From the NCBI GenBank assembly GCA_016293535.1, contig JAEDEB010000002.1:24724-88723 (forward strand): a stretch of DNA of 64,000 nucleotides. Direction: 5' to 3'. Made by a program: the position numbers and the translations under genes. Positions within the stretch are counted from its first letter, which is position 1. Each line of letters opens with the position of its first letter. Under the pieces are notes generated by a model. The model saw only the letters and a list, made by a program, of their open reading frames with translations, ran no database searches and was not told the DNA's origin. The stretch is from Bacteroidales bacterium (GTDB lineage: Bacteria; Bacteroidota; Bacteroidia; Bacteroidales; UBA932). This document shows, piece by piece, positions 1 to 64,000 of the stretch.

Positions 1-15
1 TGTTTTGAAGATTAC

Positions 16-1869
16 TTATTTGAGGATTCCGTCAACGTCTTTCATCAGTTTGCGGAGCTCGGGATTCGAATTGGCCATGACAGCGAGTTTCTCGTCCGGA
101 GTATATGCTTCGCGAAGCGTGCCCTGGGATTCGACCTTCCCGACATCAAGTTTGAGCGCGCTCCATCTGAGCAGTTCATTGAGCCTGAGCTGGAGTTTGG
201 AAAGTGCATTTGAACGTATCCAGCTCACTTGGGAGTCGTTTGCAACCTTGAAGGTCATAGTCATGGTGCCGTCGCCGTTGTCCTCAATTTCGACTTCGGA
301 GTTGGCTATCGCATTGGAAAGGCGCGGCTTGTCCGAGAATATTTCGGCGCATTCCCTCCATTTGGCGAGTATCTCGTCCCTTTCCGGTGCATCCATGCGT
401 TCGTCTGCGTTCTCGCCTGTGGCAGCGGGTGCATCTTCGGAGAGCATCGAGCCTAAGGAGAAGCCGGCCGAGCGGCGTCTGCGGCGCGGTGCCTCGTCCG
501 TGGCGGCTGGAGCCGGCGCGGCTGCTGGCTGCTGTGCGGCGGCCGGGATCCGTCCTGTCGAATCCGTCTGCGCCTGCTGGGACGGCTCGACGGCTGGAGC
601 CGACTGCGGTGCTGCGGGTTGTGCGGCTGGAGCCGGTTGAGCTGGCTGCGGTGCTGCGGGCTGTGCGGCAGAAACCGGTGTAGCGGCAGGCTGAGCGGCG
701 GGAACCGATGCAGCGGCAGGCTGTGCGGCGGAAACCGGTGTGGCGGCAGGCTGAGCGGCAGGCTGAGCGGCGGGAGATGAGAGAAGGAAGGAGAGTTTCA
801 TCAGGGCGAACTCGATATGGAGCCGCGGATTTACGCTTGCCCTGTAACCGGACTCGCATTGAGAGGTGACGGCAAGGGCGTCATAAAGGAATTTGACAGA
901 ACATCTCATAGCCTGCTCCGCATACTGGCGCTTGAGGGAGTCTGGAAGTTCGAGCAGGGATTCCAGACCTGCAGTCCTGCTGACAAGCAGATTCCTGAAA
1001 TGGCTGCTCAGGGCGGCCACGAAATGGAGAGCATTGAAGCCCTTGGCGAGTATGGCGTCGAACTTCAGCAGAGCTGCCGGATAATCCCCCTTCAGAAAAT
1101 CCTCGACGAGGGCGAAACAATGCTCATAGCTGAGCACGTTCAGGTTCTTGAGCACATCTTCATATTTGACGGCGTTCCCGCAGAAGGCCACTGTCTGGTC
1201 GAAAATGGTAAGGGCGTCACGCATCGCTCCGTCCGCCTTCTGCGCAATCACGTGAAGGGATTCGTCATCGATGGTCACCGACTCCCTGTCCGCAATCATC
1301 CTGAGGTTCCGTACTATGTTGTCTACGGTTATCCTGTTGAAGTCGTAGGTCTGGCAACGGGACAGTATGGTAGGAAGAATCTTGTGCTTCTCGGTGGTGG
1401 CGAGTATGAAGATTGCGTGCGCAGGGGGTTCCTCGAGGGTCTTGAGAAAGGCGTTGAAGGCAGCCTGCGAGAGCATATGGACCTCGTCTATGATATAGAC
1501 GCTGTATTTTCCGACCTGAGGCGCGACGCGCACCTGATCTATGAGGGTCTTGATATCCTCTACGCCGTTGTTGGATGCGGCATCCAGTTCGTGTATGCAG
1601 TAGGAGCGGCCTTCCGCAAAGGAACGGCAGGACTCGCACTCTCCGCAAGGTTCCATATCCGCGCTCGGATTGGAACAGTTTATCATCTTCGCAAAAATCC
1701 TGGCCGTCGTGGTCTTTCCCACTCCTCGCGGCCCGCAGAAGAGATATGCATGCGCAAGCTGCCCCCTCAGTATGGAATTCTTGAGGGTGACTGCAATATT
1801 GTCCTGACCGATCAGGGTAGCAAAATTCTCTGGCCTGTACTTTCTGGCCGAAACGATATACTCAGACAT
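16..1869 (-). CDS. dnaX: DNA polymerase III subunit gamma/tau
   Basis: 617-aa ORF. Clamp-loader AAA+ N-terminus with Walker A GPRGVGKTT, Zn module CGECESC and SRC motif LSRCQ. A long Ala/Pro/Gln linker precedes the C-terminal domain. Confidence 0.95.
   Translation of the reverse strand: MSEYIVSARKYRPENFATLIGQDNIAVTLKNSILRGQLAHAYLFCGPRGVGKTTTARIFAKMINCSNPSADMEPCGECESCRSFAEGRSYCIHELDAASNNGVEDIKTLIDQVRVAPQVGKYSVYIIDEVHMLSQAAFNAFLKTLEEPPAHAIFILATTEKHKILPTILSRCQTYDFNRITVDNIVRNLRMIADRESVTIDDESLHVIAQKADGAMRDALTIFDQTVAFCGNAVKYEDVLKNLNVLSYEHCFALVEDFLKGDYPAALLKFDAILAKGFNALHFVAALSSHFRNLLVSRTAGLESLLELPDSLKRQYAEQAMRCSVKFLYDALAVTSQCESGYRASVNPRLHIEFALMKLSFLLSSPAAQPAAQPAATPVSAAQPAAASVPAAQPAATPVSAAQPAAPQPAQPAPAAQPAAPQSAPAVEPSQQAQTDSTGRIPAAAQQPAAAPAPAATDEAPRRRRRSAGFSLGSMLSEDAPAATGENADERMDAPERDEILAKWRECAEIFSDKPRLSNAIANSEVEIEDNGDGTMTMTFKVANDSQVSWIRSNALSKLQLRLNELLRWSALKLDVGKVESQGTLREAYTPDEKLAVMANSNPELRKLMKDVDGILK
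661..780. repeat. Two tandem 60-nt repeat copies inside the dnaX linker-coding region
   Basis: CTGTGCGGC(A/G)GAAACCGGTGT(A/G)GCGGCAGGCTGAGCGGC occurs at about 661-701 and 721-761 (39/41 identical). On the minus strand it encodes AAQPAATPVSAAQPA twice. Confidence 0.8.
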
Positions 1870-1875
1870 AGCTCA

Positions 1876-1883
1876 CAAATATA
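1876..1883 (-). promoter_or_regulatory. Candidate Bacteroidota -7 promoter box (TATATTTG) for dnaX
   Basis: The minus strand reads TATATTTG, matching TAnnTTTG. It lies only about 7 nt upstream of the dnaX ATG, which would imply a very short leader. Confidence 0.3.
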
Positions 1884-1942
1884 GGCATTCTTTTTGTATC
1901 TTTACCGCGGCTTCGGAACGTGAGAAAACAATACTACAAACT

Positions 1943-2794
1943 ATGAGAAGAATCATATCCGCGGCACTCGCCGTACTTGTTTCGACGGCGATGTTCGCAC
2001 AGGCTCAGATTACCACCAAGAAGATGAGAATCGCCGATTTCAAGGACAAGACCACCAAGGTCGTCCTCACCGGCAGCACCATGTTTGACGGCATTTACCA
2101 GCAAAAAGTGAAGGCCGCATGGACCGTGTCCCCTTACGAGTTCTGCACACAGGCCGATTTCGAGGCGCTCAAGAGCAACCCTGACTATTATTTCCTCGTT
2201 GTGGTCAGCGGGAAGTTCAGAAAAGAGTCCGAGCCGGGCATAGAGATGCTTACCCTCATGAAGGGTGGCGTCGGTTCGGAAGAGGGCGTCGACGGAATGT
2301 TCGACATAGTATCCGTTCCACTGCGTCCTATCGGAGGCAGCGGCGGAAGGGAGTACGCTATGCTTCCGGCACTGTTGAACATAATACAGCAGAACACGTT
2401 GGACTCCATGGAGACCGATGTGAGCGGGTACATGGGTCTGGGCAACTATATGATCAATCTCCCGAAGACCAAGGATATGGAAATCGTATTCGCCGACGGC
2501 GACATTGCGCCGCAGGTATCCGTTGGCAGCAGGAACCTTTACCTGCGAGACGGCATGATCTCGATGGAGGACAGCGACGATGTGGATGATCTGATGAGGG
2601 AGGGAGTTGCCGGAAAGGTGGTAAGCTACACCGTCGCCCCTGAAGGTGCAAAGCCCGGTTCATACTGCTTCAAGATGCTCATAGGCACGGAAGACAACAC
2701 CCTCTACTTCTTCAAGAAACACAAGATCAGCGCAAAGTTCGGAGCAGGCTTCCTTGAGGAGGATCTCAAGAAGATAGCATCCGTGAGAAAGTAA
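1943..2794 (+). CDS. Secreted hypothetical protein
   Basis: 283-aa ORF with an N-terminal signal peptide (MRRIISAALAVLVSTAMFAQAQ). I recognise no domain. Confidence 0.6.
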   Translation: MRRIISAALAVLVSTAMFAQAQITTKKMRIADFKDKTTKVVLTGSTMFDGIYQQKVKAAWTVSPYEFCTQADFEALKSNPDYYFLVVVSGKFRKESEPGIEMLTLMKGGVGSEEGVDGMFDIVSVPLRPIGGSGGREYAMLPALLNIIQQNTLDSMETDVSGYMGLGNYMINLPKTKDMEIVFADGDIAPQVSVGSRNLYLRDGMISMEDSDDVDDLMREGVAGKVVSYTVAPEGAKPGSYCFKMLIGTEDNTLYFFKKHKISAKFGAGFLEEDLKKIASVRK

Positions 2795-2801
2795 TCTGCA
2801 G

Positions 2802-4031
2802 ATGAGGACAGGAAGGGCCGGATGCGGGCTCCGGTATGCCGTCAAAAGAAGCGGGTCGGCGGCCGGTTATTGCGCGCTGAGCATAAAGTGCGGGACCCGC
2901 GACGAGGAAGGATACCATTCGGGCATCGCCCATTTCGTGGAGCACACTCTGTTCAAGGGGACTGCCCACAAGTCTGCCGCAGTCATCAACAGTTATCTGG
3001 ACAAGCTTGGCGGCGAACTCAACGCCTACACCACGAAGGAGGAAATTGTCCTCCACGCCACGGTTCTGAAGGAAGACCTGCACAAGGCTGCGGGCCTTCT
3101 CTTTGAACTTGCCCTTGAACCCACCTTTCCGGAGAAGGAAATCGAGACCGAGAAGGGAGTCGTGATAGATGAAATCATTTCATACAAGGACTCCCCCTCC
3201 GACGAGATTTACGATATGTTCGAGGAACTGCTGTTTGCCGGTCATCCCCTTTCCTCGCCCATACTTGGGACGAAGGCATCTGTCAGGAAAATGAGCAGCG
3301 AGGAACTCAGGGCTTTCGTCAGGGAAAAGTTCAAGCCTTGGAAAATGGCATTCACCGTAGTCGTGGACGAGGATGAGACAAAGGTTGAGAAGATGATTCT
3401 CAGGCTTGTGGACAAGTACTTCGACGGAGTCCTCGAACCTCTGAAGCAGGAAGAGGAGGCGGTCAGTTTCATCCCCGCCGTATTCGACAGGACGGTAAAC
3501 AGGCGCAACCACCAGGTAAACTGCGTGATAGGGAGCACTGCACCGTCGCTGTACAGGGAAAAGGAAAGGATTGCCGCAGTTCTTCTGGGCAATATTCTCG
3601 GCGGCCCGGCAACCAACTCCATACTCAACTCCGTCCTCCGCGAGAAGAACGGATGGGTGTACGGGGTCGAGTGTTCATATACCCAGTACTCTGACACTGG
3701 AATCATGGCTATATGCCTGGGCTGTGACAGGGAAAATACGGAACGCTGCCTTGCGGTGGTGGACAAGGAGATTGCCCGCCTCCAGCAGGAGCCTCTGTCC
3801 CCCGCCCGCCTGAAGGCAGCCAAGAAGCAGCTTCTCGGCCAGCTCGCCATCAGCGGCGACAACGGCGAGTCCCAGTGCCTCTCCATGGGCAAGTCCCTGA
3901 TGTCCTACGGCCAGGTATTCACAAGCGGACGCAACCGCGAGCTCATCGAAGCCGTCACTTCCGAGGATCTGATGAACGCAGCAAGGGAAATCTTCTCACC
4001 GGAGAAGACTTCCCGTCTGATTTTCCAATAA
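2802..4031 (+). CDS. M16 (pitrilysin/insulinase) family zinc peptidase
   Basis: 409-aa ORF with the inverted zinc motif HxxEH (HFVEHTLFKG) near the N-terminus and a two-domain M16-like length. Confidence 0.85.
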   Translation: MRTGRAGCGLRYAVKRSGSAAGYCALSIKCGTRDEEGYHSGIAHFVEHTLFKGTAHKSAAVINSYLDKLGGELNAYTTKEEIVLHATVLKEDLHKAAGLLFELALEPTFPEKEIETEKGVVIDEIISYKDSPSDEIYDMFEELLFAGHPLSSPILGTKASVRKMSSEELRAFVREKFKPWKMAFTVVVDEDETKVEKMILRLVDKYFDGVLEPLKQEEEAVSFIPAVFDRTVNRRNHQVNCVIGSTAPSLYREKERIAAVLLGNILGGPATNSILNSVLREKNGWVYGVECSYTQYSDTGIMAICLGCDRENTERCLAVVDKEIARLQQEPLSPARLKAAKKQLLGQLAISGDNGESQCLSMGKSLMSYGQVFTSGRNRELIEAVTSEDLMNAAREIFSPEKTSRLIFQ

Positions 4032-4097
4032 GCAATCTTCAAAAACAACTGAGCAATCCTGTTGCCGACCTGTCACAGATGGCAGGAGATGCGGAGC

Positions 4098-4619
4098 CTA
4101 TTCAGGATTGCGATAGACCTCAGCCCATTCGACATAGGCCTGGACACCGGCATCTATTGTACGGGCGACAGCCTCCGGTGAGAGCTTCTTCACGAATTTC
4201 GCAGGCACACCGGCCCAAAGCTCGTATGGTCCCACCTTGGTCTTTCCAAGAATCAGGGCATGAGCCGCGACCAGCGAGCCCTCGCCGATTTCAGCGCCGT
4301 CGAGTATGGTGGCGCCCATTCCTATGAGAGTATGGTCATGGATCGTGGCGGCGTGGACGGTTGCATTGTGGCCGATAACAACATCGCTGCCGATATGGAC
4401 CTTGCCGCCCTCTCCCTCGGAGACATGGATGACCGCACAGTCCTGGACATTCACCCTGTCGCCTATCTCTATGGAGTTGTCATCACCGCGAAGAACCGCG
4501 CTGTACCACACCGAGCAGTTGTCCCCCATCTTCACGTCACCGAGAACCGCAGCGGTTTCTGCAATGAAGCAGTCCTTCCCGAACTGCGGGGTCTTTCCCT
4601 TTATAGTTCTGATTGTCAT
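4098..4619 (-). CDS. Gamma-class carbonic anhydrase-like / hexapeptide-repeat (left-handed beta-helix) protein
   Basis: Start taken at MTIRTIKGKTPQF (Met30 of the track ORF). Repeated hexapeptide pattern (IGDRVNVQD, IGSDVVIGHNATV, IGMGATILDGAEIGEGSLV). The size of 173 aa is typical for the family. Confidence 0.8.
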   Translation of the reverse strand: MTIRTIKGKTPQFGKDCFIAETAAVLGDVKMGDNCSVWYSAVLRGDDNSIEIGDRVNVQDCAVIHVSEGEGGKVHIGSDVVIGHNATVHAATIHDHTLIGMGATILDGAEIGEGSLVAAHALILGKTKVGPYELWAGVPAKFVKKLSPEAVARTIDAGVQAYVEWAEVYRNPE

Positions 4620-4720
4620 ATAATCAATATTCCTTGCCTTGCGGCATAACATAACTGAAATAAAAAACGGCCTGCGGCAACTCCGGACAATTACCGGAAA
4701 TGACACAGGCCGTTGTTCTT

Positions 4721-4743
4721 GAAAATTTCCCGGGTCTCCGGGA
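4721..4743 (-). terminator. Candidate rho-independent terminator downstream of the DUF3127-like gene
   Basis: The minus strand reads TCCCGG-AGAC-CCGGGA (6-bp stem) followed by AATTTTC, about 14 nt after the stop at 4757. Confidence 0.4.
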
Positions 4744-4756
4744 CAACGTCGAATTC

Positions 4757-5203
4757 CTAGAAAGGAAGGTCGTCTGCCGATCCTACGATGTCATCTGCGG
4801 CAAGAACCGGAGCTTCAACCGGCTGCGGAGCCGCTGATCCCGGAGCGAAGCCTGCAGGCACCGATGCCTGATAAGCCGGAGCCTGTGCAGGAGCCTGCTG
4901 CGCTGCCGGCTGCTGGGCCGCAGCGGTCACCGCTTCTATGCGCCACGCGCGTATGTCGGTGTACCACCTGCCGTTAAACTCCCTTGACGAAAGGTTGAGG
5001 GAAATCTTGACGTTGTCTCCCACGTTGAACCTTGCAAGATCATTGACCTTGTCCTCTCCCCACACATTCATGCATACGGTATTCGGGAAGTTTCCGTCCC
5101 TGTACTCGACGATGAATTCCTGCTTGCACCATGGTCCTCTTGCCGATGTGCCGTTCTGCACATTGAGCTTGCGGACGATCTGGCATTCAAGTTCAAGTGC
5201 CAT
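4757..5203 (-). CDS. DUF3127-like OB-fold protein with SSB-type disordered linker and acidic C-terminal tip
   Basis: 148 aa. The N-terminal ~95 aa match my recollection of DUF3127 (KQEFIVEY...NTVCMNVWGEDKV...REFNGRWYTDIRAWRIE). Next comes an Ala/Gln/Pro-rich linker, and the protein ends in ...GSADDLPF. Confidence 0.7.
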   Translation of the reverse strand: MALELECQIVRKLNVQNGTSARGPWCKQEFIVEYRDGNFPNTVCMNVWGEDKVNDLARFNVGDNVKISLNLSSREFNGRWYTDIRAWRIEAVTAAAQQPAAQQAPAQAPAYQASVPAGFAPGSAAPQPVEAPVLAADDIVGSADDLPF

Positions 5204-5206
5204 TGC

Positions 5207-5989
5207 TTATTCCTCCTTCTTCTCAGGATCAACGAATGGATGAACCTCAGTCAGTTCGATTTCGAAGATGAGGGTGGAGTTAGGCTCGATGGAACGGCTT
5301 CCGTATGTGCCGTATCCGAGATCTGCAGGAACATAGAGCTTGATCTTACCGCCTTCGCCGATGTAAGGAATGCCTTCCTGCCATCCCTTGATGAGATTGG
5401 TGAGGAACATCTTTACCGGAGTGCCGTTGGAAGAGTCGAACTCGGTACCGTCGAGGAGAGTTCCGGTGTAGTTCACCATGATTGTATCCTTGAGTGCAGG
5501 ATGTACATCGTTTCCGGCCTCGATGATTTCATACTGAAGGCCTGACTCGGTCTCGACAACTCCCTCCTTGGTCTTGTTCTTCTCGAGGAAAGCGACACCC
5601 TCGCGGCGGTTGAGCTCGCTCTTGTACTCTCTCTTCTTGGAAAGGAATGAGTTGAATACTTCGTTCATAAGCTCAGGGCTTACCTTGAACTGCTTGTTGA
5701 ATGCGGTATCCCTCGGCTCACCTTCTGCGTTGATGAAATCCGACATACCCTTGCGGAGCTGTGCCATGTTGAGGTCACCGAGTTTCTCAGCGAAGTCGTT
5801 GGCCTTGATGAAGTAGCCGAAGTTTACTCCGATAAGGTAGCTGACAGAGTCGATCTGGGAAGCTGTAGGAAGGAGGTCCTTCACATTTGCCACTGTAGTG
5901 GGATCCACGGTTTCGCCCTGCTTTGGAGCGCAGGAAACCATCATCGCAGCTGCCGCTGCCGATACTGCAAGAATCTTGATTGCTTTCAT
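5207..5989 (-). CDS. FKBP-type peptidyl-prolyl cis-trans isomerase lipoprotein (FkpA/Mip-like)
   Basis: Start taken at MKAIKILAVSAAAAAMMVSC (lipobox). C-terminal FKBP domain (VNYTGTLLDGTEFDSS...GWQEGI...LYVPADLGYG). Confidence 0.9.
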   Translation of the reverse strand: MKAIKILAVSAAAAAMMVSCAPKQGETVDPTTVANVKDLLPTASQIDSVSYLIGVNFGYFIKANDFAEKLGDLNMAQLRKGMSDFINAEGEPRDTAFNKQFKVSPELMNEVFNSFLSKKREYKSELNRREGVAFLEKNKTKEGVVETESGLQYEIIEAGNDVHPALKDTIMVNYTGTLLDGTEFDSSNGTPVKMFLTNLIKGWQEGIPYIGEGGKIKLYVPADLGYGTYGSRSIEPNSTLIFEIELTEVHPFVDPEKKEE

Positions 5990-6092
5990 AATGTTTATTG
6001 ACTTTAATAGTGTATTCATACAGGACTCGCAAATATCGCAAAAAAAATCAGATAAAACTTGACGGGCTATTGGAAATATATGATTAACTTAG

Positions 6093-8294
6093 ATGAAAAT
6101 TGACCTGAAGATGGATATCGACTCTGAAACCCTGCATTCCAAGCTGAAGGAGTTCTTCGGCTTCGCTTCCTTCAAGGGAGACCAGGAGGAGATTGTACGC
6201 CACCTCATATCCGGGAGGGACGCATTCGTGCTTATGCCTACTGGCGGCGGAAAGTCCCTCTGTTACCAGTTGCCGGCCCTGCTTATGGAGGGAACGGCGA
6301 TTGTGGTGTCCCCTCTGATTGCACTGATGAAGAACCAGGTTGATGCCATCAGGGGCTTCGTATCGGGGAACGAAGGCATCGCCCACTTTCTCAACTCATC
6401 CCTTTCCAAGGCTCAGACGGCCGAAGTCAAGGATGATTTGCAGGCAGGCATAACCAAACTCCTGTATGTCGCGCCCGAGTCCCTGACCAAGCCGGACAAC
6501 ATCGCCCTGCTCAAGGACTTGAAGATATCATTCTATGCCATCGACGAGGCCCACTGCATTTCCGAATGGGGACACGACTTCCGTCCCGAGTACAGGAAGA
6601 TACGGGGCATAGCCGAGCAGATAGGGCGCGCCCCTATGATCGCGCTGACTGCAACCGCCACCCCAAAGGTCCAGTACGATATCCAGAAGAACCTCGGGAT
6701 GCTCGATGCCAAAGTGTTCCGTTCATCATTCAACCGTCCCAACCTCATCTATGAGGTAAGGGACAAGGTGGAACCGAAAAAACAGATAATCAAGTTCATA
6801 CGTCAGAATCCCGGCAAGTCGGGCATCATATACTGCCTGAGCCGGAAGAAGGTCGAAGAGATAGCCGAGCTGCTCAACACCAACGGAATCAAGGCACTGC
6901 CATACCACGCGGGACTTGACGCCAAGACCCGCGCCGAGAACCAGGATGCCTTTCTGATGGAGGATGTGGACGTGATTGTCGCAACCATAGCCTTCGGCAT
7001 GGGCATAGACAAGCCGGATGTAAGGTTTGTCATCCACTACGACATTCCGAAGAGCCTCGAGGGTTACTATCAGGAGACAGGACGAGGCGGAAGGGACGGG
7101 CGCGAGGCCAACTGCATCGCATTCTACTCGTACAAGGATATCCAGAAACTCGAGAAGTTCATGCAGGGCAAGCCTCTTGCAGAACAGGAAATCAGCCGGC
7201 AGCTGCTGAGCGAGGTGGTCGGATACGCGGAGAGCAACCAGTGCCGCAGACGCCTGCTGCTCAACTACTTCGGCGAGGATTACGGGACGGACGGCTGCGG
7301 AGCCTGTGACAACTGTCTCAAGCCTAAGGTGACCTTCGACGGCAAGGAGGAGCTGGTTCTGGCAATCAGTCTTGTAAGCCAGCTCAAGGAGAGATTCAAG
7401 CTGGACCATCTGGCCGCAATCCTGATGGGCGAAAGTTCCGCGATGATAAAGTCCTACCACCACGACAGGCTCCGCCTCTTCGGCGCCGGCAAGGACCACA
7501 GCTTCCGTTTCTGGTGCTCCGTCATTCAGCAGGCAGTGCTCGCGCATTTCCTCTTCAAGGATGTGGAGAGTTACGGAACCATAGGCATAACCCCATCAGG
7601 CCGGGAGTTCCTTGAACATCCTTATTCCATTCAGCTGACCACAGACAGGGAATATGCCGACGGCGAGGATGATGAAGAGGAGGAGAACATCAGAGGCGGC
7701 GGAGGCGGAGACGAGAAACTTCTGTCGATGCTCAAGGACCTGCGCAAGGACCTTTCCCACAAGTACCGGTTGCAGAGCTGGATCATCTTCAGCGATGCCT
7801 CCCTCGAGGATATGAGCATAATGTACCCTGTCACTCTCGAAGAACTCAAGAAATGTCAGGGGGTCGGAGATGGAAAGGCTCGGAAATACGGGGAGCCGTT
7901 CCTGAAACTCATTTCCAAATATGTGGAGGAGAACGATATAATTCGCCCGGACGACTTCGTGATGAAGACCAGGGTTCCGAGCAATTCGAAGATACAGATT
8001 ATACAGTCGGTGGACAGGAAGATACCGCTCGCCGAAATTGCGCGCAGCCTGGGCATCGAATATGATGAGCTCATAGGCGAGCTTGAGTCCATTGTATACT
8101 CCGGCACCAGGCTCAATCTCAACTACGCAATCAGCCAGATTATGGACGAGGACGACATCTCCGACATTTTCGACTATTTCCGCAACGCGGAGACCGACCA
8201 CATGAAAGAGGCCATGGAGGAGTTCGGCGGCTTCTACGAAGAGAATGAAGTGCGCCTTGCCAGGCTGAAATTCATCTGCGAGGTAGCCAATTAA
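6093..8294 (+). CDS. recQ: ATP-dependent DNA helicase RecQ
   Basis: 733 aa. Walker A PTGGGKS, DEAH box AIDEAHCISEWGHDFRPEY and an RQC zinc cluster (CRRRLLLNYFGE...CGACDNC). The C-terminal HRDC-like region carries an acidic Gly-rich insert. Confidence 0.95.
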   Translation: MKIDLKMDIDSETLHSKLKEFFGFASFKGDQEEIVRHLISGRDAFVLMPTGGGKSLCYQLPALLMEGTAIVVSPLIALMKNQVDAIRGFVSGNEGIAHFLNSSLSKAQTAEVKDDLQAGITKLLYVAPESLTKPDNIALLKDLKISFYAIDEAHCISEWGHDFRPEYRKIRGIAEQIGRAPMIALTATATPKVQYDIQKNLGMLDAKVFRSSFNRPNLIYEVRDKVEPKKQIIKFIRQNPGKSGIIYCLSRKKVEEIAELLNTNGIKALPYHAGLDAKTRAENQDAFLMEDVDVIVATIAFGMGIDKPDVRFVIHYDIPKSLEGYYQETGRGGRDGREANCIAFYSYKDIQKLEKFMQGKPLAEQEISRQLLSEVVGYAESNQCRRRLLLNYFGEDYGTDGCGACDNCLKPKVTFDGKEELVLAISLVSQLKERFKLDHLAAILMGESSAMIKSYHHDRLRLFGAGKDHSFRFWCSVIQQAVLAHFLFKDVESYGTIGITPSGREFLEHPYSIQLTTDREYADGEDDEEEENIRGGGGGDEKLLSMLKDLRKDLSHKYRLQSWIIFSDASLEDMSIMYPVTLEELKKCQGVGDGKARKYGEPFLKLISKYVEENDIIRPDDFVMKTRVPSNSKIQIIQSVDRKIPLAEIARSLGIEYDELIGELESIVYSGTRLNLNYAISQIMDEDDISDIFDYFRNAETDHMKEAMEEFGGFYEENEVRLARLKFICEVAN

Positions 8295-8339
8295 GCACTC
8301 TTCAAAACAAACATATTTTCTCAGAATTGCCAAGATTAC

Positions 8340-8347
8340 TAATTTTG
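8340..8347 (+). promoter_or_regulatory. Candidate -7 promoter box TAATTTTG
   Basis: Matches TAnnTTTG about 23 nt upstream of the ATG at 8370. Confidence 0.4.
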
Positions 8348-8369
8348 CAAACTTTTTAAGAGCAATACG

Positions 8370-8981
8370 ATGATTACAATAGGATTCAAACAGTCTGGAA
8401 ACTGCTGGCTCAGGGCCATACTCGCCCTGGGGCTCGGCATTGTGATGCTCATCAACTGCATTCAAGGCACGGACCCTGTCGTTCTGCTGGTGAAGGTGTG
8501 CGGATGCTTCGTCATTGCTGCGGGCATATTCTCCCTTATCTACGGACTGATAAAGAAGAATGAACGCGACTTCAGCCTGATGATGGTCAATGCCCTCGTG
8601 GACGTGATTCTCGGCGCGGTGCTCTTCCTCTTTGCAGGGGCCATATCAAAAATATTCTTCTACCTGGTCGGGTTTCTGCTGATTTTCGTGGGAATCTGGG
8701 AGATCATCACCCTTTTCAGCGCACGCAAATGGGTAAATACCGGTTTCGTATCATACCTTCTCCCCATAGTGATAATCGTTCTTGGCACTCTTCTTATGGC
8801 CCCGAACATCGGCAAGGCCATAGGATACATCTTTTCAGCAGCCCTGATACTCTACGGTATCTCCGACATTCTGACGCTGTACAAGATACGACAGGCCATG
8901 AAGGCATTGGAGATCCATGCTGAGGACGTCAGTCGGGACGGGGAGCAAACAGAAAGCAAGGAGGACTCTGCAGAGGTATGA
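8370..8981 (+). CDS. Integral membrane protein (DUF308/HdeD-like)
   Basis: 203 aa with about six hydrophobic helices and an acidic C-terminal tail. Overlaps the dnaG start by 4 nt. Confidence 0.55.
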   Translation: MITIGFKQSGNCWLRAILALGLGIVMLINCIQGTDPVVLLVKVCGCFVIAAGIFSLIYGLIKKNERDFSLMMVNALVDVILGAVLFLFAGAISKIFFYLVGFLLIFVGIWEIITLFSARKWVNTGFVSYLLPIVIIVLGTLLMAPNIGKAIGYIFSAALILYGISDILTLYKIRQAMKALEIHAEDVSRDGEQTESKEDSAEV

Positions 8982-10978
8982 TCCCGAATCAGACTGTAGA
9001 CAGGATACTCGAGACTGCAAAGATCGAGGAAGTGATTGGCGACTTTGTCTCCCTCAAGAGACAGGGCGCCAGTTTTCTTGCCTGCTGTCCTTTCCACAAC
9101 GAGAAAACACCTTCCTTCAATGTCAATCCCGTAAGGGGGTTCTTCTACTGCTTCGGCTGCAAGAAGGGCGGAACGGCCGTCACCTTCCTGATGGAGCATG
9201 AGAAGATGAGTTTCACGGAGGCCATACGCTATCTCGCGAAGAAATACGGAATAGAGATAGAGGAACAGGAGGAGTCCCCGGAAATGATACTCTCCAGACA
9301 GAAAAGGGAGAGCCTGTACATAGTTTCGGAGTTCGCCCAGAAATGGTTCGCCGAGCAGCTTGAGGAGGGGGAAGGACGCGCGGTTGGCTGGAACTATTTC
9401 CGCCACAGGGGACTCCAGGAAGATACCATACGGAAATTCGGGCTCGGCTGGTGTCCCTCGGGAAAGCTGACTTTTCACGACGCCGCAATCGCAGCCGGAT
9501 ACAAGGAAGAATATCTTATTGAAAGCGGCCTCTGCGTAAAGACTGAGGACGGAAAGATTTATGACCGTTTCCACGAGCGCGTAATCTTCCCCATCCATTC
9601 GGTCAGCGGAAGGGTTTGCGGCTTCAGCGGAAGGACTCTCAAGGATTCCAAGAAAACCTCGAAGTACGTCAACTCCCCGAACACGCAGATATACGACAAG
9701 AGCCGGACCCTGTACGGGATGTGGTTCGCGAAGCAGGCAGTCACAAAGGAGGACTGCTGCATACTTGTGGAGGGCAATCTCGATATGATTTCTCTCCATC
9801 AGCTCGGGCTCACCAACGTGGTCGCCACCTGCGGAACCTCCCTCACCCGCGAGCAGATACTGGCAATCAAGAGGTTCTCCCGCAACGTGACCATAATGTA
9901 CGACGGCGACAGCGCCGGAATCCACGCAGCAATCCGCGGTATAGACCTGTTCCTCAAGGAGGACCTCAACGTGAAGGTCGTGCTGCTGCCTGAAGGGATG
10001 GACCCGGACGACTTCACCAAGAAGCATAGCCTCGAGGAGACCAAGGCATTCATAGCAGAGAACGCGCAGGATTTCATAGGCTTCAAGACCAAACTGCTGC
10101 TGGACGAATGCGGAACGGACCCTATGAAGAGAAGCGAGCTCATCAACGACATCGCTGATACGATAGCGCTTATGCCTGACCCCGTGAAACGGTCGGTGTA
10201 TGCGGATTCCTGCTCCGAACGCCTGGACATCAGCGTGGACATACTGAAAAACAGAATAGAGGAGACAGCGGAACGCAATGCACGGGATGACCGCAGGCGA
10301 GAGGAACTGAGACGTCGCGAACTCGAAAGGGCTGAAGCGGAAAAGGCCGATTCGAAAGGTGCCGGTCCTGACACTGCGGCGGGGAAACTGGAAACGGTCG
10401 TGATGGACGGCGCTGTCGGCAAGAAACTGGTACGCAAGGCTTCGATACTCGAGCCGGTGGAGAAGGACCTTCTCGCATTCCTGCTCAGAGACGGGCTTTC
10501 GACCATGAATTTCACCAAAGACAGCGAATATTATATGGAACCGCCGATGACCGTTGCCGAGTTCATAGACGGATCGCTTCATGATGACGGCTTGCAGCTT
10601 GAGGAGGGGGTAAGGCGCAGGACCTACGAAGCCTATTTCAAATACTATGATGAAGGCCTTGACCAGGATGAAATCATAAGGAAGATGACTGGGACGGACG
10701 ACAACGAGCTGGTGAACCTTGTTGTGGAACTGACTTCCTCCAGATATGAACTCAACGGTGAACAGCTCAGAAAAAACCTCACCAACCACTCCACCCTGCT
10801 GCTGAGGACAGTCCCGAAGGCCATACTGCTGTACCATGCCAAGAGGCTGGACAAACAACTGGAGGAATACAGGCAGAAACTGAATGAGCCCGGCGCAGAC
10901 ATACGGACGATAATGATGGAGATCACCCACCTCAACGAAATGCGGCGTGCGGTGAACAGGCGCATCGGAAGAATCTGA
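8978..10978 (+). CDS. dnaG: DNA primase
   Basis: 666 aa. CHC2 zinc finger ([11 protein letters not shown]...CFGCKKGG), TOPRIM motifs ([18 protein letters not shown]) and a C-terminal helicase-interaction region. Confidence 0.95.
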
Positions 10979-11018
10979 CGGACAGGCGAAATTATGGAAT
11001 AATAGAACAGAGAAAGAT

Positions 11019-13211
11019 ATGGACAAGAAATTCAAGAGAACATTAGTCACCAGCGCGCTCCCTTATGCGAACGGGCCGGTACACATAGGTCACCTCGCGG
11101 GCGTTTACATTCCTGCCGACATATACGTCCGGTACCTGCGTATGCGGGGCGAAGACGTGCTCTTTATATGCGGTTCGGATGAACACGGAGTTCCTATTAC
11201 AATCAAGGCGCGCCAGCAGGGCGTCAGCCCTCAGGACATCGTGGATCGTTACCACAAGATAATCAAGGACTCGTTCACAGGTCTCGGAATCAATTTCGAC
11301 ATATATTCCCGCACCTCCAGCAAGGTCCACGAAAAGAACGCTTCCGATTTCTTCCGCAAGCTCTACGACGAAGGAAAGTTCGTCACGAAGGAGAGCGAGC
11401 AGTACTATGATCCCGAGGCGAAGACCTTCCTTGCCGACAGATACATAGTCGGAACCTGCCCGAAATGCGGTGCCGAGGGGGCATATGGCGACCAGTGCGA
11501 GAAGTGCGGCTCTACACTCAGCCCTGAGGAACTCATAAACCCGAAATCCAAACTCAGCGGGGCAGAACCCATAAAGAAGAAGACCTCACACTGGTACCTT
11601 CCTTTGAACGAATACGAGAGCTGGCTGTCGGAGTGGATACTCGAAGGTCACAAGGAGTGGAGGAGCAATGTGTACGGTCAGTGCAAGAGCTGGATAGACG
11701 GCGGACTCCAGCCGCGAGCCGTCAGCCGCGACCTCGACTGGGGCGTGCCGGTTCCGGTCGAAGGGGCGGAAGGAAAGGTGCTCTATGTATGGTTCGATGC
11801 ACCGATAGGATATATTTCCAACACCCGGGAGTTGCTTCCGCAGAGCTGGGAACAGTGGTGGAAGAGCGAAGATACCAAACTGGTCCATTTCATCGGAAAG
11901 GACAACATAGTATTCCACTGTATCGTATTCCCGTCAATGCTGAAGGCCTATGGGGACGGGTACATTCTTCCGGACAACGTGCCTTCGAACGAATTCCTCA
12001 ACCTCGAGGGAGACAAGATTTCCACCTCAAGAAACTGGGCGGTATGGGCGCACGAGTACCTGGAGCAGTTCCCGGGTAAGGAAGACGTGATACGTTACGT
12101 GCTGACGGCAAATGCACCCGAGACCAAGGACAACGATTTCAGCTGGAAGGATTTCCAGGCTCGCAACAACAGCGAACTGGTCGCTGTCTTCGGCAATTTC
12201 GTCAACAGGGCCGTCGTGCTGACACACAAATATTTCGGGGGCAAGGTACCAGCCCGCGGCACACTTCAGGACATTGACCGCGAGACACTTGCCCAGATTC
12301 CGCAGATCAGGGCCAGCCTTGAGAAGAATCTGGATGGCTACCATTTCCGTGAGGCTCTCAAGGATGCGATGAACATCGCGCGCGTGGGTAACAAGTACAT
12401 CTCCGATGCTGAGCCTTGGAAGGTTGCGAAGACAGATATGGAGCGCACGGCAACCATACTGAATGTGTGTCTGCAGATTTGCGCAGACCTGGCCATTGCT
12501 TTCGAGCCTTTCACTCCTTTTGCTGCGGAGAAACTCCGCAAGATGCTTGATGTGACTCTCTTCGCCGGATATGACCATCGCAAGGGGGAGCAGGAAACCG
12601 TCAACACCTACAGGGACGGCGAAGCTGCCGCACTCCACACTCTTCCGTTCGGCGGGACTGCTGTCTGCGAAGGCGCCTGCGAGGGCGGAGTCCGCTTGGA
12701 ATGGAATCTTCTGGGTGAAGAAAGCATACTTCCTGAAGCTCACCAGCTTGGAGCCGCCGAACTCCTTTTTGCAAAGATCGAGGACGACGCCATCCAGGCA
12801 CAGCTTGACCGTCTCGACGCAATCAGGGCGGAAAGGGAAGCTGCAGCAAAGGAGGAGGCTGCAAAACAGGTCGAGCCACAGAAGGCTGAAATCAGTTTCG
12901 AGGAGTTCGAAAAGATGGATATAAGGACAGCCACCGTTCTGGAAGCTGTCAAGGTTCCTAAGACCGACAAACTGCTTCAACTTACCATAGACACAGGTAT
13001 TGACAGGAGAACCATAGTCTCCGGAATCGCCGAATACTATACAGCTGAGGAGATGGTTGGCAAGCAGATTTGCATACTGGCCAACCTCGCGCCGAGAAAA
13101 ATCCGTGGAATCGAAAGCAAGGGAATGATTCTGATGGCGCGACAGGGCGACGGCAAGATGCGCTTCATCACGCCTCAGGAAATTCTGGCTAACGGCGCCT
13201 GCATAGGCTGA
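11019..13211 (+). CDS. metG: Methionine--tRNA ligase
   Basis: 730 aa. HIGH motif (PVHIGHL), zinc knuckles (CPKCG...CEKCG), KMSKS variant (KISTSRN) and a C-terminal Trbp111/EMAP-like tRNA-binding domain ([23 protein letters not shown]). Confidence 0.95.
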
Positions 13212-13223
13212 CGCAGACCGTAC

Positions 13224-13838
13224 ATGAAAAGATTTGTGCTTACATGCCTTTGCGTCCTGCTGGTTTCAGGCTACGCGACGGCAACGGAGAAGGAGAAGGT
13301 TCTCAACGGTTTTGACGGCGGAATGATGGTACATTCGGGCTTCCTGAAAGGCAGCATTCCTCAGGTGGGCATAGAGACTTCAGGAGCTCCGATCGGAATT
13401 GGAGGGGTTTTGCGACTTCACCTTGGGAAGCATTGGAGACTGGGAAGCGAAGGATATGTGTCCACGCTCCCTCAACTTCACAACGGCAGCTATATAAAAT
13501 ACGGATGGGGCGGATTGCTCGGGGATTTCTATCTGACAGCAGGACGTTTCATGCCGTTTGCCGGGCTCACCCTGGGAGGAGGAGCGCAGACCTCCTTTCT
13601 GATGAAGGAAGAGCCCGCAGAGGAGTGGGGACCGGTAGGGGAAACGTATTTCAACAAGAAAGGGTTTATGGCCATTGACCCATTCGTAGGATGCGAGTTC
13701 ATTCTTACCGGAGCCTTGCACCTCACACTCAAGGCCGACTGGCTGCTTGCCCTGGGCAAATCATCTTCCTCCGGCACAATGTCTCTGCTCAGGCCGACCG
13801 GTCCCAGAATCTATTTCGGTTTCATATTCAATCACTGA
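13224..13838 (+). CDS. Small outer-membrane beta-barrel-like protein (hypothetical)
   Basis: 204 aa with a signal peptide and alternating Gly/aromatic-rich strands. Confidence 0.5.
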   Translation: MKRFVLTCLCVLLVSGYATATEKEKVLNGFDGGMMVHSGFLKGSIPQVGIETSGAPIGIGGVLRLHLGKHWRLGSEGYVSTLPQLHNGSYIKYGWGGLLGDFYLTAGRFMPFAGLTLGGGAQTSFLMKEEPAEEWGPVGETYFNKKGFMAIDPFVGCEFILTGALHLTLKADWLLALGKSSSSGTMSLLRPTGPRIYFGFIFNH

Positions 13839-13858
13839 CACTAGACAATAATTATTCA

Positions 13859-13866
13859 TAACTTTG
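13859..13866 (+). promoter_or_regulatory. Candidate -7 promoter box TAACTTTG
   Basis: Matches TAnnTTTG about 30 nt upstream of the ATG at 13896. Confidence 0.4.
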
Positions 13867-13895
13867 GCATTGTCAAGACACAATGTCAAAGGGAT

Positions 13896-14519
13896 ATGAA
13901 ACGCATTATTGTCATTCTCATTGTCTCTACCATAATGTCAGCCGTCCCGGCAGCAGCGGCGGACAGAGAGAAGACCCTCATGAAACCCGGGCGTCCGGCA
14001 AATGAAATCAGCATCAGTTACGGCGGGCTCTCGTTGCCGCACATGGCAAACATTTTCGGCGGGATACTCGGGACGGGACTCAGCGGAGGATACTCCAAAC
14101 TTGACAAGGCATCTACCGTCGGAGCGATATGCCTCGAATACCAGCGGCATCTCGGACGTCACATCGCAGTTGGAGGATGCATAGTGGAGGAGACGGTAAT
14201 GCTTACCTTCGACAAGAAGACCGGCGAGACCGAAAGTGGGGAACCCATATATGAGGAGGGCGACCGTCAGTGCAACACCTTCCTGACCCTGATGCCGTCA
14301 GTAAAGATTCCGTGGTTCTATCGGGAACATGTCAGCATGTACTCGGGATTAGCGCTCGGAGCGTGGTACAACCCCAACGGAGGAAGCAGCAAGTTTGGCT
14401 TCGCCGGCCACGTGAGCGCCGTGGGCGTTGACGCCGGCAACAGCGCAGTGCGCGCCTTCGCGGAAATCGGTTTCGGTTTCAAGGGGCTCGCCCTCATCGG
14501 CATCAGGTTCAGTTTCTAA
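13896..14519 (+). CDS. Small outer-membrane beta-barrel-like protein (hypothetical)
   Basis: 207 aa with a signal peptide (…PAAAADRE) and Gly/aromatic-rich strands. The C-terminal residue is Phe (…IGIRFSF), as is usual for OMPs. Confidence 0.5.
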   Translation: MKRIIVILIVSTIMSAVPAAAADREKTLMKPGRPANEISISYGGLSLPHMANIFGGILGTGLSGGYSKLDKASTVGAICLEYQRHLGRHIAVGGCIVEETVMLTFDKKTGETESGEPIYEEGDRQCNTFLTLMPSVKIPWFYREHVSMYSGLALGAWYNPNGGSSKFGFAGHVSAVGVDAGNSAVRAFAEIGFGFKGLALIGIRFSF

Positions 14520-16519
14520 AACTGACCGTCATCCTGCGAATTCAGTCCATACCTTCTGATAAGCACTGAAATCTCCGGATCCTTGTTGCCGCGGAATACC
14601 TTGCTGTGGTCTTCCCTGCAGGCATCAAGATAGCACTGAACGGCCTTCTGGTCGTCTCCCAGGCGAGAATATGCTATGGCAAGCAGATAGTTCACGTCGG
14701 CATTCGGCTCAAGCGACGAAAGAACGGCCTGTGCACTGATGTTCCTGTCCAGCGCAAGGTAGGCCACCGCCGTGTTGTAGTCGGCATAAGGAGCGAGTAT
14801 GGACGCAGCCTTTTCGTAATCCCTGTCCTGTATTGCACGAACGCCTGTTGCATAGAGGGTGTCTATCTCCTCTGTATCCACAAACTCCCGCTTGCGAGCC
14901 GTTGACTTGAGATGGAAACTGAAAGTCACATTCCTGAGCTTGGGATAAAGCCTGTCCTTTACATACCTGAAGGATTTCATCTCCGCTGCCATCCTGCGTT
15001 CACGCTGATCGGGATCAGGTGCGGATGAACACGAAAAATAGATTTCCCGCTCAGCCGCGGAAATGGTCGAATCCCTCGAGACGAGTTCGTCAAGCAGGCC
15101 CCAGTTCTCGGAAAGGGAACGGGACAGAACAATCATACGGCGCGGAGCCTGATGCTTGCTTATGCTCCCCTGCTCATCGACGGAGAAACCGCCGGCCCTG
15201 ACGAGGGAATCGGAAAGCTCGCGTGCCATCCTGTCGACATGGCGCCTTAGGTTCTCCGCACGCAGACGGGAGACCTTTGTGTTGATTGCGTATGAACCGT
15301 CGGGCGACGCCGAAGAAGTGACAACCAGCGAATCAAGGGTAAAACTTCCGTTCGAAAGAACATCGGTTACATAGCCGCGCACCTTTGCGAGTTCCTCTGC
15401 ATTCCTGCCCATCGAAAGGTCCAGTTCAGCCTTTCCCGCGGCGAAGACTATGTTGCAATTCGCATTGACCCCTACCTGTCTTTCGACCATCCTCCGGACG
15501 AAACGCTTGGAATTGAGGCTTTCCTCATCGATAAGGTCGCTGACTGAACTGATTATGAACTCGATTTTCTTGGACTGAGGTGTTTCATATATCATCTTTC
15601 CCTGCTCATACACCTCACCGGTCAGGGCTACATAGGCTTTCTTGAGCTTAGGACGAGCATTTATGGTCTGGACATAATTGTACTCGAAATCTCCGTCGGA
15701 GCTGACTATGACCGTATCCAGCCGTATACCCTCCGTAACGATAGGAGCTTTCACGTATTTGGCGTACATCTTCTGCATCCTCGCCTTGCGGCGCTCGTTC
15801 CTCGCTTTGGCGGCGCGGTTGGTATAATGCTCCAGCGCATCGCGTGCAGTAACCCCGTAGGCGGAGGCGAACTTCTCGTCCGATACCTCGGTGGAGTCTG
15901 TCTTGAACGCGTAGATTTCAGGAATATAACGGCGCAGGAAGATTTCCAGCTGATCGACGTTCACGAACTTCGTCGTATCCGAGATTATGCTGTCCACGAA
16001 CTTCTCGTAATGCTGGTAACCCTTGAGCTGAGCCTTGCGGTACTCCTTTCCAGTGATAATGACCGGGTCCAGGCGAATGGAATCCTCGAGTACATACAGA
16101 TCCGGGCAGAAGCGCACCTGCCATTTGCTGTCCTGCATCTTCGCCGGAACCACCACCTTGAATTCAAGGTCCACCTTTCCGTGGCGTTCTGCTACATTCT
16201 TGAAGGTAGCGGTCACATACGAGGCCTGCAGCACGTCGTGCACGGATTCCAGTCCATTCTCGTCTTTTTCATTGCGCATCAGGTACATGACCGAACCGTC
16301 CTCATCCACATAGCGTATGGAGTCGGGCTTCGGGAGTTCGAAGGACGCCGTATCCACGACCGTGATTTCCCTGTCGGTGAGAAGAACATTGATGCCCATT
16401 TCGTTCTCGGTTATATAGCTGAGTTTCCGCTGGGTGGAGCAGGAAAAAAGAGCGGGAACAAGAAATGCGGCCACGGCTGCTGCGAAGAATATTTTCTTTT
16501 TTGGGGAAATCGTGTTCAT
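14516..16519 (-). CDS. Lipoprotein with DUF3868-like N-region, OmpA-like peptidoglycan-binding motif and C-terminal TPR
   Basis: 667 aa with lipobox LFSC followed by a non-acidic STQRK. DUF3868-like stretch (KVDLEFKVVVP...WQVRFCPDLYVLEDSIRLDPVIITGKEYR). OmpA-like signature (IVFAAGKAELD...SSASPDGSYAINTKVSRLRAENLRRHV). TPR-like tail. This is the last gene of the coiled-coil operon. Confidence 0.65.
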   Translation of the reverse strand: MNTISPKKKIFFAAAVAAFLVPALFSCSTQRKLSYITENEMGINVLLTDREITVVDTASFELPKPDSIRYVDEDGSVMYLMRNEKDENGLESVHDVLQASYVTATFKNVAERHGKVDLEFKVVVPAKMQDSKWQVRFCPDLYVLEDSIRLDPVIITGKEYRKAQLKGYQHYEKFVDSIISDTTKFVNVDQLEIFLRRYIPEIYAFKTDSTEVSDEKFASAYGVTARDALEHYTNRAAKARNERRKARMQKMYAKYVKAPIVTEGIRLDTVIVSSDGDFEYNYVQTINARPKLKKAYVALTGEVYEQGKMIYETPQSKKIEFIISSVSDLIDEESLNSKRFVRRMVERQVGVNANCNIVFAAGKAELDLSMGRNAEELAKVRGYVTDVLSNGSFTLDSLVVTSSASPDGSYAINTKVSRLRAENLRRHVDRMARELSDSLVRAGGFSVDEQGSISKHQAPRRMIVLSRSLSENWGLLDELVSRDSTISAAEREIYFSCSSAPDPDQRERRMAAEMKSFRYVKDRLYPKLRNVTFSFHLKSTARKREFVDTEEIDTLYATGVRAIQDRDYEKAASILAPYADYNTAVAYLALDRNISAQAVLSSLEPNADVNYLLAIAYSRLGDDQKAVQCYLDACREDHSKVFRGNKDPEISVLIRRYGLNSQDDGQF

Positions 16520-16531
16520 CGGTTCAGAAAA

Positions 16532-17182
16532 TCAGAACAGAAAATGAAAGGAGAGTGATATGTCGTCAAGGGTTCCGAACCAGCGCGGGCCCTGCTCCCT
16601 TATATCCATGCATTCAGGACATCCATAAAGGGTATATTTCAGGTAGCGGCCGCCCCATGCGCCCATACCCAGTTCCAGATTGCAGTAACTGCTGAGCATG
16701 AAGGTATATCCGAGCGACAATCCCGCACCCACGCCCTGACCTGTCTCCAGGGCAGGACGCCAAATCCCCGTAGTGGAGATTCCGCTGTACTGAGCCTTGA
16801 GTCCCAGCCAGAATCCGGAATATACATACCACGGCCAATAGCGGAACCCAAGCCAGCCGGTCTGCTGCTGATTCCATATCGGAGTCTTTTTCGTCTTGAA
16901 CTTCCAAGAGTTATACCTTCCGCCCAATTCGAGGGAGAAGTGGCGGCCTACGGCCACACCGAGGGCGAGGTTGGGCGTCCCGAAGTTGAGCCACTGCAGG
17001 GCATTCGTACCTATGGACCATCTCTTCATCTCCTTGCTCCTCACAACGTTCTCTGAAGCGGCGTCATCCTTCTTTGCGGAAGCTTCGGCACCGATGAAAA
17101 CATCAGCGGCAAAGACAGTGGTCGGAACGGAGAGCAACAGGACCGATGCGGCTATGCAATTAACAAAAAGAACTTTCATCAT
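16532..17182 (-). CDS. DUF3575-like outer-membrane beta-barrel protein
   Basis: 216 aa with a cleavable signal peptide (…TTVFAADV). Carries the motif WSIGTNALQWLNFGTPNLALGVAVGRHFSLELGGRYNSWKF, which I recognise as DUF3575-type, and ends in Phe. Its start overlaps the upstream stop by 4 nt. Confidence 0.65.
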   Translation of the reverse strand: MMKVLFVNCIAASVLLLSVPTTVFAADVFIGAEASAKKDDAASENVVRSKEMKRWSIGTNALQWLNFGTPNLALGVAVGRHFSLELGGRYNSWKFKTKKTPIWNQQQTGWLGFRYWPWYVYSGFWLGLKAQYSGISTTGIWRPALETGQGVGAGLSLGYTFMLSSYCNLELGMGAWGGRYLKYTLYGCPECMDIREQGPRWFGTLDDISLSFHFLF

Positions 17183-19212
17183 TCTGTAGTAGTTATCATC
17201 ATTGTTGCAGGGATATAGTCACTCTGTCTGTCGTTGTTGCCGTCTGAAATTCTCAAAGCCAGCCACAAATCTCCCGCCTTGAAAGAATCCGGGAGAGGTA
17301 CAATCTGCAGTGATATGCTCAGCACATCCCCCTCGGCAGTTGCAGTGAGAGATCCCGCAGAGGACTCTCCTTCTGAAGTCAAGACAAGCACCGACAGGGA
17401 AGAAGGGACTTTTGCAAGGGCATCTGCAGTTCCCGAAGGCAGTATCAGGAAGGACAATTCCGCGGAAGCATTTCCCACAGTGTCGCACATCACCGCCACT
17501 GAATCCCCCACATCCGGCAGCCAGTTCACCGACTGTATCCTGGAAAGAAGCTTGCTTATGTCCTTGCTCATGTCCTTGCTCATGCCCGAAAGTGCGGAGT
17601 ACAACTTCTTCAGATCGGAGACTGAAGACTTGAGAGCATTGACCGCAGTCTGAAGTTTGCGGCTGTCCCTCGACCAGGAACGGTAAAGGTCAGCCTCCTT
17701 CGCATTGAGCGAATCCAGCTGTACTGCCACGCTGTCCGCTATGCGTCCCTCCATCTCCTTGGTCGCCGACAATATGGCCGCCTCATATTTAGTCTTCATA
17801 AGTTCCTCAAGATCGGCCAGTTCGGTCTTGTACAACTCTATCCTCTCCTCATTTGCCTTGATTGCGCGCCAGCAGGAATCGAGCAGCTCGACATTACGCC
17901 CGATCAGAACGGCATTCTTCCTTATCGCCGCAGCATTCTCGGACACCTCTGCCGCCTGCTCCAGCAGAGTTGTTCCGAAAGAATCGAACTGATCATATGC
18001 ACCATTCATTTTCTCAATGGCATTCTGTATCCTCCCTATGTTAACGGAATTCGTGTCCATGTGTTCCTTCAGGGCGGCAATTGTATCCTTCTGACGCAGG
18101 ATTTCAGCGGCATTGTCGGCGATGGCGACGGCAGCAGCTGATATCTTGTCCGCATTGGAGCCGAAGTCCCTGAGCAGCGCGGCATTCTGCTCCTGAAGGC
18201 CTGCAATTCTCGCCGTCTCGGACCTGTATCCCGCCACAAGATCAGCGTATTTCTGTACCTTGCCCCGTATCTCCTTTTCAAGCGAGGTGGTAAGCGATAA
18301 TATGTACTCCTCGTTGTTCTCAAGCTCACTTTCCATCTCCGCGGCAAGGGAACGTATGCAGGAATCAAGTTTCGCCTTGGTGTAATAACCGTCGAGCAAT
18401 GTGTTGACCCAAGCCTTCATACTGTCCTCATATTTGAGGATTCCATCCTTGAAATATGCCTCATAGGCAGTCTTGAGCTCAGCCTCGGCAGCCTCCACGG
18501 TAGGGACTATGCCCGCAGCTATATCGGCCACCTCTGCTTTCATTTCATTGCCGAGATTCTCTATCGATGCGGGAATATCCTCATTGAAGGCTTTGTCTAT
18601 GGCTGCTGACAGCTTTTCCATATCCGAATCCGCCTTGTCTATTGCCGTTCTTGCGGCAGTCACGTCAGCACAGAGGGCGTTGTATTGAGCGAGGGTGGCA
18701 AAACTCGCAGAAGCCCAGGATCTCAGGTCGGAAACTTCCGAATCCGCATACCGCCTGAGTTCATCTATCCTGCTCCCGAGATTGGTGTCCGCGTTCTGAA
18801 GCTCCTTGACAGCGTTCTTGAGGGCGGAGAGTTTCGAAGACATCTCCCTGCGGTATGCAGAAATCTCCAGAGACAGGGTTCCGGACGAGACGGTGAGATC
18901 GGAATAAGCCTTTTTCTCCACCTCTGAAAGCCTGTCCTCGGACTTTTCTATCTCTTCTTCAAGAACGGCGGCCTTCTCTTCAAGGGATGAGAGATAGGTC
19001 TGCAGCGAACTTTCGAGTTCCTCAAGGTCCGGGATGGTCTCCCTTATGCGGTCAAGCTGCTGCTGTATCGTATTGATTGCCTGCTTGCCCTCCCTGTCTA
19101 TCTTGATATGGGTATCGAAGAGATTCTCGCGGAAATCACATCCGCAGAGCATCAGGAGTGCCGTTGCCGCAAGTATAGTGGACTTTTTTAACATGCCTGA
19201 AAACAATTTCAT
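17179..19212 (-). CDS. Coiled-coil surface lipoprotein, paralogue 3 (677 aa)
   Basis: Lipobox LCGC followed by DFRENLFD. About 520 aa are Pro/Gly-poor, charged, heptad-like sequence. The C-terminal ~120-aa domain starts at LLSRIQSVNWLP and contains ILPSGTADALA and RISDGNN. Paralogous to the two upstream genes. Confidence 0.75.
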   Translation of the reverse strand: MKLFSGMLKKSTILAATALLMLCGCDFRENLFDTHIKIDREGKQAINTIQQQLDRIRETIPDLEELESSLQTYLSSLEEKAAVLEEEIEKSEDRLSEVEKKAYSDLTVSSGTLSLEISAYRREMSSKLSALKNAVKELQNADTNLGSRIDELRRYADSEVSDLRSWASASFATLAQYNALCADVTAARTAIDKADSDMEKLSAAIDKAFNEDIPASIENLGNEMKAEVADIAAGIVPTVEAAEAELKTAYEAYFKDGILKYEDSMKAWVNTLLDGYYTKAKLDSCIRSLAAEMESELENNEEYILSLTTSLEKEIRGKVQKYADLVAGYRSETARIAGLQEQNAALLRDFGSNADKISAAAVAIADNAAEILRQKDTIAALKEHMDTNSVNIGRIQNAIEKMNGAYDQFDSFGTTLLEQAAEVSENAAAIRKNAVLIGRNVELLDSCWRAIKANEERIELYKTELADLEELMKTKYEAAILSATKEMEGRIADSVAVQLDSLNAKEADLYRSWSRDSRKLQTAVNALKSSVSDLKKLYSALSGMSKDMSKDISKLLSRIQSVNWLPDVGDSVAVMCDTVGNASAELSFLILPSGTADALAKVPSSLSVLVLTSEGESSAGSLTATAEGDVLSISLQIVPLPDSFKAGDLWLALRISDGNNDRQSDYIPATMMITTTE

Positions 19213-22200
19213 AAGTCGGATGTGTTTACTGTCATATATGCCTCTTCCTCAATTACGGACTCATAGGCCGGGAGGAGGGCGGAATAGGCTGCTCGACTGC
19301 CCTGGGGAACGATAATGCGCCCCACCGAAGCATAGCTGAAGGAATTATCCGCGATTGCCGGAGGAACTGCGGAGCGGAAACGTATCAGTTCCATATTGCT
19401 GTCTTCAGACGCGAAGGCCAGGGACCCTATGCTCTCCACGGATGATGGAATATCCAGGCTGGTAAGAGGGCAGCCGTAGAAGGCGCAATCCCCTATCGTC
19501 TTCACGGAAGGTGGCAGAAGCAAGTTCGCAAGAGACCCGTTGGAGAACTGCCAGTCGGAAGGTATGGTTTCAAGACTCTTGAAATACTGCAGGAGGGAAA
19601 GGTCGGATATCGCTTCAAGCGGGACGTATGCCATAGGATCGACATCCGTTACGGTATAGAAGCCTCCATAGCATCCGTCCCAGCTTTCGCCATCGCTGTA
19701 CTGAGTTTCCACAGCCTCTTTGAATTTTTTCTGCTGGACTGAATCTGCAAACTCCACCTTTCGGGCCGCAAGTGCTTTCAAGTCATCACAGTCGGACGGG
19801 ACCCTCCGGCAGAAGAAGGAATCATTGTCCAGCAGAAGGGTCTGGAGACGGCATTCCTCAGGAATGTAGAGAATTCCCGTAGCCGAGCCCCTGAAATCCA
19901 CACGGACTGCATCGAAGGAGGCTTTGAGGAGCAGGTCCCCGCCATTCCCGTTACGGATTGTGACCGAAGGCAGGACCAGGTCCGAACTGAGCCGCCCTAT
20001 GGACGCCGCATCCATGAACAGTTCCTTGACGACATTGGAGCCCAGGGAAATGGAATCTGCGAGAGAAGAAGTGAGGTCTATGGAGCTGACGTCCGGGAAA
20101 TAGCACAGTCCTTCGAGGGATGAGACAGCCGTTCCGGAAAGGTCGAAACCGGCACCGGGTTCATTGGCGGCGTCGAAAAGCACGGAATCCCTGAGGGTCA
20201 AGAGTCCGTCCGAGTTCATATCGCAGTTTGCCAGAAGATATTCCCTGAAGGCGCTGTCCGGAACTGAGAGTTCCTCGTCGACCTCGATGCATTCGAGGGA
20301 GCAGTAATCCGTCTGGAAGGAGTTGTTCCCGTCTGAAACGATGATGGAGACGCTTGCTCCCGTTTCAGGGGTGAAGAAAGTCATAGGAAGCACGGTGGCG
20401 TCCACGGTCACCGACAGAATATCTCCGTCGGCACTGACAGTACGCAGGCTTGCCGGAATCTCGCGTCCTGCCCTTGTGAGCGTGTTCAGAAAATAGGCAG
20501 AGATGAGTTCCGGATGGGAGGCAAGCCCTTCAGCCGTTCCGGAAGGCAGAACCTTGAAGCGCAAGCTTGCAGCAGCGGTATGGTAACGTCCCGCGGTATA
20601 AGTCACCGCTGCACCCTTGCAGCCGGGAACCGGCAACCTTGACATCGACTGTATTCTTGAAAGGAGTTTGTCCACCTCACTGCGGGCATTCACTATACGC
20701 TGCTGTATCGAGGCGAAACGATCATTAAGTGATTTCACTGCGGCTTCAGCCCTGCCGACCCGCGCCGCAATCGTGTCGCGTCTCTCGGCGAAACTGCCGT
20801 TGAAATCATCCAGAGAAGCGTTTACAAGGCTGAGTCTGCTCCGGACTTCCTCTTTGATCCGGCCTTCCGCCTCCTCTATGGCCGCCTGGATTGCGGCATT
20901 GTACTCTTGGCGGAGTTTCTCTTTTCTCACGACCACGGAGTCTCTGAAATCGTTGAGGTTTTCAGTATTGCTCCTGATTGCCTCGACATTGGCTTCCAAA
21001 GCTTCAGCATTCCGGGCAATGAGCGAAGAGGCTTCTGCAATATCCTCGGAGTTCTTCACTATGGACTCGAGACTTTCTGCCAGCCACTTTTCATAGCGGC
21101 TGAGCACTCCGAGACTGTCCTTCATTTCTTCCACCCTGCCGTTCTGTGCATCGGCAAGGGTTTCAAGGGTTTTAACTTCAGGAGAGATGTCTCTGATGAG
21201 AGAATCCACGACAAATATGCGGGCTGCGTTTGCCTCTATGGCGGCTGCGTCAGCATCAATCTGCGCCGCCAGGTCGATAAGAGTCTGCGGGAGAGCCTTC
21301 TCGAAAGCATCGACTTCGTCAAGACTCTTTGCGAGGTCATCAAGGTTTCGGTTGTTTGCCTCCACAAGGGAGTCCAGATGGGAAGACAGGGATTTGACCG
21401 CACTGACCAGGTAGGCCTTCTGGGCCTTGAGGGCTTCATTGAAACGAAACATGGACAAGGAAATCATCTGCTCCACGTCAGTTATGTTGGAATACCCTGT
21501 GAGCTGGTTGTTCACCCATGATTCCATTCCTGCCCTGGATGTCTCGAGCGCAGACTCGAGAGCCTTCTTGTACTCCCCTTCCACCTTTGAGCTGAAGGCC
21601 TTGACGGCAGACTCCATATCCTTACCAAGCTTTTTGATATCATCCTTCAGCTGATTCTCTGCAGCCTCAAGTGAAGCCGGGATAAGAATGTCGACAGCGG
21701 TGTTGAAGCGGGACAGGACTGAACTCACGAGGTTCTCAAGCGTAACGACGGTCTGCTGTACGGAGGACATCACGGCAACCGTGCTGTTGTACTGTTCGAG
21801 CGTTGCGTAAGTTCCCGATGTCCAGTTCTCCGCTTCCGAAAGCGCGTTGTCAGTATATTCCTTCAGCTGGTCAATCCTGTTTCCAAGTGCCGCATCCGAT
21901 TCTCTCAGTTTGGTCAGAAGAGCATTGATATCGGAAATAGCCGTTTCCATTTCCATTTTCTGAGCCTCGATCTGAGCCCGGATGTCACTCTCCATCGAAG
22001 ATATTTCCCCGCTCATTTCCACCGAAAGCTCTTCTATTCGGGCCTCCAGCTCCTTTTCCCTTTCGGAGAGTTCCTCGAGAGCGACGGCAAGTTCGTCTAT
22101 GTAGGCCTCGAGAGCCTGTCTGGTCTGCTCGGCGTCCTCCACGGACACATCCATCATTTCCACCTGACGTGCGAGAGGGTTTATGGTCTGGTCCACAAGG

Positions 22201-22328
22201 GTGTCAAGCTGGTTCCTGATATCCTCGAATCTCTCGTCGAATTCCGTACATGAAGAATTGACAAACAGCGGGACAAAAACGGAAAGCAGTGCGCCAAGGG
22301 TAGCGGAAAGTTTTCTTAAATGTTTCAT
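19209..22328 (-). CDS. Coiled-coil surface lipoprotein, paralogue 2 (1039 aa), with C-terminal leucine-rich-repeat extension
   Basis: Lipobox NSSC followed by TEFDERFED. Residues 1-683 are co-linear with paralogues 1 and 3 (RIDQLKEYTD...WTSGTYATLEQ, LLSRIQSMSRLP, VLPSGTAEGLA, VSDGNN). Residues 684-1039 add a DMNSDGLLT Ca-loop-like motif and BspA-type LRRs (VKTIGDCAFYGCPLTSLDIPSSVESIGSLAF). Confidence 0.75.
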   Translation of the reverse strand: MKHLRKLSATLGALLSVFVPLFVNSSCTEFDERFEDIRNQLDTLVDQTINPLARQVEMMDVSVEDAEQTRQALEAYIDELAVALEELSEREKELEARIEELSVEMSGEISSMESDIRAQIEAQKMEMETAISDINALLTKLRESDAALGNRIDQLKEYTDNALSEAENWTSGTYATLEQYNSTVAVMSSVQQTVVTLENLVSSVLSRFNTAVDILIPASLEAAENQLKDDIKKLGKDMESAVKAFSSKVEGEYKKALESALETSRAGMESWVNNQLTGYSNITDVEQMISLSMFRFNEALKAQKAYLVSAVKSLSSHLDSLVEANNRNLDDLAKSLDEVDAFEKALPQTLIDLAAQIDADAAAIEANAARIFVVDSLIRDISPEVKTLETLADAQNGRVEEMKDSLGVLSRYEKWLAESLESIVKNSEDIAEASSLIARNAEALEANVEAIRSNTENLNDFRDSVVVRKEKLRQEYNAAIQAAIEEAEGRIKEEVRSRLSLVNASLDDFNGSFAERRDTIAARVGRAEAAVKSLNDRFASIQQRIVNARSEVDKLLSRIQSMSRLPVPGCKGAAVTYTAGRYHTAAASLRFKVLPSGTAEGLASHPELISAYFLNTLTRAGREIPASLRTVSADGDILSVTVDATVLPMTFFTPETGASVSIIVSDGNNSFQTDYCSLECIEVDEELSVPDSAFREYLLANCDMNSDGLLTLRDSVLFDAANEPGAGFDLSGTAVSSLEGLCYFPDVSSIDLTSSLADSISLGSNVVKELFMDAASIGRLSSDLVLPSVTIRNGNGGDLLLKASFDAVRVDFRGSATGILYIPEECRLQTLLLDNDSFFCRRVPSDCDDLKALAARKVEFADSVQQKKFKEAVETQYSDGESWDGCYGGFYTVTDVDPMAYVPLEAISDLSLLQYFKSLETIPSDWQFSNGSLANLLLPPSVKTIGDCAFYGCPLTSLDIPSSVESIGSLAFASEDSNMELIRFRSAVPPAIADNSFSYASVGRIIVPQGSRAAYSALLPAYESVIEEEAYMTVNTSDL

Positions 22329-24361
22329 AGACTGCCTCCTTTTCTTGAAACTGCAACTTTCACGAAGGAAGACAGGCGGTTATTGTTCCCGTCGCTTATG
22401 CGAAGGGCGACATTGAAGGATGCTCCGTCCTCAAGAGCCGCCGCTGGCAGGGAAGAGAGCACGCATCCCACCGTAAGTTCGTCTCCGGATGCCGACGCGG
22501 CGCTTGCTGAAAAGATGGTATCAGCTCCGTATCCAGGCATATGGACATACAGGCCAAGGGCTGAAAGATTCTGAGCCAGGGCTTCCGCACATCCGGAAGG
22601 AAGTATCTTGAAATCCATGGACAACACGGCATTTCCATCCTCGGAGCACTCAAGAACATGGACCCCATCACTGTAGACCGGGAGGTAAACGACAGACTGT
22701 ATCCTGGCAAGAAGTTGCTCCAAGGCGGCCTCAATGTTCGCAAGATCCGCGAGCATAGCCTCGAGCTCGGCCACATCGGCTTCAAGGTCATCCAGAGTCG
22801 AGGACATGGAATCAAGGCGGTCGCTGATGTCATCCATATCTCCCTTGAACTGCTGTTCAAGATCGGCCACTGCATCGTCTGCATTTCCCTCCGACTCGCG
22901 TATTCCGTCTGCAATCGCCTTTTTGAAGGCAGCCTCTATCCTGAGACTCACCGCATCAAGGCTGTCGCGAAGACTGGCAGCCGCCCTTGCATTGGCAGCA
23001 ATGGCCTCTGCCTGCCTGTGTATCTGGGCGGCATTCGCGGCAATGAGTTTGTCCTGGTCAGCTATGTTCCCGGTGTTGGTATTGATTGAATCGAGCAGAA
23101 CCCGGTACCCGGCCAAGAGGTTCTCGGCATTCCCGACCGCATTCCCGTGGCGGGTCATGAGTTCGTCAAGAGCTGAGTCGTTGCTCTCAAGGGCAGTCCT
23201 GTTGTCTTCCACAAGCTTCTTCATCGAGGAGAGGTCATTCTCGCAGCCGGAAATTGCCAGGGAGTTTGCCTTTATGAGAAGTGAGTTTGCATTGATTCGG
23301 CTTGTATAGTACAGAAGGCTGTCATATTCCTTTTTCTTAGCCTCCTCCAGAGGCTCCACCCTCGATTCGAGATCGGCGACAAGTACAAGATTGTTCTCTA
23401 TGGAAAGCTCAAGAGTGCTGCCCAGACTGTTGATATGGCTGATAAGAACAGTCTTCTGTTCGTCTATTGCCACCTCCATCGCCAGGTTGAGAGAATCCAG
23501 CTTGGCCTGTATCTCCCAAGTGCGATAATAGGATTCCAGACGGACTCCCACCCAGACCATGAGGGATTTCTCGGACTCAGCTATGCTCGCAGCGAGTGTT
23601 GTCTCATAGGCGAGTCTTATCCTCTCGCCGGCCTCCCTGAGTGAGGCATTGAGACTTTCCATGGTCGCTTTGATTTCATCACCTACCCCGTCTTTCATCT
23701 TTTCAATATCCTTGAGGGCAGCTTCAATGCAGCTTGTAAGCCTGCTGTCAAGGCTCTGGGCGGCCTGCTTCGAACTCTCTGCAGCAAGTTTGACTGCATT
23801 GACATCCTCCGCCGCAGCAGCCATCTGTTCAAGAGTGGCGAAGGTGGCCGCAGTCCAATCCCTGTATGAACCAAGCTCACCGTCTATGTACTCTTTCATG
23901 GAATCTATCCTTTCTGAAAGAGCCTTGTCAGTTTCCTCAAGTTTTGCAATGGACTTGTTGATAGACTCCAGATCCTTGTCAATTATTGACTCGACCAGTT
24001 CAAGCCTGTAAACGAGATCGGCCCGGACAGCATCAAGCCTGCCAGCAAAACCATCCTTGACCGAAGCTATCCCGGCCTCAAGTTCATCTGCCTTCTCCTG
24101 CAGGGCAAGGGCTTCCTTCTCGATGGCCGCCCTGTAGGTTTCCGCATCGGAGATAATCTTATGGAAAGACTCTGCAGAGGCTTCAATGGCAGCTCTCTGC
24201 TCCTCAAGCGAGGCAATATCCTCGCTCTTGAGGTCATCCACCTCCTTCTGAAGTTGATCGACCTCCTTCTCGGCAATGTCACAAGCGACGGCGCAAGGCA
24301 GCAGAAAAGCCAACACGGCGCTGTAAGATAGACATCGCACGCGGGAAAAAGAATAAAACAT
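22325..24361 (-). CDS. Coiled-coil surface lipoprotein, paralogue 1 (678 aa)
   Basis: Lipobox AVAC followed by DIAEKEVD. Long heptad-like region with RIDSMKEYID...WTAATFATLEQ. C-terminal domain with LLARIQSVVYLPVYSDG, ILPSGCAEALA and RISDGNN. First gene of the operon. Confidence 0.75.
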   Translation of the reverse strand: MFYSFSRVRCLSYSAVLAFLLPCAVACDIAEKEVDQLQKEVDDLKSEDIASLEEQRAAIEASAESFHKIISDAETYRAAIEKEALALQEKADELEAGIASVKDGFAGRLDAVRADLVYRLELVESIIDKDLESINKSIAKLEETDKALSERIDSMKEYIDGELGSYRDWTAATFATLEQMAAAAEDVNAVKLAAESSKQAAQSLDSRLTSCIEAALKDIEKMKDGVGDEIKATMESLNASLREAGERIRLAYETTLAASIAESEKSLMVWVGVRLESYYRTWEIQAKLDSLNLAMEVAIDEQKTVLISHINSLGSTLELSIENNLVLVADLESRVEPLEEAKKKEYDSLLYYTSRINANSLLIKANSLAISGCENDLSSMKKLVEDNRTALESNDSALDELMTRHGNAVGNAENLLAGYRVLLDSINTNTGNIADQDKLIAANAAQIHRQAEAIAANARAAASLRDSLDAVSLRIEAAFKKAIADGIRESEGNADDAVADLEQQFKGDMDDISDRLDSMSSTLDDLEADVAELEAMLADLANIEAALEQLLARIQSVVYLPVYSDGVHVLECSEDGNAVLSMDFKILPSGCAEALAQNLSALGLYVHMPGYGADTIFSASAASASGDELTVGCVLSSLPAAALEDGASFNVALRISDGNNNRLSSFVKVAVSRKGGSL

Positions 24362-24416
24362 ATCCTACTTGCTGGAAAATCCTATGTTGTGTGTAAAAGT
24401 AAGCAACAAATCCTGA

Positions 24417-24424
24417 CAAAAGTA
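24417..24424 (-). promoter_or_regulatory. Candidate -7 promoter box TACTTTTG for the coiled-coil operon
   Basis: The minus strand reads TTTTTTTT-TACTTTTG. The box matches TAnnTTTG about 55 nt upstream of the ATG at 24361, inside the 74-nt gap after ribF. Confidence 0.4.
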
Positions 24425-24435
24425 AAAAAAATTGC

Positions 24436-25320
24436 CTATCCAATAATGGACAGGCAAGATTCTTTATCTAAGGCAAGCTGGATGGAGAGTTCCCTGAGGT
24501 CCGCGAAACGACGCTCATCCCTGATTTTTCTCAGGAAGGTAAGCCGCATCGGAAGGCCGTAGATTTCTTCATCAAAGTCGAATATATTGGTCTCTATGGT
24601 CCTGGAGTTGGTCGTCCCTACCGTCGGTTTCACACCTATGTTGCACATCCCGTAACGCTGTTTTCCGGCAGTTTCCACCCTGACCAGATACACCCCGTCT
24701 GAAGGGACCAGCTTGAGGGGTTCATACAGGCTCATATTCGCCGTAGGGAAGCCCAGAGTGCGGCCAAGTCGGTTACCGGCAACCACAACCCCATAGAGGC
24801 TGTAGTCATAGCCGAGCATTGCGGCGGCCTGTTCCATGTCCCCGACCTCGAGGGCTGTGCGTATCTTGGTGGAACTGACTGCATAACCTGCATTCGAGGA
24901 GACGAGAGGGGCCTGTATGACATCCAGTCCGAGGCTTGAGGCCACCGCCACAAGATCCTCCGGACTGCTGCAGTCCGAGCCCATACGGTTGTCGTAACCC
25001 AGGAGCACGGCTGTTCCTGAACACAAGCCCATCACGTATTCCCTGAGGAAAGCCTCCATAGTCAGGGCTGCGAATTCCCTTGTGAAATCCAGGACTTCCA
25101 CCCTGTCGACTCCCAGGGACAGGAGCATCTCCTTCTTCTCCGTGAGAGATGACAGCAGGCGCAGCCCTCGCGCATCCTTGCGGAGCACCATGCGCGGATG
25201 AGGCCAGAAAGTGATTACCGCACTCTCTTCTCCACGGGTCTTGGCGCTTGCTACCAGTTGCCCGATTACTTCGCGGTGTCCCAGATGGACACCGTCGAAG
25301 AATCCGGTGGCTACAACCAT
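24436..25320 (-). CDS. ribF: Bifunctional riboflavin kinase / FMN adenylyltransferase
   Basis: 294 aa. N-terminal GFFDGVHLGH nucleotidyltransferase motif and C-terminal riboflavin kinase motif GFPTANM. Confidence 0.9.
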   Translation of the reverse strand: MVVATGFFDGVHLGHREVIGQLVASAKTRGEESAVITFWPHPRMVLRKDARGLRLLSSLTEKKEMLLSLGVDRVEVLDFTREFAALTMEAFLREYVMGLCSGTAVLLGYDNRMGSDCSSPEDLVAVASSLGLDVIQAPLVSSNAGYAVSSTKIRTALEVGDMEQAAAMLGYDYSLYGVVVAGNRLGRTLGFPTANMSLYEPLKLVPSDGVYLVRVETAGKQRYGMCNIGVKPTVGTTNSRTIETNIFDFDEEIYGLPMRLTFLRKIRDERRFADLRELSIQLALDKESCLSIIG

Positions 25321-28300
25321 TTTACGAGTCCGAAATCCTGTCTGTGAGGCAGGAGGCTGTTCTTAGGATATATTCTGGTCGCTACCTGGTACATACCGGT
25401 AGTCTCAGGAAGAACTGCAGCCTGGAAGGTAGCGGTACCGTCGTGAGCATCCACGAGCTTGAAGGTAACCTTCTCCCTGATGTGAAGATTGCCCTTCTTG
25501 TCAGTAGAGGTGAAGAGGAGTTCGACACCTATGTCCTCCGGATTGAGGTCAGCTATGTTGAGCACGACCTCGGAACGGATCTCGTTGTCGGAATCGAGCA
25601 CGTATGTATCGTCCGGATGGGTATATGATATGACCTCGACGTTCTTCCATGAACGGAGGACACCCTTCTTCCATGCAGCGATTTCCCTTGCCATAGCAAA
25701 ATCGTTGGCAATCATCTTCATGCTGCGCTCTGACTGAGGCTCATAATACTGTTTGCAGTAATCCGTGAGCATACGGTTGGTGGTGAAGTTGCAGGCCACC
25801 TGGGCAATGGTGTTCTTGATGTATCCCACCCACTCTGCAGAGCGTCCGGTATTCCTGTCGGTATTGTAGTATGCAGGGGCGATTTCGTTCTCAATTATAT
25901 TATATATGGTAGCAGAGTCGAGCTCGTTCTGGTATCCCTGGTCGTCGTAGGTTCTTTCCATAGGCAGAGCCCAGCCGGCTCCCTCCCTGTATCCCTCGAC
26001 CCACCATCCGTCGAGGACGGAGAAGTGCATCACACCGTTCATCGAAGCCTTCTCTCCGGATGTTCCGGAAGCCTCCTGAGGACGGGTAGGGTTGTTCATC
26101 CAGACATCCACACCCTGTACAAGCCTCTTGGCGAGGGTGATGTCATAGCCAGGCACGAAGACTATCTTGCCGATGAAGCGAGGCTGCTTGCTTATCTCGA
26201 CAATCTGGCGGATGAGGTCCTGACCGGCACCGTCGGCAGGATGGGCCTTGCCCGCAAAGATGAACTGTACAGGATGTACAGGGTCATTTACAATGGAATC
26301 GAGTCTGTCAAGGTCGCTGAAGAGCAGGGTGGCTCTCTTGTATGTCGCGAATCTCCTTGCGAAACCTATGGTCAACACGTCGTCGCGCAGGGTTTCCTTT
26401 ATGGTCACGATCTGGCGAGGAGAATAGTGACTTGCTATCTGAGGGTCAGAAAGTCTCTCCCTGATTACGTCTATAAGGGTCTTCTTGAGGAACTTCCTCG
26501 TGTTCCACACCTCCTCGTCTGAAACCGCATAAATGCCCTCGAAGCACTTGAGGTCATAGTGATGGGTCTTGAACTCAGGTCCGAACACCCTCTCGTGTAT
26601 CGCCTTCCACTCCTTCGCCGTCCATGTCGGATAGTGGACGCCGTTGGTAACGTAGCTGACGTGATTCTCTTCAGGCAGGTAACCCGGATACATGGAAGCG
26701 AATATCTCCTGGCTCACCTTGCCGTGGAGCATCGATACGCCGTTCACCTCCTGAGAGATGTTCGCCGCAAGATTGCTCATGGAGAACTTGGCGTTCACAT
26801 CGTAAGGGTCGTTCTTTCCAAGGCTCATGAGAGTTATCCAGTCTATCTTGAGCTGTTCCGGAATCTGGCCTATGTACTGGCGGAGTATGCCCTCGTCGAA
26901 GGCATCGTGACCTGCCGGAACAGGGGTGTGGGTAGTATAGAGGGAAGAAGCCCTCACTACCTCCATGGCTTCCTCGAAGCTGAGATGGTCGTTGTTGACA
27001 TACTCACGGAGCCTCTCAAGACCTATGAAAGCCGCGTGGCCCTCATTGCAGTGGTACACCTGAGGGTTGAGTCCGAGGGCACGGAGGGTGCGGATTCCGC
27101 CTATTCCGAGAAGAAGCTCCTGCTTGAGCCTGTTCTCCCAGTCGCCGCCGTAAAGCTGGTGGGTCACCTGACGGTCCTCAGGAAGGTTCTCATCGAAATC
27201 GGTGTCGAGAAGATAGAGGTCCGTGCGTCCCACAGCCACCTTCCATATACGTGCCTGCAGGGTCCTTCCCGGGAATGCAACCTGCACCTTGAGCCAGTTT
27301 CCGTCCGCGTCGAACACCTGCTCTGCAGGTATCTTCATGAAGTCCTGTGGAGTGTACTCCGCAACCTGATTGCCCTGAGCCGTGAGTTTCTGGTTGAAGT
27401 ATCCGTAGCGGTAGAGAAGACCTACGGCCACGAGGTTCACGTTCATGTCGCTGGTTTCCTTGAGGTAGTCACCTGCGAGGATTCCGAGACCTCCCGAATA
27501 AATCTTCAGGGAAGTGTCGAGTCCGTACTCCATGCAGAAATATGCAATCGACGGATCCTTTCTTTCGGCCTTTGCCGCCATATATCCGTTGAAGTCGTCC
27601 ATCACCTCTCCGAGCATCTGGAGGAAGGCCGCATCCTTGCTGAGCTCTTTGTATCTCTTTATGCTGACACGGTCAAGTATGACCATAGGATTGTGTCCCG
27701 ACTTGTGCCAGAGCTCAGAATCAATATACTTGAACAGCGCCTTTGCGTTGTCATTCCAACACCACCAGAGGTTCTTGCAGAGAGTCTCAAGGCCCGAAAG
27801 CGCCTTAGGCAGATGTCTGGTTACCATTACGCTCTGCCATTTCGGCGAGTCGATCTCTATTTTCGTGTACATGCTCTTTTCCTTTTTTGCTGCCATATCG
27901 TAGATGGCGGTATTAATAACTTTTGAAAGTGCCCTGCTATAGGCCTCCTTGTAATATTCTATCTGATTCTTCCACAGTGCGATGTCCGCAACGTCCCTTG
28001 CCGAGTCGCTGTACTTCTGCCATTGGGCTGCGGAGAGGGATGCCATTTCCTTCAGCCTTGCGGTCACAGCTCCCACGACCTCGAAATAATTTGAATCGTT
28101 CCTTTCAACCACAGTTATGCCCGGATGCTCCTTCCGATAGCGGTCGCGCACCCAGAGCCCGAAGCCGGCAAGACTCGTCGTCAGCGTAGGAACGCCGAAG
28201 GCAAGACTCTCGAGCGGGGTATAGCCCCAAGGCTCATAGTATGAAGGGAAGAACGTGGCGTCAAGACCGATGAGAAGGTCATAATAGGCCATATCGAATA

Positions 28301-29552
28301 TCCCGTCGCATCCGTTGAGATAGGACGGAATGAAATAGACCTTAAGCTTGTCGCCGGGTTCATTGTGAAGTCTGAGTTCGTCAAAGCGGCGGGTTACCGC
28401 ATCCCATTCGGGGTTCATCAGCACATGCGAAACCTGGGTCGTATATTCTGCGCTTCCGACACCCCCGAGCTTTGCCAGCAAAGCCCTGTCCGGTCCGTGA
28501 TGGCCCGAAGGTATCATTATGAACGCGTGTACCGTCCTCGATGAGTCGGGGCTCTCCCTGTAACCCGCGAGGGCATCGATGAATACGTCCAGACCCTTGT
28601 TGCGGTATTCGTAGCGGCCGCCTATGCCCACGAAAAGATCATTCTTTCCGACCGCCTCCCCGCTCATCGCAGAAGCCACCTCAGCCAGACGTTTTCTGGC
28701 AGCCTTGCGCTTCTTTGCGTATTCGGTCCTGGTGGAAGGAGTAAAACTGTCCTCGAAGCCGTTCGGGGTCACTACGTCCACATTCCTGGAAATGAAATGG
28801 GCGCACTCCCTTGCCGTCGTATCGCTCACGGTAGTGAAGACGTCGGCATTGAGGGCGGAATTCTTTTCCATCGAGTGGATTGCGACGACATTGAATCTGC
28901 GGGCCATTTCATCCGCATTCAAGCTGTCCATGTCGTCATAGAGTCTCATGTTGTTGCCTGCAAGACAACGCCCCATCATTGTCGCGTGCGTCGTGAAGAC
29001 GGTAGCGACAGGAAGCCCAGTCCCCTTGAGATAAAGAAGGCCCGCGCCTGTCTGCCACTCGTGGAACTGCGCCACCACCTTGTCTCCGGGATAGAGGTTG
29101 AATCTGCAGAAGCTCTCTATGACACGCCCCGCGGCATAGCCGAAAAGTGCAGACTCCTTGTAATCCCAGTTGCCTGTGATGGAATCCACTCCGAAACGCT
29201 TCCAGAATTCGGTCAGGATTTCATTCTGATGCGAAATAAAGCTCTTGAAGTCCACGAGTATGGCATAAGGCCTGCCCGGAACGTTCCAGCGCCCCGTGCG
29301 GACCCTTATGCCCTCGGACAAGGCCTGGCTCTTCCATGCCTTGAACAGGGTGGGATCCTCCAGAAAATCTGGATTCGCATCAGTGTTCATCCATACGTCC
29401 GGTCCCACGAGGATATGGTGTCTTCCAAGTTCGGTACTAAGGTGGAAGGCCTTCGTGGCAACCACAGTGTAGATACCTCCTACTTTGTTGCAGACTTCCC
29501 AGCTTACTTCAAAGAGATAATCCGGACGTATAAGTTCGTTTTTTACTGTCAT
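25311..29552 (-). CDS. Fusion protein: GT3 (eukaryote-type) glycogen synthase + GT35 alpha-glucan phosphorylase
   Basis: 1413 aa. Residues 1 to ~550 begin FEVSWEVCNKVGGIYTV, the GT3 glycogen synthase hallmark. Residues from ~560 on contain the alpha-glucan phosphorylase N-region (LWWCWN, AYFCMEYGL) and the PLP-lysine motif EASGTSGEKASMNG. Confidence 0.85.
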   Translation of the reverse strand: MTVKNELIRPDYLFEVSWEVCNKVGGIYTVVATKAFHLSTELGRHHILVGPDVWMNTDANPDFLEDPTLFKAWKSQALSEGIRVRTGRWNVPGRPYAILVDFKSFISHQNEILTEFWKRFGVDSITGNWDYKESALFGYAAGRVIESFCRFNLYPGDKVVAQFHEWQTGAGLLYLKGTGLPVATVFTTHATMMGRCLAGNNMRLYDDMDSLNADEMARRFNVVAIHSMEKNSALNADVFTTVSDTTARECAHFISRNVDVVTPNGFEDSFTPSTRTEYAKKRKAARKRLAEVASAMSGEAVGKNDLFVGIGGRYEYRNKGLDVFIDALAGYRESPDSSRTVHAFIMIPSGHHGPDRALLAKLGGVGSAEYTTQVSHVLMNPEWDAVTRRFDELRLHNEPGDKLKVYFIPSYLNGCDGIFDMAYYDLLIGLDATFFPSYYEPWGYTPLESLAFGVPTLTTSLAGFGLWVRDRYRKEHPGITVVERNDSNYFEVVGAVTARLKEMASLSAAQWQKYSDSARDVADIALWKNQIEYYKEAYSRALSKVINTAIYDMAAKKEKSMYTKIEIDSPKWQSVMVTRHLPKALSGLETLCKNLWWCWNDNAKALFKYIDSELWHKSGHNPMVILDRVSIKRYKELSKDAAFLQMLGEVMDDFNGYMAAKAERKDPSIAYFCMEYGLDTSLKIYSGGLGILAGDYLKETSDMNVNLVAVGLLYRYGYFNQKLTAQGNQVAEYTPQDFMKIPAEQVFDADGNWLKVQVAFPGRTLQARIWKVAVGRTDLYLLDTDFDENLPEDRQVTHQLYGGDWENRLKQELLLGIGGIRTLRALGLNPQVYHCNEGHAAFIGLERLREYVNNDHLSFEEAMEVVRASSLYTTHTPVPAGHDAFDEGILRQYIGQIPEQLKIDWITLMSLGKNDPYDVNAKFSMSNLAANISQEVNGVSMLHGKVSQEIFASMYPGYLPEENHVSYVTNGVHYPTWTAKEWKAIHERVFGPEFKTHHYDLKCFEGIYAVSDEEVWNTRKFLKKTLIDVIRERLSDPQIASHYSPRQIVTIKETLRDDVLTIGFARRFATYKRATLLFSDLDRLDSIVNDPVHPVQFIFAGKAHPADGAGQDLIRQIVEISKQPRFIGKIVFVPGYDITLAKRLVQGVDVWMNNPTRPQEASGTSGEKASMNGVMHFSVLDGWWVEGYREGAGWALPMERTYDDQGYQNELDSATIYNIIENEIAPAYYNTDRNTGRSAEWVGYIKNTIAQVACNFTTNRMLTDYCKQYYEPQSERSMKMIANDFAMAREIAAWKKGVLRSWKNVEVISYTHPDDTYVLDSDNEIRSEVVLNIADLNPEDIGVELLFTSTDKKGNLHIREKVTFKLVDAHDGTATFQAAVLPETTGMYQVATRIYPKNSLLPHRQDFGLVKWL

Positions 29553-29567
29553 TTATGATACTACTAA

Positions 29568-30866
29568 CTACTGTTTCTTTTTTGCGGGCCTTTTCTTCAC
29601 GCCCGGTCTGTTGATAGGTTTGACTATGACCGGCTTTTCTTCCGGTTTTTCCTCCCTTGCGTCCGAAGTCTTGAGCTTGTCGTCGAGCCTTATCGAGAAA
29701 TCGCTCAGGACATTCATATAGTTGATGAATGCCTCATACGGCGTATCGTAAGGGTTGAAGTACTTGTGGACATCTCCGTCGGAGAAGAACTTCGTGCACA
29801 TATAATAGAGGTGGTCACTTTCCTGCAGGTGGGAATAATCAGTCCAGAGGATGTCGTCCTTGGCAAGGGAAACCTTCTCCGCAAGGCCATAGAGCTTGTT
29901 GAAGGCATCCTGCTGCAGTTCGTTGCCCAGCCATGCCGAAAGGTCGCGCTCCTCGTCCGCCCAGGAGATAGGGTCCGGAACGGAAAGCTCACCCACTGCC
30001 GCGTGCTTCTTCGCCGCCTGTGCCGGGGTCACGAACTCGAAGGTTCCGTCAGAGATGACGGTCTGTGGAAGATGACGCATGAACTCGAATATGCCGGTGT
30101 TTGCCGACTGGTGCTCACCTATGGTCTCGTAGTCCATGAAGAGATTGATAACATCGCTGTCGTCAGCCTTGAGCCATGAAAGGTATTTGTCGCAGTCCAG
30201 AGGCCATTCGTTCCATCCCCTGTTGGAGAAGCGGAAGGCGATGTCGTCGCTGAGCTTGCTGTTTCTGAGCAGGAGCTTGAGCTTCGGTGCGCCTACGCCG
30301 TTGTAGACGTAGCCCGGGCTCCTCCAACCGAGTATATGCTTCGCGCCCTCGGTGAGCATTGCCTTGAATCCCATATCATATACCTGACGCCCGATTGCAT
30401 CGGAATAGATGAGCTCGGTATTCCTGAAGGTGACTGGAGTGACTCCGAAATACTTCTCTATAGCCTTCCTGTGCAGATCCGTCTGGAATTTGAACATCTG
30501 AGGGGAGGCGAGGGAAGCCAGAGAATGGTAATAGGTCTCGCAGAGGAACTCCACGCAGCCCGTTGCAGCCAGCTCCCTGAAACTGTCAATCACCTCCGGA
30601 TAGTGGCGGTCGAACTGCTCAAGCACTGAGCCGGAGATGCTGAAGGCCACCTTGAACTTGCCGTCGGATGCCTTGATAGCCTCGAGGAGCATCCTGTTGG
30701 CCGGCAGATAGCACTTGTCCGCAATGCGGCGGAGTATGGTCCTGTTCGCAAAGTCGTCAAAATAATGGGAGTCCTTGCCGATTTCGAAGAATCTGTACAG
30801 GCGCAGCCTTGTAGGCTGATGGACCTGGAAATAAAGACAGATACTCTTTTTCATATTTGGTGTCAT
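29568..30866 (-). CDS. Glycoside hydrolase family 57 protein (alpha-amylase/branching-type)
   Basis: 432 aa. N-terminus ICLYFQVHQPTRLR... and overall layout are typical of Bacteroidales GH57, with a basic Lys/Pro-rich tail. The start may instead be Met5 (30854). Confidence 0.75.
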   Translation of the reverse strand: MTPNMKKSICLYFQVHQPTRLRLYRFFEIGKDSHYFDDFANRTILRRIADKCYLPANRMLLEAIKASDGKFKVAFSISGSVLEQFDRHYPEVIDSFRELAATGCVEFLCETYYHSLASLASPQMFKFQTDLHRKAIEKYFGVTPVTFRNTELIYSDAIGRQVYDMGFKAMLTEGAKHILGWRSPGYVYNGVGAPKLKLLLRNSKLSDDIAFRFSNRGWNEWPLDCDKYLSWLKADDSDVINLFMDYETIGEHQSANTGIFEFMRHLPQTVISDGTFEFVTPAQAAKKHAAVGELSVPDPISWADEERDLSAWLGNELQQDAFNKLYGLAEKVSLAKDDILWTDYSHLQESDHLYYMCTKFFSDGDVHKYFNPYDTPYEAFINYMNVLSDFSIRLDDKLKTSDAREEKPEEKPVIVKPINRPGVKKRPAKKKQ

Positions 30867-32167
30867 TTCTTTGCTGATTCATTGATCGCGTCCTGATATA
30901 TGCCCTTTATCTTGGCAGCGACCTCATTCCACTTGATTGCATTGACCTCATCGTAACCCTTCTCCGCAGCCATGCGGGCCATGGCCGGGTAGTTCAGCAG
31001 GGCATAGATGGCGTCAGCCATTGCATCCACGTCCCAGAAGTCGGTCTTGATGGCGTACCTGAGTATTTCCGCACATCCCGACTGCTTGCTTATGATGGAA
31101 GGGACATAGGTCTGCATGGCTTCGAGCGGAGAAATTCCGAAAGGCTCTGAGATAGACGGCATCATATACACATCCGAGAGCGCGAACATCTTCTGGACAT
31201 CGGCTCCGCGAAGGAAGCCTGTAAAATGGAATCTGTCGGAGATGCCGAGCCTTGCGACGTGACGTATGCACCTGTTGAGCATATCTCCGCTGCCGGCCAT
31301 CACGAAACGGACATTTTCGCAGCGCTTGAGAATCTTCGCCGCGGCCTCGATAAAGTACTCCGGACCCTTCTGATAGGTAACACGCCCGAGGAAGGTCACG
31401 ACCTTGTCCTTCACTCCCCTCTCGACGACCAGATTCTTCCTTCCGCTGAAGTCCACGGCGTTGTGGACCGCGAAGACCTTGTCAGGGTTGATTCCGTACT
31501 TGTTGATGCATATGTTCCTCGTCAGCTCGGAAACCGCCATCACCTTGTCGGCCGCCTGCATTCCCCTGGTCTCTATGTCGAGCACACGGGTATCGATGTG
31601 GTCGTCGCTGGCACGGTCATAGGAGGTGGCATGGACGTGTATGACGAGCGGCTTGCCGCTGACCTGCTTTGCCGCCATTCCGGCGAGGTAGGTAAGCCAG
31701 TCGTGGGCGTGGATTATGTCGAACTGCCCCTCGTACTGCTTCGCAATTGTCGCTCCTACGAGGGCGTAGCGCGCAACCTCCTCCATCAGGTTGGAACCGT
31801 ATTTGCCCGAGAACTTGAACTTCTGTCCGTAGCGTATAGAGAATTCGTCGCGGGTCATGCTCTTCTCCGCTTCGACTATCCTGTAGAAATCGTCAGGGTC
31901 CATATACGGAACCATATTGGAGCCCACCTGGACGAACTGGACCTTCCCGAGGAAGGACTCGACGTTGTGGTCTACGACATCGCAGGCGACATCGCTCGCG
32001 TTGATGATCTTCACCGCGCTCTCATCTTCGTCTCCTGACGCCGAAGGCATCACGAAAAGGACATCCACTCCGTTTGCGGCCAGGCCCTTGGTCATTCCGT
32101 AGCAGGCTGTTCCCAGACCGCCTGCAATGTGGGGAGGAAACTCCCATCCGAACATCAGTACTCTCAT
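30863..32167 (-). CDS. Glycosyltransferase family 4 (glycogen-cluster associated)
   Basis: 434 aa. N-terminal GGLGTACYG motif and GT-B E-x7-E motif (SEPFGISPLEAM). 4-nt overlaps with both neighbouring genes. Confidence 0.8.
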   Translation of the reverse strand: MRVLMFGWEFPPHIAGGLGTACYGMTKGLAANGVDVLFVMPSASGDEDESAVKIINASDVACDVVDHNVESFLGKVQFVQVGSNMVPYMDPDDFYRIVEAEKSMTRDEFSIRYGQKFKFSGKYGSNLMEEVARYALVGATIAKQYEGQFDIIHAHDWLTYLAGMAAKQVSGKPLVIHVHATSYDRASDDHIDTRVLDIETRGMQAADKVMAVSELTRNICINKYGINPDKVFAVHNAVDFSGRKNLVVERGVKDKVVTFLGRVTYQKGPEYFIEAAAKILKRCENVRFVMAGSGDMLNRCIRHVARLGISDRFHFTGFLRGADVQKMFALSDVYMMPSISEPFGISPLEAMQTYVPSIISKQSGCAEILRYAIKTDFWDVDAMADAIYALLNYPAMARMAAEKGYDEVNAIKWNEVAAKIKGIYQDAINESAKK

Positions 32168-34104
32168 TTGACAGCCTCCTTGTTTACATTGATGAGATAT
32201 TCACACTTGAGCAGGGCTGCAGTCGCGCAGGCTGAAGAAATCGCACCGTGAGGTTCATGAGGCGGATTCCCGTCATAAAGCTCGGAGAATGCGCCTACGC
32301 CGTGCTTGTTGATGTCCTCATAGAAGCCCTCGACAAGATATTCAGCCCTCTTTATGAAGTCGGCACCCTTTATGCGGAAGCCCACCTCGATGTAAGGTGC
32401 GAGCAGTTCCGTCCTGGTGCATCCCTGATGGTATGCAAGGTCACGGTCTATCTGCGAGCCTTCGTAGACGCCCCTGTACATGATGTTCCGCGGGGACAGG
32501 GTTCTGATTCCGCGTTTGGTGACGAGTTCGGACTTCATGGTTTCCATAATGGATATCTTGGCCTCGTCGTCAATCGGAGAATAAGGCACGTAAACAGCTA
32601 CAAGCTGGTTAGGACGAACCTCAGGCTTCTGGCCGGCATTGTCCACATAGTCGGAGAGGTAGCCGGTATCGGCCTTCCAGAAAATTTTCTGGAAGCTCTC
32701 CTTCGCGGCGTCCCTGACAGGAATCCACCGGTCCGCGAAGGAACGGTCCTTCCTGTTGTATTTGAGTTCCATGTCTATGGCATAGCAGAGGGCATTGTAC
32801 CACCAGGCATTGGTATCGACCTGGTATCCTGCCCTTTCGGTAACGGGATTCCCGTTTATGTATGCGTTCATCCAGGAAAGAGCCACCCTGTCCATCTGAG
32901 CCCAAACGAGTCCGTTCGGATGGAGGGTCACCTCAGCCCTGCGGCCCGGCGCATAGCTCTCTATGACTCCCTTGAGAGTCTCCCCGTATTTTCCCCATAC
33001 ACGCTTCTCGCCACCCGCAAAGGCGACGTACTGCTGAAGCACGTCTGCCAGACGGAGCGGAGCCTCGACCTGGGTCGTTTTATGGAAAAGCCTCTCCTGC
33101 TCATCCTCTATGAGATTGTCGAGTATGTTCTCGAACTCGGTGCAGTCCCCGGTGGCGAAAAGCGTCAGTCCCGGAAGGGCCATGAGCGTTTCGCGGAGAA
33201 GTCCCGTCGCCATCCATGAGAAACCGGCGGTAATCTGTTCGCGGCCGCCCCTGCAGCGCTTGAGCAGATGGGCATTCCTGACAAGAAGGTCGTGCATGGA
33301 ACCTATGACCCCAATCTTCGCCAGATTGGAGTTGAACCTCCTCTTGAGCTGTTTCGGATCCGCCTCCTCGACTGATGCCGAGAAGATGAACGAATCCCCC
33401 GGCTTCATTTCCAGAGTGAAGATACCTGGAACCCAGAGATCCTCCTTGCAGTCGAAACCGCGTCTGTATTCGTCGGAATAGGTTATTCCGTCATACCAGT
33501 ACGGCTGCTCGCGGAAGTCGGCGGCGCAGCTCAGCTGCATATTCAGGTCCGGATAGCCCCTGTACATCCTGTAGGATACACCGCCGGGGATGCGGGTGCA
33601 TCTGGTATCCACGTCCTGATTCTCATGGGTGAGGGTGTGGATGTTCCTGAACGCAAGGAAAGGCTTGAGTTCAAGAGTCAGTTTCGAAGGGGATTCGAGC
33701 AGGGAATACTTGATCATCACCTGATCGGAATCCTGAGCGAGCAGAAAAGTCTTCGTAAGAACCACCTCGCCCACCTTGTAGGTGATTTCCGGGGCGCTGT
33801 CCGCGTTGAAGTCAACGATATACTTGTGGCCGCGCGGCTCGTAGACATTGTTGTAATTGTGGATACCGAGATTGAACTGCCCGCCTCCGAGAATGATGCT
33901 TTCGTCGAGGGATGAAAGCAGCATGTGGCAGTCGCCACCGAAGTTGTCCACAGGAACGGCAAGAAGGCCGTGATAGCGGCGTGTGTTGCAGGATACGATT
34001 GACGTGTTGCAGTATGCGCCGGTCCTGTTCGCGAGTATGATCTCCCTCTTCAGGGAATAGGACAGATTCACCAGCTCGGATTTGTTGAACTTCAGCAAAG
34101 CCAT
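32164..34104 (-). CDS. Glycogen debranching enzyme-type protein (GDE N-terminal domain + amylo-alpha-1,6-glucosidase-like domain)
   Basis: 646 aa. N-terminal NRTGAYCNTSIVSCNTRRYHGLL is typical of bacterial GDE-family proteins, and the C-terminal part looks like an (alpha/alpha)6 region. Confidence 0.8.
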   Translation of the reverse strand: MALLKFNKSELVNLSYSLKREIILANRTGAYCNTSIVSCNTRRYHGLLAVPVDNFGGDCHMLLSSLDESIILGGGQFNLGIHNYNNVYEPRGHKYIVDFNADSAPEITYKVGEVVLTKTFLLAQDSDQVMIKYSLLESPSKLTLELKPFLAFRNIHTLTHENQDVDTRCTRIPGGVSYRMYRGYPDLNMQLSCAADFREQPYWYDGITYSDEYRRGFDCKEDLWVPGIFTLEMKPGDSFIFSASVEEADPKQLKRRFNSNLAKIGVIGSMHDLLVRNAHLLKRCRGGREQITAGFSWMATGLLRETLMALPGLTLFATGDCTEFENILDNLIEDEQERLFHKTTQVEAPLRLADVLQQYVAFAGGEKRVWGKYGETLKGVIESYAPGRRAEVTLHPNGLVWAQMDRVALSWMNAYINGNPVTERAGYQVDTNAWWYNALCYAIDMELKYNRKDRSFADRWIPVRDAAKESFQKIFWKADTGYLSDYVDNAGQKPEVRPNQLVAVYVPYSPIDDEAKISIMETMKSELVTKRGIRTLSPRNIMYRGVYEGSQIDRDLAYHQGCTRTELLAPYIEVGFRIKGADFIKRAEYLVEGFYEDINKHGVGAFSELYDGNPPHEPHGAISSACATAALLKCEYLINVNKEAVK

Positions 34105-34111
34105 ATAACGA

Positions 34112-36106
34112 TCATTGTTTTTTCTTCAGTACCATTGCGGTTCGGGACGGGAGGTAGAGCATCAGGTGATGATCATATTTCCCGTTTCCGTTCGGGCTTG
34201 CGCCCGCAATCGAAAAGTGGTCAACCTTGCCGTTCACACGGCTGAAACCGCCGAAAGCCGCGTCATCACTGTCCAATATGACTTTCCACACCCCATCCGG
34301 GGCGGAGAAGCCGTAGTCAGCAAAGGATGATGTGGCGTTGAAATTGAACACAAAGATACAATCTTTGCGGCGGAAGACCAAAATCTTCTTCTCTTCGTCC
34401 TGGACGAGAAGTTCGGGTTTTGCGACGAGAAGTCCGTTTTTCCTGACGAGCCCGACCATTGCCTTGTCGAAGTCCCGGAGGAAGTGGTATCTCAGGTAAT
34501 CCGGGTCGGCCAGTGACCACTGCCGTCTCGCATACTTGTACGACCATCCGTTCCCCTCACGCGGAAAATCTATCCACTCCGGATGTCCGAACTCATTGCC
34601 CATGAAGTTCAGGTATCCGTCCCCGCAGGTGCCTATGGTCGCAAGACGTATCATCTTGTGGAGGGCCATCCCCCTGTCTACGACATCCGACTTGGACTCC
34701 GTATTCATCGAAGTGTACATCTGCGCGTCCATCAGCCTGAAAATGATGGTCTTGTCCCCGACCATCGCCTGGTCGTGGCACTCGGCATAGCTTATCGTCT
34801 TCTCGTCATCCCTCTTGTTGGTAAGCTGCCACCATATCTCGCCCATGCTCCACTGCTCGTCCCTGAGGGTCTTGATCCATTTTATCCAGTTGTCGGCAAC
34901 ACCCATGCTCATGCGGAAATCGAAACCCACTCCGCCCTCGCCGAATGGGGCTGCGAGTCCGGCCATTCCGCTGACATCCTCGGCAATGGTGAGCGCGTCC
35001 GGGCAGATCTCGTGTATGAGCATGTTGGCAAGCGCCAGGTATGAAACCGCATTCTCGTCGACGCCGGCGTTGAAATAGTTGTCGTAGCCGCAGAAATCCT
35101 TCCCGAGTCCATGGTCCCAGTACAACATGCTCGTAACTCCGTCGAAGCGGAAACCGTCGAGCATATATTCCGTCATCCAGAACTTGCAGTTGGAGAGAAG
35201 GAAATACAGGGTCTCATCCTTTCCGTAATCGAAGCATCGTGACCCCCAGGCCGGATGCCGTCCCTGCGGACCCCTGTAGAAATAGAGGTCTTCGCGACCG
35301 TCGAAGAATCCGAGTCCTTCAGCTTCGTTGTCGACGCTGTGGGAATGGACAATGTCCATGACCACTGCAATTCCACGGCCGTGTGCGTCGTCCACCAGGC
35401 GCTTGAACTCCTCGGGCGTGCCGAAACGGGAGCTGAGCGCATAGAAATTCGCAACCTGATAACCGAACGAACCGTAATAAGGATGTTCCTGGAGGGCCAT
35501 TATCTGTATGGTGTCATATCCGAGATCCGCAATGCGCGGAAGCACCGTGGTGCGGAACTCCTCGAAAGTGGCGACCTTCTCCTGCTCCGAGCTCATCCCT
35601 ATGTGGCACTCGTAGATGAGCGGATGCTCCCTCCTGCCGGCACGCTTGTGCTCCCAGCGGTAAGGCTCGGCCGGGTCCCACACCTGAGCGCAGAAGAGTT
35701 TGGTCTCCGGGTCCTGGACAGCCCTTGTGGCATAGGCAGGAATGCGCTCTCCGGCCCCTCCGGGCCATTCGATGAAGAGTTTGTACAGTTCCCCGTGGGA
35801 AAGGAACATTGCGGGGAGCCTTATCTCCCAGTTTCCGTCACCGCAGGGATGGAGCGCATAGGCATCGCTGCGGCGCCAGTTGTTGAACTCGCCTACGAGA
35901 TAGATCCGCGTGGCATTCGGAGCCCATTCGCGGAACACCCAAGAACCGTCGGCTTCTCTGTGGAGGCCGTAATAAATATGGTTGTTGATCCCTTCGGAAA
36001 GCCGGCCATCCCGGGAAATCCTGTCCCTGAGAGCCGAAATCCTTTCGTGGCGTCTGTCAATTGCCTCCTTGTAAGGGAGCAACCATTTGTCGTGGTCGTA
36101 TATCAT
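34112..36106 (-). CDS. glgB: 1,4-alpha-glucan branching enzyme (GH13)
   Basis: 664 aa with GH13 conserved regions DIVHSH, GFRFDGVTSM, IAEDVSG and AECHDQ. Confidence 0.9.
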   Translation of the reverse strand: MIYDHDKWLLPYKEAIDRRHERISALRDRISRDGRLSEGINNHIYYGLHREADGSWVFREWAPNATRIYLVGEFNNWRRSDAYALHPCGDGNWEIRLPAMFLSHGELYKLFIEWPGGAGERIPAYATRAVQDPETKLFCAQVWDPAEPYRWEHKRAGRREHPLIYECHIGMSSEQEKVATFEEFRTTVLPRIADLGYDTIQIMALQEHPYYGSFGYQVANFYALSSRFGTPEEFKRLVDDAHGRGIAVVMDIVHSHSVDNEAEGLGFFDGREDLYFYRGPQGRHPAWGSRCFDYGKDETLYFLLSNCKFWMTEYMLDGFRFDGVTSMLYWDHGLGKDFCGYDNYFNAGVDENAVSYLALANMLIHEICPDALTIAEDVSGMAGLAAPFGEGGVGFDFRMSMGVADNWIKWIKTLRDEQWSMGEIWWQLTNKRDDEKTISYAECHDQAMVGDKTIIFRLMDAQMYTSMNTESKSDVVDRGMALHKMIRLATIGTCGDGYLNFMGNEFGHPEWIDFPREGNGWSYKYARRQWSLADPDYLRYHFLRDFDKAMVGLVRKNGLLVAKPELLVQDEEKKILVFRRKDCIFVFNFNATSSFADYGFSAPDGVWKVILDSDDAAFGGFSRVNGKVDHFSIAGASPNGNGKYDHHLMLYLPSRTAMVLKKKQ

Positions 36107-36173
36107 AGTCCTTCAGTTGGTCCATTATTCTCATTCAGTCCATTTACTGTCCGCGTCCGGGCGCTGTCCCGCC

Positions 36174-36389
36174 CTATATCGCGGACGCCTTGTCGCGCGC
36201 GGTGCGGAGGTAGGCCCGGCAGGCATCCACCAGTTCCTTCGAACGCGAAACGTACTTGTCTATGTCATCCAGGCCTGTGGCAGGATCCTCGGCCTTGGCT
36301 GCAATCGCCTCAAGCTCCTCAACCGCCTTCCCGTAATCGAACTCCTCCTTGTTTTTCATATCCTCTTGAAGATTAATTGTTTCCATCAT
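36174..36389 (-). CDS. xseB: Exodeoxyribonuclease VII small subunit
   Basis: 71 aa, helical, with FDYGKAVEELEAI...L..S.ELV..C motifs, directly downstream of xseA. The start may be Met11 (36359), which would remove the 17-nt overlap. Confidence 0.8.
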   Translation of the reverse strand: MMETINLQEDMKNKEEFDYGKAVEELEAIAAKAEDPATGLDDIDKYVSRSKELVDACRAYLRTARDKASAI

Positions 36390-37509
36390 CTGCTCCTATC
36401 CCGGTCCTGCTGACGACCGATACGCTCACGGTCCCGTCCGGGAACATCAGTTTCATACTCTCTCCCACCACGGTTTCGGAGGCCCTCCTGCGCACCTTCC
36501 CATCCTCTCCGACCGCAAGTATCCAGCCCCTTGCGAGTATGTTCCGGGGATCCGCTGACTTTATGCGGGTTTCGAGATTGGCTATCCTCGACTCCATCAG
36601 GGCAATCTTGTTCAGGAAGGCAAGGCGAAGCCTCGTGCCGCACGAAACAAGCATCTCGTCCTCGCGGGCATAAAGGTCTATGAGCATGGCCGCAAGTGCC
36701 GTAGGTGTCTTCACAAAGCTGTTTGCCACCATATCCGCCACGTGGAAATCCTGGTCGTGTCCCACTGCGGTCACCACAGGAATCGGGCAGCGGGCTATCG
36801 CCGCCGCCATTTCGAATTCGTCGAAGCAGGCAAGGTCAAGGGCGGAGCCACCGCCTCTGACTATGGCCACGATGTCGAAAGGCTGCTCCGCGGCGGATGC
36901 TGCGGCCAGGGCCGCCGCTACCGCGCCGGGGGCGTCCGCCCCCTGCACCGCCGCGGGAAAGAGGCAGGTTTCGAAGACGAAGCCGTAGGGATTCTCCCCC
37001 AGATGACGCATGAAATCCCTGTACCCGGCAGCATCGGCAGCCGATATCACGGCTATCCTGTACGGAAGGGCCGGAAAAGCGAGTCCCTTCTGCAGATCCA
37101 TAAGGCCCTCCTCGGCAAGTCGCTGTATAGTCTTCCTGCGGGCATCCTCCTTTGCCCCGAGGGTAAATTCCGGATCTATGTCCGTTATGACAAGTGAAAA
37201 ACCGTACAGTTCGCTGTAAGTCACCAGAACCTCAAGCAGAACTTCCATCCCCTCGGAAAGCGGGGAACCGGTCACTTCCCTGAAATAGGGATCAATCTGA
37301 CGCCAGACGGAAACCCAGGCGACCGCCCTTGCCTTCGCGGTAACCCCGTTACGGTCAGACTGGCAAAGTTCGATATAGCAATGGCTGCCCGCACGGGCCT
37401 TCAGGCTGCTGATTTCAGCTTTAACCCACACCCTCGAGGGGAATGACTCCCCAATGCTCTCCCTGACACGCAACTGCAATTCCAGCAAATCCAGAAAATC
37501 TCTTTCCAT
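36373..37509 (-). CDS. xseA: Exodeoxyribonuclease VII large subunit
   Basis: 378 aa. N-terminal OB-fold region (VWVKAEIS) and catalytic-region motif IVRGGGSALDLACFD. Confidence 0.85.
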   Translation of the reverse strand: MERDFLDLLELQLRVRESIGESFPSRVWVKAEISSLKARAGSHCYIELCQSDRNGVTAKARAVAWVSVWRQIDPYFREVTGSPLSEGMEVLLEVLVTYSELYGFSLVITDIDPEFTLGAKEDARRKTIQRLAEEGLMDLQKGLAFPALPYRIAVISAADAAGYRDFMRHLGENPYGFVFETCLFPAAVQGADAPGAVAAALAAASAAEQPFDIVAIVRGGGSALDLACFDEFEMAAAIARCPIPVVTAVGHDQDFHVADMVANSFVKTPTALAAMLIDLYAREDEMLVSCGTRLRLAFLNKIALMESRIANLETRIKSADPRNILARGWILAVGEDGKVRRRASETVVGESMKLMFPDGTVSVSVVSRTGIGADDGNN

Positions 37510-37526
37510 AGCTCTATTTTACCTTA

Positions 37527-37534
37527 CAAAAATA
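37527..37534 (-). promoter_or_regulatory. Candidate -7 promoter box TATTTTTG for xseA
   Basis: The minus strand matches TAnnTTTG about 18 nt upstream of the xseA ATG. Confidence 0.35.
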
Positions 37535-37547
37535 GCAAAAAAAGCAT

Positions 37548-37555
37548 TACCTTTG
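37548..37555 (+). promoter_or_regulatory. Candidate -7 promoter box TACCTTTG for engB-prs-der
   Basis: Matches TAnnTTTG about 24 nt upstream of the ATG at 37579. Confidence 0.4.
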
Positions 37556-37578
37556 CCGCCAGTCAGAAAAACCACAGG

Positions 37579-38196
37579 ATGAAAATCACCGAAGCACTTT
37601 TCGCCGGCAGCAGCACTCGGGTGACGGAGAGACCGAAGCAGTCTTTTCCCGAGTTCGCATTCATCGGACGGTCGAATGTGGGAAAGTCTTCCCTGATAAA
37701 CATGCTCTGCGGAAACCGCAAGCTGGCGATGACCTCCAGCAAGCCCGGCAAGACAAAACTGGTGAACCACTTTCTGATTAACAGGAAGTGGTATCTTGTT
37801 GATTTGCCAGGCTACGGATATGCCAAGATGTCCGAAAGCGGACGCCGGCAGATTCAGCAGGTCATCAGGAATTATCTCAATCTCTCCCCTGACCTGATAC
37901 TGCTTTTCGTCCTCATGGACTCGCGGCACGATGTCGCAAAGGCAGACATCGAGTTCCTGAACGAGCTTGGGGAGAGCAATATCCCCTTTGCAATTATCTT
38001 CACCAAGGCGGACAAACAGGGTCCCAACGTACTCAGGGCCCAGGTGGAGAAGAACAAACTTCAGATTCTGGAATTCTGGGAAGAACTGCCTCCTGTCTTC
38101 ATCTCCTCGTCAGAGACCGGAGCCGGAAGGGAGGAAATCCTGGATTACATAGGAACAGTACTTGACAACTTAAACTCACAGGAAACGAAGCAATGA
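37579..38196 (+). CDS. engB: Ribosome biogenesis GTP-binding protein YihA/YsxC
   Basis: 205 aa. G1 GRSNVGKSS, DLPGYGYAK and TKADK (G4). Confidence 0.9.
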   Translation: MKITEALFAGSSTRVTERPKQSFPEFAFIGRSNVGKSSLINMLCGNRKLAMTSSKPGKTKLVNHFLINRKWYLVDLPGYGYAKMSESGRRQIQQVIRNYLNLSPDLILLFVLMDSRHDVAKADIEFLNELGESNIPFAIIFTKADKQGPNVLRAQVEKNKLQILEFWEELPPVFISSSETGAGREEILDYIGTVLDNLNSQETKQ

Positions 38197-39143
38197 ACAA
38201 CCTGCACCAAATGAAGGTTTTCGCCTGCCGGAACTCCAAGACCTTCGGAGAAAACGTGGCGAAGTATCTCGGAACAACCCTTGGAGAAGTAACCCTTGAC
38301 GTGTTCAGCGACGGAGAGATGCAGCCTATGTACAACAACAGCATCAGGGGAGCGACCGTATTCATCATCCAGTCCACCTGCCCGCCGGCTGACAATCTGA
38401 TGGAACTGCTCCTTATGATAGACGCCGCCAAGAGGGCTTCCGCCTACAAGGTCATAGCTGTTCTCCCATACTTCGGATGGGCCCGTCAGGACCGCAAGGA
38501 CCGCCCACGCGTTTCCATAGGAGCAAAGCTCGTTGCAAACCTTCTGCATGCGGCCGGAGCCGACAGGGTGATGACCTGCGACCTCCACGCTGACCAGATC
38601 CAGGGCTTCTTCGATTTCCCTGTGGACCATATCTACGCAAGCACGGTGTTCATCCCGTTCATCAAGAGGATGAATCTCGACAACCTCGCAATCGCATCCC
38701 CTGACATGGGCGGAGCGAAGAGGGCCAACATATATGCCAAGTATCTCCATTGCCCTGTGATCATCTGCCACAAGACGAGGGCCAAGGCTAATGTCGTGGA
38801 CACCATCACCGCAATAGGTGATGTGGAAGGGAAGAACATCATCATAGTCGACGACATGGCGGACACCGCGGGCACTCTCTGCAAGGCTGCCAACGTCCTC
38901 AAGGATCTCGGCGCAAAGAGCGTACGCGCCTGCATCACCCACCCCATACTTTCGGGCCCGGCATACGAAAGAATCGCGGAGTCCCAGCTCGAGGAACTCA
39001 TAGTGTCCAACACCCTCGGACTCTCGGACGACCCGGCCAAGGATAAGTCCAAGATTACCGTCGTTCCTCTCGAGGAAACCTTCGCGAAGATTATGAAGAA
39101 CGTTTACAATTATCAGCCTATCTCCCCGGAGATGACTTTCTAG
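38193..39143 (+). CDS. prs: Ribose-phosphate pyrophosphokinase
   Basis: 316 aa. DLHADQIQGFF and the PRPP-binding loop IVDDMADTAGT. Confidence 0.95.
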   Translation: MNNLHQMKVFACRNSKTFGENVAKYLGTTLGEVTLDVFSDGEMQPMYNNSIRGATVFIIQSTCPPADNLMELLLMIDAAKRASAYKVIAVLPYFGWARQDRKDRPRVSIGAKLVANLLHAAGADRVMTCDLHADQIQGFFDFPVDHIYASTVFIPFIKRMNLDNLAIASPDMGGAKRANIYAKYLHCPVIICHKTRAKANVVDTITAIGDVEGKNIIIVDDMADTAGTLCKAANVLKDLGAKSVRACITHPILSGPAYERIAESQLEELIVSNTLGLSDDPAKDKSKITVVPLEETFAKIMKNVYNYQPISPEMTF

Positions 39144-39144
39144 A

Positions 39145-39408
39145 ATGAAGATTTTTCTTGTCACCCTGGCCCTCGTGGCCCTTTGCGTCGTCGGATTGTG
39201 CTTCAATATCATTTTCCGCAAGGATGGACGTTTCCCCGACACGGAGGTCAGCAGCAACAAGGAAATGAAAAAACTCGGAATCCGCTGCGCTAAGGAGGAG
39301 GAACTCCGCCTGTGGGGCCGGAAGACCGGAAAGAAACCTGTCTGCGACGAGGCCGCGTGCAGCAGCTGCGCAGGATGCGGGTTTCGCGATACGGAGGAAA
39401 AATTATGA
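39145..39408 (+). CDS. Small Cys-rich membrane protein (hypothetical)
   Basis: 87 aa. One N-terminal TM helix, a basic middle region and a C-terminal C-x4-C-x2-C-x2-C cluster ([13 protein letters not shown]). Wedged between prs (1-nt gap) and der (4-nt overlap). Confidence 0.4.
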
Positions 39409-40712
39409 GTCTTGTAGCTATTGTAGGCCGTCCCAATGTCGGCAAGTCGACCCTTTTCAACCGCCTCGTGGGAATGAGGCAGGCCATCGTGGACGAAACT
39501 GCCGGAGTGACCAGGGACCGCCATTACGGAAAGAGCGAATGGTGCGGTCGTGAATTCTCCGTCGTGGACACGGGAGGATACACTTCCAATTCCGACGATG
39601 TCTTCGAGGAGGAGATACGCAAGCAGGTCGTGCTCGCCATCGAGGAAGCCGACCTCGTACTCTTCATGGTGGAGGCCCAGACCGGAGTCACCGATTACGA
39701 TGCCGAAATCGCGGAACTTCTCCGCAAGAGCGGCAAGCCTGTCGTGCTGTGCTGCAACAAGGTAGACTCGGGGGAAAAGATATACGGGGCCTACGATTTC
39801 TACTCGCTGGGACTGGGTGAGGTATGGAGCATTTCCGCAGCCAACGGCGGAGGGACGGGAGACCTCCTCGACGAGATATGCCGCAGGCTCCCTGAGGACA
39901 CCGGGCCGGCGGACGGGCATCCTGAGCTTCCCCACATCGCCATAGTGGGCAAGCCGAACGTTGGCAAGTCGTCGATGACCAATGCCCTGCTCGGAACCGA
40001 AAGGAACATAGTCACCCCCGTGGCGGGAACCACCCGCGACTCCATCGCGACTCTCTACAACAAATTCGGTTACGAGTTCATGCTTGTGGACACCGCCGGA
40101 ATGAGGAAGAAGAGCAAGGTCCACGAGGACCTCGAGTTCTACTCCGTGATGAGGGCAATACGCTCCATCGAACACTCCGACGTGTGCATACTGATGATCG
40201 ATGCACAGACCGGCATCGAGGCTCAGGACATGGCCATATTCAACCTCATCCAGAAGAACAGGAAGGGCTGCGTGGTCGTCGTCAACAAATGGGATACAGT
40301 CGAGAAGGACAACAACACGATGAAACAGTACACCGAGGCCATCAGGTCGCGGCTCGCACCTTTCAACGACATTCCAATCGTATTCACCTCCGTCATCAAC
40401 AGGCAGAGGATAATGAACGTGCTGGACGAAGCCATGCACGTATACGGAAACTACTCCAAGAAGATCAGCACCTCAGTCCTCAACGAGGAGATGCTGCCGG
40501 AGATAGAGAACTATCCTCCACCGGCATGGAAGGGAAAGTACATAAAGATAAAGTACGCCACCCAGCTTCCGACCAAGTTCCCTTGCTTCGCATTTTTCTG
40601 CAACCTTCCCCAGTACATCAGGGAGCCGTACCGGAGATTCGTGGAGAACAGACTCAGGGAGAAGTTCGATTTCACGGGCTGCCCTGTCCAGATTTACTTC
40701 AGGCAGAAGTAG
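39405..40712 (+). CDS. der: Ribosome biogenesis GTPase Der (EngA)
   Basis: Start taken at [16 protein letters not shown] (Met32 of the track ORF). Two tandem GTPase domains ([18 protein letters not shown]; NKVD, NKWD) plus a KH-like C-terminus. Confidence 0.95.
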
Positions 40713-40715
40713 AAA

Positions 40716-42140
40716 TCAGAAACGGGAAAAAATAGCCTTCCGCGCCGCTGCGCTCAGAACTGCAGTACGTGCGAGAAGATGCGCGAAATATGCGGCCATC
40801 AGCAGATGGGCCGCTTTTTCGTATGTGGCGCCGGGGAGTGAGCCCGGCATGTCGGGATAGAAGAAGAATGCACCAAAGAACCAGACGGCGAAGAATGCCG
40901 CGACCGCCCAGACCATACACTGGCGTATGTACTTCGTACATGTGGCACCTACGTAGATTCCGTCCCAGGCGAAGGCTCCGACGCCGGCGAGGGGCATGAG
41001 CAGCAGCCACGGAAGGTATGCACGCGCAGCATCCACGACCACGGGATCCGAGGTCATCATGCGGAGCATAGGTACGCCGCCAAGACCGTAGGCAAGCATG
41101 AACACTGCGGACAGTCCGGCACACCAGACAAAATTCCATCGCACAGAAAGCCTGAGGCCCTCCCCGTCGCCCGCGCCTATGTAGCGGCCTGTCATGGCCT
41201 CACCCGCATAGGCGAAACCGTCCGAGAAATATGAGAAAATCATCAGCAGTTTCATCATTATGGTAGTAACTGCAAGAAGGACATCCCCGAGACGGGCCGA
41301 AATCATCGTAAACCCCACGTAAACCGCTATGAAACAAAGGCTTCTTACAAAAATGTCGGCATTCATAGAGAAAAGCTTCGCATTGTTGCCCGAGCGCAGC
41401 GCGGTGGCAAGGGAGGTATCCCGAAAACACTCCGTGAAGATGCGGCGATACTTGAAAAGAACGAGGGAGACGGCGCAAAGCAGACCCGCATACTGAGCGG
41501 CGAGGGTTCCCCACGCTATGCCTTCAAAGCCAAGACCCTTCCACAACGGCGCTGCGGCCCCCACCGGCGGGATGCCCAGGGAAAGAACGACCGAGGCCAC
41601 GATGTTGACACCGTTGACTACAAGGTCGGTGATCATAGCGCTGACACCGTCCTGCATACCTATGAACCAGCCCTTGAAGGCCATGAGCGAGAGAGTTGCG
41701 GGGGCAGCCCAGATCCTTATGCGGAAATAGCTGCGCGCAAGGGTCTCCACCTCGGGGGTGCATCTGACGACAAGGAAGGCCAGCTGTACGAAAAACCATT
41801 GGATCAGGATGAGAAACAGGGCTGCGGCAAGGGCAAGGGAGAGGCTTCTCGCGAGTATGCCTGCACACTCTTTCCTGTCCCCCGCTCCCCAGGCCTGGGC
41901 TGTCAGCCCTCCCGTGGAGATGCGGAGGAAACCGAAATTCCAGTAGAGCAGGTCAAAGAGCATGGTGCCTATGGCTATGCCGCCGATGAGGGCGGCCGTG
42001 CCTGCGCCCTGCGAGGACAGGTCCAGGTGCCCGGCCACGCCCAGATCGACCATGCCCACAAGGGGCACAGTCATGTTGGCGAGTATGCTCGGAAGGGCAA
42101 GCCTTAGAATCTCCCTGTTGACTGCTGCGCTCCTGCCCAT
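40716..42140 (-). CDS. MATE family efflux transporter
   Basis: 474 aa with about 12 TM helices. N-terminal REILRLALPSILANMTVPLVGMVD is typical of MATE/NorM-like pumps. Confidence 0.85.
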   Translation of the reverse strand: MGRSAAVNREILRLALPSILANMTVPLVGMVDLGVAGHLDLSSQGAGTAALIGGIAIGTMLFDLLYWNFGFLRISTGGLTAQAWGAGDRKECAGILARSLSLALAAALFLILIQWFFVQLAFLVVRCTPEVETLARSYFRIRIWAAPATLSLMAFKGWFIGMQDGVSAMITDLVVNGVNIVASVVLSLGIPPVGAAAPLWKGLGFEGIAWGTLAAQYAGLLCAVSLVLFKYRRIFTECFRDTSLATALRSGNNAKLFSMNADIFVRSLCFIAVYVGFTMISARLGDVLLAVTTIMMKLLMIFSYFSDGFAYAGEAMTGRYIGAGDGEGLRLSVRWNFVWCAGLSAVFMLAYGLGGVPMLRMMTSDPVVVDAARAYLPWLLLMPLAGVGAFAWDGIYVGATCTKYIRQCMVWAVAAFFAVWFFGAFFFYPDMPGSLPGATYEKAAHLLMAAYFAHLLARTAVLSAAARKAIFSRF

Positions 42141-42143
42141 TCT

Positions 42144-43091
42144 CTACCTGTATTTTCCTTCTGAAGAATCCTCGAGCATCCCCAGATATGAGCTGTAGCG
42201 TTCAGGGGCTATCCGGCCCTCCTCCATAGCAAGCTTGACCGCACAGCCCGGCTCGTGGGTATGGGTGCAGGGCGTGAACCTGCAGCCCCGGGATTCCCTG
42301 AGCATTTCGGGGAAATAGAGGGGTATCTCCTCCCGGGTGAGGTCAACCAGACCGAAGCCCCTGATGCCCGGGGTGTCGATTATGAATTCACCTGCTGAAG
42401 TCCTGTACATCTCGTAGAAAGTGGTGGTGTGGCGTCCCTGGAGATGAGCGTCCGAAATCTCGGCCGTACGGGGATCCAGAGACGGGTCGAGGGCCTTGAT
42501 GATGGAAGACTTGCCCACCCCGGACTCTCCTGAGAAGAGGGAGACACCTTCGGCGCAGAGGGCATGAATGCGGCCGATGCCCTCGCCGGTTCTGGCTGAG
42601 ACCTCGATTACGTCGTAGCCTGCAAGCGAGTATATCTTGTGGAAATTGTCGAGGACCGGAGCAAAATCCTCCGCGAATTCTCCCCGGAAAATGTCTGTCT
42701 TGTTCAGGACTATGACCGGCCTGACCCCATAGACCTCGCAGGTCACGAGAAGGCGGTCGAGAAATGGGAGTTTCAATTCGGGGAAGGCGAGAGTCACGAC
42801 AAGGAAGGCCCTGTCTATGTTGGCCGCGATGACGTGGTTCTGACGGGACAGGTTGGTGGACTTGCGTATGAGATAGTTGCGGCGGGGATGGACCGCGGTT
42901 ATCGCCGCCGTGCCCTCCGGACCGTCCGTCTCGTAGTCCACAATGTCCCCTACGGCCACCGGATTGGTGGCGGAACCACCCCTGAGGCGTATCCTGCCTC
43001 TGAGCACTGCCGGGAAAAGTTCCCACTGAGGGAGCTCCGAGAGGAGATAATGGCTCCCCGTATGCTTGATTACCGTTGCCGTACCTTTCAT
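42144..43091 (-). CDS. rsgA: Ribosome small-subunit-dependent GTPase A
   Basis: Start taken at MKGTATVIKHTG (Met102 of the track ORF). Circularly permuted GTPase (LNKTD precedes GESGVGKSS) and a C-terminal zinc motif CRFTPCTHTHEPGC. Confidence 0.9.
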   Translation of the reverse strand: MKGTATVIKHTGSHYLLSELPQWELFPAVLRGRIRLRGGSATNPVAVGDIVDYETDGPEGTAAITAVHPRRNYLIRKSTNLSRQNHVIAANIDRAFLVVTLAFPELKLPFLDRLLVTCEVYGVRPVIVLNKTDIFRGEFAEDFAPVLDNFHKIYSLAGYDVIEVSARTGEGIGRIHALCAEGVSLFSGESGVGKSSIIKALDPSLDPRTAEISDAHLQGRHTTTFYEMYRTSAGEFIIDTPGIRGFGLVDLTREEIPLYFPEMLRESRGCRFTPCTHTHEPGCAVKLAMEEGRIAPERYSSYLGMLEDSSEGKYR

Positions 43092-43127
43092 CGCCGGCAA
43101 AGATACGCAAATGAGCGAAAAGATTCC

Positions 43128-43135
43128 TAAATTTG
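43128..43135 (+). promoter_or_regulatory. Candidate -7 promoter box TAAATTTG
   Basis: Matches TAnnTTTG about 23 nt upstream of the ATG at 43158. Confidence 0.4.
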
Positions 43136-43157
43136 CGCGATTCCAATTCACCGACTT

Positions 43158-44147
43158 ATGATTACCGAAATCCAGATTGACGCAGCAATACGGAAAATGT
43201 TCGACGAAATGTCGTTCAAAGCCGAACCGGCCGGACTCTATGACCCTCTCAGATATATGATAGCCATAGGAGGCAAGAGGATACGTCCACGACTGTGCCT
43301 GCTCGCCTATTCCCTCTTCAAGGACGAACTCGGCGAAGAGATACTCGAGCCCGCAAGCGCGCTCGAGGTTTTCCACACCTTCACGCTCATCCACGACGAC
43401 ATCATGGACAAGTCGGCGCTGCGGAGGGGACAGGCTACGGTATGGACCCGCTGGAATGACGACACGGCCATACTGTCGGGCGACGTGATGTGCATCGACA
43501 GTTACCGCCGGATGGCCGCCGCGCCCGCGCCCGTGCTCGGAAAGGTGCTCGGCCTGTTCAACCTTACCGCCGCCCAGGTCTGCGAAGGACAGCAGTACGA
43601 TATGGACTTCGAAGATATGGACAGGGTGCCGATGTCGGAATATATGAAGATGATAGGGCTCAAGACCGCGGTGCTCATCGCATGCTCCGCCAAGACGGGC
43701 GCCATCATAGGGGGTGCATCCGCAAGGGACGCCGGACTGCTTTACGACTACGGCTACAAGCTCGGGCTGGCCTTCCAGATTGCGGATGACTGGCTGGACG
43801 CCTATGGGGACGAGAAGGTGTTCGGCAAACCTATAGGAGGGGACATAGTCAACAACAAGAAATGCTGGCTCACCACCTACGCACAGGAGAAACTGGAAGG
43901 CACGGCAGAGGGTGAAGAACTGGGCAGGGCGATGAAGATGCCGGTAACCACGGCTGAAGAAAGGGCCCGGAAGATTGCCGCGGTCAGGAAGATTTATGAA
44001 TTGACAGGCGCCGGTGATGCGGCGAGGGAGGAGATTGAAAGGCTCACGGGCGAGGCCCTCTCAGCGGTGGCCGGGATCGGACTTCCGAAGATAAGGTTCG
44101 AGATGCTCAGACGATATGCCGACAGCCTTGTCGGACGGACAAGATAG
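43158..44147 (+). CDS. Polyprenyl diphosphate synthase family protein
   Basis: 329 aa with first and second Asp-rich motifs LIHDDIMD and IADDWLD. Confidence 0.9.
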   Translation: MITEIQIDAAIRKMFDEMSFKAEPAGLYDPLRYMIAIGGKRIRPRLCLLAYSLFKDELGEEILEPASALEVFHTFTLIHDDIMDKSALRRGQATVWTRWNDDTAILSGDVMCIDSYRRMAAAPAPVLGKVLGLFNLTAAQVCEGQQYDMDFEDMDRVPMSEYMKMIGLKTAVLIACSAKTGAIIGGASARDAGLLYDYGYKLGLAFQIADDWLDAYGDEKVFGKPIGGDIVNNKKCWLTTYAQEKLEGTAEGEELGRAMKMPVTTAEERARKIAAVRKIYELTGAGDAAREEIERLTGEALSAVAGIGLPKIRFEMLRRYADSLVGRTR

Positions 44148-44153
44148 GACGCA

Positions 44154-45446
44154 ATGGAAAGGAAAGACCTGGAAATAATGGCTCCGGCCGGAAATTTCGA
44201 ATGCCTGCACGCGGCCATTCAAGGCGGGGCTGATTCCGTATATTTCGGCGTGGAGAAACTGAACATGAGGTCCCACTCTGCCAACAATTTCAGAATGGAG
44301 GACCTTGCAGAGGTATGCCGGATATGCAGGGAGAACGGAGTCAAGTCCTACCTTACCCTCAACATAGTGCTCTATGACGACGAACTGGAGACCATGCGCA
44401 GGACCCTCGACGCTGCAAAGGCGGCCGGGATTACTGCGGTGATCGCATCGGACATGGCTGCGATAAGCTATGCACGCGAAATCGGGGTCGAGGTCCATAT
44501 CTCCACCCAGCTCAGCATCTCCAACTCCGAAGCGCTCCGGTTCTACGCCGCCTATGCGGACGTGATTGTGCTCGCAAGGGAGCTTGACCTTGGCCGGGTC
44601 AGGGCCATCAGTGACACCATTGAAAGGGAGGGGATCTGCGGTCCTTCCGGACGTCCCGTTCAAATAGAGATGTTCGCCCACGGAGCCCTGTGCATGGCAA
44701 TTTCAGGTAAATGTTACCTCAGTCTCCACGAATACGGGGCATCCGCGAACAGGGGTTCCTGCTACCAGATATGCCGCCGAGGCTACGAGGTCACAGATCT
44801 CGAGACAGGCAACAGCCTCAAGGTCGACAACAAGTACATAATGTCCCCGAAGGATCTCTGTACCATCGAATTCATGGACAAGATCATAGAGGCGGGGGTA
44901 AGCGTGTTCAAGATCGAGGGACGCGCCCGCAGCGCCGAATATGTCCGCAAGTGCGCCAGCTGCTACAGACGCGCCGCCGATGCCGTGTGCGATGGGTGCT
45001 ACACCCCCGAACTAGCCGCCAGCCTCAAGGAGGAACTCGCAGAGGTCTTCAACAGAGGCTTCTGGGACGGATATTATCAGGGCGCAAGGCTCGGCGAATG
45101 GAGCGATGTATATGGAAGCAGGGCGACAAGGCGCAAGGTTTACTGCGGCAAGGTCACCAACTGGTTCGCAAAACTGGGCGTTGCTGAGGTACTCGTGGAA
45201 TCGGCAAGCCTGCACAAGGGCGATGAGATACTCATAATCGGTCCTTCCACCGGAGTGATACAGACGCGCGTGGAGGAAATAAGGGTGGACCTCAAGCCTG
45301 TGGAAGAATGTGGAAAGGGCGTCTACTGTTCCATCCCTGTGGATGCCGCCGCACTTGCTTCGGCAAAGGATCCGGAAGGCAGGTCGGACCCTGCGGGCAA
45401 GCTCCGCCGCGCAGACAAGGTCTACCTCTGGGTATCGGAAGCCTGA
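44154..45446 (+). CDS. Peptidase U32 family protein
   Basis: 430 aa with the U32 signature E-x-F-x-H-G-A-L-C (EMFAHGALCMAISGKC). Confidence 0.85.
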   Translation: MERKDLEIMAPAGNFECLHAAIQGGADSVYFGVEKLNMRSHSANNFRMEDLAEVCRICRENGVKSYLTLNIVLYDDELETMRRTLDAAKAAGITAVIASDMAAISYAREIGVEVHISTQLSISNSEALRFYAAYADVIVLARELDLGRVRAISDTIEREGICGPSGRPVQIEMFAHGALCMAISGKCYLSLHEYGASANRGSCYQICRRGYEVTDLETGNSLKVDNKYIMSPKDLCTIEFMDKIIEAGVSVFKIEGRARSAEYVRKCASCYRRAADAVCDGCYTPELAASLKEELAEVFNRGFWDGYYQGARLGEWSDVYGSRATRRKVYCGKVTNWFAKLGVAEVLVESASLHKGDEILIIGPSTGVIQTRVEEIRVDLKPVEECGKGVYCSIPVDAAALASAKDPEGRSDPAGKLRRADKVYLWVSEA

Positions 45447-47890
45447 CGGAGGAACTCGGAGAAAGAGAGGGGATACTCCTCTCCCATGCTCGCCTTGTAT
45501 CTTGCGGTAAAGTTCTCAAAGGCAGTCCTTGCGGTACCCGTCCTTTTGAGGGACACGAGGGCATTGCATTTCTCCCTGAGCGCATTCTCGTCGAGGGAGT
45601 CGAACTCCAGCATCGCATCGGCAAGGGCTACAGTCTGCTCGTTATCGAGCCGGCCGCCATCGAAGAGGCGAAGTATATGGTCGGCGACGGTTCCGTCATA
45701 GTTTTCCTTGTACTTGTCCAGCCATTCAGCTCTCATTTCCGGCAGGAGAGGTCCGAGGGAGGCTATTCCGAGTATGATTCCGAAATCCGGGTCGCCCGGA
45801 CCAGTCCCCATCTTACTCATCATGGATGTGGCCTTGAGAAAATCGCAAAGGTCCTCAGAGGTTCTGACCGTCCATATCCCGTTTTCCGAAACCAGCTCCA
45901 TCGCGATTCCGGCCTCGGCGAAGACCTTCCTTATCTTGGCGAGATTCACTCCCCTGTTGTTGAAGAAACTTTCCTCACTCTTGTCGAACCACAGGGCATC
46001 CTTCATCTGGGAATTGGACACGCCCCTGCCCTCGGCCGTAGTGACAAGCAGCAGGGCCATCAGCTGCTTCATCGTAGGAGTGAAGGACGGAGTGAGGTCG
46101 CGGCCCGCCTTGTCCATAACCTTGAAAGCGCCCAGAAGGTGAACGCCCTCTGCGCGCGGCATCACCCTGAACTCGTTCCCCTTCTTGCGGCGCAGACTGC
46201 GGACACGGAACCTGAGCAGGACTGCGCAGATCCCGGCAAGCAGAACCGATGCAAGAACTGACAGCAGGACTGCAAGACGGTCCTTGCCCTTGCTGGTTTC
46301 AGGATGGGCATAACCGGTATCCACAGGGAGTATTATCTCGTACATCTCCGCCAGATAGGAGGCATCGGACTCCTTTGTGACAAGAACTGCGTGATAGGCA
46401 TTCCCGTATCTCAACAGAGTCGCATCGGAGTTCACGTCGAGAAAGTCATAAGGCAGAGGTTCTCCCAGAGGCGTCACGGTTCCCGTCTCCAGGTCGACAG
46501 ACTTGAGCTGGAGGGCAGTCTTGAAAACGTTAGGGGAATAGAACAGGCCCACAAGGGTACGGCCATCGTCCTCCACTATCAGGCGGTCTGCCGCCACCTC
46601 CTGTGCCTCGTTCCCGAAACTTCCGAGATTCTCTGCGGTGAAATCCGAAAGGTCGAGGCGCCAAATGTCGTTGTATATGACTATCCCGTATTCCTGTATG
46701 CCCTTGGGATTTCCCTTTCCTCCGAGTATGTACGCGCAGCCGTCACCCAGGCCCACAGCACTGAGGTAGCGGGGCGGGATTTCTTCAAGCTTGAGTTTCC
46801 GGAAAGACCCGTCCGGAGAGATGACGGTCAGGTCGTTGAAATAGCGGTGCTGCCCATACCCGAACATCACCATAAAACTTGAATCCACAGGATTCACGAA
46901 GGAATTGTGGTGTTCCAGCAGAGAATGGCTGCTCCTGTTGACCGGCCCCTGCCAGGCCCTGCCGTCGTAGCGGTTTACCACGACTCCCTTTTCGGCCACG
47001 TCGACATAGGCTATGCTTCCGTCGGACATCACGGCGAAATCGTTTGCCAGACGGGATGCCGCGAGGGGCTGCTCGAAGCCGCTTTGCACGCTTTCGCCAG
47101 AGGATAGGTCATAGGAAACCACCTTTGCCGGAGTAATCAGGTTCACGCGGCCCCTGGCAAGGTCCACGGCATGGAAGATCTTCTCGGTAGAACGGAACTC
47201 CATTGTCTTGTGCCAGTGACGGCTTCTTTCTATCGACCAATCGGGATTCTCCACGGAAATCGCCGTCTTCCCGTAACGGGTGAGGTCGGTCCAGTCCCGG
47301 AGTTCCCAGAAATAGGAGTCGCGATCATTGACGGTCACGCTGACGTTCCTTATGAACATCGGGGCCACATCATTGGTGAACATCCCGCTGTCAGTATTCC
47401 TCCCGAAAAAGATACGCACCTGGCTGGCAGAATTCCTCCCGTCTGCCGGCAGAAACCTTTCCACCCCGTTGACGTTGACTGCAATCGAGTCCGTTCCGCT
47501 ACGGCGGAACTGAATCTGCAGGGTGTGCCACTCCCTTATGTCTCCCTCCAGGACGGGGAGCATCTCCTGACCGCCGGTGACCACCACCTTGGGAGACTCT
47601 CCGCGTGGATTCACGGCAAGAAGGTCCACAACTTCGTCGGCAACCATTATCCTGCAGACATACCCGAATACGTCATGGCTTGGCTTGAGCCTGAAGTCGA
47701 AAGACAGCTTGAAAGCCTTCTTGAACTTGAACGGGGCGCATTCCTGCGAAGGAATGACAAGGGAAGTTCTGTTTTCCGGTTCCGCCTCATAGGCACTGAA
47801 TCCAAGCCCCGCCTCTGCTCCGGCCCTCAGAGCCGGGAGCAGAAGCAGGAAAAGGATTACTTCGAGTCTTGCCTTTCTTGCGTATGTCAT
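45422..47890 (-). CDS. Single-pass membrane protein: exported LamG-like + kelch/beta-propeller-like region, TM helix, cytoplasmic winged-helix (OmpR/SARP-like) DNA-binding region
   Basis: 822 aa. Signal-like N-terminus and one internal TM segment (LAVLLSVLASVLLAGICAVLLRF followed by RVRSLRRKKG). After the TM comes LLGAFKVMDKAGRDLTPSFTPTMKQLMALLL...SNSQMKDALWFD...NRGVNLAKIRKVF, which resembles OmpR/SARP trans_reg_C. Domain calls rest on pattern recognition only. Confidence 0.5.
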   Translation of the reverse strand: MTYARKARLEVILFLLLLPALRAGAEAGLGFSAYEAEPENRTSLVIPSQECAPFKFKKAFKLSFDFRLKPSHDVFGYVCRIMVADEVVDLLAVNPRGESPKVVVTGGQEMLPVLEGDIREWHTLQIQFRRSGTDSIAVNVNGVERFLPADGRNSASQVRIFFGRNTDSGMFTNDVAPMFIRNVSVTVNDRDSYFWELRDWTDLTRYGKTAISVENPDWSIERSRHWHKTMEFRSTEKIFHAVDLARGRVNLITPAKVVSYDLSSGESVQSGFEQPLAASRLANDFAVMSDGSIAYVDVAEKGVVVNRYDGRAWQGPVNRSSHSLLEHHNSFVNPVDSSFMVMFGYGQHRYFNDLTVISPDGSFRKLKLEEIPPRYLSAVGLGDGCAYILGGKGNPKGIQEYGIVIYNDIWRLDLSDFTAENLGSFGNEAQEVAADRLIVEDDGRTLVGLFYSPNVFKTALQLKSVDLETGTVTPLGEPLPYDFLDVNSDATLLRYGNAYHAVLVTKESDASYLAEMYEIILPVDTGYAHPETSKGKDRLAVLLSVLASVLLAGICAVLLRFRVRSLRRKKGNEFRVMPRAEGVHLLGAFKVMDKAGRDLTPSFTPTMKQLMALLLVTTAEGRGVSNSQMKDALWFDKSEESFFNNRGVNLAKIRKVFAEAGIAMELVSENGIWTVRTSEDLCDFLKATSMMSKMGTGPGDPDFGIILGIASLGPLLPEMRAEWLDKYKENYDGTVADHILRLFDGGRLDNEQTVALADAMLEFDSLDENALREKCNALVSLKRTGTARTAFENFTARYKASMGEEYPLSFSEFLRQASDTQR

Positions 47891-47921
47891 CCCATAAAAG
47901 ATAGTGCTAAGATAGCGAGAA

Positions 47922-50144
47922 TTATCTTATTGCAAAGGATGGAGGTACGCTTGAACTTGCCCAGTCCTTGTTCGGACGGGAACCCATGACGAAACGGAGT
48001 TTCCCGCCCTTCATAAGTTCTTCGTGAGTGAACCAGCAGCGGTCGAGAGGCTCGCCGTCAAGTTCTGCTGACTGAATATATTTGTTCTCCGGAGCGAAGT
48101 TCTCGCACTCCACGGTGAAGCTGCGTCCGTCTCCCAGGTCCAGGCTTGCCCTCTCAAAGAAAGGAGAGCCTATGACATACATAGGAAGGCCTGGGGTCAC
48201 CGGATAGAAGCCCAGCATAGAGAAAACGACGAACGCTGACATTCCGCCGCCGTCCTCGTCGCCCGGGACACCCATCAGATCGTTCCTGAACCACTGGTCC
48301 ATCAGAGTATGTATACGCTTCTGGGTCTTCCACGGGGCTCCCGCATAATTGTAAAGGTATGGGATGTGGAGGGAAGGCTCGTTGGCCATGGAGAACTGAC
48401 CGACATTGCCCGTGTGGTCCGGCAACTGGGAATAGAACTCATATTTCCCGCTTCCAAGAGGAGTTGCGAACATACGGTCGAGTTCCTCCGTGAATTGCTC
48501 CGGTCCTCCCATAAGAGAAACCAGGTCGGCCACGTTGTGCTGGACATCCCACCTGTAAACCCAGCCGTTGTTCTCTCCGTAGGCATTCCTCGCTCCGAGG
48601 CCGCCCGCACGGGCATAGTCGAACGGCATTATGAAATTGCCGTCCTTGTCCTTGGGATGGAAGAAGCGGGTATCCCTGTTCCATATAGTCCTGTAGTTGA
48701 GAGAACCCTGCTCGAAGTTGCGCGCAGCCTCGTGGTCGCCGGCACCGTCGGCAAGGATGGAAAGACACCACTGATCGTATGCGGTTCCCAGAGTGACGGC
48801 CACCGGCTGTCTCTTCTCGAAATGGTGTACCTCAGGGAGAGTTTCCGGTTCCGAGTCGTGAAGGGCAGGAATATACCCGTGCTTCCAGTAGAAAGCGGAC
48901 AATTCTCCGCCCTTTGCGGCCGACCACGGCGCGAGGGTCTTTTCCACTATTCCGTCACGGCAATATGCATACAGGGAATCGACGTCGAATCCTGTCAGGC
49001 CCTTGGACATTGCATCGGCGACGAAGGCCACTGCGTGGTTGGAGTTCATCCTGCGGCTGTCTCCGGTAACCTCAGGGAAGGTCGGCATCCACTTGTCCTC
49101 CATCTGGCTGCTCATACGCGCATAGGAGTTGATCATATCCACTTCCTTCTCCGGCTCGAGTATGACCCTCAGGGGGTGCACAGCCCTATAGGTGTCCCAA
49201 ACCCAGTCGTCGGTATAGAACGGTTCCTCATCCTCGTGGACCTTGCCGTCGAACGCGCTGTAATAGCGTCCATACTCGCTCAGGCATATCATCCTCTCGT
49301 AAGTCCTGTACAGCGAGGTGTAGAAGACAGTCTTGTCCTCGTCGCTTCCTCTGCCGAGCCTGACTTTTCCGAGGGTCGAGTTCCATATCTTCCGTCCCTC
49401 GCGCGCCACTGCATCGAGATCGAAGCCTTGGATTTCGGCGTCGAGGTTGGCCTTGGCCTGATTCTCATCTATGAAGGAAACCCCATAGCGGATGCAAAGC
49501 TCCGACACCTCCGGCCCGAAGGAAAGCACTACGTAGTTGCCCCCGTTCCTGAGATATTCGCGGGAAAGGGTGACTTTCTCCGACGGCTCAGCCCATATAT
49601 AGACCTTGGTCTCATCCTGCACGGTCTGATAACCCTTCACTGCTCCGTCCTCGTAACGGAGCTGTCCCTTCGCGGTGTTGAAGACGATGGAAGGGGCACC
49701 GTTGTCGGCATCGAAGACGAGCCTGTAGACTGCAGAATGCCACGACGGAGCAAATTCGGCGTCCACCGCCTCTTCCTCGAAGGATACGCTGTATTTGTAA
49801 GGAGTCACCTTCTCGTTGTCATAATGGTACCAGTAAACCGGATCGGGGCTGTCGGCTTCACCCTGGAAAAAAGAAAGGTTGAAGGCGGACTTTCCCCTGT
49901 GGCTGGTCACGATGAGGGGCAGTCCCTTCACCTTGTCGGCCGCATAATCGGCCCTTTCCGGATAAACCCTCAGCATGGAGTTCGGCAGGTGCACAGTGGG
50001 ATAGGTCGGGACGAGAAGATGGCTGATGTTGCCCATATAAGGGTTTACATAGTCCACCGGAGTCATTCCCGCATCACCCGCGCAGGATACTGCCAGAAGC
50101 CCCGACACAAAGACGAGGGCTGCAATTGTTCTGATTCTTTTCAT
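47922..50144 (-). CDS. Glycoside hydrolase family 92-like (alpha-mannosidase family) lipoprotein
   Basis: 740 aa with a signal/lipobox (LAVSC). N-terminal VNPYMGN... and C-terminal GDEDGGGMSAFVVFSMLGFYPV resemble the conserved GH92 blocks (VNPFIGT; NEDxGQMSAWYVFSALGFYPV). Confidence 0.7.
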   Translation of the reverse strand: MKRIRTIAALVFVSGLLAVSCAGDAGMTPVDYVNPYMGNISHLLVPTYPTVHLPNSMLRVYPERADYAADKVKGLPLIVTSHRGKSAFNLSFFQGEADSPDPVYWYHYDNEKVTPYKYSVSFEEEAVDAEFAPSWHSAVYRLVFDADNGAPSIVFNTAKGQLRYEDGAVKGYQTVQDETKVYIWAEPSEKVTLSREYLRNGGNYVVLSFGPEVSELCIRYGVSFIDENQAKANLDAEIQGFDLDAVAREGRKIWNSTLGKVRLGRGSDEDKTVFYTSLYRTYERMICLSEYGRYYSAFDGKVHEDEEPFYTDDWVWDTYRAVHPLRVILEPEKEVDMINSYARMSSQMEDKWMPTFPEVTGDSRRMNSNHAVAFVADAMSKGLTGFDVDSLYAYCRDGIVEKTLAPWSAAKGGELSAFYWKHGYIPALHDSEPETLPEVHHFEKRQPVAVTLGTAYDQWCLSILADGAGDHEAARNFEQGSLNYRTIWNRDTRFFHPKDKDGNFIMPFDYARAGGLGARNAYGENNGWVYRWDVQHNVADLVSLMGGPEQFTEELDRMFATPLGSGKYEFYSQLPDHTGNVGQFSMANEPSLHIPYLYNYAGAPWKTQKRIHTLMDQWFRNDLMGVPGDEDGGGMSAFVVFSMLGFYPVTPGLPMYVIGSPFFERASLDLGDGRSFTVECENFAPENKYIQSAELDGEPLDRCWFTHEELMKGGKLRFVMGSRPNKDWASSSVPPSFAIR

Positions 50145-50145
50145 C

Positions 50146-51849
50146 TTATTTGTTGTTCATATACGCTTCAACTGAAAATTCCTTGGGCCTCGACATCTTC
50201 TCGACGTATACACGTCCGAAACGGTCGGTCACCCGGATTTCCACTTCCGTGTCCGGTGCGGATGCCTTCGCCCTGAACATATGTCCCGTCTCCTTTGCAG
50301 GGAAGGACAGGGTCCTGTTCATATTCGAGCGGGTGACGTTATATGCGAGTACGTGGAGAGGGTCCGTCCCCTTGAATTTCTCGACTTCGAGAGCCTTCCC
50401 GCCCTCGAAAACTTCGACCTTCCAGGCCGGATCCCAATCCCAGACGTTAATGTACACATAATTGTCCTCACTTGCAAGCCCATACTCGCCCAAAGACTCC
50501 GCAAGTATCTGCCTGTGAGCCTCATCCGCGTCGGGAGCGTCGCGCAATGGGTCTATCGCTATCATATTCCTGTCATAGCTGCGGAACTGGAAGTCCTCCG
50601 GCTGTTCTATGCCCTTGAAGCGCCATTTCACATCCTTACCGGACATATCCATCACCCTATATCCTCCCGGTGCGCCGTCACGGCCGATGTGGAGCCAAGG
50701 ATGGTCATATCCCGTGTACCACCAGGTCGCGCAGACCGCCCCGGAGTTGAGCTCCATAACAGGAGTCGTCCCGTCGAGTTTGTCGACATTGTAGATGATG
50801 TGGGTATGGCCCGAAAGTATATAGACCCTGCTCAGCCCATCCAGACATTCCAGAAGCTCGTCCGCGTTCTTGAGGGACTTGCTGCCCGACTCCTTGAAGA
50901 GAGGCGCGTGCATCACAATCACCACGGGGGTCGTAGGGGAAATATGGGAAAGGTCCTTCTCAAGCCAGTCGATCTGGTCCTCCACAAGGCGGGTATTGTA
51001 TCTCGCCTTCTCCCCCGTCCCGTCATTGGTACATTCGATGTTGTCGAGCACCACATAATGGAAACGTCCGAAATTGAAGGAATAGTAGCTCGGACCAATC
51101 ATCTGACGGAACTTGGCCGAAGTCAGGAAATCGCCCTCTGCCTCGAGTTCATGGTCGTGGTTGCCCATCGCGTGGAAGACCTGCAGACCGCGAACGCGGG
51201 ACATGTCACGGAGATAGTCGGAGAAACCGTACGGGCCCGAAAGCCAGTGCGAATCCCAGGTCATGTCGCCCAGGGTCAGAGCGAACATATTCTTGTCGGG
51301 ATTGGCCCTCACATAGGCATCCAGCTCATCCGTGAAATGCCTGAACTGGCCTATGTCGTCAGAACGGCGGGCAAGCTGTATGTCGCCTATGACTATCACT
51401 TCGTGCTCGTTCTGGTCCCTGTCGGCGACCAGCTCGAAATCACGCTGCTGAAGCTTTTTACCCTTCTCCAGGCTCCTGTGGAACTGAGGAAGTATCCCGT
51501 CCGAGGCTACGCGGTATCCCGAAGGGATGCTGATGAACACATAGCCCATCTTCAGGCCGGACTTCAACTGATAAAGCCCGTCCCTGTCTGTTTCAGTCAC
51601 AGCATATCCGTCCGACACAACAACACCGGGGATGCCTTTCCCGTCACAGCTTACATAACCGTAGACATTGGTCCCGGTCTTGAGGTCAGGAGCCGGACTT
51701 ACCTCCTCCGGAGGTGTCAAGGGTTTGTCATCGCCTCCGATGCTGCCGGCTGCAGGAGTGCAGCCGGCCAGCATGGCGAGCAAAAGAATTGTAAGTCTGC
51801 GTATCACTTTGTCACTCTGAGAGCTTGAACTGCGCCCTGGTTTCGTCAA
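50146..51849 (-). CDS. Calcineurin-like metallophosphoesterase lipoprotein
   Basis: 567 aa with lipobox LAGC. An N-terminal Ig/carboxypeptidase-regulatory-like segment is followed by MPP motifs GDIQL, GDMTWD, GNHDHE and SGHTH, then a C-terminal extension domain. Confidence 0.8.
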   Translation of the reverse strand: MTKPGRSSSSQSDKVIRRLTILLLAMLAGCTPAAGSIGGDDKPLTPPEEVSPAPDLKTGTNVYGYVSCDGKGIPGVVVSDGYAVTETDRDGLYQLKSGLKMGYVFISIPSGYRVASDGILPQFHRSLEKGKKLQQRDFELVADRDQNEHEVIVIGDIQLARRSDDIGQFRHFTDELDAYVRANPDKNMFALTLGDMTWDSHWLSGPYGFSDYLRDMSRVRGLQVFHAMGNHDHELEAEGDFLTSAKFRQMIGPSYYSFNFGRFHYVVLDNIECTNDGTGEKARYNTRLVEDQIDWLEKDLSHISPTTPVVIVMHAPLFKESGSKSLKNADELLECLDGLSRVYILSGHTHIIYNVDKLDGTTPVMELNSGAVCATWWYTGYDHPWLHIGRDGAPGGYRVMDMSGKDVKWRFKGIEQPEDFQFRSYDRNMIAIDPLRDAPDADEAHRQILAESLGEYGLASEDNYVYINVWDWDPAWKVEVFEGGKALEVEKFKGTDPLHVLAYNVTRSNMNRTLSFPAKETGHMFRAKASAPDTEVEIRVTDRFGRVYVEKMSRPKEFSVEAYMNNK

Positions 51850-52912
51850 GGAACCTACCTTCCTTCAGGTCAGACGGCTCCAGATTGGTTCCGTACTTCC
51901 AGTCGTTCCACGAGTTGATGATTACCAGATTATGACTGCCGATGTTGCGTTTTGCCACATTGCAGAAATCTATGTAGTCATCAAGTTCCCCGTTGTCGCC
52001 AAAGGTGTAGTAGTAGCTCTTCTTGTCGTACACGCGGTCGTTGAACGAAGGATAGACGCAAGGTACAAAATCTACGTTCCTTTTTGCAAGAGTGGTCTTC
52101 CAGTTGTTCCAATTTATGTCAAGGAAGCTGAAATAGCTGTAGAAGAGGTCGTAAGACCTGGTCTTCCACGTATTTGGGACAACCGCGTCGAAGGAGTAGA
52201 TCTGATGGTCTGCATAGTTCACCGGAGCCACCCAGCCTGTTGTTATCTGGCCTATCACGTAGAGATCCAATCCATAGAAACTCTTGAAGTCGTTTCTGAG
52301 CTGGCCGATGACCTTGCTGAAGTCTATGCTCAGGAGTGCGTCGCTGCTCAGATTCGCAGGAGTCACAAGGAGAACCGGCTTGCCGTCAATGCGGTAGTAG
52401 CTGTCATCAAGCATATATCCGGCGAGCACGTCCACGAATTCGGCGATGAACTTCTTGTAGTTGTTCTCAGACTCGAGGGGGCTGTCGTTGGTTACTTTGA
52501 GGTGGGAGGTATTGTAGCAGAAGGCAAACTTGACTCCAGTCTCCTCCGACCTTGCGTCGATGAAGGAATTGACGAGGGCCGTGTCACTGGAAGCTTTGTC
52601 CCAGCCGAAGATGAAGAAATCCACTCCGGCCGAGTCCGCCCAGTCGATATGCTGTTCCAGCACTCCCGCATCGGCAGTCTTGTAATAACCCAGAAGAGGC
52701 ACCTCCGGAGATGTTGAACTGCTCACCTCGGTGTTGTAATTGACGTAGTAGCAGCCCAGAACGGCATCCTTGTCCAGATCTGTCTGGGGAATGTCATACA
52801 CGTACTTGTCCTTGTCCGGAGCGCCATACTGCTCCTTTGTGCAGGAAGCAGCCGAAAGGACGGCAGCGGAAAGTGCAATTATAAAATATATCTTTTTCAT
52901 AGTAGCTGTCAC
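51812..52912 (-). CDS. Putative glycoside hydrolase lipoprotein (GH99-like/WbsX-like TIM barrel, tentative)
   Basis: 366 aa with lipobox (AASC; the start may be Met5 at 52900). The motif run YY...HIDWADSAGVDFFIFGWD...NSWNDWKYGT suggests a TIM-barrel glycosidase-like fold. The family assignment is uncertain. Confidence 0.35.
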   Translation of the reverse strand: MTATMKKIYFIIALSAAVLSAASCTKEQYGAPDKDKYVYDIPQTDLDKDAVLGCYYVNYNTEVSSSTSPEVPLLGYYKTADAGVLEQHIDWADSAGVDFFIFGWDKASSDTALVNSFIDARSEETGVKFAFCYNTSHLKVTNDSPLESENNYKKFIAEFVDVLAGYMLDDSYYRIDGKPVLLVTPANLSSDALLSIDFSKVIGQLRNDFKSFYGLDLYVIGQITTGWVAPVNYADHQIYSFDAVVPNTWKTRSYDLFYSYFSFLDINWNNWKTTLAKRNVDFVPCVYPSFNDRVYDKKSYYYTFGDNGELDDYIDFCNVAKRNIGSHNLVIINSWNDWKYGTNLEPSDLKEGRFLDETRAQFKLSE

Positions 52913-54603
52913 TGTTTGTTATAATTGTCTACCAGATCCTTAAGGTTCTTGTTGATTCTCTGCGGCTTTGCCCACCAGAGAGGGGTGTCCATCGCGTCGG
53001 CGCCACCGGCCAGCAATTGCTGGGCCTTGGCCGTTTCCTCGGCATTGTCCTGAAGTTCGCTGGATGGATACTTGAGCCTCATTGGAAGATATGAGAACTC
53101 AACATCGGAGGAGCCGGCGTTGACCGCGCCGTAACCGAGTTCAGGCTGATAGTGCGGAACGATGTCGAGAGCCTGGGAGCGGCGCAGGAGCGTCCATGCG
53201 TCGATTGCCTGGTTGAACAGGGCGATGTACTGCTGCATTATAATCTGGGTGTAGATGGCGTCAGTTCCGTCGTCCTTGATGGCGCTTGAGCACAAGCCCA
53301 GATAATCCATGAAGTACCTTTCGCCCTCCTCGCTCACCTCAAGGTCGGTAAGAGTGTCGAAATCTATTCCGTCAACGTTGAGGTAGTTCCTTATTGCATC
53401 CTCATCGGTGACTCCGAACTGCTGCATGGAAGCACGGATTCCGTCGTAGTAGTAGTCGGAGACGCTCTCCGTTCCGCTGCCAAGTCCGAGATGGGCAAGC
53501 TCAGCCTTGAGGAGGCAGACCTCTGCATAGCTGAGTATCATCTGCGTATAATTTGCCGCAAAATAACTGTCCAGCATTACGGAGTAGGCAGTTGCAGGAA
53601 TACCGGCGTGTGGATTGCTGGAATCGAGCATTCCGGACACAGGGGTATGGTCGGTCTTCGGCTTGCCCCAGTACGGAGCCCAGTGGAAATCCGCCGGCAT
53701 CTGGGAGGACGTGCACTTTGTGAAGAATTTCTCGAGGCGCGGATCCTTGTATGGAGCCGTGTACATCAGGAAACACTCTCCCGCCGAGTTCGCCTTGTCC
53801 AGGTTCGTGGTCTGGACGATAAAGTAATCGTAGTAGTAGTTGCGGGTAGCCTCATTGTCTCCCCACTTCACGGTACAGTTGTCCGCATTGCTTTCCATAA
53901 GGAGGGACTCGTCTTCCATAAGGTCGGAGATATGGGACATCGCAAGTTCCCTGTCCGCATTGCAGATTCTCACCGCAAGGCGCAGGCGAAGCGAATTCGC
54001 GAACTTCACCCATCTGTTCAGATTGCTCTTTCCGTCCTCCCCGGCAAACACGGGATCGTGAAGGAAGCGGTCGCCGTCAAGGTCGATGGCTTCGGCACAT
54101 TCCTTCAGTCCTTCGAGCAGAGCGTTGTATATGGTCGGCTCATCATCATACGGCACCGAGGTGGTTCCCTTGAGGGCTCCTGACATAGGGATAGGGCCCC
54201 ATATCGATGTCACCTGGGAGAATACGTAGTATTTCCATATCCTTGCTATGGCTACCCTGTTGACATATTCCTCGTTATCGCTGTAATCGTCCTCTATAAA
54301 CTGCAGAGGCAGAAGCGCATAGTTGTAGAATGCCCTGAAGTACTCGCTGTTGGTGGTAGGTATGTCTCCGTACCTTCCCATCTGGTTTGTCTGGCCGTAG
54401 CAGTACTGAACATAATTGTCGAGCAGGTTCTTCTTGATGGCGCCGCAGGATGCCTTGAGTGTCTGGTATACGCTGGTGTTGAGCAGGTATTCCGGATTGG
54501 CTTCGGACAACTGGTTCGGATTCCTGTTCATGTCCTCGAAACCCTTCGTGCAGGACACGAATGCCAGCGCAACTGTCATTATTGCTATGATTGTCTTTTT
54601 CAT
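52909..54603 (-). CDS. SusD/RagB family nutrient-binding outer-membrane lipoprotein
   Basis: 564 aa with lipobox FVSC followed by TKGFEDMNRNPNQ. Helical TPR-like composition, immediately downstream of SusC. Confidence 0.85.
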   Translation of the reverse strand: MKKTIIAIMTVALAFVSCTKGFEDMNRNPNQLSEANPEYLLNTSVYQTLKASCGAIKKNLLDNYVQYCYGQTNQMGRYGDIPTTNSEYFRAFYNYALLPLQFIEDDYSDNEEYVNRVAIARIWKYYVFSQVTSIWGPIPMSGALKGTTSVPYDDEPTIYNALLEGLKECAEAIDLDGDRFLHDPVFAGEDGKSNLNRWVKFANSLRLRLAVRICNADRELAMSHISDLMEDESLLMESNADNCTVKWGDNEATRNYYYDYFIVQTTNLDKANSAGECFLMYTAPYKDPRLEKFFTKCTSSQMPADFHWAPYWGKPKTDHTPVSGMLDSSNPHAGIPATAYSVMLDSYFAANYTQMILSYAEVCLLKAELAHLGLGSGTESVSDYYYDGIRASMQQFGVTDEDAIRNYLNVDGIDFDTLTDLEVSEEGERYFMDYLGLCSSAIKDDGTDAIYTQIIMQQYIALFNQAIDAWTLLRRSQALDIVPHYQPELGYGAVNAGSSDVEFSYLPMRLKYPSSELQDNAEETAKAQQLLAGGADAMDTPLWWAKPQRINKNLKDLVDNYNKQ

Positions 54604-54620
54604 TTCGATTTCCTCCTGTT

Positions 54621-57600
54621 TTAGAATGAGAGCTTTACGTCAAAACCCACGGTGGAGACTGGCGGCATTCCGCCATACTCTATGCCCTGGGCGTTGCCGG
54701 AAGAAACTGCAGCCTCCGGGTCTATGCCCTTAGGCGTTTTCTGGTAGAGGATTGCGAGGTTGCGTCCCACGAGGGAAACCCTTACATCGCTCAGAGGAAG
54801 TTTTGTGAGATACTTCTTAGGGATGGAATACCCTACAGAGACCTCACGGAGTTTGATGTATGACGCGTCGAAGACATTCCTGGAATCCCAGCTTCCGAAC
54901 TGATATCTAGGATTGACGAACATCTCGCACTTGCTGCCGTCCTCGAAGACTGCATCATCCCACTGGAAACCGAAGGAGGCCTTCTTGGCGCTTTCGCCGA
55001 GTATTACGCTGCTGAGGTAGTATTCCTCACGGCCTGCATAGGTGGCAGCCACGACACCGGCTGTGGTCGCCCTGTTCCATGTTCCGGAATAGAGAACTCC
55101 ACCGATGCGGGCATCTATCTGGAAGTTCACGCTGACTCCGAAAATGTTGAAGGAGTTGATGAAACTGCCCGTCCACTTAGGCTCCACGACGCCAAGTTCC
55201 TGCATATTGTCGGTAACGAGAGGCTTCCCGTCCGCATCAACTATCATACTGCCGTTTTCATCTCTCAATACATCCCTGCCCCTGAGAACTCCGTAAGGAC
55301 GGCCTTCCTCAAGGTTGATTGTGACATTGGAAGACTTGAGTATGCTGACTGTCGGAGACTCGTCGGAAACCTTGACGACCTTGGAACGGTTCATGGCGTA
55401 ATTGACCGTGAAGTTCCACTTGAAGTTCCTTACACTTACCGGATTGGCGTTGAACACAAGCTCAAAACCCTGGTTGTTGATCTGACCGGCATTGAGGTAG
55501 CGCCTGCTGTAGCCGCTGGATGAGGAAAGGGTCACGCTGGTGATGAGGTCGTAGGACTTGGAGTTGTAGTAGGTAAGATCTACTCCGAGTCTGTTGTTGA
55601 GGAAGCTGACCTCTGCGCCCACCTCGAGGGAGCGTGTCTGCTCCGGCTTGAGTTCAGGGTTGTTCAGAGTCGTACTTATGCTCTGGAGCGGCTGTCCGTT
55701 GTAAAGAGCCGAGTAGGCGAAGGTCTGGCCCGTGCGGTATGGGCTCGTATCCGCTCCCGCATATGCATAGGATGCACGTATCTTACCGAAGGAAACTATC
55801 CTCTTGTTAATTTTGAAAGCGTCGGAGAATACGAAGCTTCCTCCGATGGAAGGATAAAAATATGAGCAGTTCTGTACAGGGAGGGTGCTGGACCAGTCGT
55901 TCCTCGCCGTAAAGTCAACGAACAGCCAATTGTAGAGGCCCAGCGAAGCCGAACCATAGACAGAGTGTATGCGCTTCTCACTCTTTGTCTGGCTAACTAC
56001 CGGATATTCTCCCGAGTTGGATATATTTTGGAATCCTGCGACCAGGAGACTGGTGATTTCCTGAGTCTGTTTCTCGGAGAACCTGTAATAGGTGCTGCCT
56101 CCCACGAGGGCGCTGAGAGAAAATATGTCGCCAAAGTTATGCTCATACCTTACGTGACCCGAGAACTCATCCGAGAGATATCTCGTGCTCCAGTTCTCCA
56201 TGGAACCGTCGAGGTCGGAACGTGCTCCCATATTGGAGAACTCTGTTCCTGACCACCCGTAGTAGTCGACACCGGCCTTGGCCTGAACCACGAGTCCCGG
56301 GATGATTTTCGCCTCGAGAACCGCTGAACCCGTAACACGGTCACGCACGTCACCGTTGGTGTTTTCGTATATGTTCCAGTAAGGGTTGTATCCGCGCTCT
56401 CCGATAGGAATCATCTCTTTGCCATACTCGTCCTTGTAGTGTTTCATTGTCTCGACTGTAATGTCCCTCGGAAGGGTCACGAAGGCATAGATCGGGTTCC
56501 TGTCGGAGCCGTTCATATACTGGCGGTTCTTCACTGCCTCCCTCGTATAGGTAAGTTTTGAGTCGAGAGTGAGGAACTTGAATATGGTGTTGAACAAACG
56601 TGCGTTGAAGACGTTCTTGTTGGACTCGTTGATCCCGTGTACAACGCTGTTGGTAAGCACGTTGGTATACGACACGCGGAAATTGTTCTCCTTGCTTCCG
56701 CCATCGATGGTGAAGGAGTTGGAGTATTTGTGCGCGGTAGAGTAGAAATCCTTCACGTTCTCTGGATGGGCAGAGTGGGTGGTCGGAAGGCCGTCATGGC
56801 CGATGATAGGCTGGTCCCAAAGAGGTGCGCCCCAGCTGCGGAGCTTGGCTCCCGCCTTGTCGTTGTAACCGGTGAGGTCGGGAACGGTTGCATTGGTTCT
56901 GTTCGAGTCCTGCGGCAGGGTATAGGTGCTGTTCTCGAGTTTGAAGTTGTTCTCGCCCGTACCCCAGCCATTCTGGTATTCCAGGAACTGGTTTATCTTT
57001 TCGAACTGGAAGTTTCCGTTGTAGCTCACCCTCACCCTGTTCTGGCTGTGCGCCTTCTTCGTGGTGATGAGTACGACTCCGTTGGCAGCGCGGGAGCCGT
57101 ACAGGGCGGCCGCGTTCGGGCCTTTCAGGATTTCGACCGACTCCACGTCGTCAGGGTTTATGTCCGCTGCAGGATTACCCATGTCAAGGGTACCGGCCCC
57201 ACCGTCGATTCCGAAGTTGGAGTCACCTGGCTGGTTCTCTATCACCATTCCGTCTATGACGAACACTGGCATCGAGTTCTCCGTAAGGGAACTTGTTCCG
57301 CGGATGACTATGCGGGATGTACCGTTGGTCACACCGGCAGGAGTCACTGCCACGCCGGCCACCTTTCCGGAAAGGGAGGCCACGAAGTCACCGGCCTTTA
57401 TCTCGTTCATCATTTCCGTATCCACGCTCTGGCGGGAATAATTGAGGCTCTTTGCCTCGCGGGAAATTCCGAGGGCGGTCACCACCACGGCATCAAGCTG
57501 GGCAGCGTCCGGATCGAGGTAAATCTTGGCTGCGGCGGAAGGTCTGGCCGGTGCCTTGTATTCAACGTAACCGATGTTGGTCACTACTATCTCCATTGCA

Positions 57601-57815
57601 GATGCCGGAAGTTCAACGGAGAATTCTCCGTTGACGTCTGAGGCGACTCCGGTAAGAATCTTGCCTTTGCCGTCGTTCACGACGATGGAAGCACCGATGA
57701 CAGGCTGCCCGTCGCTATTGTCAATCACCGTTCCCTTGAAGGTGCGGTTCTGCGCAAATGCTGCCACAACCGAAAGGAACAATATGGTCAATGTGGTTGT
57801 TATTATTTTTTTCAT
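54621..57815 (-). CDS. SusC/RagA family TonB-linked outer-membrane protein
   Basis: Start taken at MKKIITTTLTILFLSVVAAFAQ (Met10). Carboxypeptidase-regulatory-like N-domain (FKGTVIDNSDGQPVIGASIVV), a plug region and a ~22-strand barrel ending ...GFDVKLSF. No N-terminal STN extension. Confidence 0.95.
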   Translation of the reverse strand: MKKIITTTLTILFLSVVAAFAQNRTFKGTVIDNSDGQPVIGASIVVNDGKGKILTGVASDVNGEFSVELPASAMEIVVTNIGYVEYKAPARPSAAAKIYLDPDAAQLDAVVVTALGISREAKSLNYSRQSVDTEMMNEIKAGDFVASLSGKVAGVAVTPAGVTNGTSRIVIRGTSSLTENSMPVFVIDGMVIENQPGDSNFGIDGGAGTLDMGNPAADINPDDVESVEILKGPNAAALYGSRAANGVVLITTKKAHSQNRVRVSYNGNFQFEKINQFLEYQNGWGTGENNFKLENSTYTLPQDSNRTNATVPDLTGYNDKAGAKLRSWGAPLWDQPIIGHDGLPTTHSAHPENVKDFYSTAHKYSNSFTIDGGSKENNFRVSYTNVLTNSVVHGINESNKNVFNARLFNTIFKFLTLDSKLTYTREAVKNRQYMNGSDRNPIYAFVTLPRDITVETMKHYKDEYGKEMIPIGERGYNPYWNIYENTNGDVRDRVTGSAVLEAKIIPGLVVQAKAGVDYYGWSGTEFSNMGARSDLDGSMENWSTRYLSDEFSGHVRYEHNFGDIFSLSALVGGSTYYRFSEKQTQEITSLLVAGFQNISNSGEYPVVSQTKSEKRIHSVYGSASLGLYNWLFVDFTARNDWSSTLPVQNCSYFYPSIGGSFVFSDAFKINKRIVSFGKIRASYAYAGADTSPYRTGQTFAYSALYNGQPLQSISTTLNNPELKPEQTRSLEVGAEVSFLNNRLGVDLTYYNSKSYDLITSVTLSSSSGYSRRYLNAGQINNQGFELVFNANPVSVRNFKWNFTVNYAMNRSKVVKVSDESPTVSILKSSNVTINLEEGRPYGVLRGRDVLRDENGSMIVDADGKPLVTDNMQELGVVEPKWTGSFINSFNIFGVSVNFQIDARIGGVLYSGTWNRATTAGVVAATYAGREEYYLSSVILGESAKKASFGFQWDDAVFEDGSKCEMFVNPRYQFGSWDSRNVFDASYIKLREVSVGYSIPKKYLTKLPLSDVRVSLVGRNLAILYQKTPKGIDPEAAVSSGNAQGIEYGGMPPVSTVGFDVKLSF

Positions 57816-57825
57816 AGCCTGGTCA

Positions 57826-59241
57826 TTAGTATTCCTCTGCATCCTCCGTGAAGTATTCCAGTCTCACCGATGCAAGCCTGAACTCTCCCTGTGCAGTTGT
57901 CATGAACTTGAAGTACTTGTAGTCTCCCGACGAAAGGTTCCACTGATAGTTCTTGTTGTCTATCATTATACCTGGGAGTTTCACCCAATCGTCCGTTGCC
58001 CCTGTCCTTCCATAGCCTTCGTACATTGCGATGTCCTTGGCACCAGAAGACGTCATAAGGTGAACCAGTCGTATTCCCTTCTCGAAAGGCGTTACGTTGT
58101 AGAGATAACCGACCTTTGAGGAACTCCAAACAGCGTAAGGAGGGGTCTTTGAAGGCTTTGCCTGAAGATATAAATCCTCCCATTCCACTTTATTCACCGT
58201 AAAGCGTTCAGGATCTGCATTGGCAACGTCAGTCAGTCCTCCCGCCAGCATCTCGGCAAAGGTCATGGTGTATTCTTCATAAGCCCTCGGCCTGGCATAC
58301 ACGTACTCTACAGGTCCGAGACTGAGGGTGGAACCGTCTATGATGTTGAGAACATATTCAACTGAATAGCGTCCATACTCCAGACCTTCGACATAGGCAG
58401 TGAAAGTACGCTTGGCGCATTCTGCAGTGACACGGGAAACTTCCTTGCCCTGCTTGTCATATACCACAAGATTTGCTGAGCTGACTGTCCTGTCCTCTCC
58501 GTCGTATGTGGCCTGAACCGTCCATTTTCCACCTTCATCAAAAGTGATTTCCTTCGGAACTATGGTCTCTGGAACCGGAAGCAGATTTAGCTTTCCCTTT
58601 TCCGAAGTGATGGTCTCGCCATTATAAAGGAGCATATCGACGGCACATTCATAAAGGTCCTGTACCCACTCGGAAAGAATGAATACGGCCTTTACGGTTC
58701 CGTCGACACACCTTACCTCGGGAACCGCTTCAATCTTGCGGCCCTCCGAATCGAACATCAGGAGGGTCACCTCGCTCACGAATTCTTCAGACCCACTGAA
58801 AGAGATGGTGAGAATCTTGGAAGTGAGAGTGGTCTGGGTGGAAAATTCAAAATCGCAAGGAAGACAATAATCTATCGTTTCCTTTCCGGAAGTCAGACGA
58901 TTCTCGCCCTTGGTAGTGAGAAGAAATGCACACTCATAGACCTTGCCGAACTCAAGGTCCGAGAGGGTTGCCGATGCTTTGCCCCCAACGATTCCTGCCG
59001 GAACTGTCAGGGTGTCGCCGGATTCGGCATCCATAATCATGAATTCGGCAGAAGCCACTCCGGAGTCTTCTCCATTGTAGTGTGCCGTCAGATGAACGGA
59101 CAAATCGGATACGTCGATGTCCGGTTTCTCAATCACGACCTCCGAAGGTGCCCAGTAGCTTGCCTTTCCATCATCCTTGTTGCAGGAAATGCAGAAAGCC
59201 AGAGCCGACAGAGTCGTGGCGATCAATAAAAAACGTTTCAT
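57826..59241 (-). CDS. Surface lipoprotein with three tandem Ig-like repeats and a C-terminal putative carbohydrate-binding domain
   Basis: Start taken at MKRFLLIATTLSALAFCISC followed by NKDDG (acidic post-Cys motif). Three ~90-aa repeats share Y(N/D)GED..V.SA...(M/V/Y)D..G. The last ~145 aa form a distinct domain. Confidence 0.5.
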   Translation of the reverse strand: MKRFLLIATTLSALAFCISCNKDDGKASYWAPSEVVIEKPDIDVSDLSVHLTAHYNGEDSGVASAEFMIMDAESGDTLTVPAGIVGGKASATLSDLEFGKVYECAFLLTTKGENRLTSGKETIDYCLPCDFEFSTQTTLTSKILTISFSGSEEFVSEVTLLMFDSEGRKIEAVPEVRCVDGTVKAVFILSEWVQDLYECAVDMLLYNGETITSEKGKLNLLPVPETIVPKEITFDEGGKWTVQATYDGEDRTVSSANLVVYDKQGKEVSRVTAECAKRTFTAYVEGLEYGRYSVEYVLNIIDGSTLSLGPVEYVYARPRAYEEYTMTFAEMLAGGLTDVANADPERFTVNKVEWEDLYLQAKPSKTPPYAVWSSSKVGYLYNVTPFEKGIRLVHLMTSSGAKDIAMYEGYGRTGATDDWVKLPGIMIDNKNYQWNLSSGDYKYFKFMTTAQGEFRLASVRLEYFTEDAEEY

Positions 59242-59264
59242 AATATTGGTTATAAGTAAAGTTG

Positions 59265-60617
59265 TCACGGTTGTACAGGCATTGTGGAAGACAGGGGACT
59301 CTCGCCTCGCAACATTGCTCCAGCCTGACCCACAAGCCACATATAGCGGTCTGAAGGAACTCCCTCATAGGTCAGGAAAGGACTGTCGCCGACAGGGACC
59401 TTGTTGGAGCATTTGAATATTGCCGTGCCCTCGTCAATCTCATCGAACATGGCCACATAAAGGCACTTGGCGCCCGACTTTACGTTGAAGTACATCTGGC
59501 TCCAGAGGAATCTGCCCTCGAGGCGTGGTATCTTGTTAATCGGGGACTCCCCTTCCTTGAGATTGTACCAGCTGAAGCCCGGGAAGACTGTAGGGATGTA
59601 GCAGAGCCCATAGTTGCGGCACCAGGCCAAATCCTGCTGAATGAGGGACTGGTAGTTCTTGAAGGAATCGAAGTCATAGCGGCCAACGAACCACGGATGG
59701 ACAACGTCAGCCTTCCTTATCACTTCGAGAAGATTAGGATCTTCGACAGCGTCGGAAGTAAGAGTCCTCCACTTGGCCGGAACGCCAAGCAGCACCGAGC
59801 ATCCCAGTTCGCGAAGATGGTCCACTATTTTCTCACATTCCGCGAGGTCATAGGCTCTGCCACTATCGGAGAATCCCACACCCCACACTGCCACAAGCGG
59901 CTTTCCGTTATGGTGAAGATATGTGCTCTTCTCCCCCTCGGCAATTTTCTTTTTGAGAATAAGGTCGTCGATGTCGTCGATCAGATAACTGCTGTCCCCG
60001 GCCTTCATTCCGGAAAGGTCATACATCACGCAGACAGCGCGTCCATAGGTCCGCGCCGCATCCACGCAGTTGAGCAGTATATTGGTGGAATTGACGGACT
60101 TGGAAGAAGACTTCAGGTTTGTCACGAAACGCTGGACGAAGGCCCCATCGATTCCGTACTGTTTCATCCACTTGAAATGCAGTCTGGTAGTGGAAGGATC
60201 TGCCGAACTGAAGACATAGGCAGGAGAACCGTCCGAATATGAGAATTCCGTTTCATAGACTTTGTTATAATCCGAAACGTCCGGCCAGAGATCGATGCTG
60301 CATTTGCCCGGACGGAACTCTCCGTTCTTCTCATAATGCTTCCATTTTAGACCGGCCCCGTCGCCCGGAGCATTGAACCAGCCCTGATAACCCGTCATGA
60401 CAAGTCCTTCGAGAGAAGAGTATATATGCGGATCGGCAGCTTTGTCCTCATCTTTGCCGGCGGAACCGCTGTCTCCTCCTGACTGGTTTTCCTCATTCTC
60501 GGCCGGGACGTTTACGGAGCCGCTGCCGGGTGACAGAGGAGCACAGGCGGAAAGCAGGGTCAAAAGAGCCGTAAAAGCTGCAAGAAGGTTCATATCAAAG
60601 TGTTTCAAGTCTTTCAA
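59265..60617 (-). CDS. Putative glycoside hydrolase lipoprotein (TIM-barrel-like, family unassigned)
   Basis: 450 aa with lipobox LSAC and a Ser/Gly/Asp-rich linker. Then TGYQGWFNAPGDG..KWKHY...DLWPDVSDY...HFKWMKQYGIDGAFVQRF, a block I associate with Bacteroidota PUL-encoded putative glycosidases. Confidence 0.4.
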   Translation of the reverse strand: MKDLKHFDMNLLAAFTALLTLLSACAPLSPGSGSVNVPAENEENQSGGDSGSAGKDEDKAADPHIYSSLEGLVMTGYQGWFNAPGDGAGLKWKHYEKNGEFRPGKCSIDLWPDVSDYNKVYETEFSYSDGSPAYVFSSADPSTTRLHFKWMKQYGIDGAFVQRFVTNLKSSSKSVNSTNILLNCVDAARTYGRAVCVMYDLSGMKAGDSSYLIDDIDDLILKKKIAEGEKSTYLHHNGKPLVAVWGVGFSDSGRAYDLAECEKIVDHLRELGCSVLLGVPAKWRTLTSDAVEDPNLLEVIRKADVVHPWFVGRYDFDSFKNYQSLIQQDLAWCRNYGLCYIPTVFPGFSWYNLKEGESPINKIPRLEGRFLWSQMYFNVKSGAKCLYVAMFDEIDEGTAIFKCSNKVPVGDSPFLTYEGVPSDRYMWLVGQAGAMLRGESPLSSTMPVQP

Positions 60618-61521
60618 ACTCTTCTATCGAATAATACTTGTAGGAATGGCTTCCATCTTCGGAAACCTTCCAGACTGCCACTCCTGAATAGCCTTTGCCC
60701 AACGGACGCCCCACCGGACCGACGGTCACCATGTCTATCCCCTGATGGCGCGAGAACTTATTGTCGTGGAGATGACCGGCAATCACACAGTCGACCCCGT
60801 TGCTACTGAAGAGATTCCAGTATTTCTCCCTGACCTCGGGAAGCTGGTTGGAATAGGAAGTCGCTTCTGTAAAAGAGTTGAGGAAGAAGGAATGGTGCCC
60901 GAGAACGAAGGTACACCTGCTGTCCGAAGCCTTCGCGAGTTCTGACTCGAGCCACTCCCACTGCTCCTGTTCCCGGGCCTGGTTGGCATCCTTGATAATG
61001 CAGGTATTGATGCCTATGAAGCTGCATCCTTTGTGGGTGAAGGAAAAGCGATCGTAACCGTATCTTGCAATGTATCTGTCCACCTTAGCATCGGTGCTGC
61101 CACCGCCTATGTCGTGATTGCCCGGAAGGAGCCAGCAAGTGACACGGCGGTCTATTCTGCCCAGAAGGGTCTTGAAGCATTCCAGCTGGGCTGCTTTGGT
61201 GGACGCATTGACATGGTCACCCGTGAATACCACAAAGTCGGGCCTCAGGGAGTTTATCTTGATGATTGCACGGGCAAGAAGGGCGCTGTCCGCGCTCTGG
61301 TCCGCATTGTCGCTTATGAATCCAAGCTGAGGGTCGGCCAGCTGTACAAAGGAGAACGCCTTGCCCTTGGGGAGCTCCACAGGAGCTTCGCCGACATTTC
61401 CCGAAGGTGCAGGCTGGGTCGTCACCTTCCTTGTGGAACAACAGGAGGAAAATGACGACAAAAAAAGCAACGCGACTGCAATGGCGCAGCCGGAAATAGT
61501 GATTTTTCGTATCCCGTTCAT
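60595..61521 (-). CDS. Metallophosphoesterase lipoprotein
   Basis: Start taken at MNGIRKITISGCAIAVALLFLSSFSSC (Met34). MPP motifs LADPQLG, FTGDHVN, PGNHDIGG, LGHHS and AGHLH. Confidence 0.8.
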   Translation of the reverse strand: MNGIRKITISGCAIAVALLFLSSFSSCCSTRKVTTQPAPSGNVGEAPVELPKGKAFSFVQLADPQLGFISDNADQSADSALLARAIIKINSLRPDFVVFTGDHVNASTKAAQLECFKTLLGRIDRRVTCWLLPGNHDIGGGSTDAKVDRYIARYGYDRFSFTHKGCSFIGINTCIIKDANQAREQEQWEWLESELAKASDSRCTFVLGHHSFFLNSFTEATSYSNQLPEVREKYWNLFSSNGVDCVIAGHLHDNKFSRHQGIDMVTVGPVGRPLGKGYSGVAVWKVSEDGSHSYKYYSIEEFERLETL

Positions 61522-61535
61522 AAATAAAACAATTC

Positions 61536-61549
61536 TCAGATCCGAACGG
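61536..61549. repeat. 14-nt direct repeat copy 1 (TCAGATCCGAACGG) in the divergent promoter region
   Basis: Exact copy of the sequence at about 61678-61691. Lies 15-28 nt upstream of the minus-strand phosphoesterase start. Confidence 0.7.
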
Positions 61550-61677
61550 GACTGGACAAAAGTATCTGAAATAGCTTTAAAAACAAAGAAAAAATACGGA
61601 AGATTTATAAAAAATATCACCCATTAATACGACCGTTAATATAAAACTATTGACGTTAGTATAACTTCGCTTCAAAT

Positions 61678-61691
61678 TCAGATCCGAACGG
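61678..61691. repeat. 14-nt direct repeat copy 2 (TCAGATCCGAACGG)
   Basis: Exact copy of the sequence at 61536-61549. Lies about 24-37 nt upstream of the plus-strand histidine phosphatase ATG. Confidence 0.7.
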
Positions 61692-61714
61692 TACAGAACT
61701 AAATTCCGTACACC

Positions 61715-63025
61715 ATGAAAAGAAATCACGCATTTGCTTCTCTGGCCGCCGCTCTTTGCGCAGCCATTTGCCTGAGTGTATCCGGCCTGGCCCAGACAAG
61801 GCCTCAGGTTTCTGCCAGGGAACTTCTGAAGGAAGACCCCACCCGGGCAGGAAACCTCCACCACAGCTACGAATGCCTCGAAGGGGAAAACACTGCAGCC
61901 CCTGAGGGATATTCCGCCTTCTATGTGAGTCATTTCGGCAGACACGGCAGCCGCTACCTCAGCAGCGCCCGCGAGCTTGAGCCTGCAATGGAGGCGCTCG
62001 AATTCATGAAGGAGAAGAATCTTCTGACCAAAAAGGGAGAGGAACTGTATCAGGACTACCGCAAACTTGTGAAGGCGCACGAAGGAATGCACGGAATGCT
62101 CACCCAGAAGGGCGGCAGGGAACACAGGGAAATCGCAGCCAGACTTTACGCGAGGGTACCCGAGGTTTTCAACCAGAGCGGCAGAGACAGCGTGACCTGC
62201 GTATCCACCCAGGTTCACAGATGCATCCAGAGCATGGCCAACTTCACACTCTCACTCAAGGAATGCGCCCCGGAACTGAAAGTTGCCTATTACGCAGGAG
62301 ACAGATACAAGAGTTACCTCAACCGGGACACTGATGACAGCGAGTGCATCAGCGCAGCAAAGAAAGTCGAGGACGAAGCCCTCAAGGAGGAGTTCAACTG
62401 CGACAGGCTTGTTTCCATATATTTCAGGAGTCTGGTCGACGGCAGGATAGGAAAGCAGAGACCGCAGAAATTCTTCTACTATATCTTCAAGACCGGAGCA
62501 ATCAGCCAATGTCTGGACGGTGACGCCCCGGACTTCCTCTCGCGATTCACCGGCGAAGAACTCTACCAGTTGTGGAGAATCAACAACATACGCTGCTATG
62601 CAAGCATGTGCAACTCCATAGAGAGCAAAGGCGTGAGAAATGAACGCGCCGCCTACATCCTGAAGGACATAGTGGAAAAGGCTGATCTTGCACTGAAGGA
62701 GGACAGCAGGGTGGCTGCCGACCTGCGCTTCGGACATGACTCCGGCATAGGCCCTCTCATAAGCCTGCTTGCCCTGGAGGGAAATGACGCAAGGATATAT
62801 TCAAAGGATGCCTGCAAATACTGGTACTGTTTCCAGAACATCTGCATGGGCACCAATCTCCAGATCATTTTCTACAGAAACGGAGAAGGAAAGGTGCTGG
62901 TGAAATTCCTTCACAACGAAAAAGAGAGATCGGTCCCGGCTCTCACCCCTGTCAGCGGGAATTACTATTCCTGGCCTGAGGTGCGCAGCTGGATGACCGA
63001 TCTCATCCAACAGTCTCTCGACTGA
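61715..63025 (+). CDS. Histidine acid phosphatase family protein (branch 2, secreted)
   Basis: 436 aa with a signal peptide. Catalytic RHGSRY motif (FGRHGSRYL) and a downstream HD motif (RFGHDSG). Confidence 0.8.
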   Translation: MKRNHAFASLAAALCAAICLSVSGLAQTRPQVSARELLKEDPTRAGNLHHSYECLEGENTAAPEGYSAFYVSHFGRHGSRYLSSARELEPAMEALEFMKEKNLLTKKGEELYQDYRKLVKAHEGMHGMLTQKGGREHREIAARLYARVPEVFNQSGRDSVTCVSTQVHRCIQSMANFTLSLKECAPELKVAYYAGDRYKSYLNRDTDDSECISAAKKVEDEALKEEFNCDRLVSIYFRSLVDGRIGKQRPQKFFYYIFKTGAISQCLDGDAPDFLSRFTGEELYQLWRINNIRCYASMCNSIESKGVRNERAAYILKDIVEKADLALKEDSRVAADLRFGHDSGIGPLISLLALEGNDARIYSKDACKYWYCFQNICMGTNLQIIFYRNGEGKVLVKFLHNEKERSVPALTPVSGNYYSWPEVRSWMTDLIQQSLD

Positions 63026-63063
63026 GTAATCCGAAAAATGCTCCGGGCTTGAAAAATTCAGGC

Positions 63064-64000
63064 TCAGATCAGCGGCTCGGCCGTCATTGCCTCAGGCTGT
63101 GGAATGCCCATCAGCTTGAGTATGGTAGGAGCCACGTTGCACAGGGCACCGTCCTTCACCGTCTTGACCTCGTCACCTGCATTGATGACAATGAACTGGA
63201 CAGGATTGAGTGAGTGGGCGGTGTTCGGCGTTCCGTCGTCATTCACCGCATAGTCGGCGTTGCCGTGATCCGCGGTAAGAAGAACGACGTAGCCGTGGGC
63301 GACTGCAGCCTCCACAACCTTCTTCACGCAGGCGTCGACAGTCTCGACAGCCTTGCATATCGCAGGATATACTCCTGTATGTCCGACCATGTCGCCGTTC
63401 GCGAAATTCAGTATGATCATGTCCTCCTTCTCTGTCGCAATCGCATCCACGAGCTTCTCCGTTACCTCGGGAGCGCTCATCTCCGGCTTCAGGTCATAGG
63501 TTGCAACCTTCGGCGAATTGACGAGTATGCGGTCCTCGTTCTCGAACTGTGCTTCGCGTCCTCCGTTGAAGAAGAAGGTTACGTGTGCATATTTCTCCGT
63601 CTCGGCAATCCTGAGCTGGCGTTTTCCGGCCCTTGCGACCGTCTCCCCAAGGGTATCGTTGACGTTCTCCTTGTTGAAGAGTATGTGAAGCCCCTCGAAG
63701 GATGCGTCATACGGGGTGAGGCAGCAATAATAGAGAGGAATTGTGTGCATTCCCATTTCCGGCATATCCTGCTGGGTGAGGACAGCGGTGATTTCGCGTG
63801 CGCGGTCGTTGCGGAAGTTGAAGAAAATCACTGCATCGCCCTCTTCTATCTTCGCGAGGGCCTTGCCATCTGCCCCGGTGATAACGGAAGGTTTGATGAA
63901 CTCATCAGTGACATCGGCGGCATAAGAAGCCTCTATTGCTTCGGAAGCGGATGCAAACGCGGTCCCCTTGCCCTCCACGAGCATATCGTAAGCCTCCTTT
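63064..64000 (-). CDS. gpmI: 2,3-bisphosphoglycerate-independent phosphoglycerate mutase (C-terminal part; gene runs off the window)
   Basis: Conserved iPGM blocks ([33 protein letters not shown]). The reading frame stays open to the window edge. Confidence 0.9.

Follow-up and report, generated by a model that had tools for sequence, protein, structure and literature searches.

A Bacteroidales operon that joins three predicted stalk lipoproteins to a FimX/PgmA-type gene pair

Gene content and boundaries of the locus

The stretch of DNA that was analysed (the window, 64,000 nucleotides) carries five consecutive minus-strand genes with exactly the coordinates listed in an earlier note: gene 1 (22325..24361, 678 aa), gene 2 (19209..22328, 1039 aa), gene 3 (17179..19212, 677 aa), gene 4 (16532..17182, 216 aa) and gene 5 (14516..16519, 667 aa). 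These coordinates bear out the three start/stop overlaps of 4 nt each (genes 1-2, 2-3 and 3-4) and the 12-nt spacing between genes 4 and 5. The TAnnTTTG box noticed upstream of gene 1 is present as TACTTTTG (24417..24424, minus strand), a promoter-like match to the Bacteroidetes -7 consensus 56 nt before the ATG. The consensus occurs 17 times in the window against 15.5 expected, without window-wide enrichment, and the box is suggestive by its position and not by its mere presence. A terminator-like hairpin (11 bp and a T-run; 24432..24457, minus strand) at the end of the upstream ribF gene forms the operon's upstream boundary. Because it closes ribF, the five genes should have their own transcription start. 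The overlaps, the short gap and the single promoter-like box after a strong terminator point to one operon. The surrounding genes have housekeeping functions. Pfam and further profile searches found no enzymatic, ATPase or pilin domain in the five proteins, which upholds the first impression of the locus.

Genes 1-3 encode full-length colinear paralogues with 25-27% identity (E-values of 4e-46 and 3e-56). Each starts with a lipoprotein signal (..AVAC27 then DIAEKE in gene 1, ..NSSC27 then TEFDER in gene 2, ..LCGC25 then DFRENL in gene 3) and continues into a long stalk, which comprises 525 acidic, helical residues in gene 1, ~529 residues in gene 2 and 532 in gene 3. The stalks contain 1-4 prolines per about 525 residues, 30-31% charged residues and a hydrophobic periodicity of 3.55-3.6, and a heptad a/d pattern covers 70-78% of stalk sequence windows versus 31-39% in shuffles.

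Each stalk leads into an Ig-like domain. In gene 1 it is a C-terminal beta-sandwich that follows a 'RIQSV..LP' junction (junction and domain at 22337..22705, minus strand, aa ~553-675). The C-terminal domain of gene 3 (17185..17559, minus strand, aa 552-676) was the one modelled, and AF2 predicts an Ig-like beta-sandwich (pLDDT 82.5, pTM 0.79). Foldseek matched this domain to generic Ig V-type sandwiches only (TM 0.45-0.55) and returned no pilin. The domain of gene 2 (20259..20660, minus strand, aa ~557-690) is internal, since it is followed by a 356-residue tail with a BspA-type leucine-rich repeat (LRR_5, Pfam PF13306; 19302..19577, minus strand, aa 918-1009). The LRR_5 match scores 5.2e-13 and 49.4 bits against a cut-off of 27.7, and 1.1e-13 with the tail alone as query. 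Three paralogues with a lipoprotein signal, a coiled-coil-like stalk and a ~125-aa domain had been described before, and this description holds except for the C-terminal placement of the domain in gene 2, whose LRR_5 head had been overlooked. Genes 1-3 resemble adhesins of a modular stalk-and-head design that bear LRR heads.

Gene 4 encodes a signal peptide and a DUF3575 domain (Pfam PF12099; 3.2e-28, 98.7 bits versus a cut-off of 21.1), confirming its earlier assignment. It is predicted to form a small outer-membrane beta-barrel and ends in ..SFHFLF. BLASTP aligns it with Porphyromonas gingivalis FimX (26% identity, 2e-10), which is itself a DUF3575 protein at 4.7e-77.

Gene 5 encodes a lipoprotein (signal ..LFSC27 then STQRKL) that lacks the acidic export signal; in its family none of the residues after the lipid cysteine is acidic, and +5 and +6 are K/R. 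An N-terminal beta/helical region is followed by an OmpA-like domain of the peptidoglycan-binding type with a helical insert (14900..15481, minus strand, aa ~347-540, motif SSASPDGSYAINTKVSRLRAENL) and a TPR-like helical tail (14552..14860, minus strand, aa ~554-656). Foldseek matched the OmpA-like domain to the PorE C-terminal domain (6top), OmpA (4rha and 3td3) and Pal with probability 1.0 and TMt 0.5-0.64, and S405, P406, G408, N413, R420 and E422 are invariant among 30 homologues. The tail has a Pfam TPR_2 match below the cut-off (1.3e-4), weak PDB profile matches to TPR proteins, AF2 helix pairs at pLDDT ~90 and Foldseek TPR matches; the whole AF2 model is moderate (pLDDT 68.8). Pfam gave no match to DUF3868 or OmpA, even at E<=10. 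A gene-5 family profile aligned with residues 197-470 of PgmA at 97.1% probability (hhalign), and the OmpA-like assignment is based on the predicted fold and this profile homology. The OmpA-like domain and TPR tail proposed in the earlier note are thus retained, and the DUF3868 region is not.

Family context and recurrence of the gene order

Genes 1-3 are anciently triplicated members of a large, unnamed family of predicted surface lipoproteins that is confined to Bacteroidales (1,284 clusters at 50% identity). Most members stand alone as single genes. The start of the Ig domain varies from about residue 20 to 1375, and the adhesin-type heads include LRR_5, LRR_4/8, DUF285, LRR_EndoS and Lcl_C/Fib_succ_major. 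The LRR_5 and related heads presumably mediate protein-protein adhesion. Acidic residues following the lipid cysteine reportedly mark surface lipoproteins of Bacteroidetes; 77% of the family, including all of genes 1-3, have D/E at at least two of the six residues after the cysteine (+2 to +7).

We surveyed the neighbours of stalk-family genes at 80 other loci in flanking DNA of up to 10 kb per side (30 loci had 5 kb or more on both sides, and 64 on at least one). A DUF3575 gene or gene-5 homologue was nearby in only one of them, and no neighbour gene is conserved across the family. Stalk proteins thus do not need the pair, and the conserved linkage on which the earlier note had staked its proposal is largely missing from the stalk side. 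A Mfa_like_1 gene directly follows some family members (L001-L003, L069, L081).

The full arrangement recurs in two related metagenome loci, L092 and L008, where three stalk genes are followed by DUF3575 and then gene 5. Positional orthologues of gene 1 (L092_a, 38% identity), gene 2 (L092_b, 37%; a partial ORF in L008 matches the LRR tail at 40%) and gene 3 (L008_b, 45%; L092_c, 34%) were identified. Identity is 34-45% between these one-to-one orthologues versus 25-28% between paralogues, so the triplication is old and all three copies have been retained. The three loci form one clade, and their shared order counts as one event plus retention. Their downstream genes differ, and the operon is missing from this site in close relatives that share the recQ-dnaG-metG synteny, so that the cassette acts as one unit at a variable location. 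Gene 5 is 74-81% identical among the loci and gene 4 56-64%, whereas the stalk proteins diverge much faster, rates that would fit exposed stalk proteins and buried products of genes 4-5.

A tight operon in L086 combines DUF3575 and gene 5 with a stalk-family protein and two DUF4988-collagen-BACON proteins. The gene 5 of this operon falls into the pilus-type lineage, with 54% identity versus 46% to gene 5 of the window. L008 carries a second OmpA-like and DUF3575 pair ahead of a BACON-MACPF protein. That the pair is coupled to coiled-coil lipoproteins and not to pilins, as first proposed from the window alone, is borne out: the association returns in L008 and L092 in the same order and in L086 with another gene-5 lineage.

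Elsewhere the pair accompanies pili. DUF3575 and then the OmpA-like/TPR lipoprotein immediately precede FimA-type pilins in L009, L011 and L094 (the P. gingivalis fim locus), in line with the position that the earlier note gave the pair, at the head of type V pilus loci. Genes 4-5 are, by sequence comparison, homologous to P. gingivalis FimX/PgmA. In a word-index search the gene-5 family exceeds 5,000 proteins, versus 26 retrieved with gene 3, and most homologues inspected lie beside pilins on mobilisable elements. PgmA has been localised experimentally as an outer-membrane protein, both FimX and PgmA are dispensable for FimA polymerisation with no structural role shown, and fimA transcription is influenced by them (PMC3436787).

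A proposed stalk-and-head adhesin and its alternatives

The locus is a real, lineage-specific chromosomal operon of a Cryptobacteroides-like gut Bacteroidales bacterium, and each of its modules is widespread alone. The best explanation, which we hold tentatively, is that a stalk module and a FimX/PgmA-type envelope base have been joined in one operon. Taking as direct results the gene structure, paralogy and orthology, domain folds, FimX/PgmA homology, recurrence and matched stalk lengths, we infer surface exposure, hetero-oligomer formation, peptidoglycan binding and a physical or functional link between the modules.

Genes 1-3 would be anchored by an N-terminal lipid beside an acidic signal for surface export, and their ~530-residue acidic alpha-helical coiled coil could reach at most about 80 nm when fully extended. 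The distal end of each stalk would bear an Ig-like domain, to which gene 2 alone adds a BspA-type LRR head. The three proteins may join in register to form a hetero-oligomeric stalk, probably a trimer, that holds a single LRR binding head off the cell, as a stalk-and-head adhesin and not a polymerising fibre. The earlier note envisaged a distinct surface apparatus such as a fibre; we saw no sign of a polymerising fibre, and the Ig-like domain has no pilin match. The DUF3575 barrel of gene 4 would sit in the outer membrane and the gene 5 lipoprotein would face the periplasm, its OmpA-like domain binding peptidoglycan and its TPR tail binding partner proteins. Together they may form an envelope base that serves as an outer membrane-wall tether or assembly platform. 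Such a base could support surface appendages generally, and the stalk proteins would use it here in place of pilins. The presence of the pair beside stalk lipoproteins hints that FimX/PgmA-type pairs serve surface appendages in general.

Co-assembly is suggested by matched stalk lengths within tandem sets. The lipid cysteine and the Ig domain are 525, 529 and 532 residues apart in genes 1-3, 533 and 533 in L092, and 418-425 in every Alistipes-type tandem set, and in triplets two subunits without a tail recur beside one with a tail. The matched lengths also make plausible, if indirectly, the fixed stoichiometry proposed in the earlier note. Equal lengths might likewise stem from recent common descent, or from selection for heads displayed at equal height without co-assembly. 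Alternatively, genes 1-3 could encode three homo-oligomeric adhesins that provide a ligand repertoire or antigenic variety and have stayed in tandem since duplication. Homo-oligomers must be viable, since most family members are single genes; orthologues differ through gain and loss of heads (gene 2 carries the LRR in the window, the third gene does so in L092, and both do in L008); and the fast divergence of the stalk proteins suggests diversifying selection. We consider this unlikely, as the stalks of a set differ by no more than 7 residues in length despite ~26% identity, a match seen in two separate length classes, the triplet composition recurs, tail-less members would be a stalk with only an Ig tip, and translational coupling suggests roughly equimolar synthesis.

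A somewhat more plausible alternative, still on the doubtful side, is that the two modules are functionally independent, genes 1-3 being autonomous stalk adhesins and genes 4-5 a merely co-transcribed pair that lost or never had its pilins. The pair is absent from 79 of the 80 stalk-family loci, where no neighbour gene is conserved, the gene-5 family is far larger than the stalk set found and typically pilin-linked, and pilus assembly does not require FimX or PgmA. Against this, the gene 3 stop overlaps the gene 4 start by 4 nt, three loci with differing flanks and with stalk genes diverged to 34-45% identity preserve the order of all five genes, a separate gene-5 lineage occurs in an operon with stalk, collagen and DUF4988 proteins, and Pfam found no pilin remnant in the locus. 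Long coiled-coil lipoproteins can span the periplasm, and this general capacity, together with co-transcription with a periplasm-facing protein of a peptidoglycan-binding fold, would allow genes 1-3 to form an Lpp-like ruler, a periplasm-facing scaffold or spacer that works with gene 5. We regard this as very unlikely, because genes 1-3, unlike gene 5, have acidic residues after the lipid cysteine, a 530-residue stalk would be several times the length of the periplasm, heads such as LRR, DUF285 and Fib_succ_major typically occur on extracellular binding proteins, and fast divergence agrees with surface exposure. The helical regions weakly match SMC, Rad50, LmuB, JetC, DruC, SbcC and tape-measure profiles, which could suggest a phage-derived or anti-phage system. 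These matches fall far under the family cut-offs (for instance 38-46 bits versus 567 for SMC) and involve coiled-coil arms only, with no ATPase heads found; PADLOC and PHROG give no match for genes 4 and 5, the proteins carry lipoprotein signals and the neighbours are housekeeping genes, making such an origin highly improbable.

Comparison with known surface systems

The P. gingivalis fimX-pgmA-fimA-E locus shares with genes 4-5 a ~200-aa DUF3575 protein followed, in the same order, by an OmpA-like/helical-insert/TPR outer-membrane lipoprotein. Here no pilin genes follow, and the pair lies at the operon's 3' end behind three stalk lipoproteins. PgmA has 490 aa whereas gene 5 has 667, and PgmA's DUF3868 region does not align with the N-terminal ~330 residues of gene 5. 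Type V (FimA/Mfa1) pilus loci likewise begin with a pair of this type (L009, L011, L094) and have lipoproteins bound for the cell surface as cargo, as predicted here. Genes 1-3, in contrast, have neither a FimA/Mfa fold nor a pilin Pfam match and show no sign of strand-exchange polymerisation: type V pili are chains of subunits, while the extended element of genes 1-3 is a helical coiled coil inside each subunit.

PorE is a Bacteroidetes outer-membrane lipoprotein with TPR and OmpA-like modules that is attached to a surface-secretion apparatus, the type IX secretion system (T9SS). Like Pal/OmpA-type lipoproteins, it connects outer-membrane machinery with peptidoglycan. Its C-terminal domain, OmpA and Pal are the best structural matches of gene 5, yet gene 5 belongs to none of these families at the sequence level (Pfam, PDB profiles). 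Its domain order and inserted helical module also differ, and no T9SS genes are near it.

In design only, genes 1-3 resemble YadA-type trimeric autotransporters and Gram-positive M-protein type adhesins, with a membrane or wall anchor, a long coiled-coil stalk and a distal binding head. Their anchor is an N-terminal lipid and not a C-terminal beta-barrel or sortase motif, so that the polarity is reversed, and the stalk may combine three different gene products. LRR_5 or related heads like those of BspA-type proteins, named after BspA of Tannerella forsythia, form the C-terminal end of gene 2 and of many family members. BspA-type proteins usually rely on other anchoring or secretion routes, such as the T9SS C-terminal domain, whereas gene 2 places its LRR at the tip of a lipid-anchored ~530-residue stalk and an Ig-like domain.

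Layout and genomic setting of the operon

The operon comprises five minus-strand genes (14516-24361), and an ORF listing returned exactly the coordinates that the earlier note had given for them. Genes 1-3 (22325-24361, 19209-22328 and 17179-19212) encode lipoproteins of 678, 1039 and 677 aa. Gene 4 (16532-17182) encodes a 216-aa DUF3575 protein and gene 5 (14516-16519) a 667-aa lipoprotein resembling PgmA of P. gingivalis. Junctions 1/2, 2/3 and 3/4 are 4-nt overlaps, and genes 4 and 5 are separated by 12 nt. The promoter-like box reported upstream of gene 1 is also present, as TACTTTTG at 24424-24417, and the gene 1 ATG follows 56 nt further on. Across the window, the same motif is found 17 times, with 15.5 occurrences expected, so only the position of this box is suggestive.

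The upstream neighbor of gene 1 is ribF (Flavokinase and FAD_syn domains), and an 11-bp hairpin with a T-run lies at the end of ribF (24457-24432). An invertible, phase-variable promoter was considered and rejected: the intergenic region measures 74 nt, a search for invertible-promoter-like repeats flanking the TACTTTTG region found none, and the sole nearby inverted repeat lies inside ribF. A mobile-element context was likewise dismissed for the window locus, which is flanked by the housekeeping genes recQ, dnaG, metG and ribF and by a glycogen-metabolism cluster. This cluster opens with a 1413-aa fusion of glycogen synthase and alpha-glucan phosphorylase (Glycogen_syn, DUF3417 and Phosphorylase; 25311-29552, minus strand) and continues with a GH57 protein, a GT4/GT5 glycosyltransferase, a debranching enzyme and a branching-type amylase (29568-36112, minus strand). 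A 775-aa ORF at 38148-40472 (minus strand) has no Pfam family at E<=1e-5.

On the 3' side of the operon, genes 4 and 5 are followed by convergent genes. Two small plus-strand genes (13224-13838 and 13896-14519) encode secreted, Gly-rich proteins of 204 and 207 aa that share no similarity with each other and matched nothing in Pfam or NCBIfam. They end in IYFGFIFNH and IGIRFSF, respectively, as in small outer-membrane beta-barrels. A TAACTTTG box (13859-13866) lies immediately upstream of the second.

Relatives with a MetG 87-88% identical, one of them a Candidatus Cryptobacteroides MAG, retain recQ-dnaG-metG and carry other genes after metG. The region after metG resembles a hot spot for variable islands of envelope genes. 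In the Candidatus Cryptobacteroides MAG (L095; MetG 87%, dnaG-metG kept), metG is followed by a different seven-gene minus-strand cluster, with PCMD and DUF4493 proteins (12239-20967, the counterpart of 13224-24361 in the window). A second relative (L096), which keeps recQ-dnaG-metG, has housekeeping genes at that site.

Stalk lipoproteins and their family

Genes 1-3 are paralogs, as had been proposed: BLASTP aligns them colinearly over their full length at 25-27% identity (E 4e-46 and 3e-56). Shared motifs include RIDxLxxYxDxE..W..(T/S)FATLxQY, SMKAWVN and LLSRIQSVxxLP. Each protein, like that of gene 5, starts with a signal peptide and a lipobox cysteine (AVAC27 in gene 1, NSSC27 in gene 2, LCGC25 in gene 3, LFSC27 in gene 5), lipoprotein signals here being called by sequence pattern alone. 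C25 is conserved at >=90% in the alignment of the wider family to which genes 1-3 belong. The anchor is followed by a stalk of 525-532 residues with 1-4 prolines, 30-31% charged residues and a net charge of -29 to -52. Its heptad-like character is borne out by a hydrophobic periodicity of 3.55-3.6 residues, with a peak 15-19 times the mean power. The heptad pattern, defined as a 28-residue window with >=75% hydrophobic a/d positions, occupies 70-78% of windows in genes 1-3 versus 31-39% in shuffled sequences.

A globular domain of about 125 aa follows the stalk. An AF2 model built on a shallow 14-row alignment predicts a beta-sandwich (pLDDT 82.5), in keeping with the domain described earlier, but its C-terminal placement does not hold for gene 2, where 356 further residues follow. 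Within this extension, aa 918-1009 form a BspA-type leucine-rich repeat head (LRR_5, PF13306; 49.4 bits versus a cut-off of 27.7) that the earlier note had overlooked.

Other identities for these proteins can be set aside. Foldseek matched the Ig-like domain to generic Ig V-type domains only (TM 0.45-0.55), and a pilin-like fold was rejected because the best 50 matches were all antibody-type V domains and included no pilin. Searches of genes 1-3 with the P_gingi_FimA, Mfa_like and Fimbrillin Pfam models for type V pilins gave no match, and the Ig-domain profile found nothing significant among PDB sequences. Family scans (Pfam, NCBIfam, PADLOC and PHROGs) brought up SMC/Rad50 at 38-46 bits versus cut-offs of 567-1087. 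These matches cover coiled-coil arms only, without an ATPase domain, and an SMC/Rad50 identity was therefore discarded. Matches to Apolipoprotein, Baculo_PEP_C, LmuB, JetC, SbcC and tape-measure proteins were sub-threshold and reflect compositional coiled-coil noise.

Genes 1-3 instead belong to a large, so far nameless stalk/Ig/LRR family that abounds in gut Alistipes, Rikenellaceae, Cryptobacteroides and Muribaculaceae. Gene 3 retrieved 26 proteins in a word-index search, all without names, and a complete HMMER search using the profile of the Ig-like domain recovered 1,284 clusters at 50% identity (662 of them at E<=1e-10). The family lacks a Pfam or NCBIfam model, and literature searches turned up no account of it. 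When one genome per species was scanned, 120 hits were confirmed; the 80 loci retained are mainly from Alistipes, Tidjanibacter, Rikenellaceae, Cryptobacteroides, Muribaculaceae and other Bacteroidales. Members share a lipoprotein signal, one to several helical modules, a RIQS junction and the Ig-like domain, whose start varies between about residue 20 and residue 1375. Optional variable heads comprise LRR_5, LRR_4/8, DUF285, LRR_EndoS and Lcl_C/Fib_succ_major. The majority are lone genes encoding 1,400-1,600 aa; genes in tandem, as pairs or triplets, are found repeatedly. The family is likely to supply common gut bacteria with adhesins and antigens.

Some stalk-family contigs sit in bins named Flexilinea, Lachnospiraceae, Acetatifactor, Ruminococcus, Eggerthellaceae, Bulleidia, Acutalibacteraceae and Methanomethylophilaceae (loci L013, L045, L052, L056, L061, L065, L072, L073, L075, L078, L081, L082, L086 and L088). 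Most likely these contigs are mis-binned in those MAG sets, as is probable for the few of the 80 loci that lie in bins labeled Firmicutes or Archaea.

A conserved partner gene for the family was sought by clustering neighbors within 5 kb in the fetched loci and rejected, as only lineage-level synteny groups emerged. An Mfa_like_1 neighbor occurs at just five loci (L001, L002, L003, L069 and L081). There, a fimbrillin-like gene (9.8e-24; about 13480-14440 in the first three) directly follows a large stalk-family gene whose product has 1139-1153 aa and several helical-module repeats. Just upstream, the opposite strand encodes an AraC-type regulator.

Acidic residues after the lipid cysteine mark surface lipoproteins in Bacteroidetes, according to published export-signal rules. 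The six residues after the cysteine are DIAEKE in gene 1, TEFDER in gene 2 and DFRENL in gene 3, all acidic enough to qualify. Among 44 distinct stalk-family N-termini, 77% have at least two D/E at positions +2 to +7. The gene-5 family, in which C27 is invariant, has K/R and no acidic residue among these positions. By these rules, the products of genes 1-3 would be extracellular and that of gene 5 periplasm-facing. The order of evolutionary rates agrees with this arrangement: identity between orthologs is lowest for the stalk proteins (34-45%), intermediate for gene 4 (56-64%) and highest for gene 5 (74-81%).

Stalk lengths from the cysteine to the Ig-like domain are closely matched within a set, at 525/529/532 residues in the window, 533/533 in the related metagenome locus L092 and 418-425 in all Alistipes-type tandem sets, and they spread about fifty-fold across the family. 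Triplets combine two subunits lacking a tail with one that has a tail. Matched lengths and triplet make-up are the pattern expected of an in-register hetero-oligomer, which they may suggest but do not prove. The matched lengths yield a concrete, testable prediction of hetero-oligomer formation.

A FimX/PgmA-type gene pair

The assignment of gene 4 to DUF3575 (PF12099) stands, at 98.7 bits versus a cut-off of 21.1 (E 3.2e-28, model positions 14-177 of 177). The protein starts with a signal peptide and has an aromatic, beta-signal-like C-terminus; a search of PDB sequences gave nothing significant.

Gene 5 has more than 5,000 homologs at about 49% full-length identity, none with a Pfam domain. 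The DUF3868-like region ascribed to it was not recovered: neither the whole protein nor its N-terminal 331 residues matched PF12984, even at E<=10. Membership in DUF3868 was rejected at both the Pfam and the profile level: when a true DUF3868 protein (L007, 3.3e-9) is compared with the gene-5 profile, the match is confined to the OmpA-like region and a helical insert. The proposed OmpA-like character survives in the predicted alpha/beta fold, but not as a Pfam PF00691 match. Relatives stay below threshold for that model, with 23.9 bits for PgmA and 25 bits for a 342-aa protein of the related locus L008 versus a cut-off of 27.2.

The AF2 model of gene 5 has a pLDDT of 68.8 overall, 81-92 in the C-terminal half and 81-91 in the OmpA-like segment. 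Foldseek matched it to the C-terminal domain of PorE (PorE-C, 6top), OmpA (4rha, 3td3 and 4erh), OprF (5u1h) and Pal (1oap), each with probability 1.0 and a target TM of 0.5-0.64. The motif SASP(D/E)G..N..(L/V)S..R.E is kept in 30 homologs, in which position 407 is always acidic (E or D) and S405, P406, G408, N413, R420 and E422 do not vary. We take these residues to be the putative counterparts of the diaminopimelate ligand contacts in OmpA and Pal structures. The tail scores 20-22 bits with Pfam TPR_2, under the cut-off of 27, and its aa 554-656 are modeled as eight helices (pLDDT ~90) that retrieve TPR structures in Foldseek at E ~0.05. The gene-5 profile found nothing significant among PDB sequences beyond weak TPR matches.

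We compared the two proteins with those of the P. gingivalis fim locus (L094), which was fetched via the pgmA cloning primer from PMC3436787. FimX is a DUF3575 protein (4.7e-77), and gene 4 aligns to it at E 2e-10. PgmA has only sub-threshold OmpA, DUF3868 and TPR matches. Aligned by hhalign, the gene-5 family and PgmA residues 197-470 match with 97.1% probability (E 5.9e-11, 253 columns), the N-terminus lying outside the alignment. The DUF3575 gene directly precedes the PgmA homolog, across the 12-nt gap. Given both alignments, genes 4 and 5 are therefore a pair of the FimX/PgmA type. PgmA is an outer-membrane protein, and fimX and pgmA influence fimA transcription, while FimA polymerization needs neither (PMC3436787).

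The earlier placement of such pairs at the head of pilus loci holds in L009, L011 and L094, where FimA-type pilins come after the gene-5 homolog. Viewed from gene 5, a DUF3575 gene is always its immediate upstream neighbor. The FimX/PgmA-type pair is one of the most widespread uncharacterized gene pairs beside type V pilus genes; DUF3575 and DUF3868 received very few mentions in the literature searched. Pilus-type gene-5 loci often lie on elements with a relaxase, coupling protein, TraO or Rep3. The presence of mobility genes beside pair and pilins means that type V pilus operons appear to travel on mobilizable or conjugative elements. Homologs of gene 5 at about 49% identity, with DUF3575 and FimA-type pilins, were seen in L009 (1-18434), L011 (1-17288) and L093 (3075-13192), elements carrying a relaxase, T4SS coupling protein, MobC, TraO or Rep3. 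Such homologs are very abundant in metagenomes, and one cluster has 643 member sequences.

Coupling of the pair to non-pilin proteins

In L092 and L008, stalk genes, DUF3575 and gene 5 follow one another as in the window, with gene 5 at 74-81% identity and different downstream flanks at all three loci. The stalk genes are positional 1:1 orthologs (gene 1 and L092_a, 38%; gene 2 and L092_b, 37%; gene 3 and L092_c, 34%; gene 3 and L008_b, 45%), more similar to one another, at 34-45%, than paralogs are (25-28%). The gene 3 ortholog of L008 is split (420-3194) into a 563-aa ORF ending in RIQSVSWIPT and a 358-aa ORF with the Ig-like domain and an LRR tail, representing either a frameshift pseudogene or an assembly error. 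Directly after its gene-5 homolog, L008 carries a reversed second pair (6080-11593), a 342-aa OmpA-like lipoprotein followed by a 187-aa DUF3575 protein. Next comes a 1297-aa BACON-MACPF lipoprotein, a further non-pilin cargo beside such a pair.

A conserved linkage between stalk and DUF3575/DUF3868 genes across the family was not borne out. A DUF3575 gene or gene-5 homolog was present in the fetched DNA of only one of the 80 stalk-family loci (L086), 30 of which have at least 5 kb on both sides. With the pair at a single locus and no neighboring gene conserved across the family, the stalk proteins do not require the pair. L086 encodes, in one tight operon (2259-12172), DUF3575, a gene-5 homolog, two DUF4988-collagen-BACON proteins and a stalk-family protein. 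The DUF4988 proteins (897 and 838 aa) have a collagen triple-helix stretch and BACON, with DUF285 on one, and the stalk-family protein (758 aa) ends in Fib_succ_major/Lcl_C. The gene-5 homolog of L086 is of the pilus-type lineage (54% identity, versus 46% to gene 5 of the window). Two separate gene-5 lineages thus have the pair in one operon with stalk proteins that are not pilins, which argues against a role of the pair restricted to pilins.

The earlier note thus described the operon essentially correctly, apart from the LRR head of gene 2 and the DUF3868 assignment of gene 5. Of its interpretation, the stable coupling of a pilus-head pair to coiled-coil lipoproteins stands, but there is no sign of a polymerizing fiber, and the stalk family is normally autonomous. 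We file the locus as a FimX/PgmA-type pair with non-pilin cargo and a nameless family of likely stalk-and-head adhesins.

We speculate, as a joint reading that we consider improbable, that the pair could be a cargo-independent Bacteroidales envelope module and the trio a stalk adhesin built as a laminin-like 1:1:1 heterotrimer. A peptidoglycan-tethered outer-membrane barrel would then export, position or anchor many surface lipoprotein appendages. Its cargo would span type V pilins, coiled-coil/LRR stalk adhesins, DUF4988-collagen-BACON proteins and BACON-MACPF proteins. If either point were true, it would open a way to study how surface lipoproteins of Bacteroidetes get across the outer membrane and remain anchored in it. 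The finding, a computational one, is hypothesis-generating for Bacteroidales surface-appendage biogenesis, and non-pilin operons with the pair offer a simpler genetic system for testing its role.

Set against the known systems, gene 5 differs from PgmA in its longer, different N-terminus. In type V pilin operons, the pair stands at the head; here, it stands at the 3' end of an operon without a pilin gene.

Follow-up and report, generated by a model that had tools for sequence, protein, structure and literature searches.

Trimeric autotransporters (SadA, EibD, UspA1, NadA, and YadA) carry a long heptad stalk with aliphatic residues at position a and anion-binding layers of Asn at position d, and they combine conserved short interruptions of the stalk with variable binding heads; a C-terminal YadA-type barrel anchors them. 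In Braun's lipoprotein, Lpp, a periplasm-facing protein of 58 residues attached to peptidoglycan, an N-terminal lipidated Cys leads directly into a parallel trimeric coiled coil. Collagen-like trimeric adhesins, among them Lcl of Legionella, whose Lcl_C domain is trimeric (PMC11162425), join an anchor and a trimerizing fibrous stalk to a C-terminal binding module. BspA-type proteins of oral and gut Bacteroidetes bear leucine-rich repeats (LRR), and the tripartite alpha-helical pore-forming toxins (Nhe, Hbl, Ahl, and Smh) are encoded as three helical paralogues per operon. Here we describe three adjacent genes for lipoproteins A, B, and C in the window, the whole 64,000-nucleotide stretch of a Bacteroidales genome that was analyzed (Table 1).

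The family to which A, B, and C belong shares the stalk and head features listed above with the trimeric autotransporters, including Asn-at-d heptads, and its profile matches trimeric autotransporter structures directly. It differs in placing Asn at nearly every d position for up to ~18 heptads and in a stalk length that is tightly conserved, whereas that of autotransporters is highly variable. Attachment is by an N-terminal lipid instead of a barrel, which reverses the polarity and puts the head at the C terminus; the YadA-like C-terminal anchor with four strands per chain (PF03895) has no Pfam or NCBIfam match in A, B, or C. The three proteins exceed Lpp tenfold in length, carry Ig-like and LRR domains at their C-terminal ends, are probably surface exposed, and have no sequence relationship to it. 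The collagen-like adhesins share the family's anchor, trimerizing fibrous stalk, and C-terminal binding module, with a Gly-X-Y triple helix where the family stalk is alpha-helical; some family members bear Lcl_C or Fib_succ_major tips as these adhesins do, but A, B, and C lack the Lcl_C domain. Likeness to BspA-type proteins is confined to the LRR_5 region at the C-terminal end of B; A and C have no such extra binding tip, and the stalk family is distinct. The tripartite toxins, although likewise encoded by three paralogues, differ from A, B, and C, which are lipoproteins, twice as long, with Ig-like or LRR C termini and relatives that are mostly single genes. A tripartite ClyA-type toxin was rejected as an identity for these proteins, with NheA matching at chance level (E = 0.025; 13.5 bits against a cutoff of 500) and Foldseek returning no match. 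DUF4988 (PF16378) was likewise rejected: only A matches it (E = 0.043; 14 bits against a cutoff of 30), only at the junction of coiled coil and beta domain, and hhalign of the family C-terminal domain against DUF4988 regions gave a probability of 0.4%.

Table 1. Features of the five-gene unit and its upstream flank (positions in the window; residues numbered within each protein)
Feature	Coordinates	Strand	Length or residues	Evidence and remarks
ribF end and terminator-like hairpin	24362..24457	minus		Hairpin 24457..24432, 11-bp stem, T8; terminator scan
Gap after ribF hairpin		minus	75 nt	Probable promoter region of the five-gene unit (promoter inferred)
Paralogue A	22325..24361	minus	678 aa	ORF call; family HMM E = 7e-192
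A, domains			Helical stalk ~28-556; Ig-like beta-sandwich ~557-678	No extra tip
A, heptads	22910..23308	minus	~352-484	Canonical, single phase; Ile at a, Asn at 7/14 d
Paralogue B	19209..22328	minus	1039 aa	ORF call; family HMM E = 7e-220
B, domains			Stalk to ~561; beta-sandwich to ~680	Followed by 350-aa C-terminal extension
B, BspA-type LRR tip	19302..19577	minus	918-1009	Pfam LRR_5 E = 5e-13, above gathering score
Paralogue C	17179..19212	minus	677 aa	ORF call
C, domains			Stalk to ~560; Ig-like beta-sandwich 561-672	AF2 model m40785aaebc6f; Ig-like Foldseek matches
C, heptad segment	17791..18216	minus	~333-474	Asn at d; +3 phase shift near 410
DUF3575 outer membrane beta-barrel-type protein	16532..17182	minus		Pfam PF12099 E = 3e-28
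Lipoprotein with OmpA-like segment and C-terminal TPR	14516..16519	minus	667 aa	TPR matches; last gene of unit

Start and stop codons overlap by 4 nt (ATGA) at the A/B, B/C, and C/DUF3575 junctions, and a terminator lies ahead of A. This arrangement of the sequence indicates that A, B, and C are cotranscribed with the DUF3575 barrel and the OmpA-like lipoprotein as an operon, whose transcription would start from its own promoter past the ribF terminator and run through to the OmpA-like/TPR gene. The order of the five genes is the same in a sister MAG (locus tags PUA47_01190 to PUA47_01210), while a metagenome scan recovered no close orthologues of the A-B-C triplet above 30% identity. An Rfam scan of the window was empty.

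A, B, and C align end to end (MAFFT) over ~690 columns at ~25% identity, and 80 or more columns are invariant. BLASTP comparisons between pairs gave E values of 3e-40 to 4e-55, a similarity far exceeding chance or bare coiled-coil composition, and by this measure the three are true paralogues. The first-pass annotation had counted seven landmarks by hand, and a regex check reproduced every position exactly: in A, B, and C, respectively, RID..Y starts at residues 151, 151, and 148; the invariant Trp lies at 169, 169, and 166; ATLxQ at 175, 175, and 172; WV(G/N) at 270, 271, and 268; EG(N/R) at 491, 488, and 488; RIQS at 553, 558, and 558; and (I/V)SDGNN at 655, 664, and 655. The stated colinearity to ~5 residues masks nine separate, partly cancelling indels in the stalks, of 1, 1, 4, 2, 5, 1, 3, 11, and 3 residues. 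Stalk identity among the three is 19 to 23%, and the rest of the family is equally close; nearer relatives are found outside the window for B (37%) and for C (45%). In the best explanation, A, B, and C diverged long ago within a single large family that has as yet no name.

That family came to light only through an exhaustive profile search, since word-index homologue searches (just 25 to 34 proteins, none named) were too shallow; a first genome scan with a single-protein query had found nothing. The A/B/C profile matched 1,591 representative clusters at E ≤ 1e-3, 966 (50% identity) at E < 1e-10, and 479 at E ≤ 1e-30; the family HMM scored A, B, and C themselves at E values of 7e-192 to 7e-220. 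Members come from gut Bacteroidales, above all Alistipes, Tidjanibacter, and further Rikenellaceae. The family lacks a Pfam or NCBIfam model, a name other than "hypothetical protein," and a solved or analogous structure. Our working definition runs from the lipobox through 142 aa to W..(F/Y)ATLxQ and WV(N/G)..L.GYY, and on through Ile/Asn heptad blocks, (E/D)G, and RIQS-x-x-x-P to a beta-sandwich ending in SDGNN; A, B, and C contain every one of these landmarks. Dozens of members match profile positions ~10 to 675 in one colinear run, after which the C termini differ, and hundreds (the 479 representatives matched at E < 1e-30) have the colinear ~660-aa architecture. From lipobox Cys to Trp, the distance is 142 aa in most representatives, that from Trp to RIQS falls into length classes of 214 to 218, 268, 288, and 375 to 393 aa (384, 389, and 392 in A, B, and C), and among 72 nonredundant full-length members, indels are limited to a few sites. 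Family members share a plan of Sec/SPII signal, lipidated Cys, helical stalk, Ig-like beta-sandwich, and optional variable binding tip, with a commonest stalk class of ~530 aa, shorter and multimodule classes beside it, and landmark spacing fixed within each class. Tips across the family comprise LRR_5, LRR_4, Big_2, Lcl_C, DUF285, and Fib_succ_major, and 13 of 30 aligned members end in LRR_5.

Most family genes are solitary. In a collection holding one genome per species, 72 of 78 loci contain a single family gene, as do 23 of the 25 loci that are flanked on both sides by 4 kb or more. Tandem clusters elsewhere hold two, three, or five copies; they recur in some Alistipes, with triplets in another Alistipes lineage, and among the human-gut metagenome loci that we retrieved, one lineage with 3+2 tandem copies is dominant. 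The neighboring 700- and 802-aa proteins at locus L004 were considered as a triplet and rejected, the proteins being unrelated. Neighboring family genes in tandem clusters may function together.

The N-terminal lipid anchors proposed in the first-pass annotation are borne out by a signal peptide and lipobox Cys in each protein (AVAC27 in A, NSSC27 in B, and LCGC25 in C), and this Cys is invariant across family alignments of 30 and 38 sequences. The acidic export signal of Bacteroidetes lipoproteins occupies positions +2 to +6 as K-(D/E)2, SDDDD, or SDDFE (PMC5080379). Among the three, only B resembles it, with C-TEFDE close to SDDFE; the acidic stretches that follow Cys in A (C-DIAEKE) and in C (C-DFREN) are not typical, and C-KKINE is common among relatives. 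We propose that each paralogue, once lipidated, is carried to the outer membrane and displayed on its outer face. The stalk of the first-pass annotation is likewise supported: both AF2 models that we obtained place a long helical stalk ahead of a C-terminal beta domain, for which Foldseek gives Ig-like matches.

The distal stalk of A, B, C, and their relatives follows the spacing I-x-x-N-x-x-x-I. The N-A-x-x-I strings cited earlier as placing Asn in the core are indeed present, with Ile at a and Asn at d. Across family heptads, Ile occupies a in 97 to 99% and Asn occupies d in 84 to 87%; several members continue unbroken for 150 to 188 residues, and Ala-rich b, e, and g positions create a wide apolar face. 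Profile positions 308 to 555 match only parallel trimers in the PDB (P22 gp26, 8e-6; EibD, 2e-5; SadA, 7e-5; reovirus sigma1; UspA1; and NadA), although composition accounts for part of the similarity that profile searches detect among coiled coils. The invariant (F/Y)ATL(E/A)Q resembles the motif of beta-layer alpha/beta coiled coils, [aliphatic]-A-T-K-[polar]-[DE] where 2 or 6 residues are inserted into the heptads (Hartmann 2016; PMC4786415); in 31 of 33 members, however, the heptad phase runs through it unbroken, and the AF2 models make it helical.

That A, B, and C are independent family members and not partners in an in-register heterotrimer is, in our judgment, very probable. The fuller proposal, three independent stalk-and-tip surface lipoproteins that each self-assemble, most likely as a homotrimer, stands at about an even chance. 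Each paralogue would join its own copies, most likely in parallel through Ile(a)/Asn(d) layers, and the cell would bear three different adhesin-like fibrils, analogous to trimeric autotransporter stalks but with an N-terminal lipid anchor as in Braun's lipoprotein. The homotrimer is suggested by the trimer-only PDB matches of the Ile/Asn heptads and by the Lcl_C tips of some members; against it, extended adhesin stalks typically vary far more in length than the stalks of this family.

The strongest competing explanation, which we nevertheless regard as rather unlikely, is that each paralogue folds alone into a compact monomeric rod, made of one antiparallel helical bundle of ~8 nm and then another of ~10 nm, that lacks an intermolecular coiled coil and serves as a platform for the Ig-like domain and tip; Asn ladders and Ala contacts would hold the Asn-rich helices together in antiparallel orientation. 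The AF2 monomer models of C (pLDDT 78.6, pTM 0.63) and of a family archetype, P0048 (pLDDT 76, pTM 0.63, reaching 94 in the Asn-rich helices), agree on this topology. Both break the stalk at homologous points into helices of 33 to 74 aa (in C, residues 49-104, 109-162, 166-217, 222-266, 275-336, 341-411, 414-486, and 493-557), and their confidence implies compact back-folding, not an extended chain. Antiparallel intramolecular bundles, which the first-pass annotation had listed as counting against its own model, are therefore what both runs predict, but a monomer run cannot sample a trimer. AF2 is also overconfident on idealized heptads. Foldseek searches of both models against PDB and BFVD gave no helical analogue for the stalk as a whole; in favor of the rod, part of a model resembles 8d9o, a single chain folded into a long four-helix bundle (TMt 0.56, prob 0.99).

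Features of the family alignment also fit such a back-folded rod. Insertion hot spots coincide with predicted turns, the Cys-to-Trp distance is exactly 142 aa and length classes are discrete, and short-class members lack a block from the middle of helix 275-336 to the middle of helix 414-486, plus 7 to 21 residues of the last helix. Asn co-occurrence between the two Asn blocks peaks weakly on an antidiagonal centered at about residue 411, and the Ala-rich b, e, and g positions with their wide apolar face are as expected for helix packing of this kind. Conversely, the helix lengths left in the short class would mismatch their partners, an even number of helices per bundle would set the tip beside the lipid anchor, and Ile(a)/Asn(d) is a signature of parallel trimers. 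Heptad register continues over three predicted turns in 31/33, 59/60, and 33/61 members, but phase continuity and indel-length spectra fit tight hairpins and continuous coiled coils alike and so carry little weight. Mean-field DCA, whether or not gap states were included, gave no usable contact map for either the N-terminal or the distal region, being swamped by indel and subfamily signal or short of sequences (Meff 39 to 168). On balance we lean slightly toward a parallel homotrimer over a back-folded bundle.

Far less likely is the model of the first-pass annotation, in which A, B, and C, made in equal amounts by translational coupling, form one in-register parallel heterotrimeric coiled coil with three lipid anchors at its base and three C-terminal domains, one with LRR, at its tip. 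In its favor, the landmarks lie within 0 to 9 residues of each other, the gene junctions overlap, four Asn d layers are invariant (N366, N429, N443, and N457 in A), the gene order is kept in the sister MAG, and triplets occur again in another Alistipes lineage. Yet equal colinearity holds between solitary family members of unrelated genomes, so matching of length and register is family-wide, and the predominance of single genes, with clusters of two or five elsewhere, is hard to reconcile with a 1:1:1 complex. Only the 11-residue stalk indel is register neutral, and EG to RIQS spans 62 aa in A and 70 in B and C. Heptad phase is unchanged from residue 315 to 484 in A but shifts by +3 near residues 412 to 420 in B and C, which a single coiled coil of the three could not accommodate. 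Aligned in register, the three chains give 4 pure and 15 mixed layers among the 19 Asn-containing core layers (8 of 14 d layers mixed in the Asn blocks) and 59% all-hydrophobic layers; random family triples at ≤30% identity give a mixed fraction of 0.71 ± 0.09 and 65 ± 3% all-hydrophobic layers. The core layers of A, B, and C are thus no better matched than those of identity-matched random triples, and core coadaptation is lacking. Their colinearity is best explained as inherited family architecture, not mutual adaptation, and the mixing of tandem paralogues into heterotrimers finds no support here.

The two downstream genes form a conserved pair, DUF3575 with an OmpA-like lipoprotein, that recurs in loci L003 and L107-L113; the OmpA-like signal comes from the L109 orthologue of the 667-aa lipoprotein, a subthreshold match at E = 0.006. 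At L109, the pair stands before two lipoproteins that combine a collagen triple helix with LRR_5/BACON tips (collagen-repeat/DUF4988/BACON/LRR_5 in organization); comparable tips are borne there by obligate trimers, a further hint at trimeric stalks, with the same pair alongside as at the A/B/C locus. Sequence and profile searches of the DUF3575 and 667-aa proteins against the PDB gave no match. The pair may act as base or tether for the stalks. In Bacteroides thetaiotaomicron, DUF3575/DUF3868 genes adjoin the Mfa1 fimbrilin gene (PMC10434189), and by analogy with such DUF3575-DUF3868 genes beside Mfa-type (type V) pilus genes in Bacteroides, A, B, and C might be separate chains joined laterally or end to end into a composite appendage on a DUF3575 barrel/OmpA-like base. 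This is the least probable of the readings, and very improbable. In its favor, the pair is translationally linked to C, accompanies fibrous lipoproteins in L107-L113, and has a family member nearby in L003; an Mfa_like_1 gene comes after a homologue in L001/L002, and an OMP_b-brl+OmpA gene comes before one in L006. Against it, the pair occurs in just 3 of ~160 family contexts, the unit in the window has no fimbrillin or anchor subunit, and the sequences do not support polymerization by strand exchange.

Very little is known about the surface structures of Alistipes and related bacteria, which are abundant commensals of the gut. It is possible, though we hold it short of probable, that the family represents a kind of fibrillar adhesin not described before: a parallel trimeric coiled coil, anchored by lipid at its N terminus and with Asn filling nearly all d layers, widespread in gut Rikenellaceae, bearing interchangeable tips (LRR, Big_2, and Lcl_C), and served at some loci by a DUF3575 barrel/OmpA-like pair. 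If so, the family would amount to a "giant Lpp" or to trimeric autotransporters without the barrel. If the AlphaFold models are right instead, the Asn-ladder antiparallel bundle would be a new all-alpha fold. For paralogues in general, matched length and register say nothing about hetero-assembly unless set against the family background. Should these proteins prove to be lipid-anchored trimeric coiled coils, they would represent a third Gram-negative route for holding binding domains off the cell, besides autotransporter barrels and pili.

The three minus-strand paralogues at window positions 17179 to 24361, here called A, B, and C, belong to a unit of five genes, all annotated by NCBI as "hypothetical protein," whose order is kept in a sister metagenome-assembled genome. 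ATGA overlaps occur at the A/B, B/C, and C/DUF3575 junctions; such overlaps are frequent in operons and uninformative on stoichiometric assembly. Given the terminator-like hairpin at the end of ribF and a 75-nt gap upstream of A (window 24362 to 24435) that includes TTTG-type elements, transcription of the unit probably starts from a promoter of its own. Its neighbors are of housekeeping type, and mobile-element or phage genes are absent next to it. An upstream 1,413-aa ORF (window 25311 to 29552), which by eye resembles a glycogen-synthase/alpha-glucan-phosphorylase fusion, shares 10 nt at its 3′ end with the start of the ORF read as ribF (window 24436 to 25320). At 90% identity, the cluster of A counts 17 members and that of C 2, with 15 more in a 92%-identical cluster, whereas B stands alone; among strains, the paralogue with the LRR may be the quickest to diverge.

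Features of the five-gene unit and its upstream boundary (window coordinates)
Feature	Position	Strand	Basis
Paralogue A, 678 aa	22325..24361	minus	ORF
Paralogue B, 1,039 aa	19209..22328	minus	ORF
Paralogue C, 677 aa	17179..19212	minus	ORF
DUF3575 protein	16532..17182	minus	PF12099, E=3e-28
667-aa lipoprotein with TPR and OmpA-like segment	14516..16519	minus	domain searches
Strong terminator-like hairpin at ribF 3′ end, 11-bp stem then T8	24457..24432	minus	terminator scan

The positions of the conserved landmarks (RID..Y, Trp, ATLxQ, WV(G/N), EG(N/R), RIQS, and SDGNN), which the first-pass annotation had counted by hand, were each reproduced exactly. MAFFT aligned the three proteins co-linearly at ~25% identity with >80 invariant columns, and BLASTP among them gave E-values of 3e-40 to 4e-55, so that the proposed paralogy and co-linearity are real. 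The lipid anchor and helical stalk ascribed to them also held: each chain begins with a signal peptide whose lipobox Cys is residue 27, 27, or 25, respectively, and the ~530 residues after it contain only 1 to 4 prolines and are nearly all helix in AF2 modeling. The stalk leads into a ~115-residue beta-sandwich with Foldseek matches to Ig-like domains only, and B alone carries a 350-residue C-terminal extension with a BspA-type LRR_5 region.

Word-index searches returned just ~30 relatives, all unnamed. An exhaustive profile search recovered 1,591 representatives, each standing for a 50%-identity cluster, at E ≤ 1e-3, of which 479 reached E ≤ 1e-30, and searches of the stalk against Pfam and NCBIfam found no covering model, merely sub-threshold coiled-coil noise. 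Family hosts in the GTDB species collection belong mostly to Alistipes, Tidjanibacter, and other Rikenellaceae, with some Muribaculaceae, Bacteroidaceae, and Prevotella. Dozens of representatives match profile positions ~10 to 675 as one co-linear stretch and then differ at the C terminus, where family members carry LRR_5, LRR_4, Big_2, Lcl_C, DUF285, or Fib_succ_major modules. The N-terminal module of ~240 residues (RID..Y..W..ATLxQ..WV) is repeated 3 to 14 or more times in many relatives (e.g., the homologues P0016, P0035, and P0094); at one locus (L062, 8896 to 17211), a single 2,771-aa ORF contains 31 HMM stretches. From lipobox Cys to invariant Trp (C residues 25 to 166), most representatives measure exactly 142 aa despite <50% identity, while Trp-to-RIQS lengths are quantized at 214 to 218, 268, 288, and 375 to 393 aa, the values for A, B, and C (384, 389, and 392 aa) falling in the commonest class. 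Indel sites are few among 72 nonredundant full-length members (26 to 55% pairwise identity). Such strict length conservation is unusual in a fibrous stalk.

Because landmark spacing is constant across the family, the co-linearity of A, B, and C is, as judged from sequence, no argument for the in-register parallel heterotrimer that had been proposed from their matched lengths and registers, and that proposal is not supported. Family genes mostly stand alone: of 78 loci in the one-genome-per-species collection, 72 have a single one, as do 23 of the 25 flanked by ≥4 kb on each side. Tandem clusters hold 2, 3, or 5 copies; copy number is therefore not conserved at three. One locus (L066) has three copies at 62 to 74% identity, and an Alistipes CAG:514-like lineage has 3+2 tandem paralogues of 802, 574, 570, 829, and 766 aa that are 36 to 52% identical (L118, 1500 to 12265; also L052, L054, and L120 to L165). 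This lineage accounts for most tandem-cluster loci of the metagenome scan, and its tandem paralogues all have ~160 aa from Cys to Trp. Stalk identity among A, B, and C is 19 to 23%, no closer mutually than to the family at large, and closer relatives lie outside the window (B is 37% identical to P0036 and C 45% to P0049); by this measure, they do not form a closed group.

Nor are their core layers coadapted. With A, B, and C in register over 153 family-defined core columns, 4 Asn layers are pure and 15 mixed, and 59% of layers are all-hydrophobic; triples drawn at random from unrelated members (≤30% pairwise identity) have 71 ± 9% mixed and 65 ± 3% all-hydrophobic. The Asn blocks contain 14 d layers, where the A/B/C residues are Y/L/N, N/D/A, NNN, C/V/Q, M/I/L, N/L/N, and N/Q/I in layers 1 to 7 and L/M/M, L/S/Q, NNN, Q/A/N, NNN, Q/N/C, and NNN in layers 8 to 14. 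The registers differ as well. Only the 11-residue indel of the nine between the stalks (1, 1, 4, 2, 5, 1, 3, 11, and 3 residues) is register neutral, EG to RIQS spans 62 aa in A versus 70 in B and C, and the heptad phase, single in A over residues 315 to 484, shifts by +3 near 412 to 420 in B and C. A discontinuity in two chains without the third would be hard to fit to one in-register coiled coil.

For the fold of each stalk, we rate a parallel homotrimer as slightly more likely than a compact, back-folded helical monomer. The suggestion that N-A-x-x-I strings put Asn in the core was borne out, as these put Ile in position a of the heptad and Asn in d; family-wide, a is Ile in 97 to 99% and d is Asn in 84 to 87% over two blocks of ~8 and 6 heptads, positions e, b, and g are often Ala, and several members keep an unbroken register for 150 to 188 residues. 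Besides designed constructs, a profile search of PDB sequences with positions 308 to 555 matched parallel trimers only (P22 gp26, 8e-6; EibD, 2e-5; SadA fragments, 7e-5; reovirus sigma1, UspA1, NadA, and GCN4-pII fusions). Some members terminate in Lcl_C, which is trimeric in Legionella Lcl (PMC11162425).

The back-folded monomer, which would form no trimer, draws on AF2 monomer models of C (30-sequence alignment, pLDDT 78.6, pTM 0.63) and of the archetypal member P0048 (38 sequences, pLDDT 76, or 88 to 94 in the Asn-rich helices, pTM 0.63). Both have eight to ten helices of 33 to 74 residues with 2- to 6-residue breaks at homologous positions, and this pTM at 677 to 814 residues implies a compact fold with the helices turned back on themselves; part of the C model superposes on a long four-helix bundle formed by one chain (8d9o, TMt 0.56). 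Family insertion hot spots coincide with predicted breaks (C residues ~100, 151 to 163, 220, 338 to 343, and 412), the block missing from short-class members runs from mid-helix to mid-helix plus part of the last helix, and Asn occurrence shows its best correlation between the two blocks along an antidiagonal centered near residue 411 (0.36, 0.32, and 0.40). However, a trimer cannot emerge from modeling a monomer, the models have no helical analogue in PDB or BFVD, and heptad phase runs on across three predicted breaks. Within the N-terminal region, covariation in a low-power analysis is strongest among conserved C residues Y73, Y155, and Y177 (window ~18682 to 18996), which lie in three different predicted helices and make an obvious contact in neither structural model.

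The genes for DUF3575 and a ~660-aa OmpA-like/TPR lipoprotein are a conserved pair (window 14516 to 17182; L109, 1084 to 12760; L003, 15504 to 17539). At loci L107 to L113, a pair very similar to the window's comes first in an operon with two lipoproteins bearing collagen triple-helix repeats and then DUF4988, BACON, and LRR_5; the operon also encodes a 326-aa protein and a family member tipped with Fib_succ_major/Lcl_C. The collagen-repeat lipoproteins show that related bacteria carry similar tips on obligate trimers, a point in favor of trimeric stalks here, and this context suggests that the pair shares a role with fibrous surface lipoproteins, perhaps as a base or peptidoglycan tether. Since the pair adjoins family genes in only 3 of ~160 contexts, it is no general requirement for the family. 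In Bacteroides, DUF3575/DUF3868 genes adjoin Mfa-type pilus genes (PMC10434189).

Three diverged family members, a DUF3575 barrel, and an OmpA-like/TPR lipoprotein share one operon. Each paralogue would be processed by SPII, lipidated, and transferred to the cell surface; the C-TEFDE of B is similar to the acidic export signal SDDFE (PMC5080379), while A and C are less typical. Each would then self-assemble, most likely into homotrimeric stalks, and the different tips would be displayed as adhesin-like fibrils. Such stalks would work like those of trimeric autotransporters; membership in that group is ruled out by the absence of its defining barrel anchor and by reversed polarity. The anchoring resembles that of Braun's lipoprotein, the overall plan is similar to that of collagen-like adhesins such as Lcl, and likeness to tripartite pore-forming toxins is superficial. 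The family's invariant (F/Y)ATL(E/A)Q is similar to the beta-layer motif [aliphatic]-A-T-K-[polar]-[DE] (PMC4786415) and may be such a layer, although the heptads keep their phase through it. The best description of A, B, and C is as members of a large uncharacterized family of stalk-and-tip surface lipoproteins, and it is on this family, rather than on the heterotrimer proposed earlier, that their interest rests.
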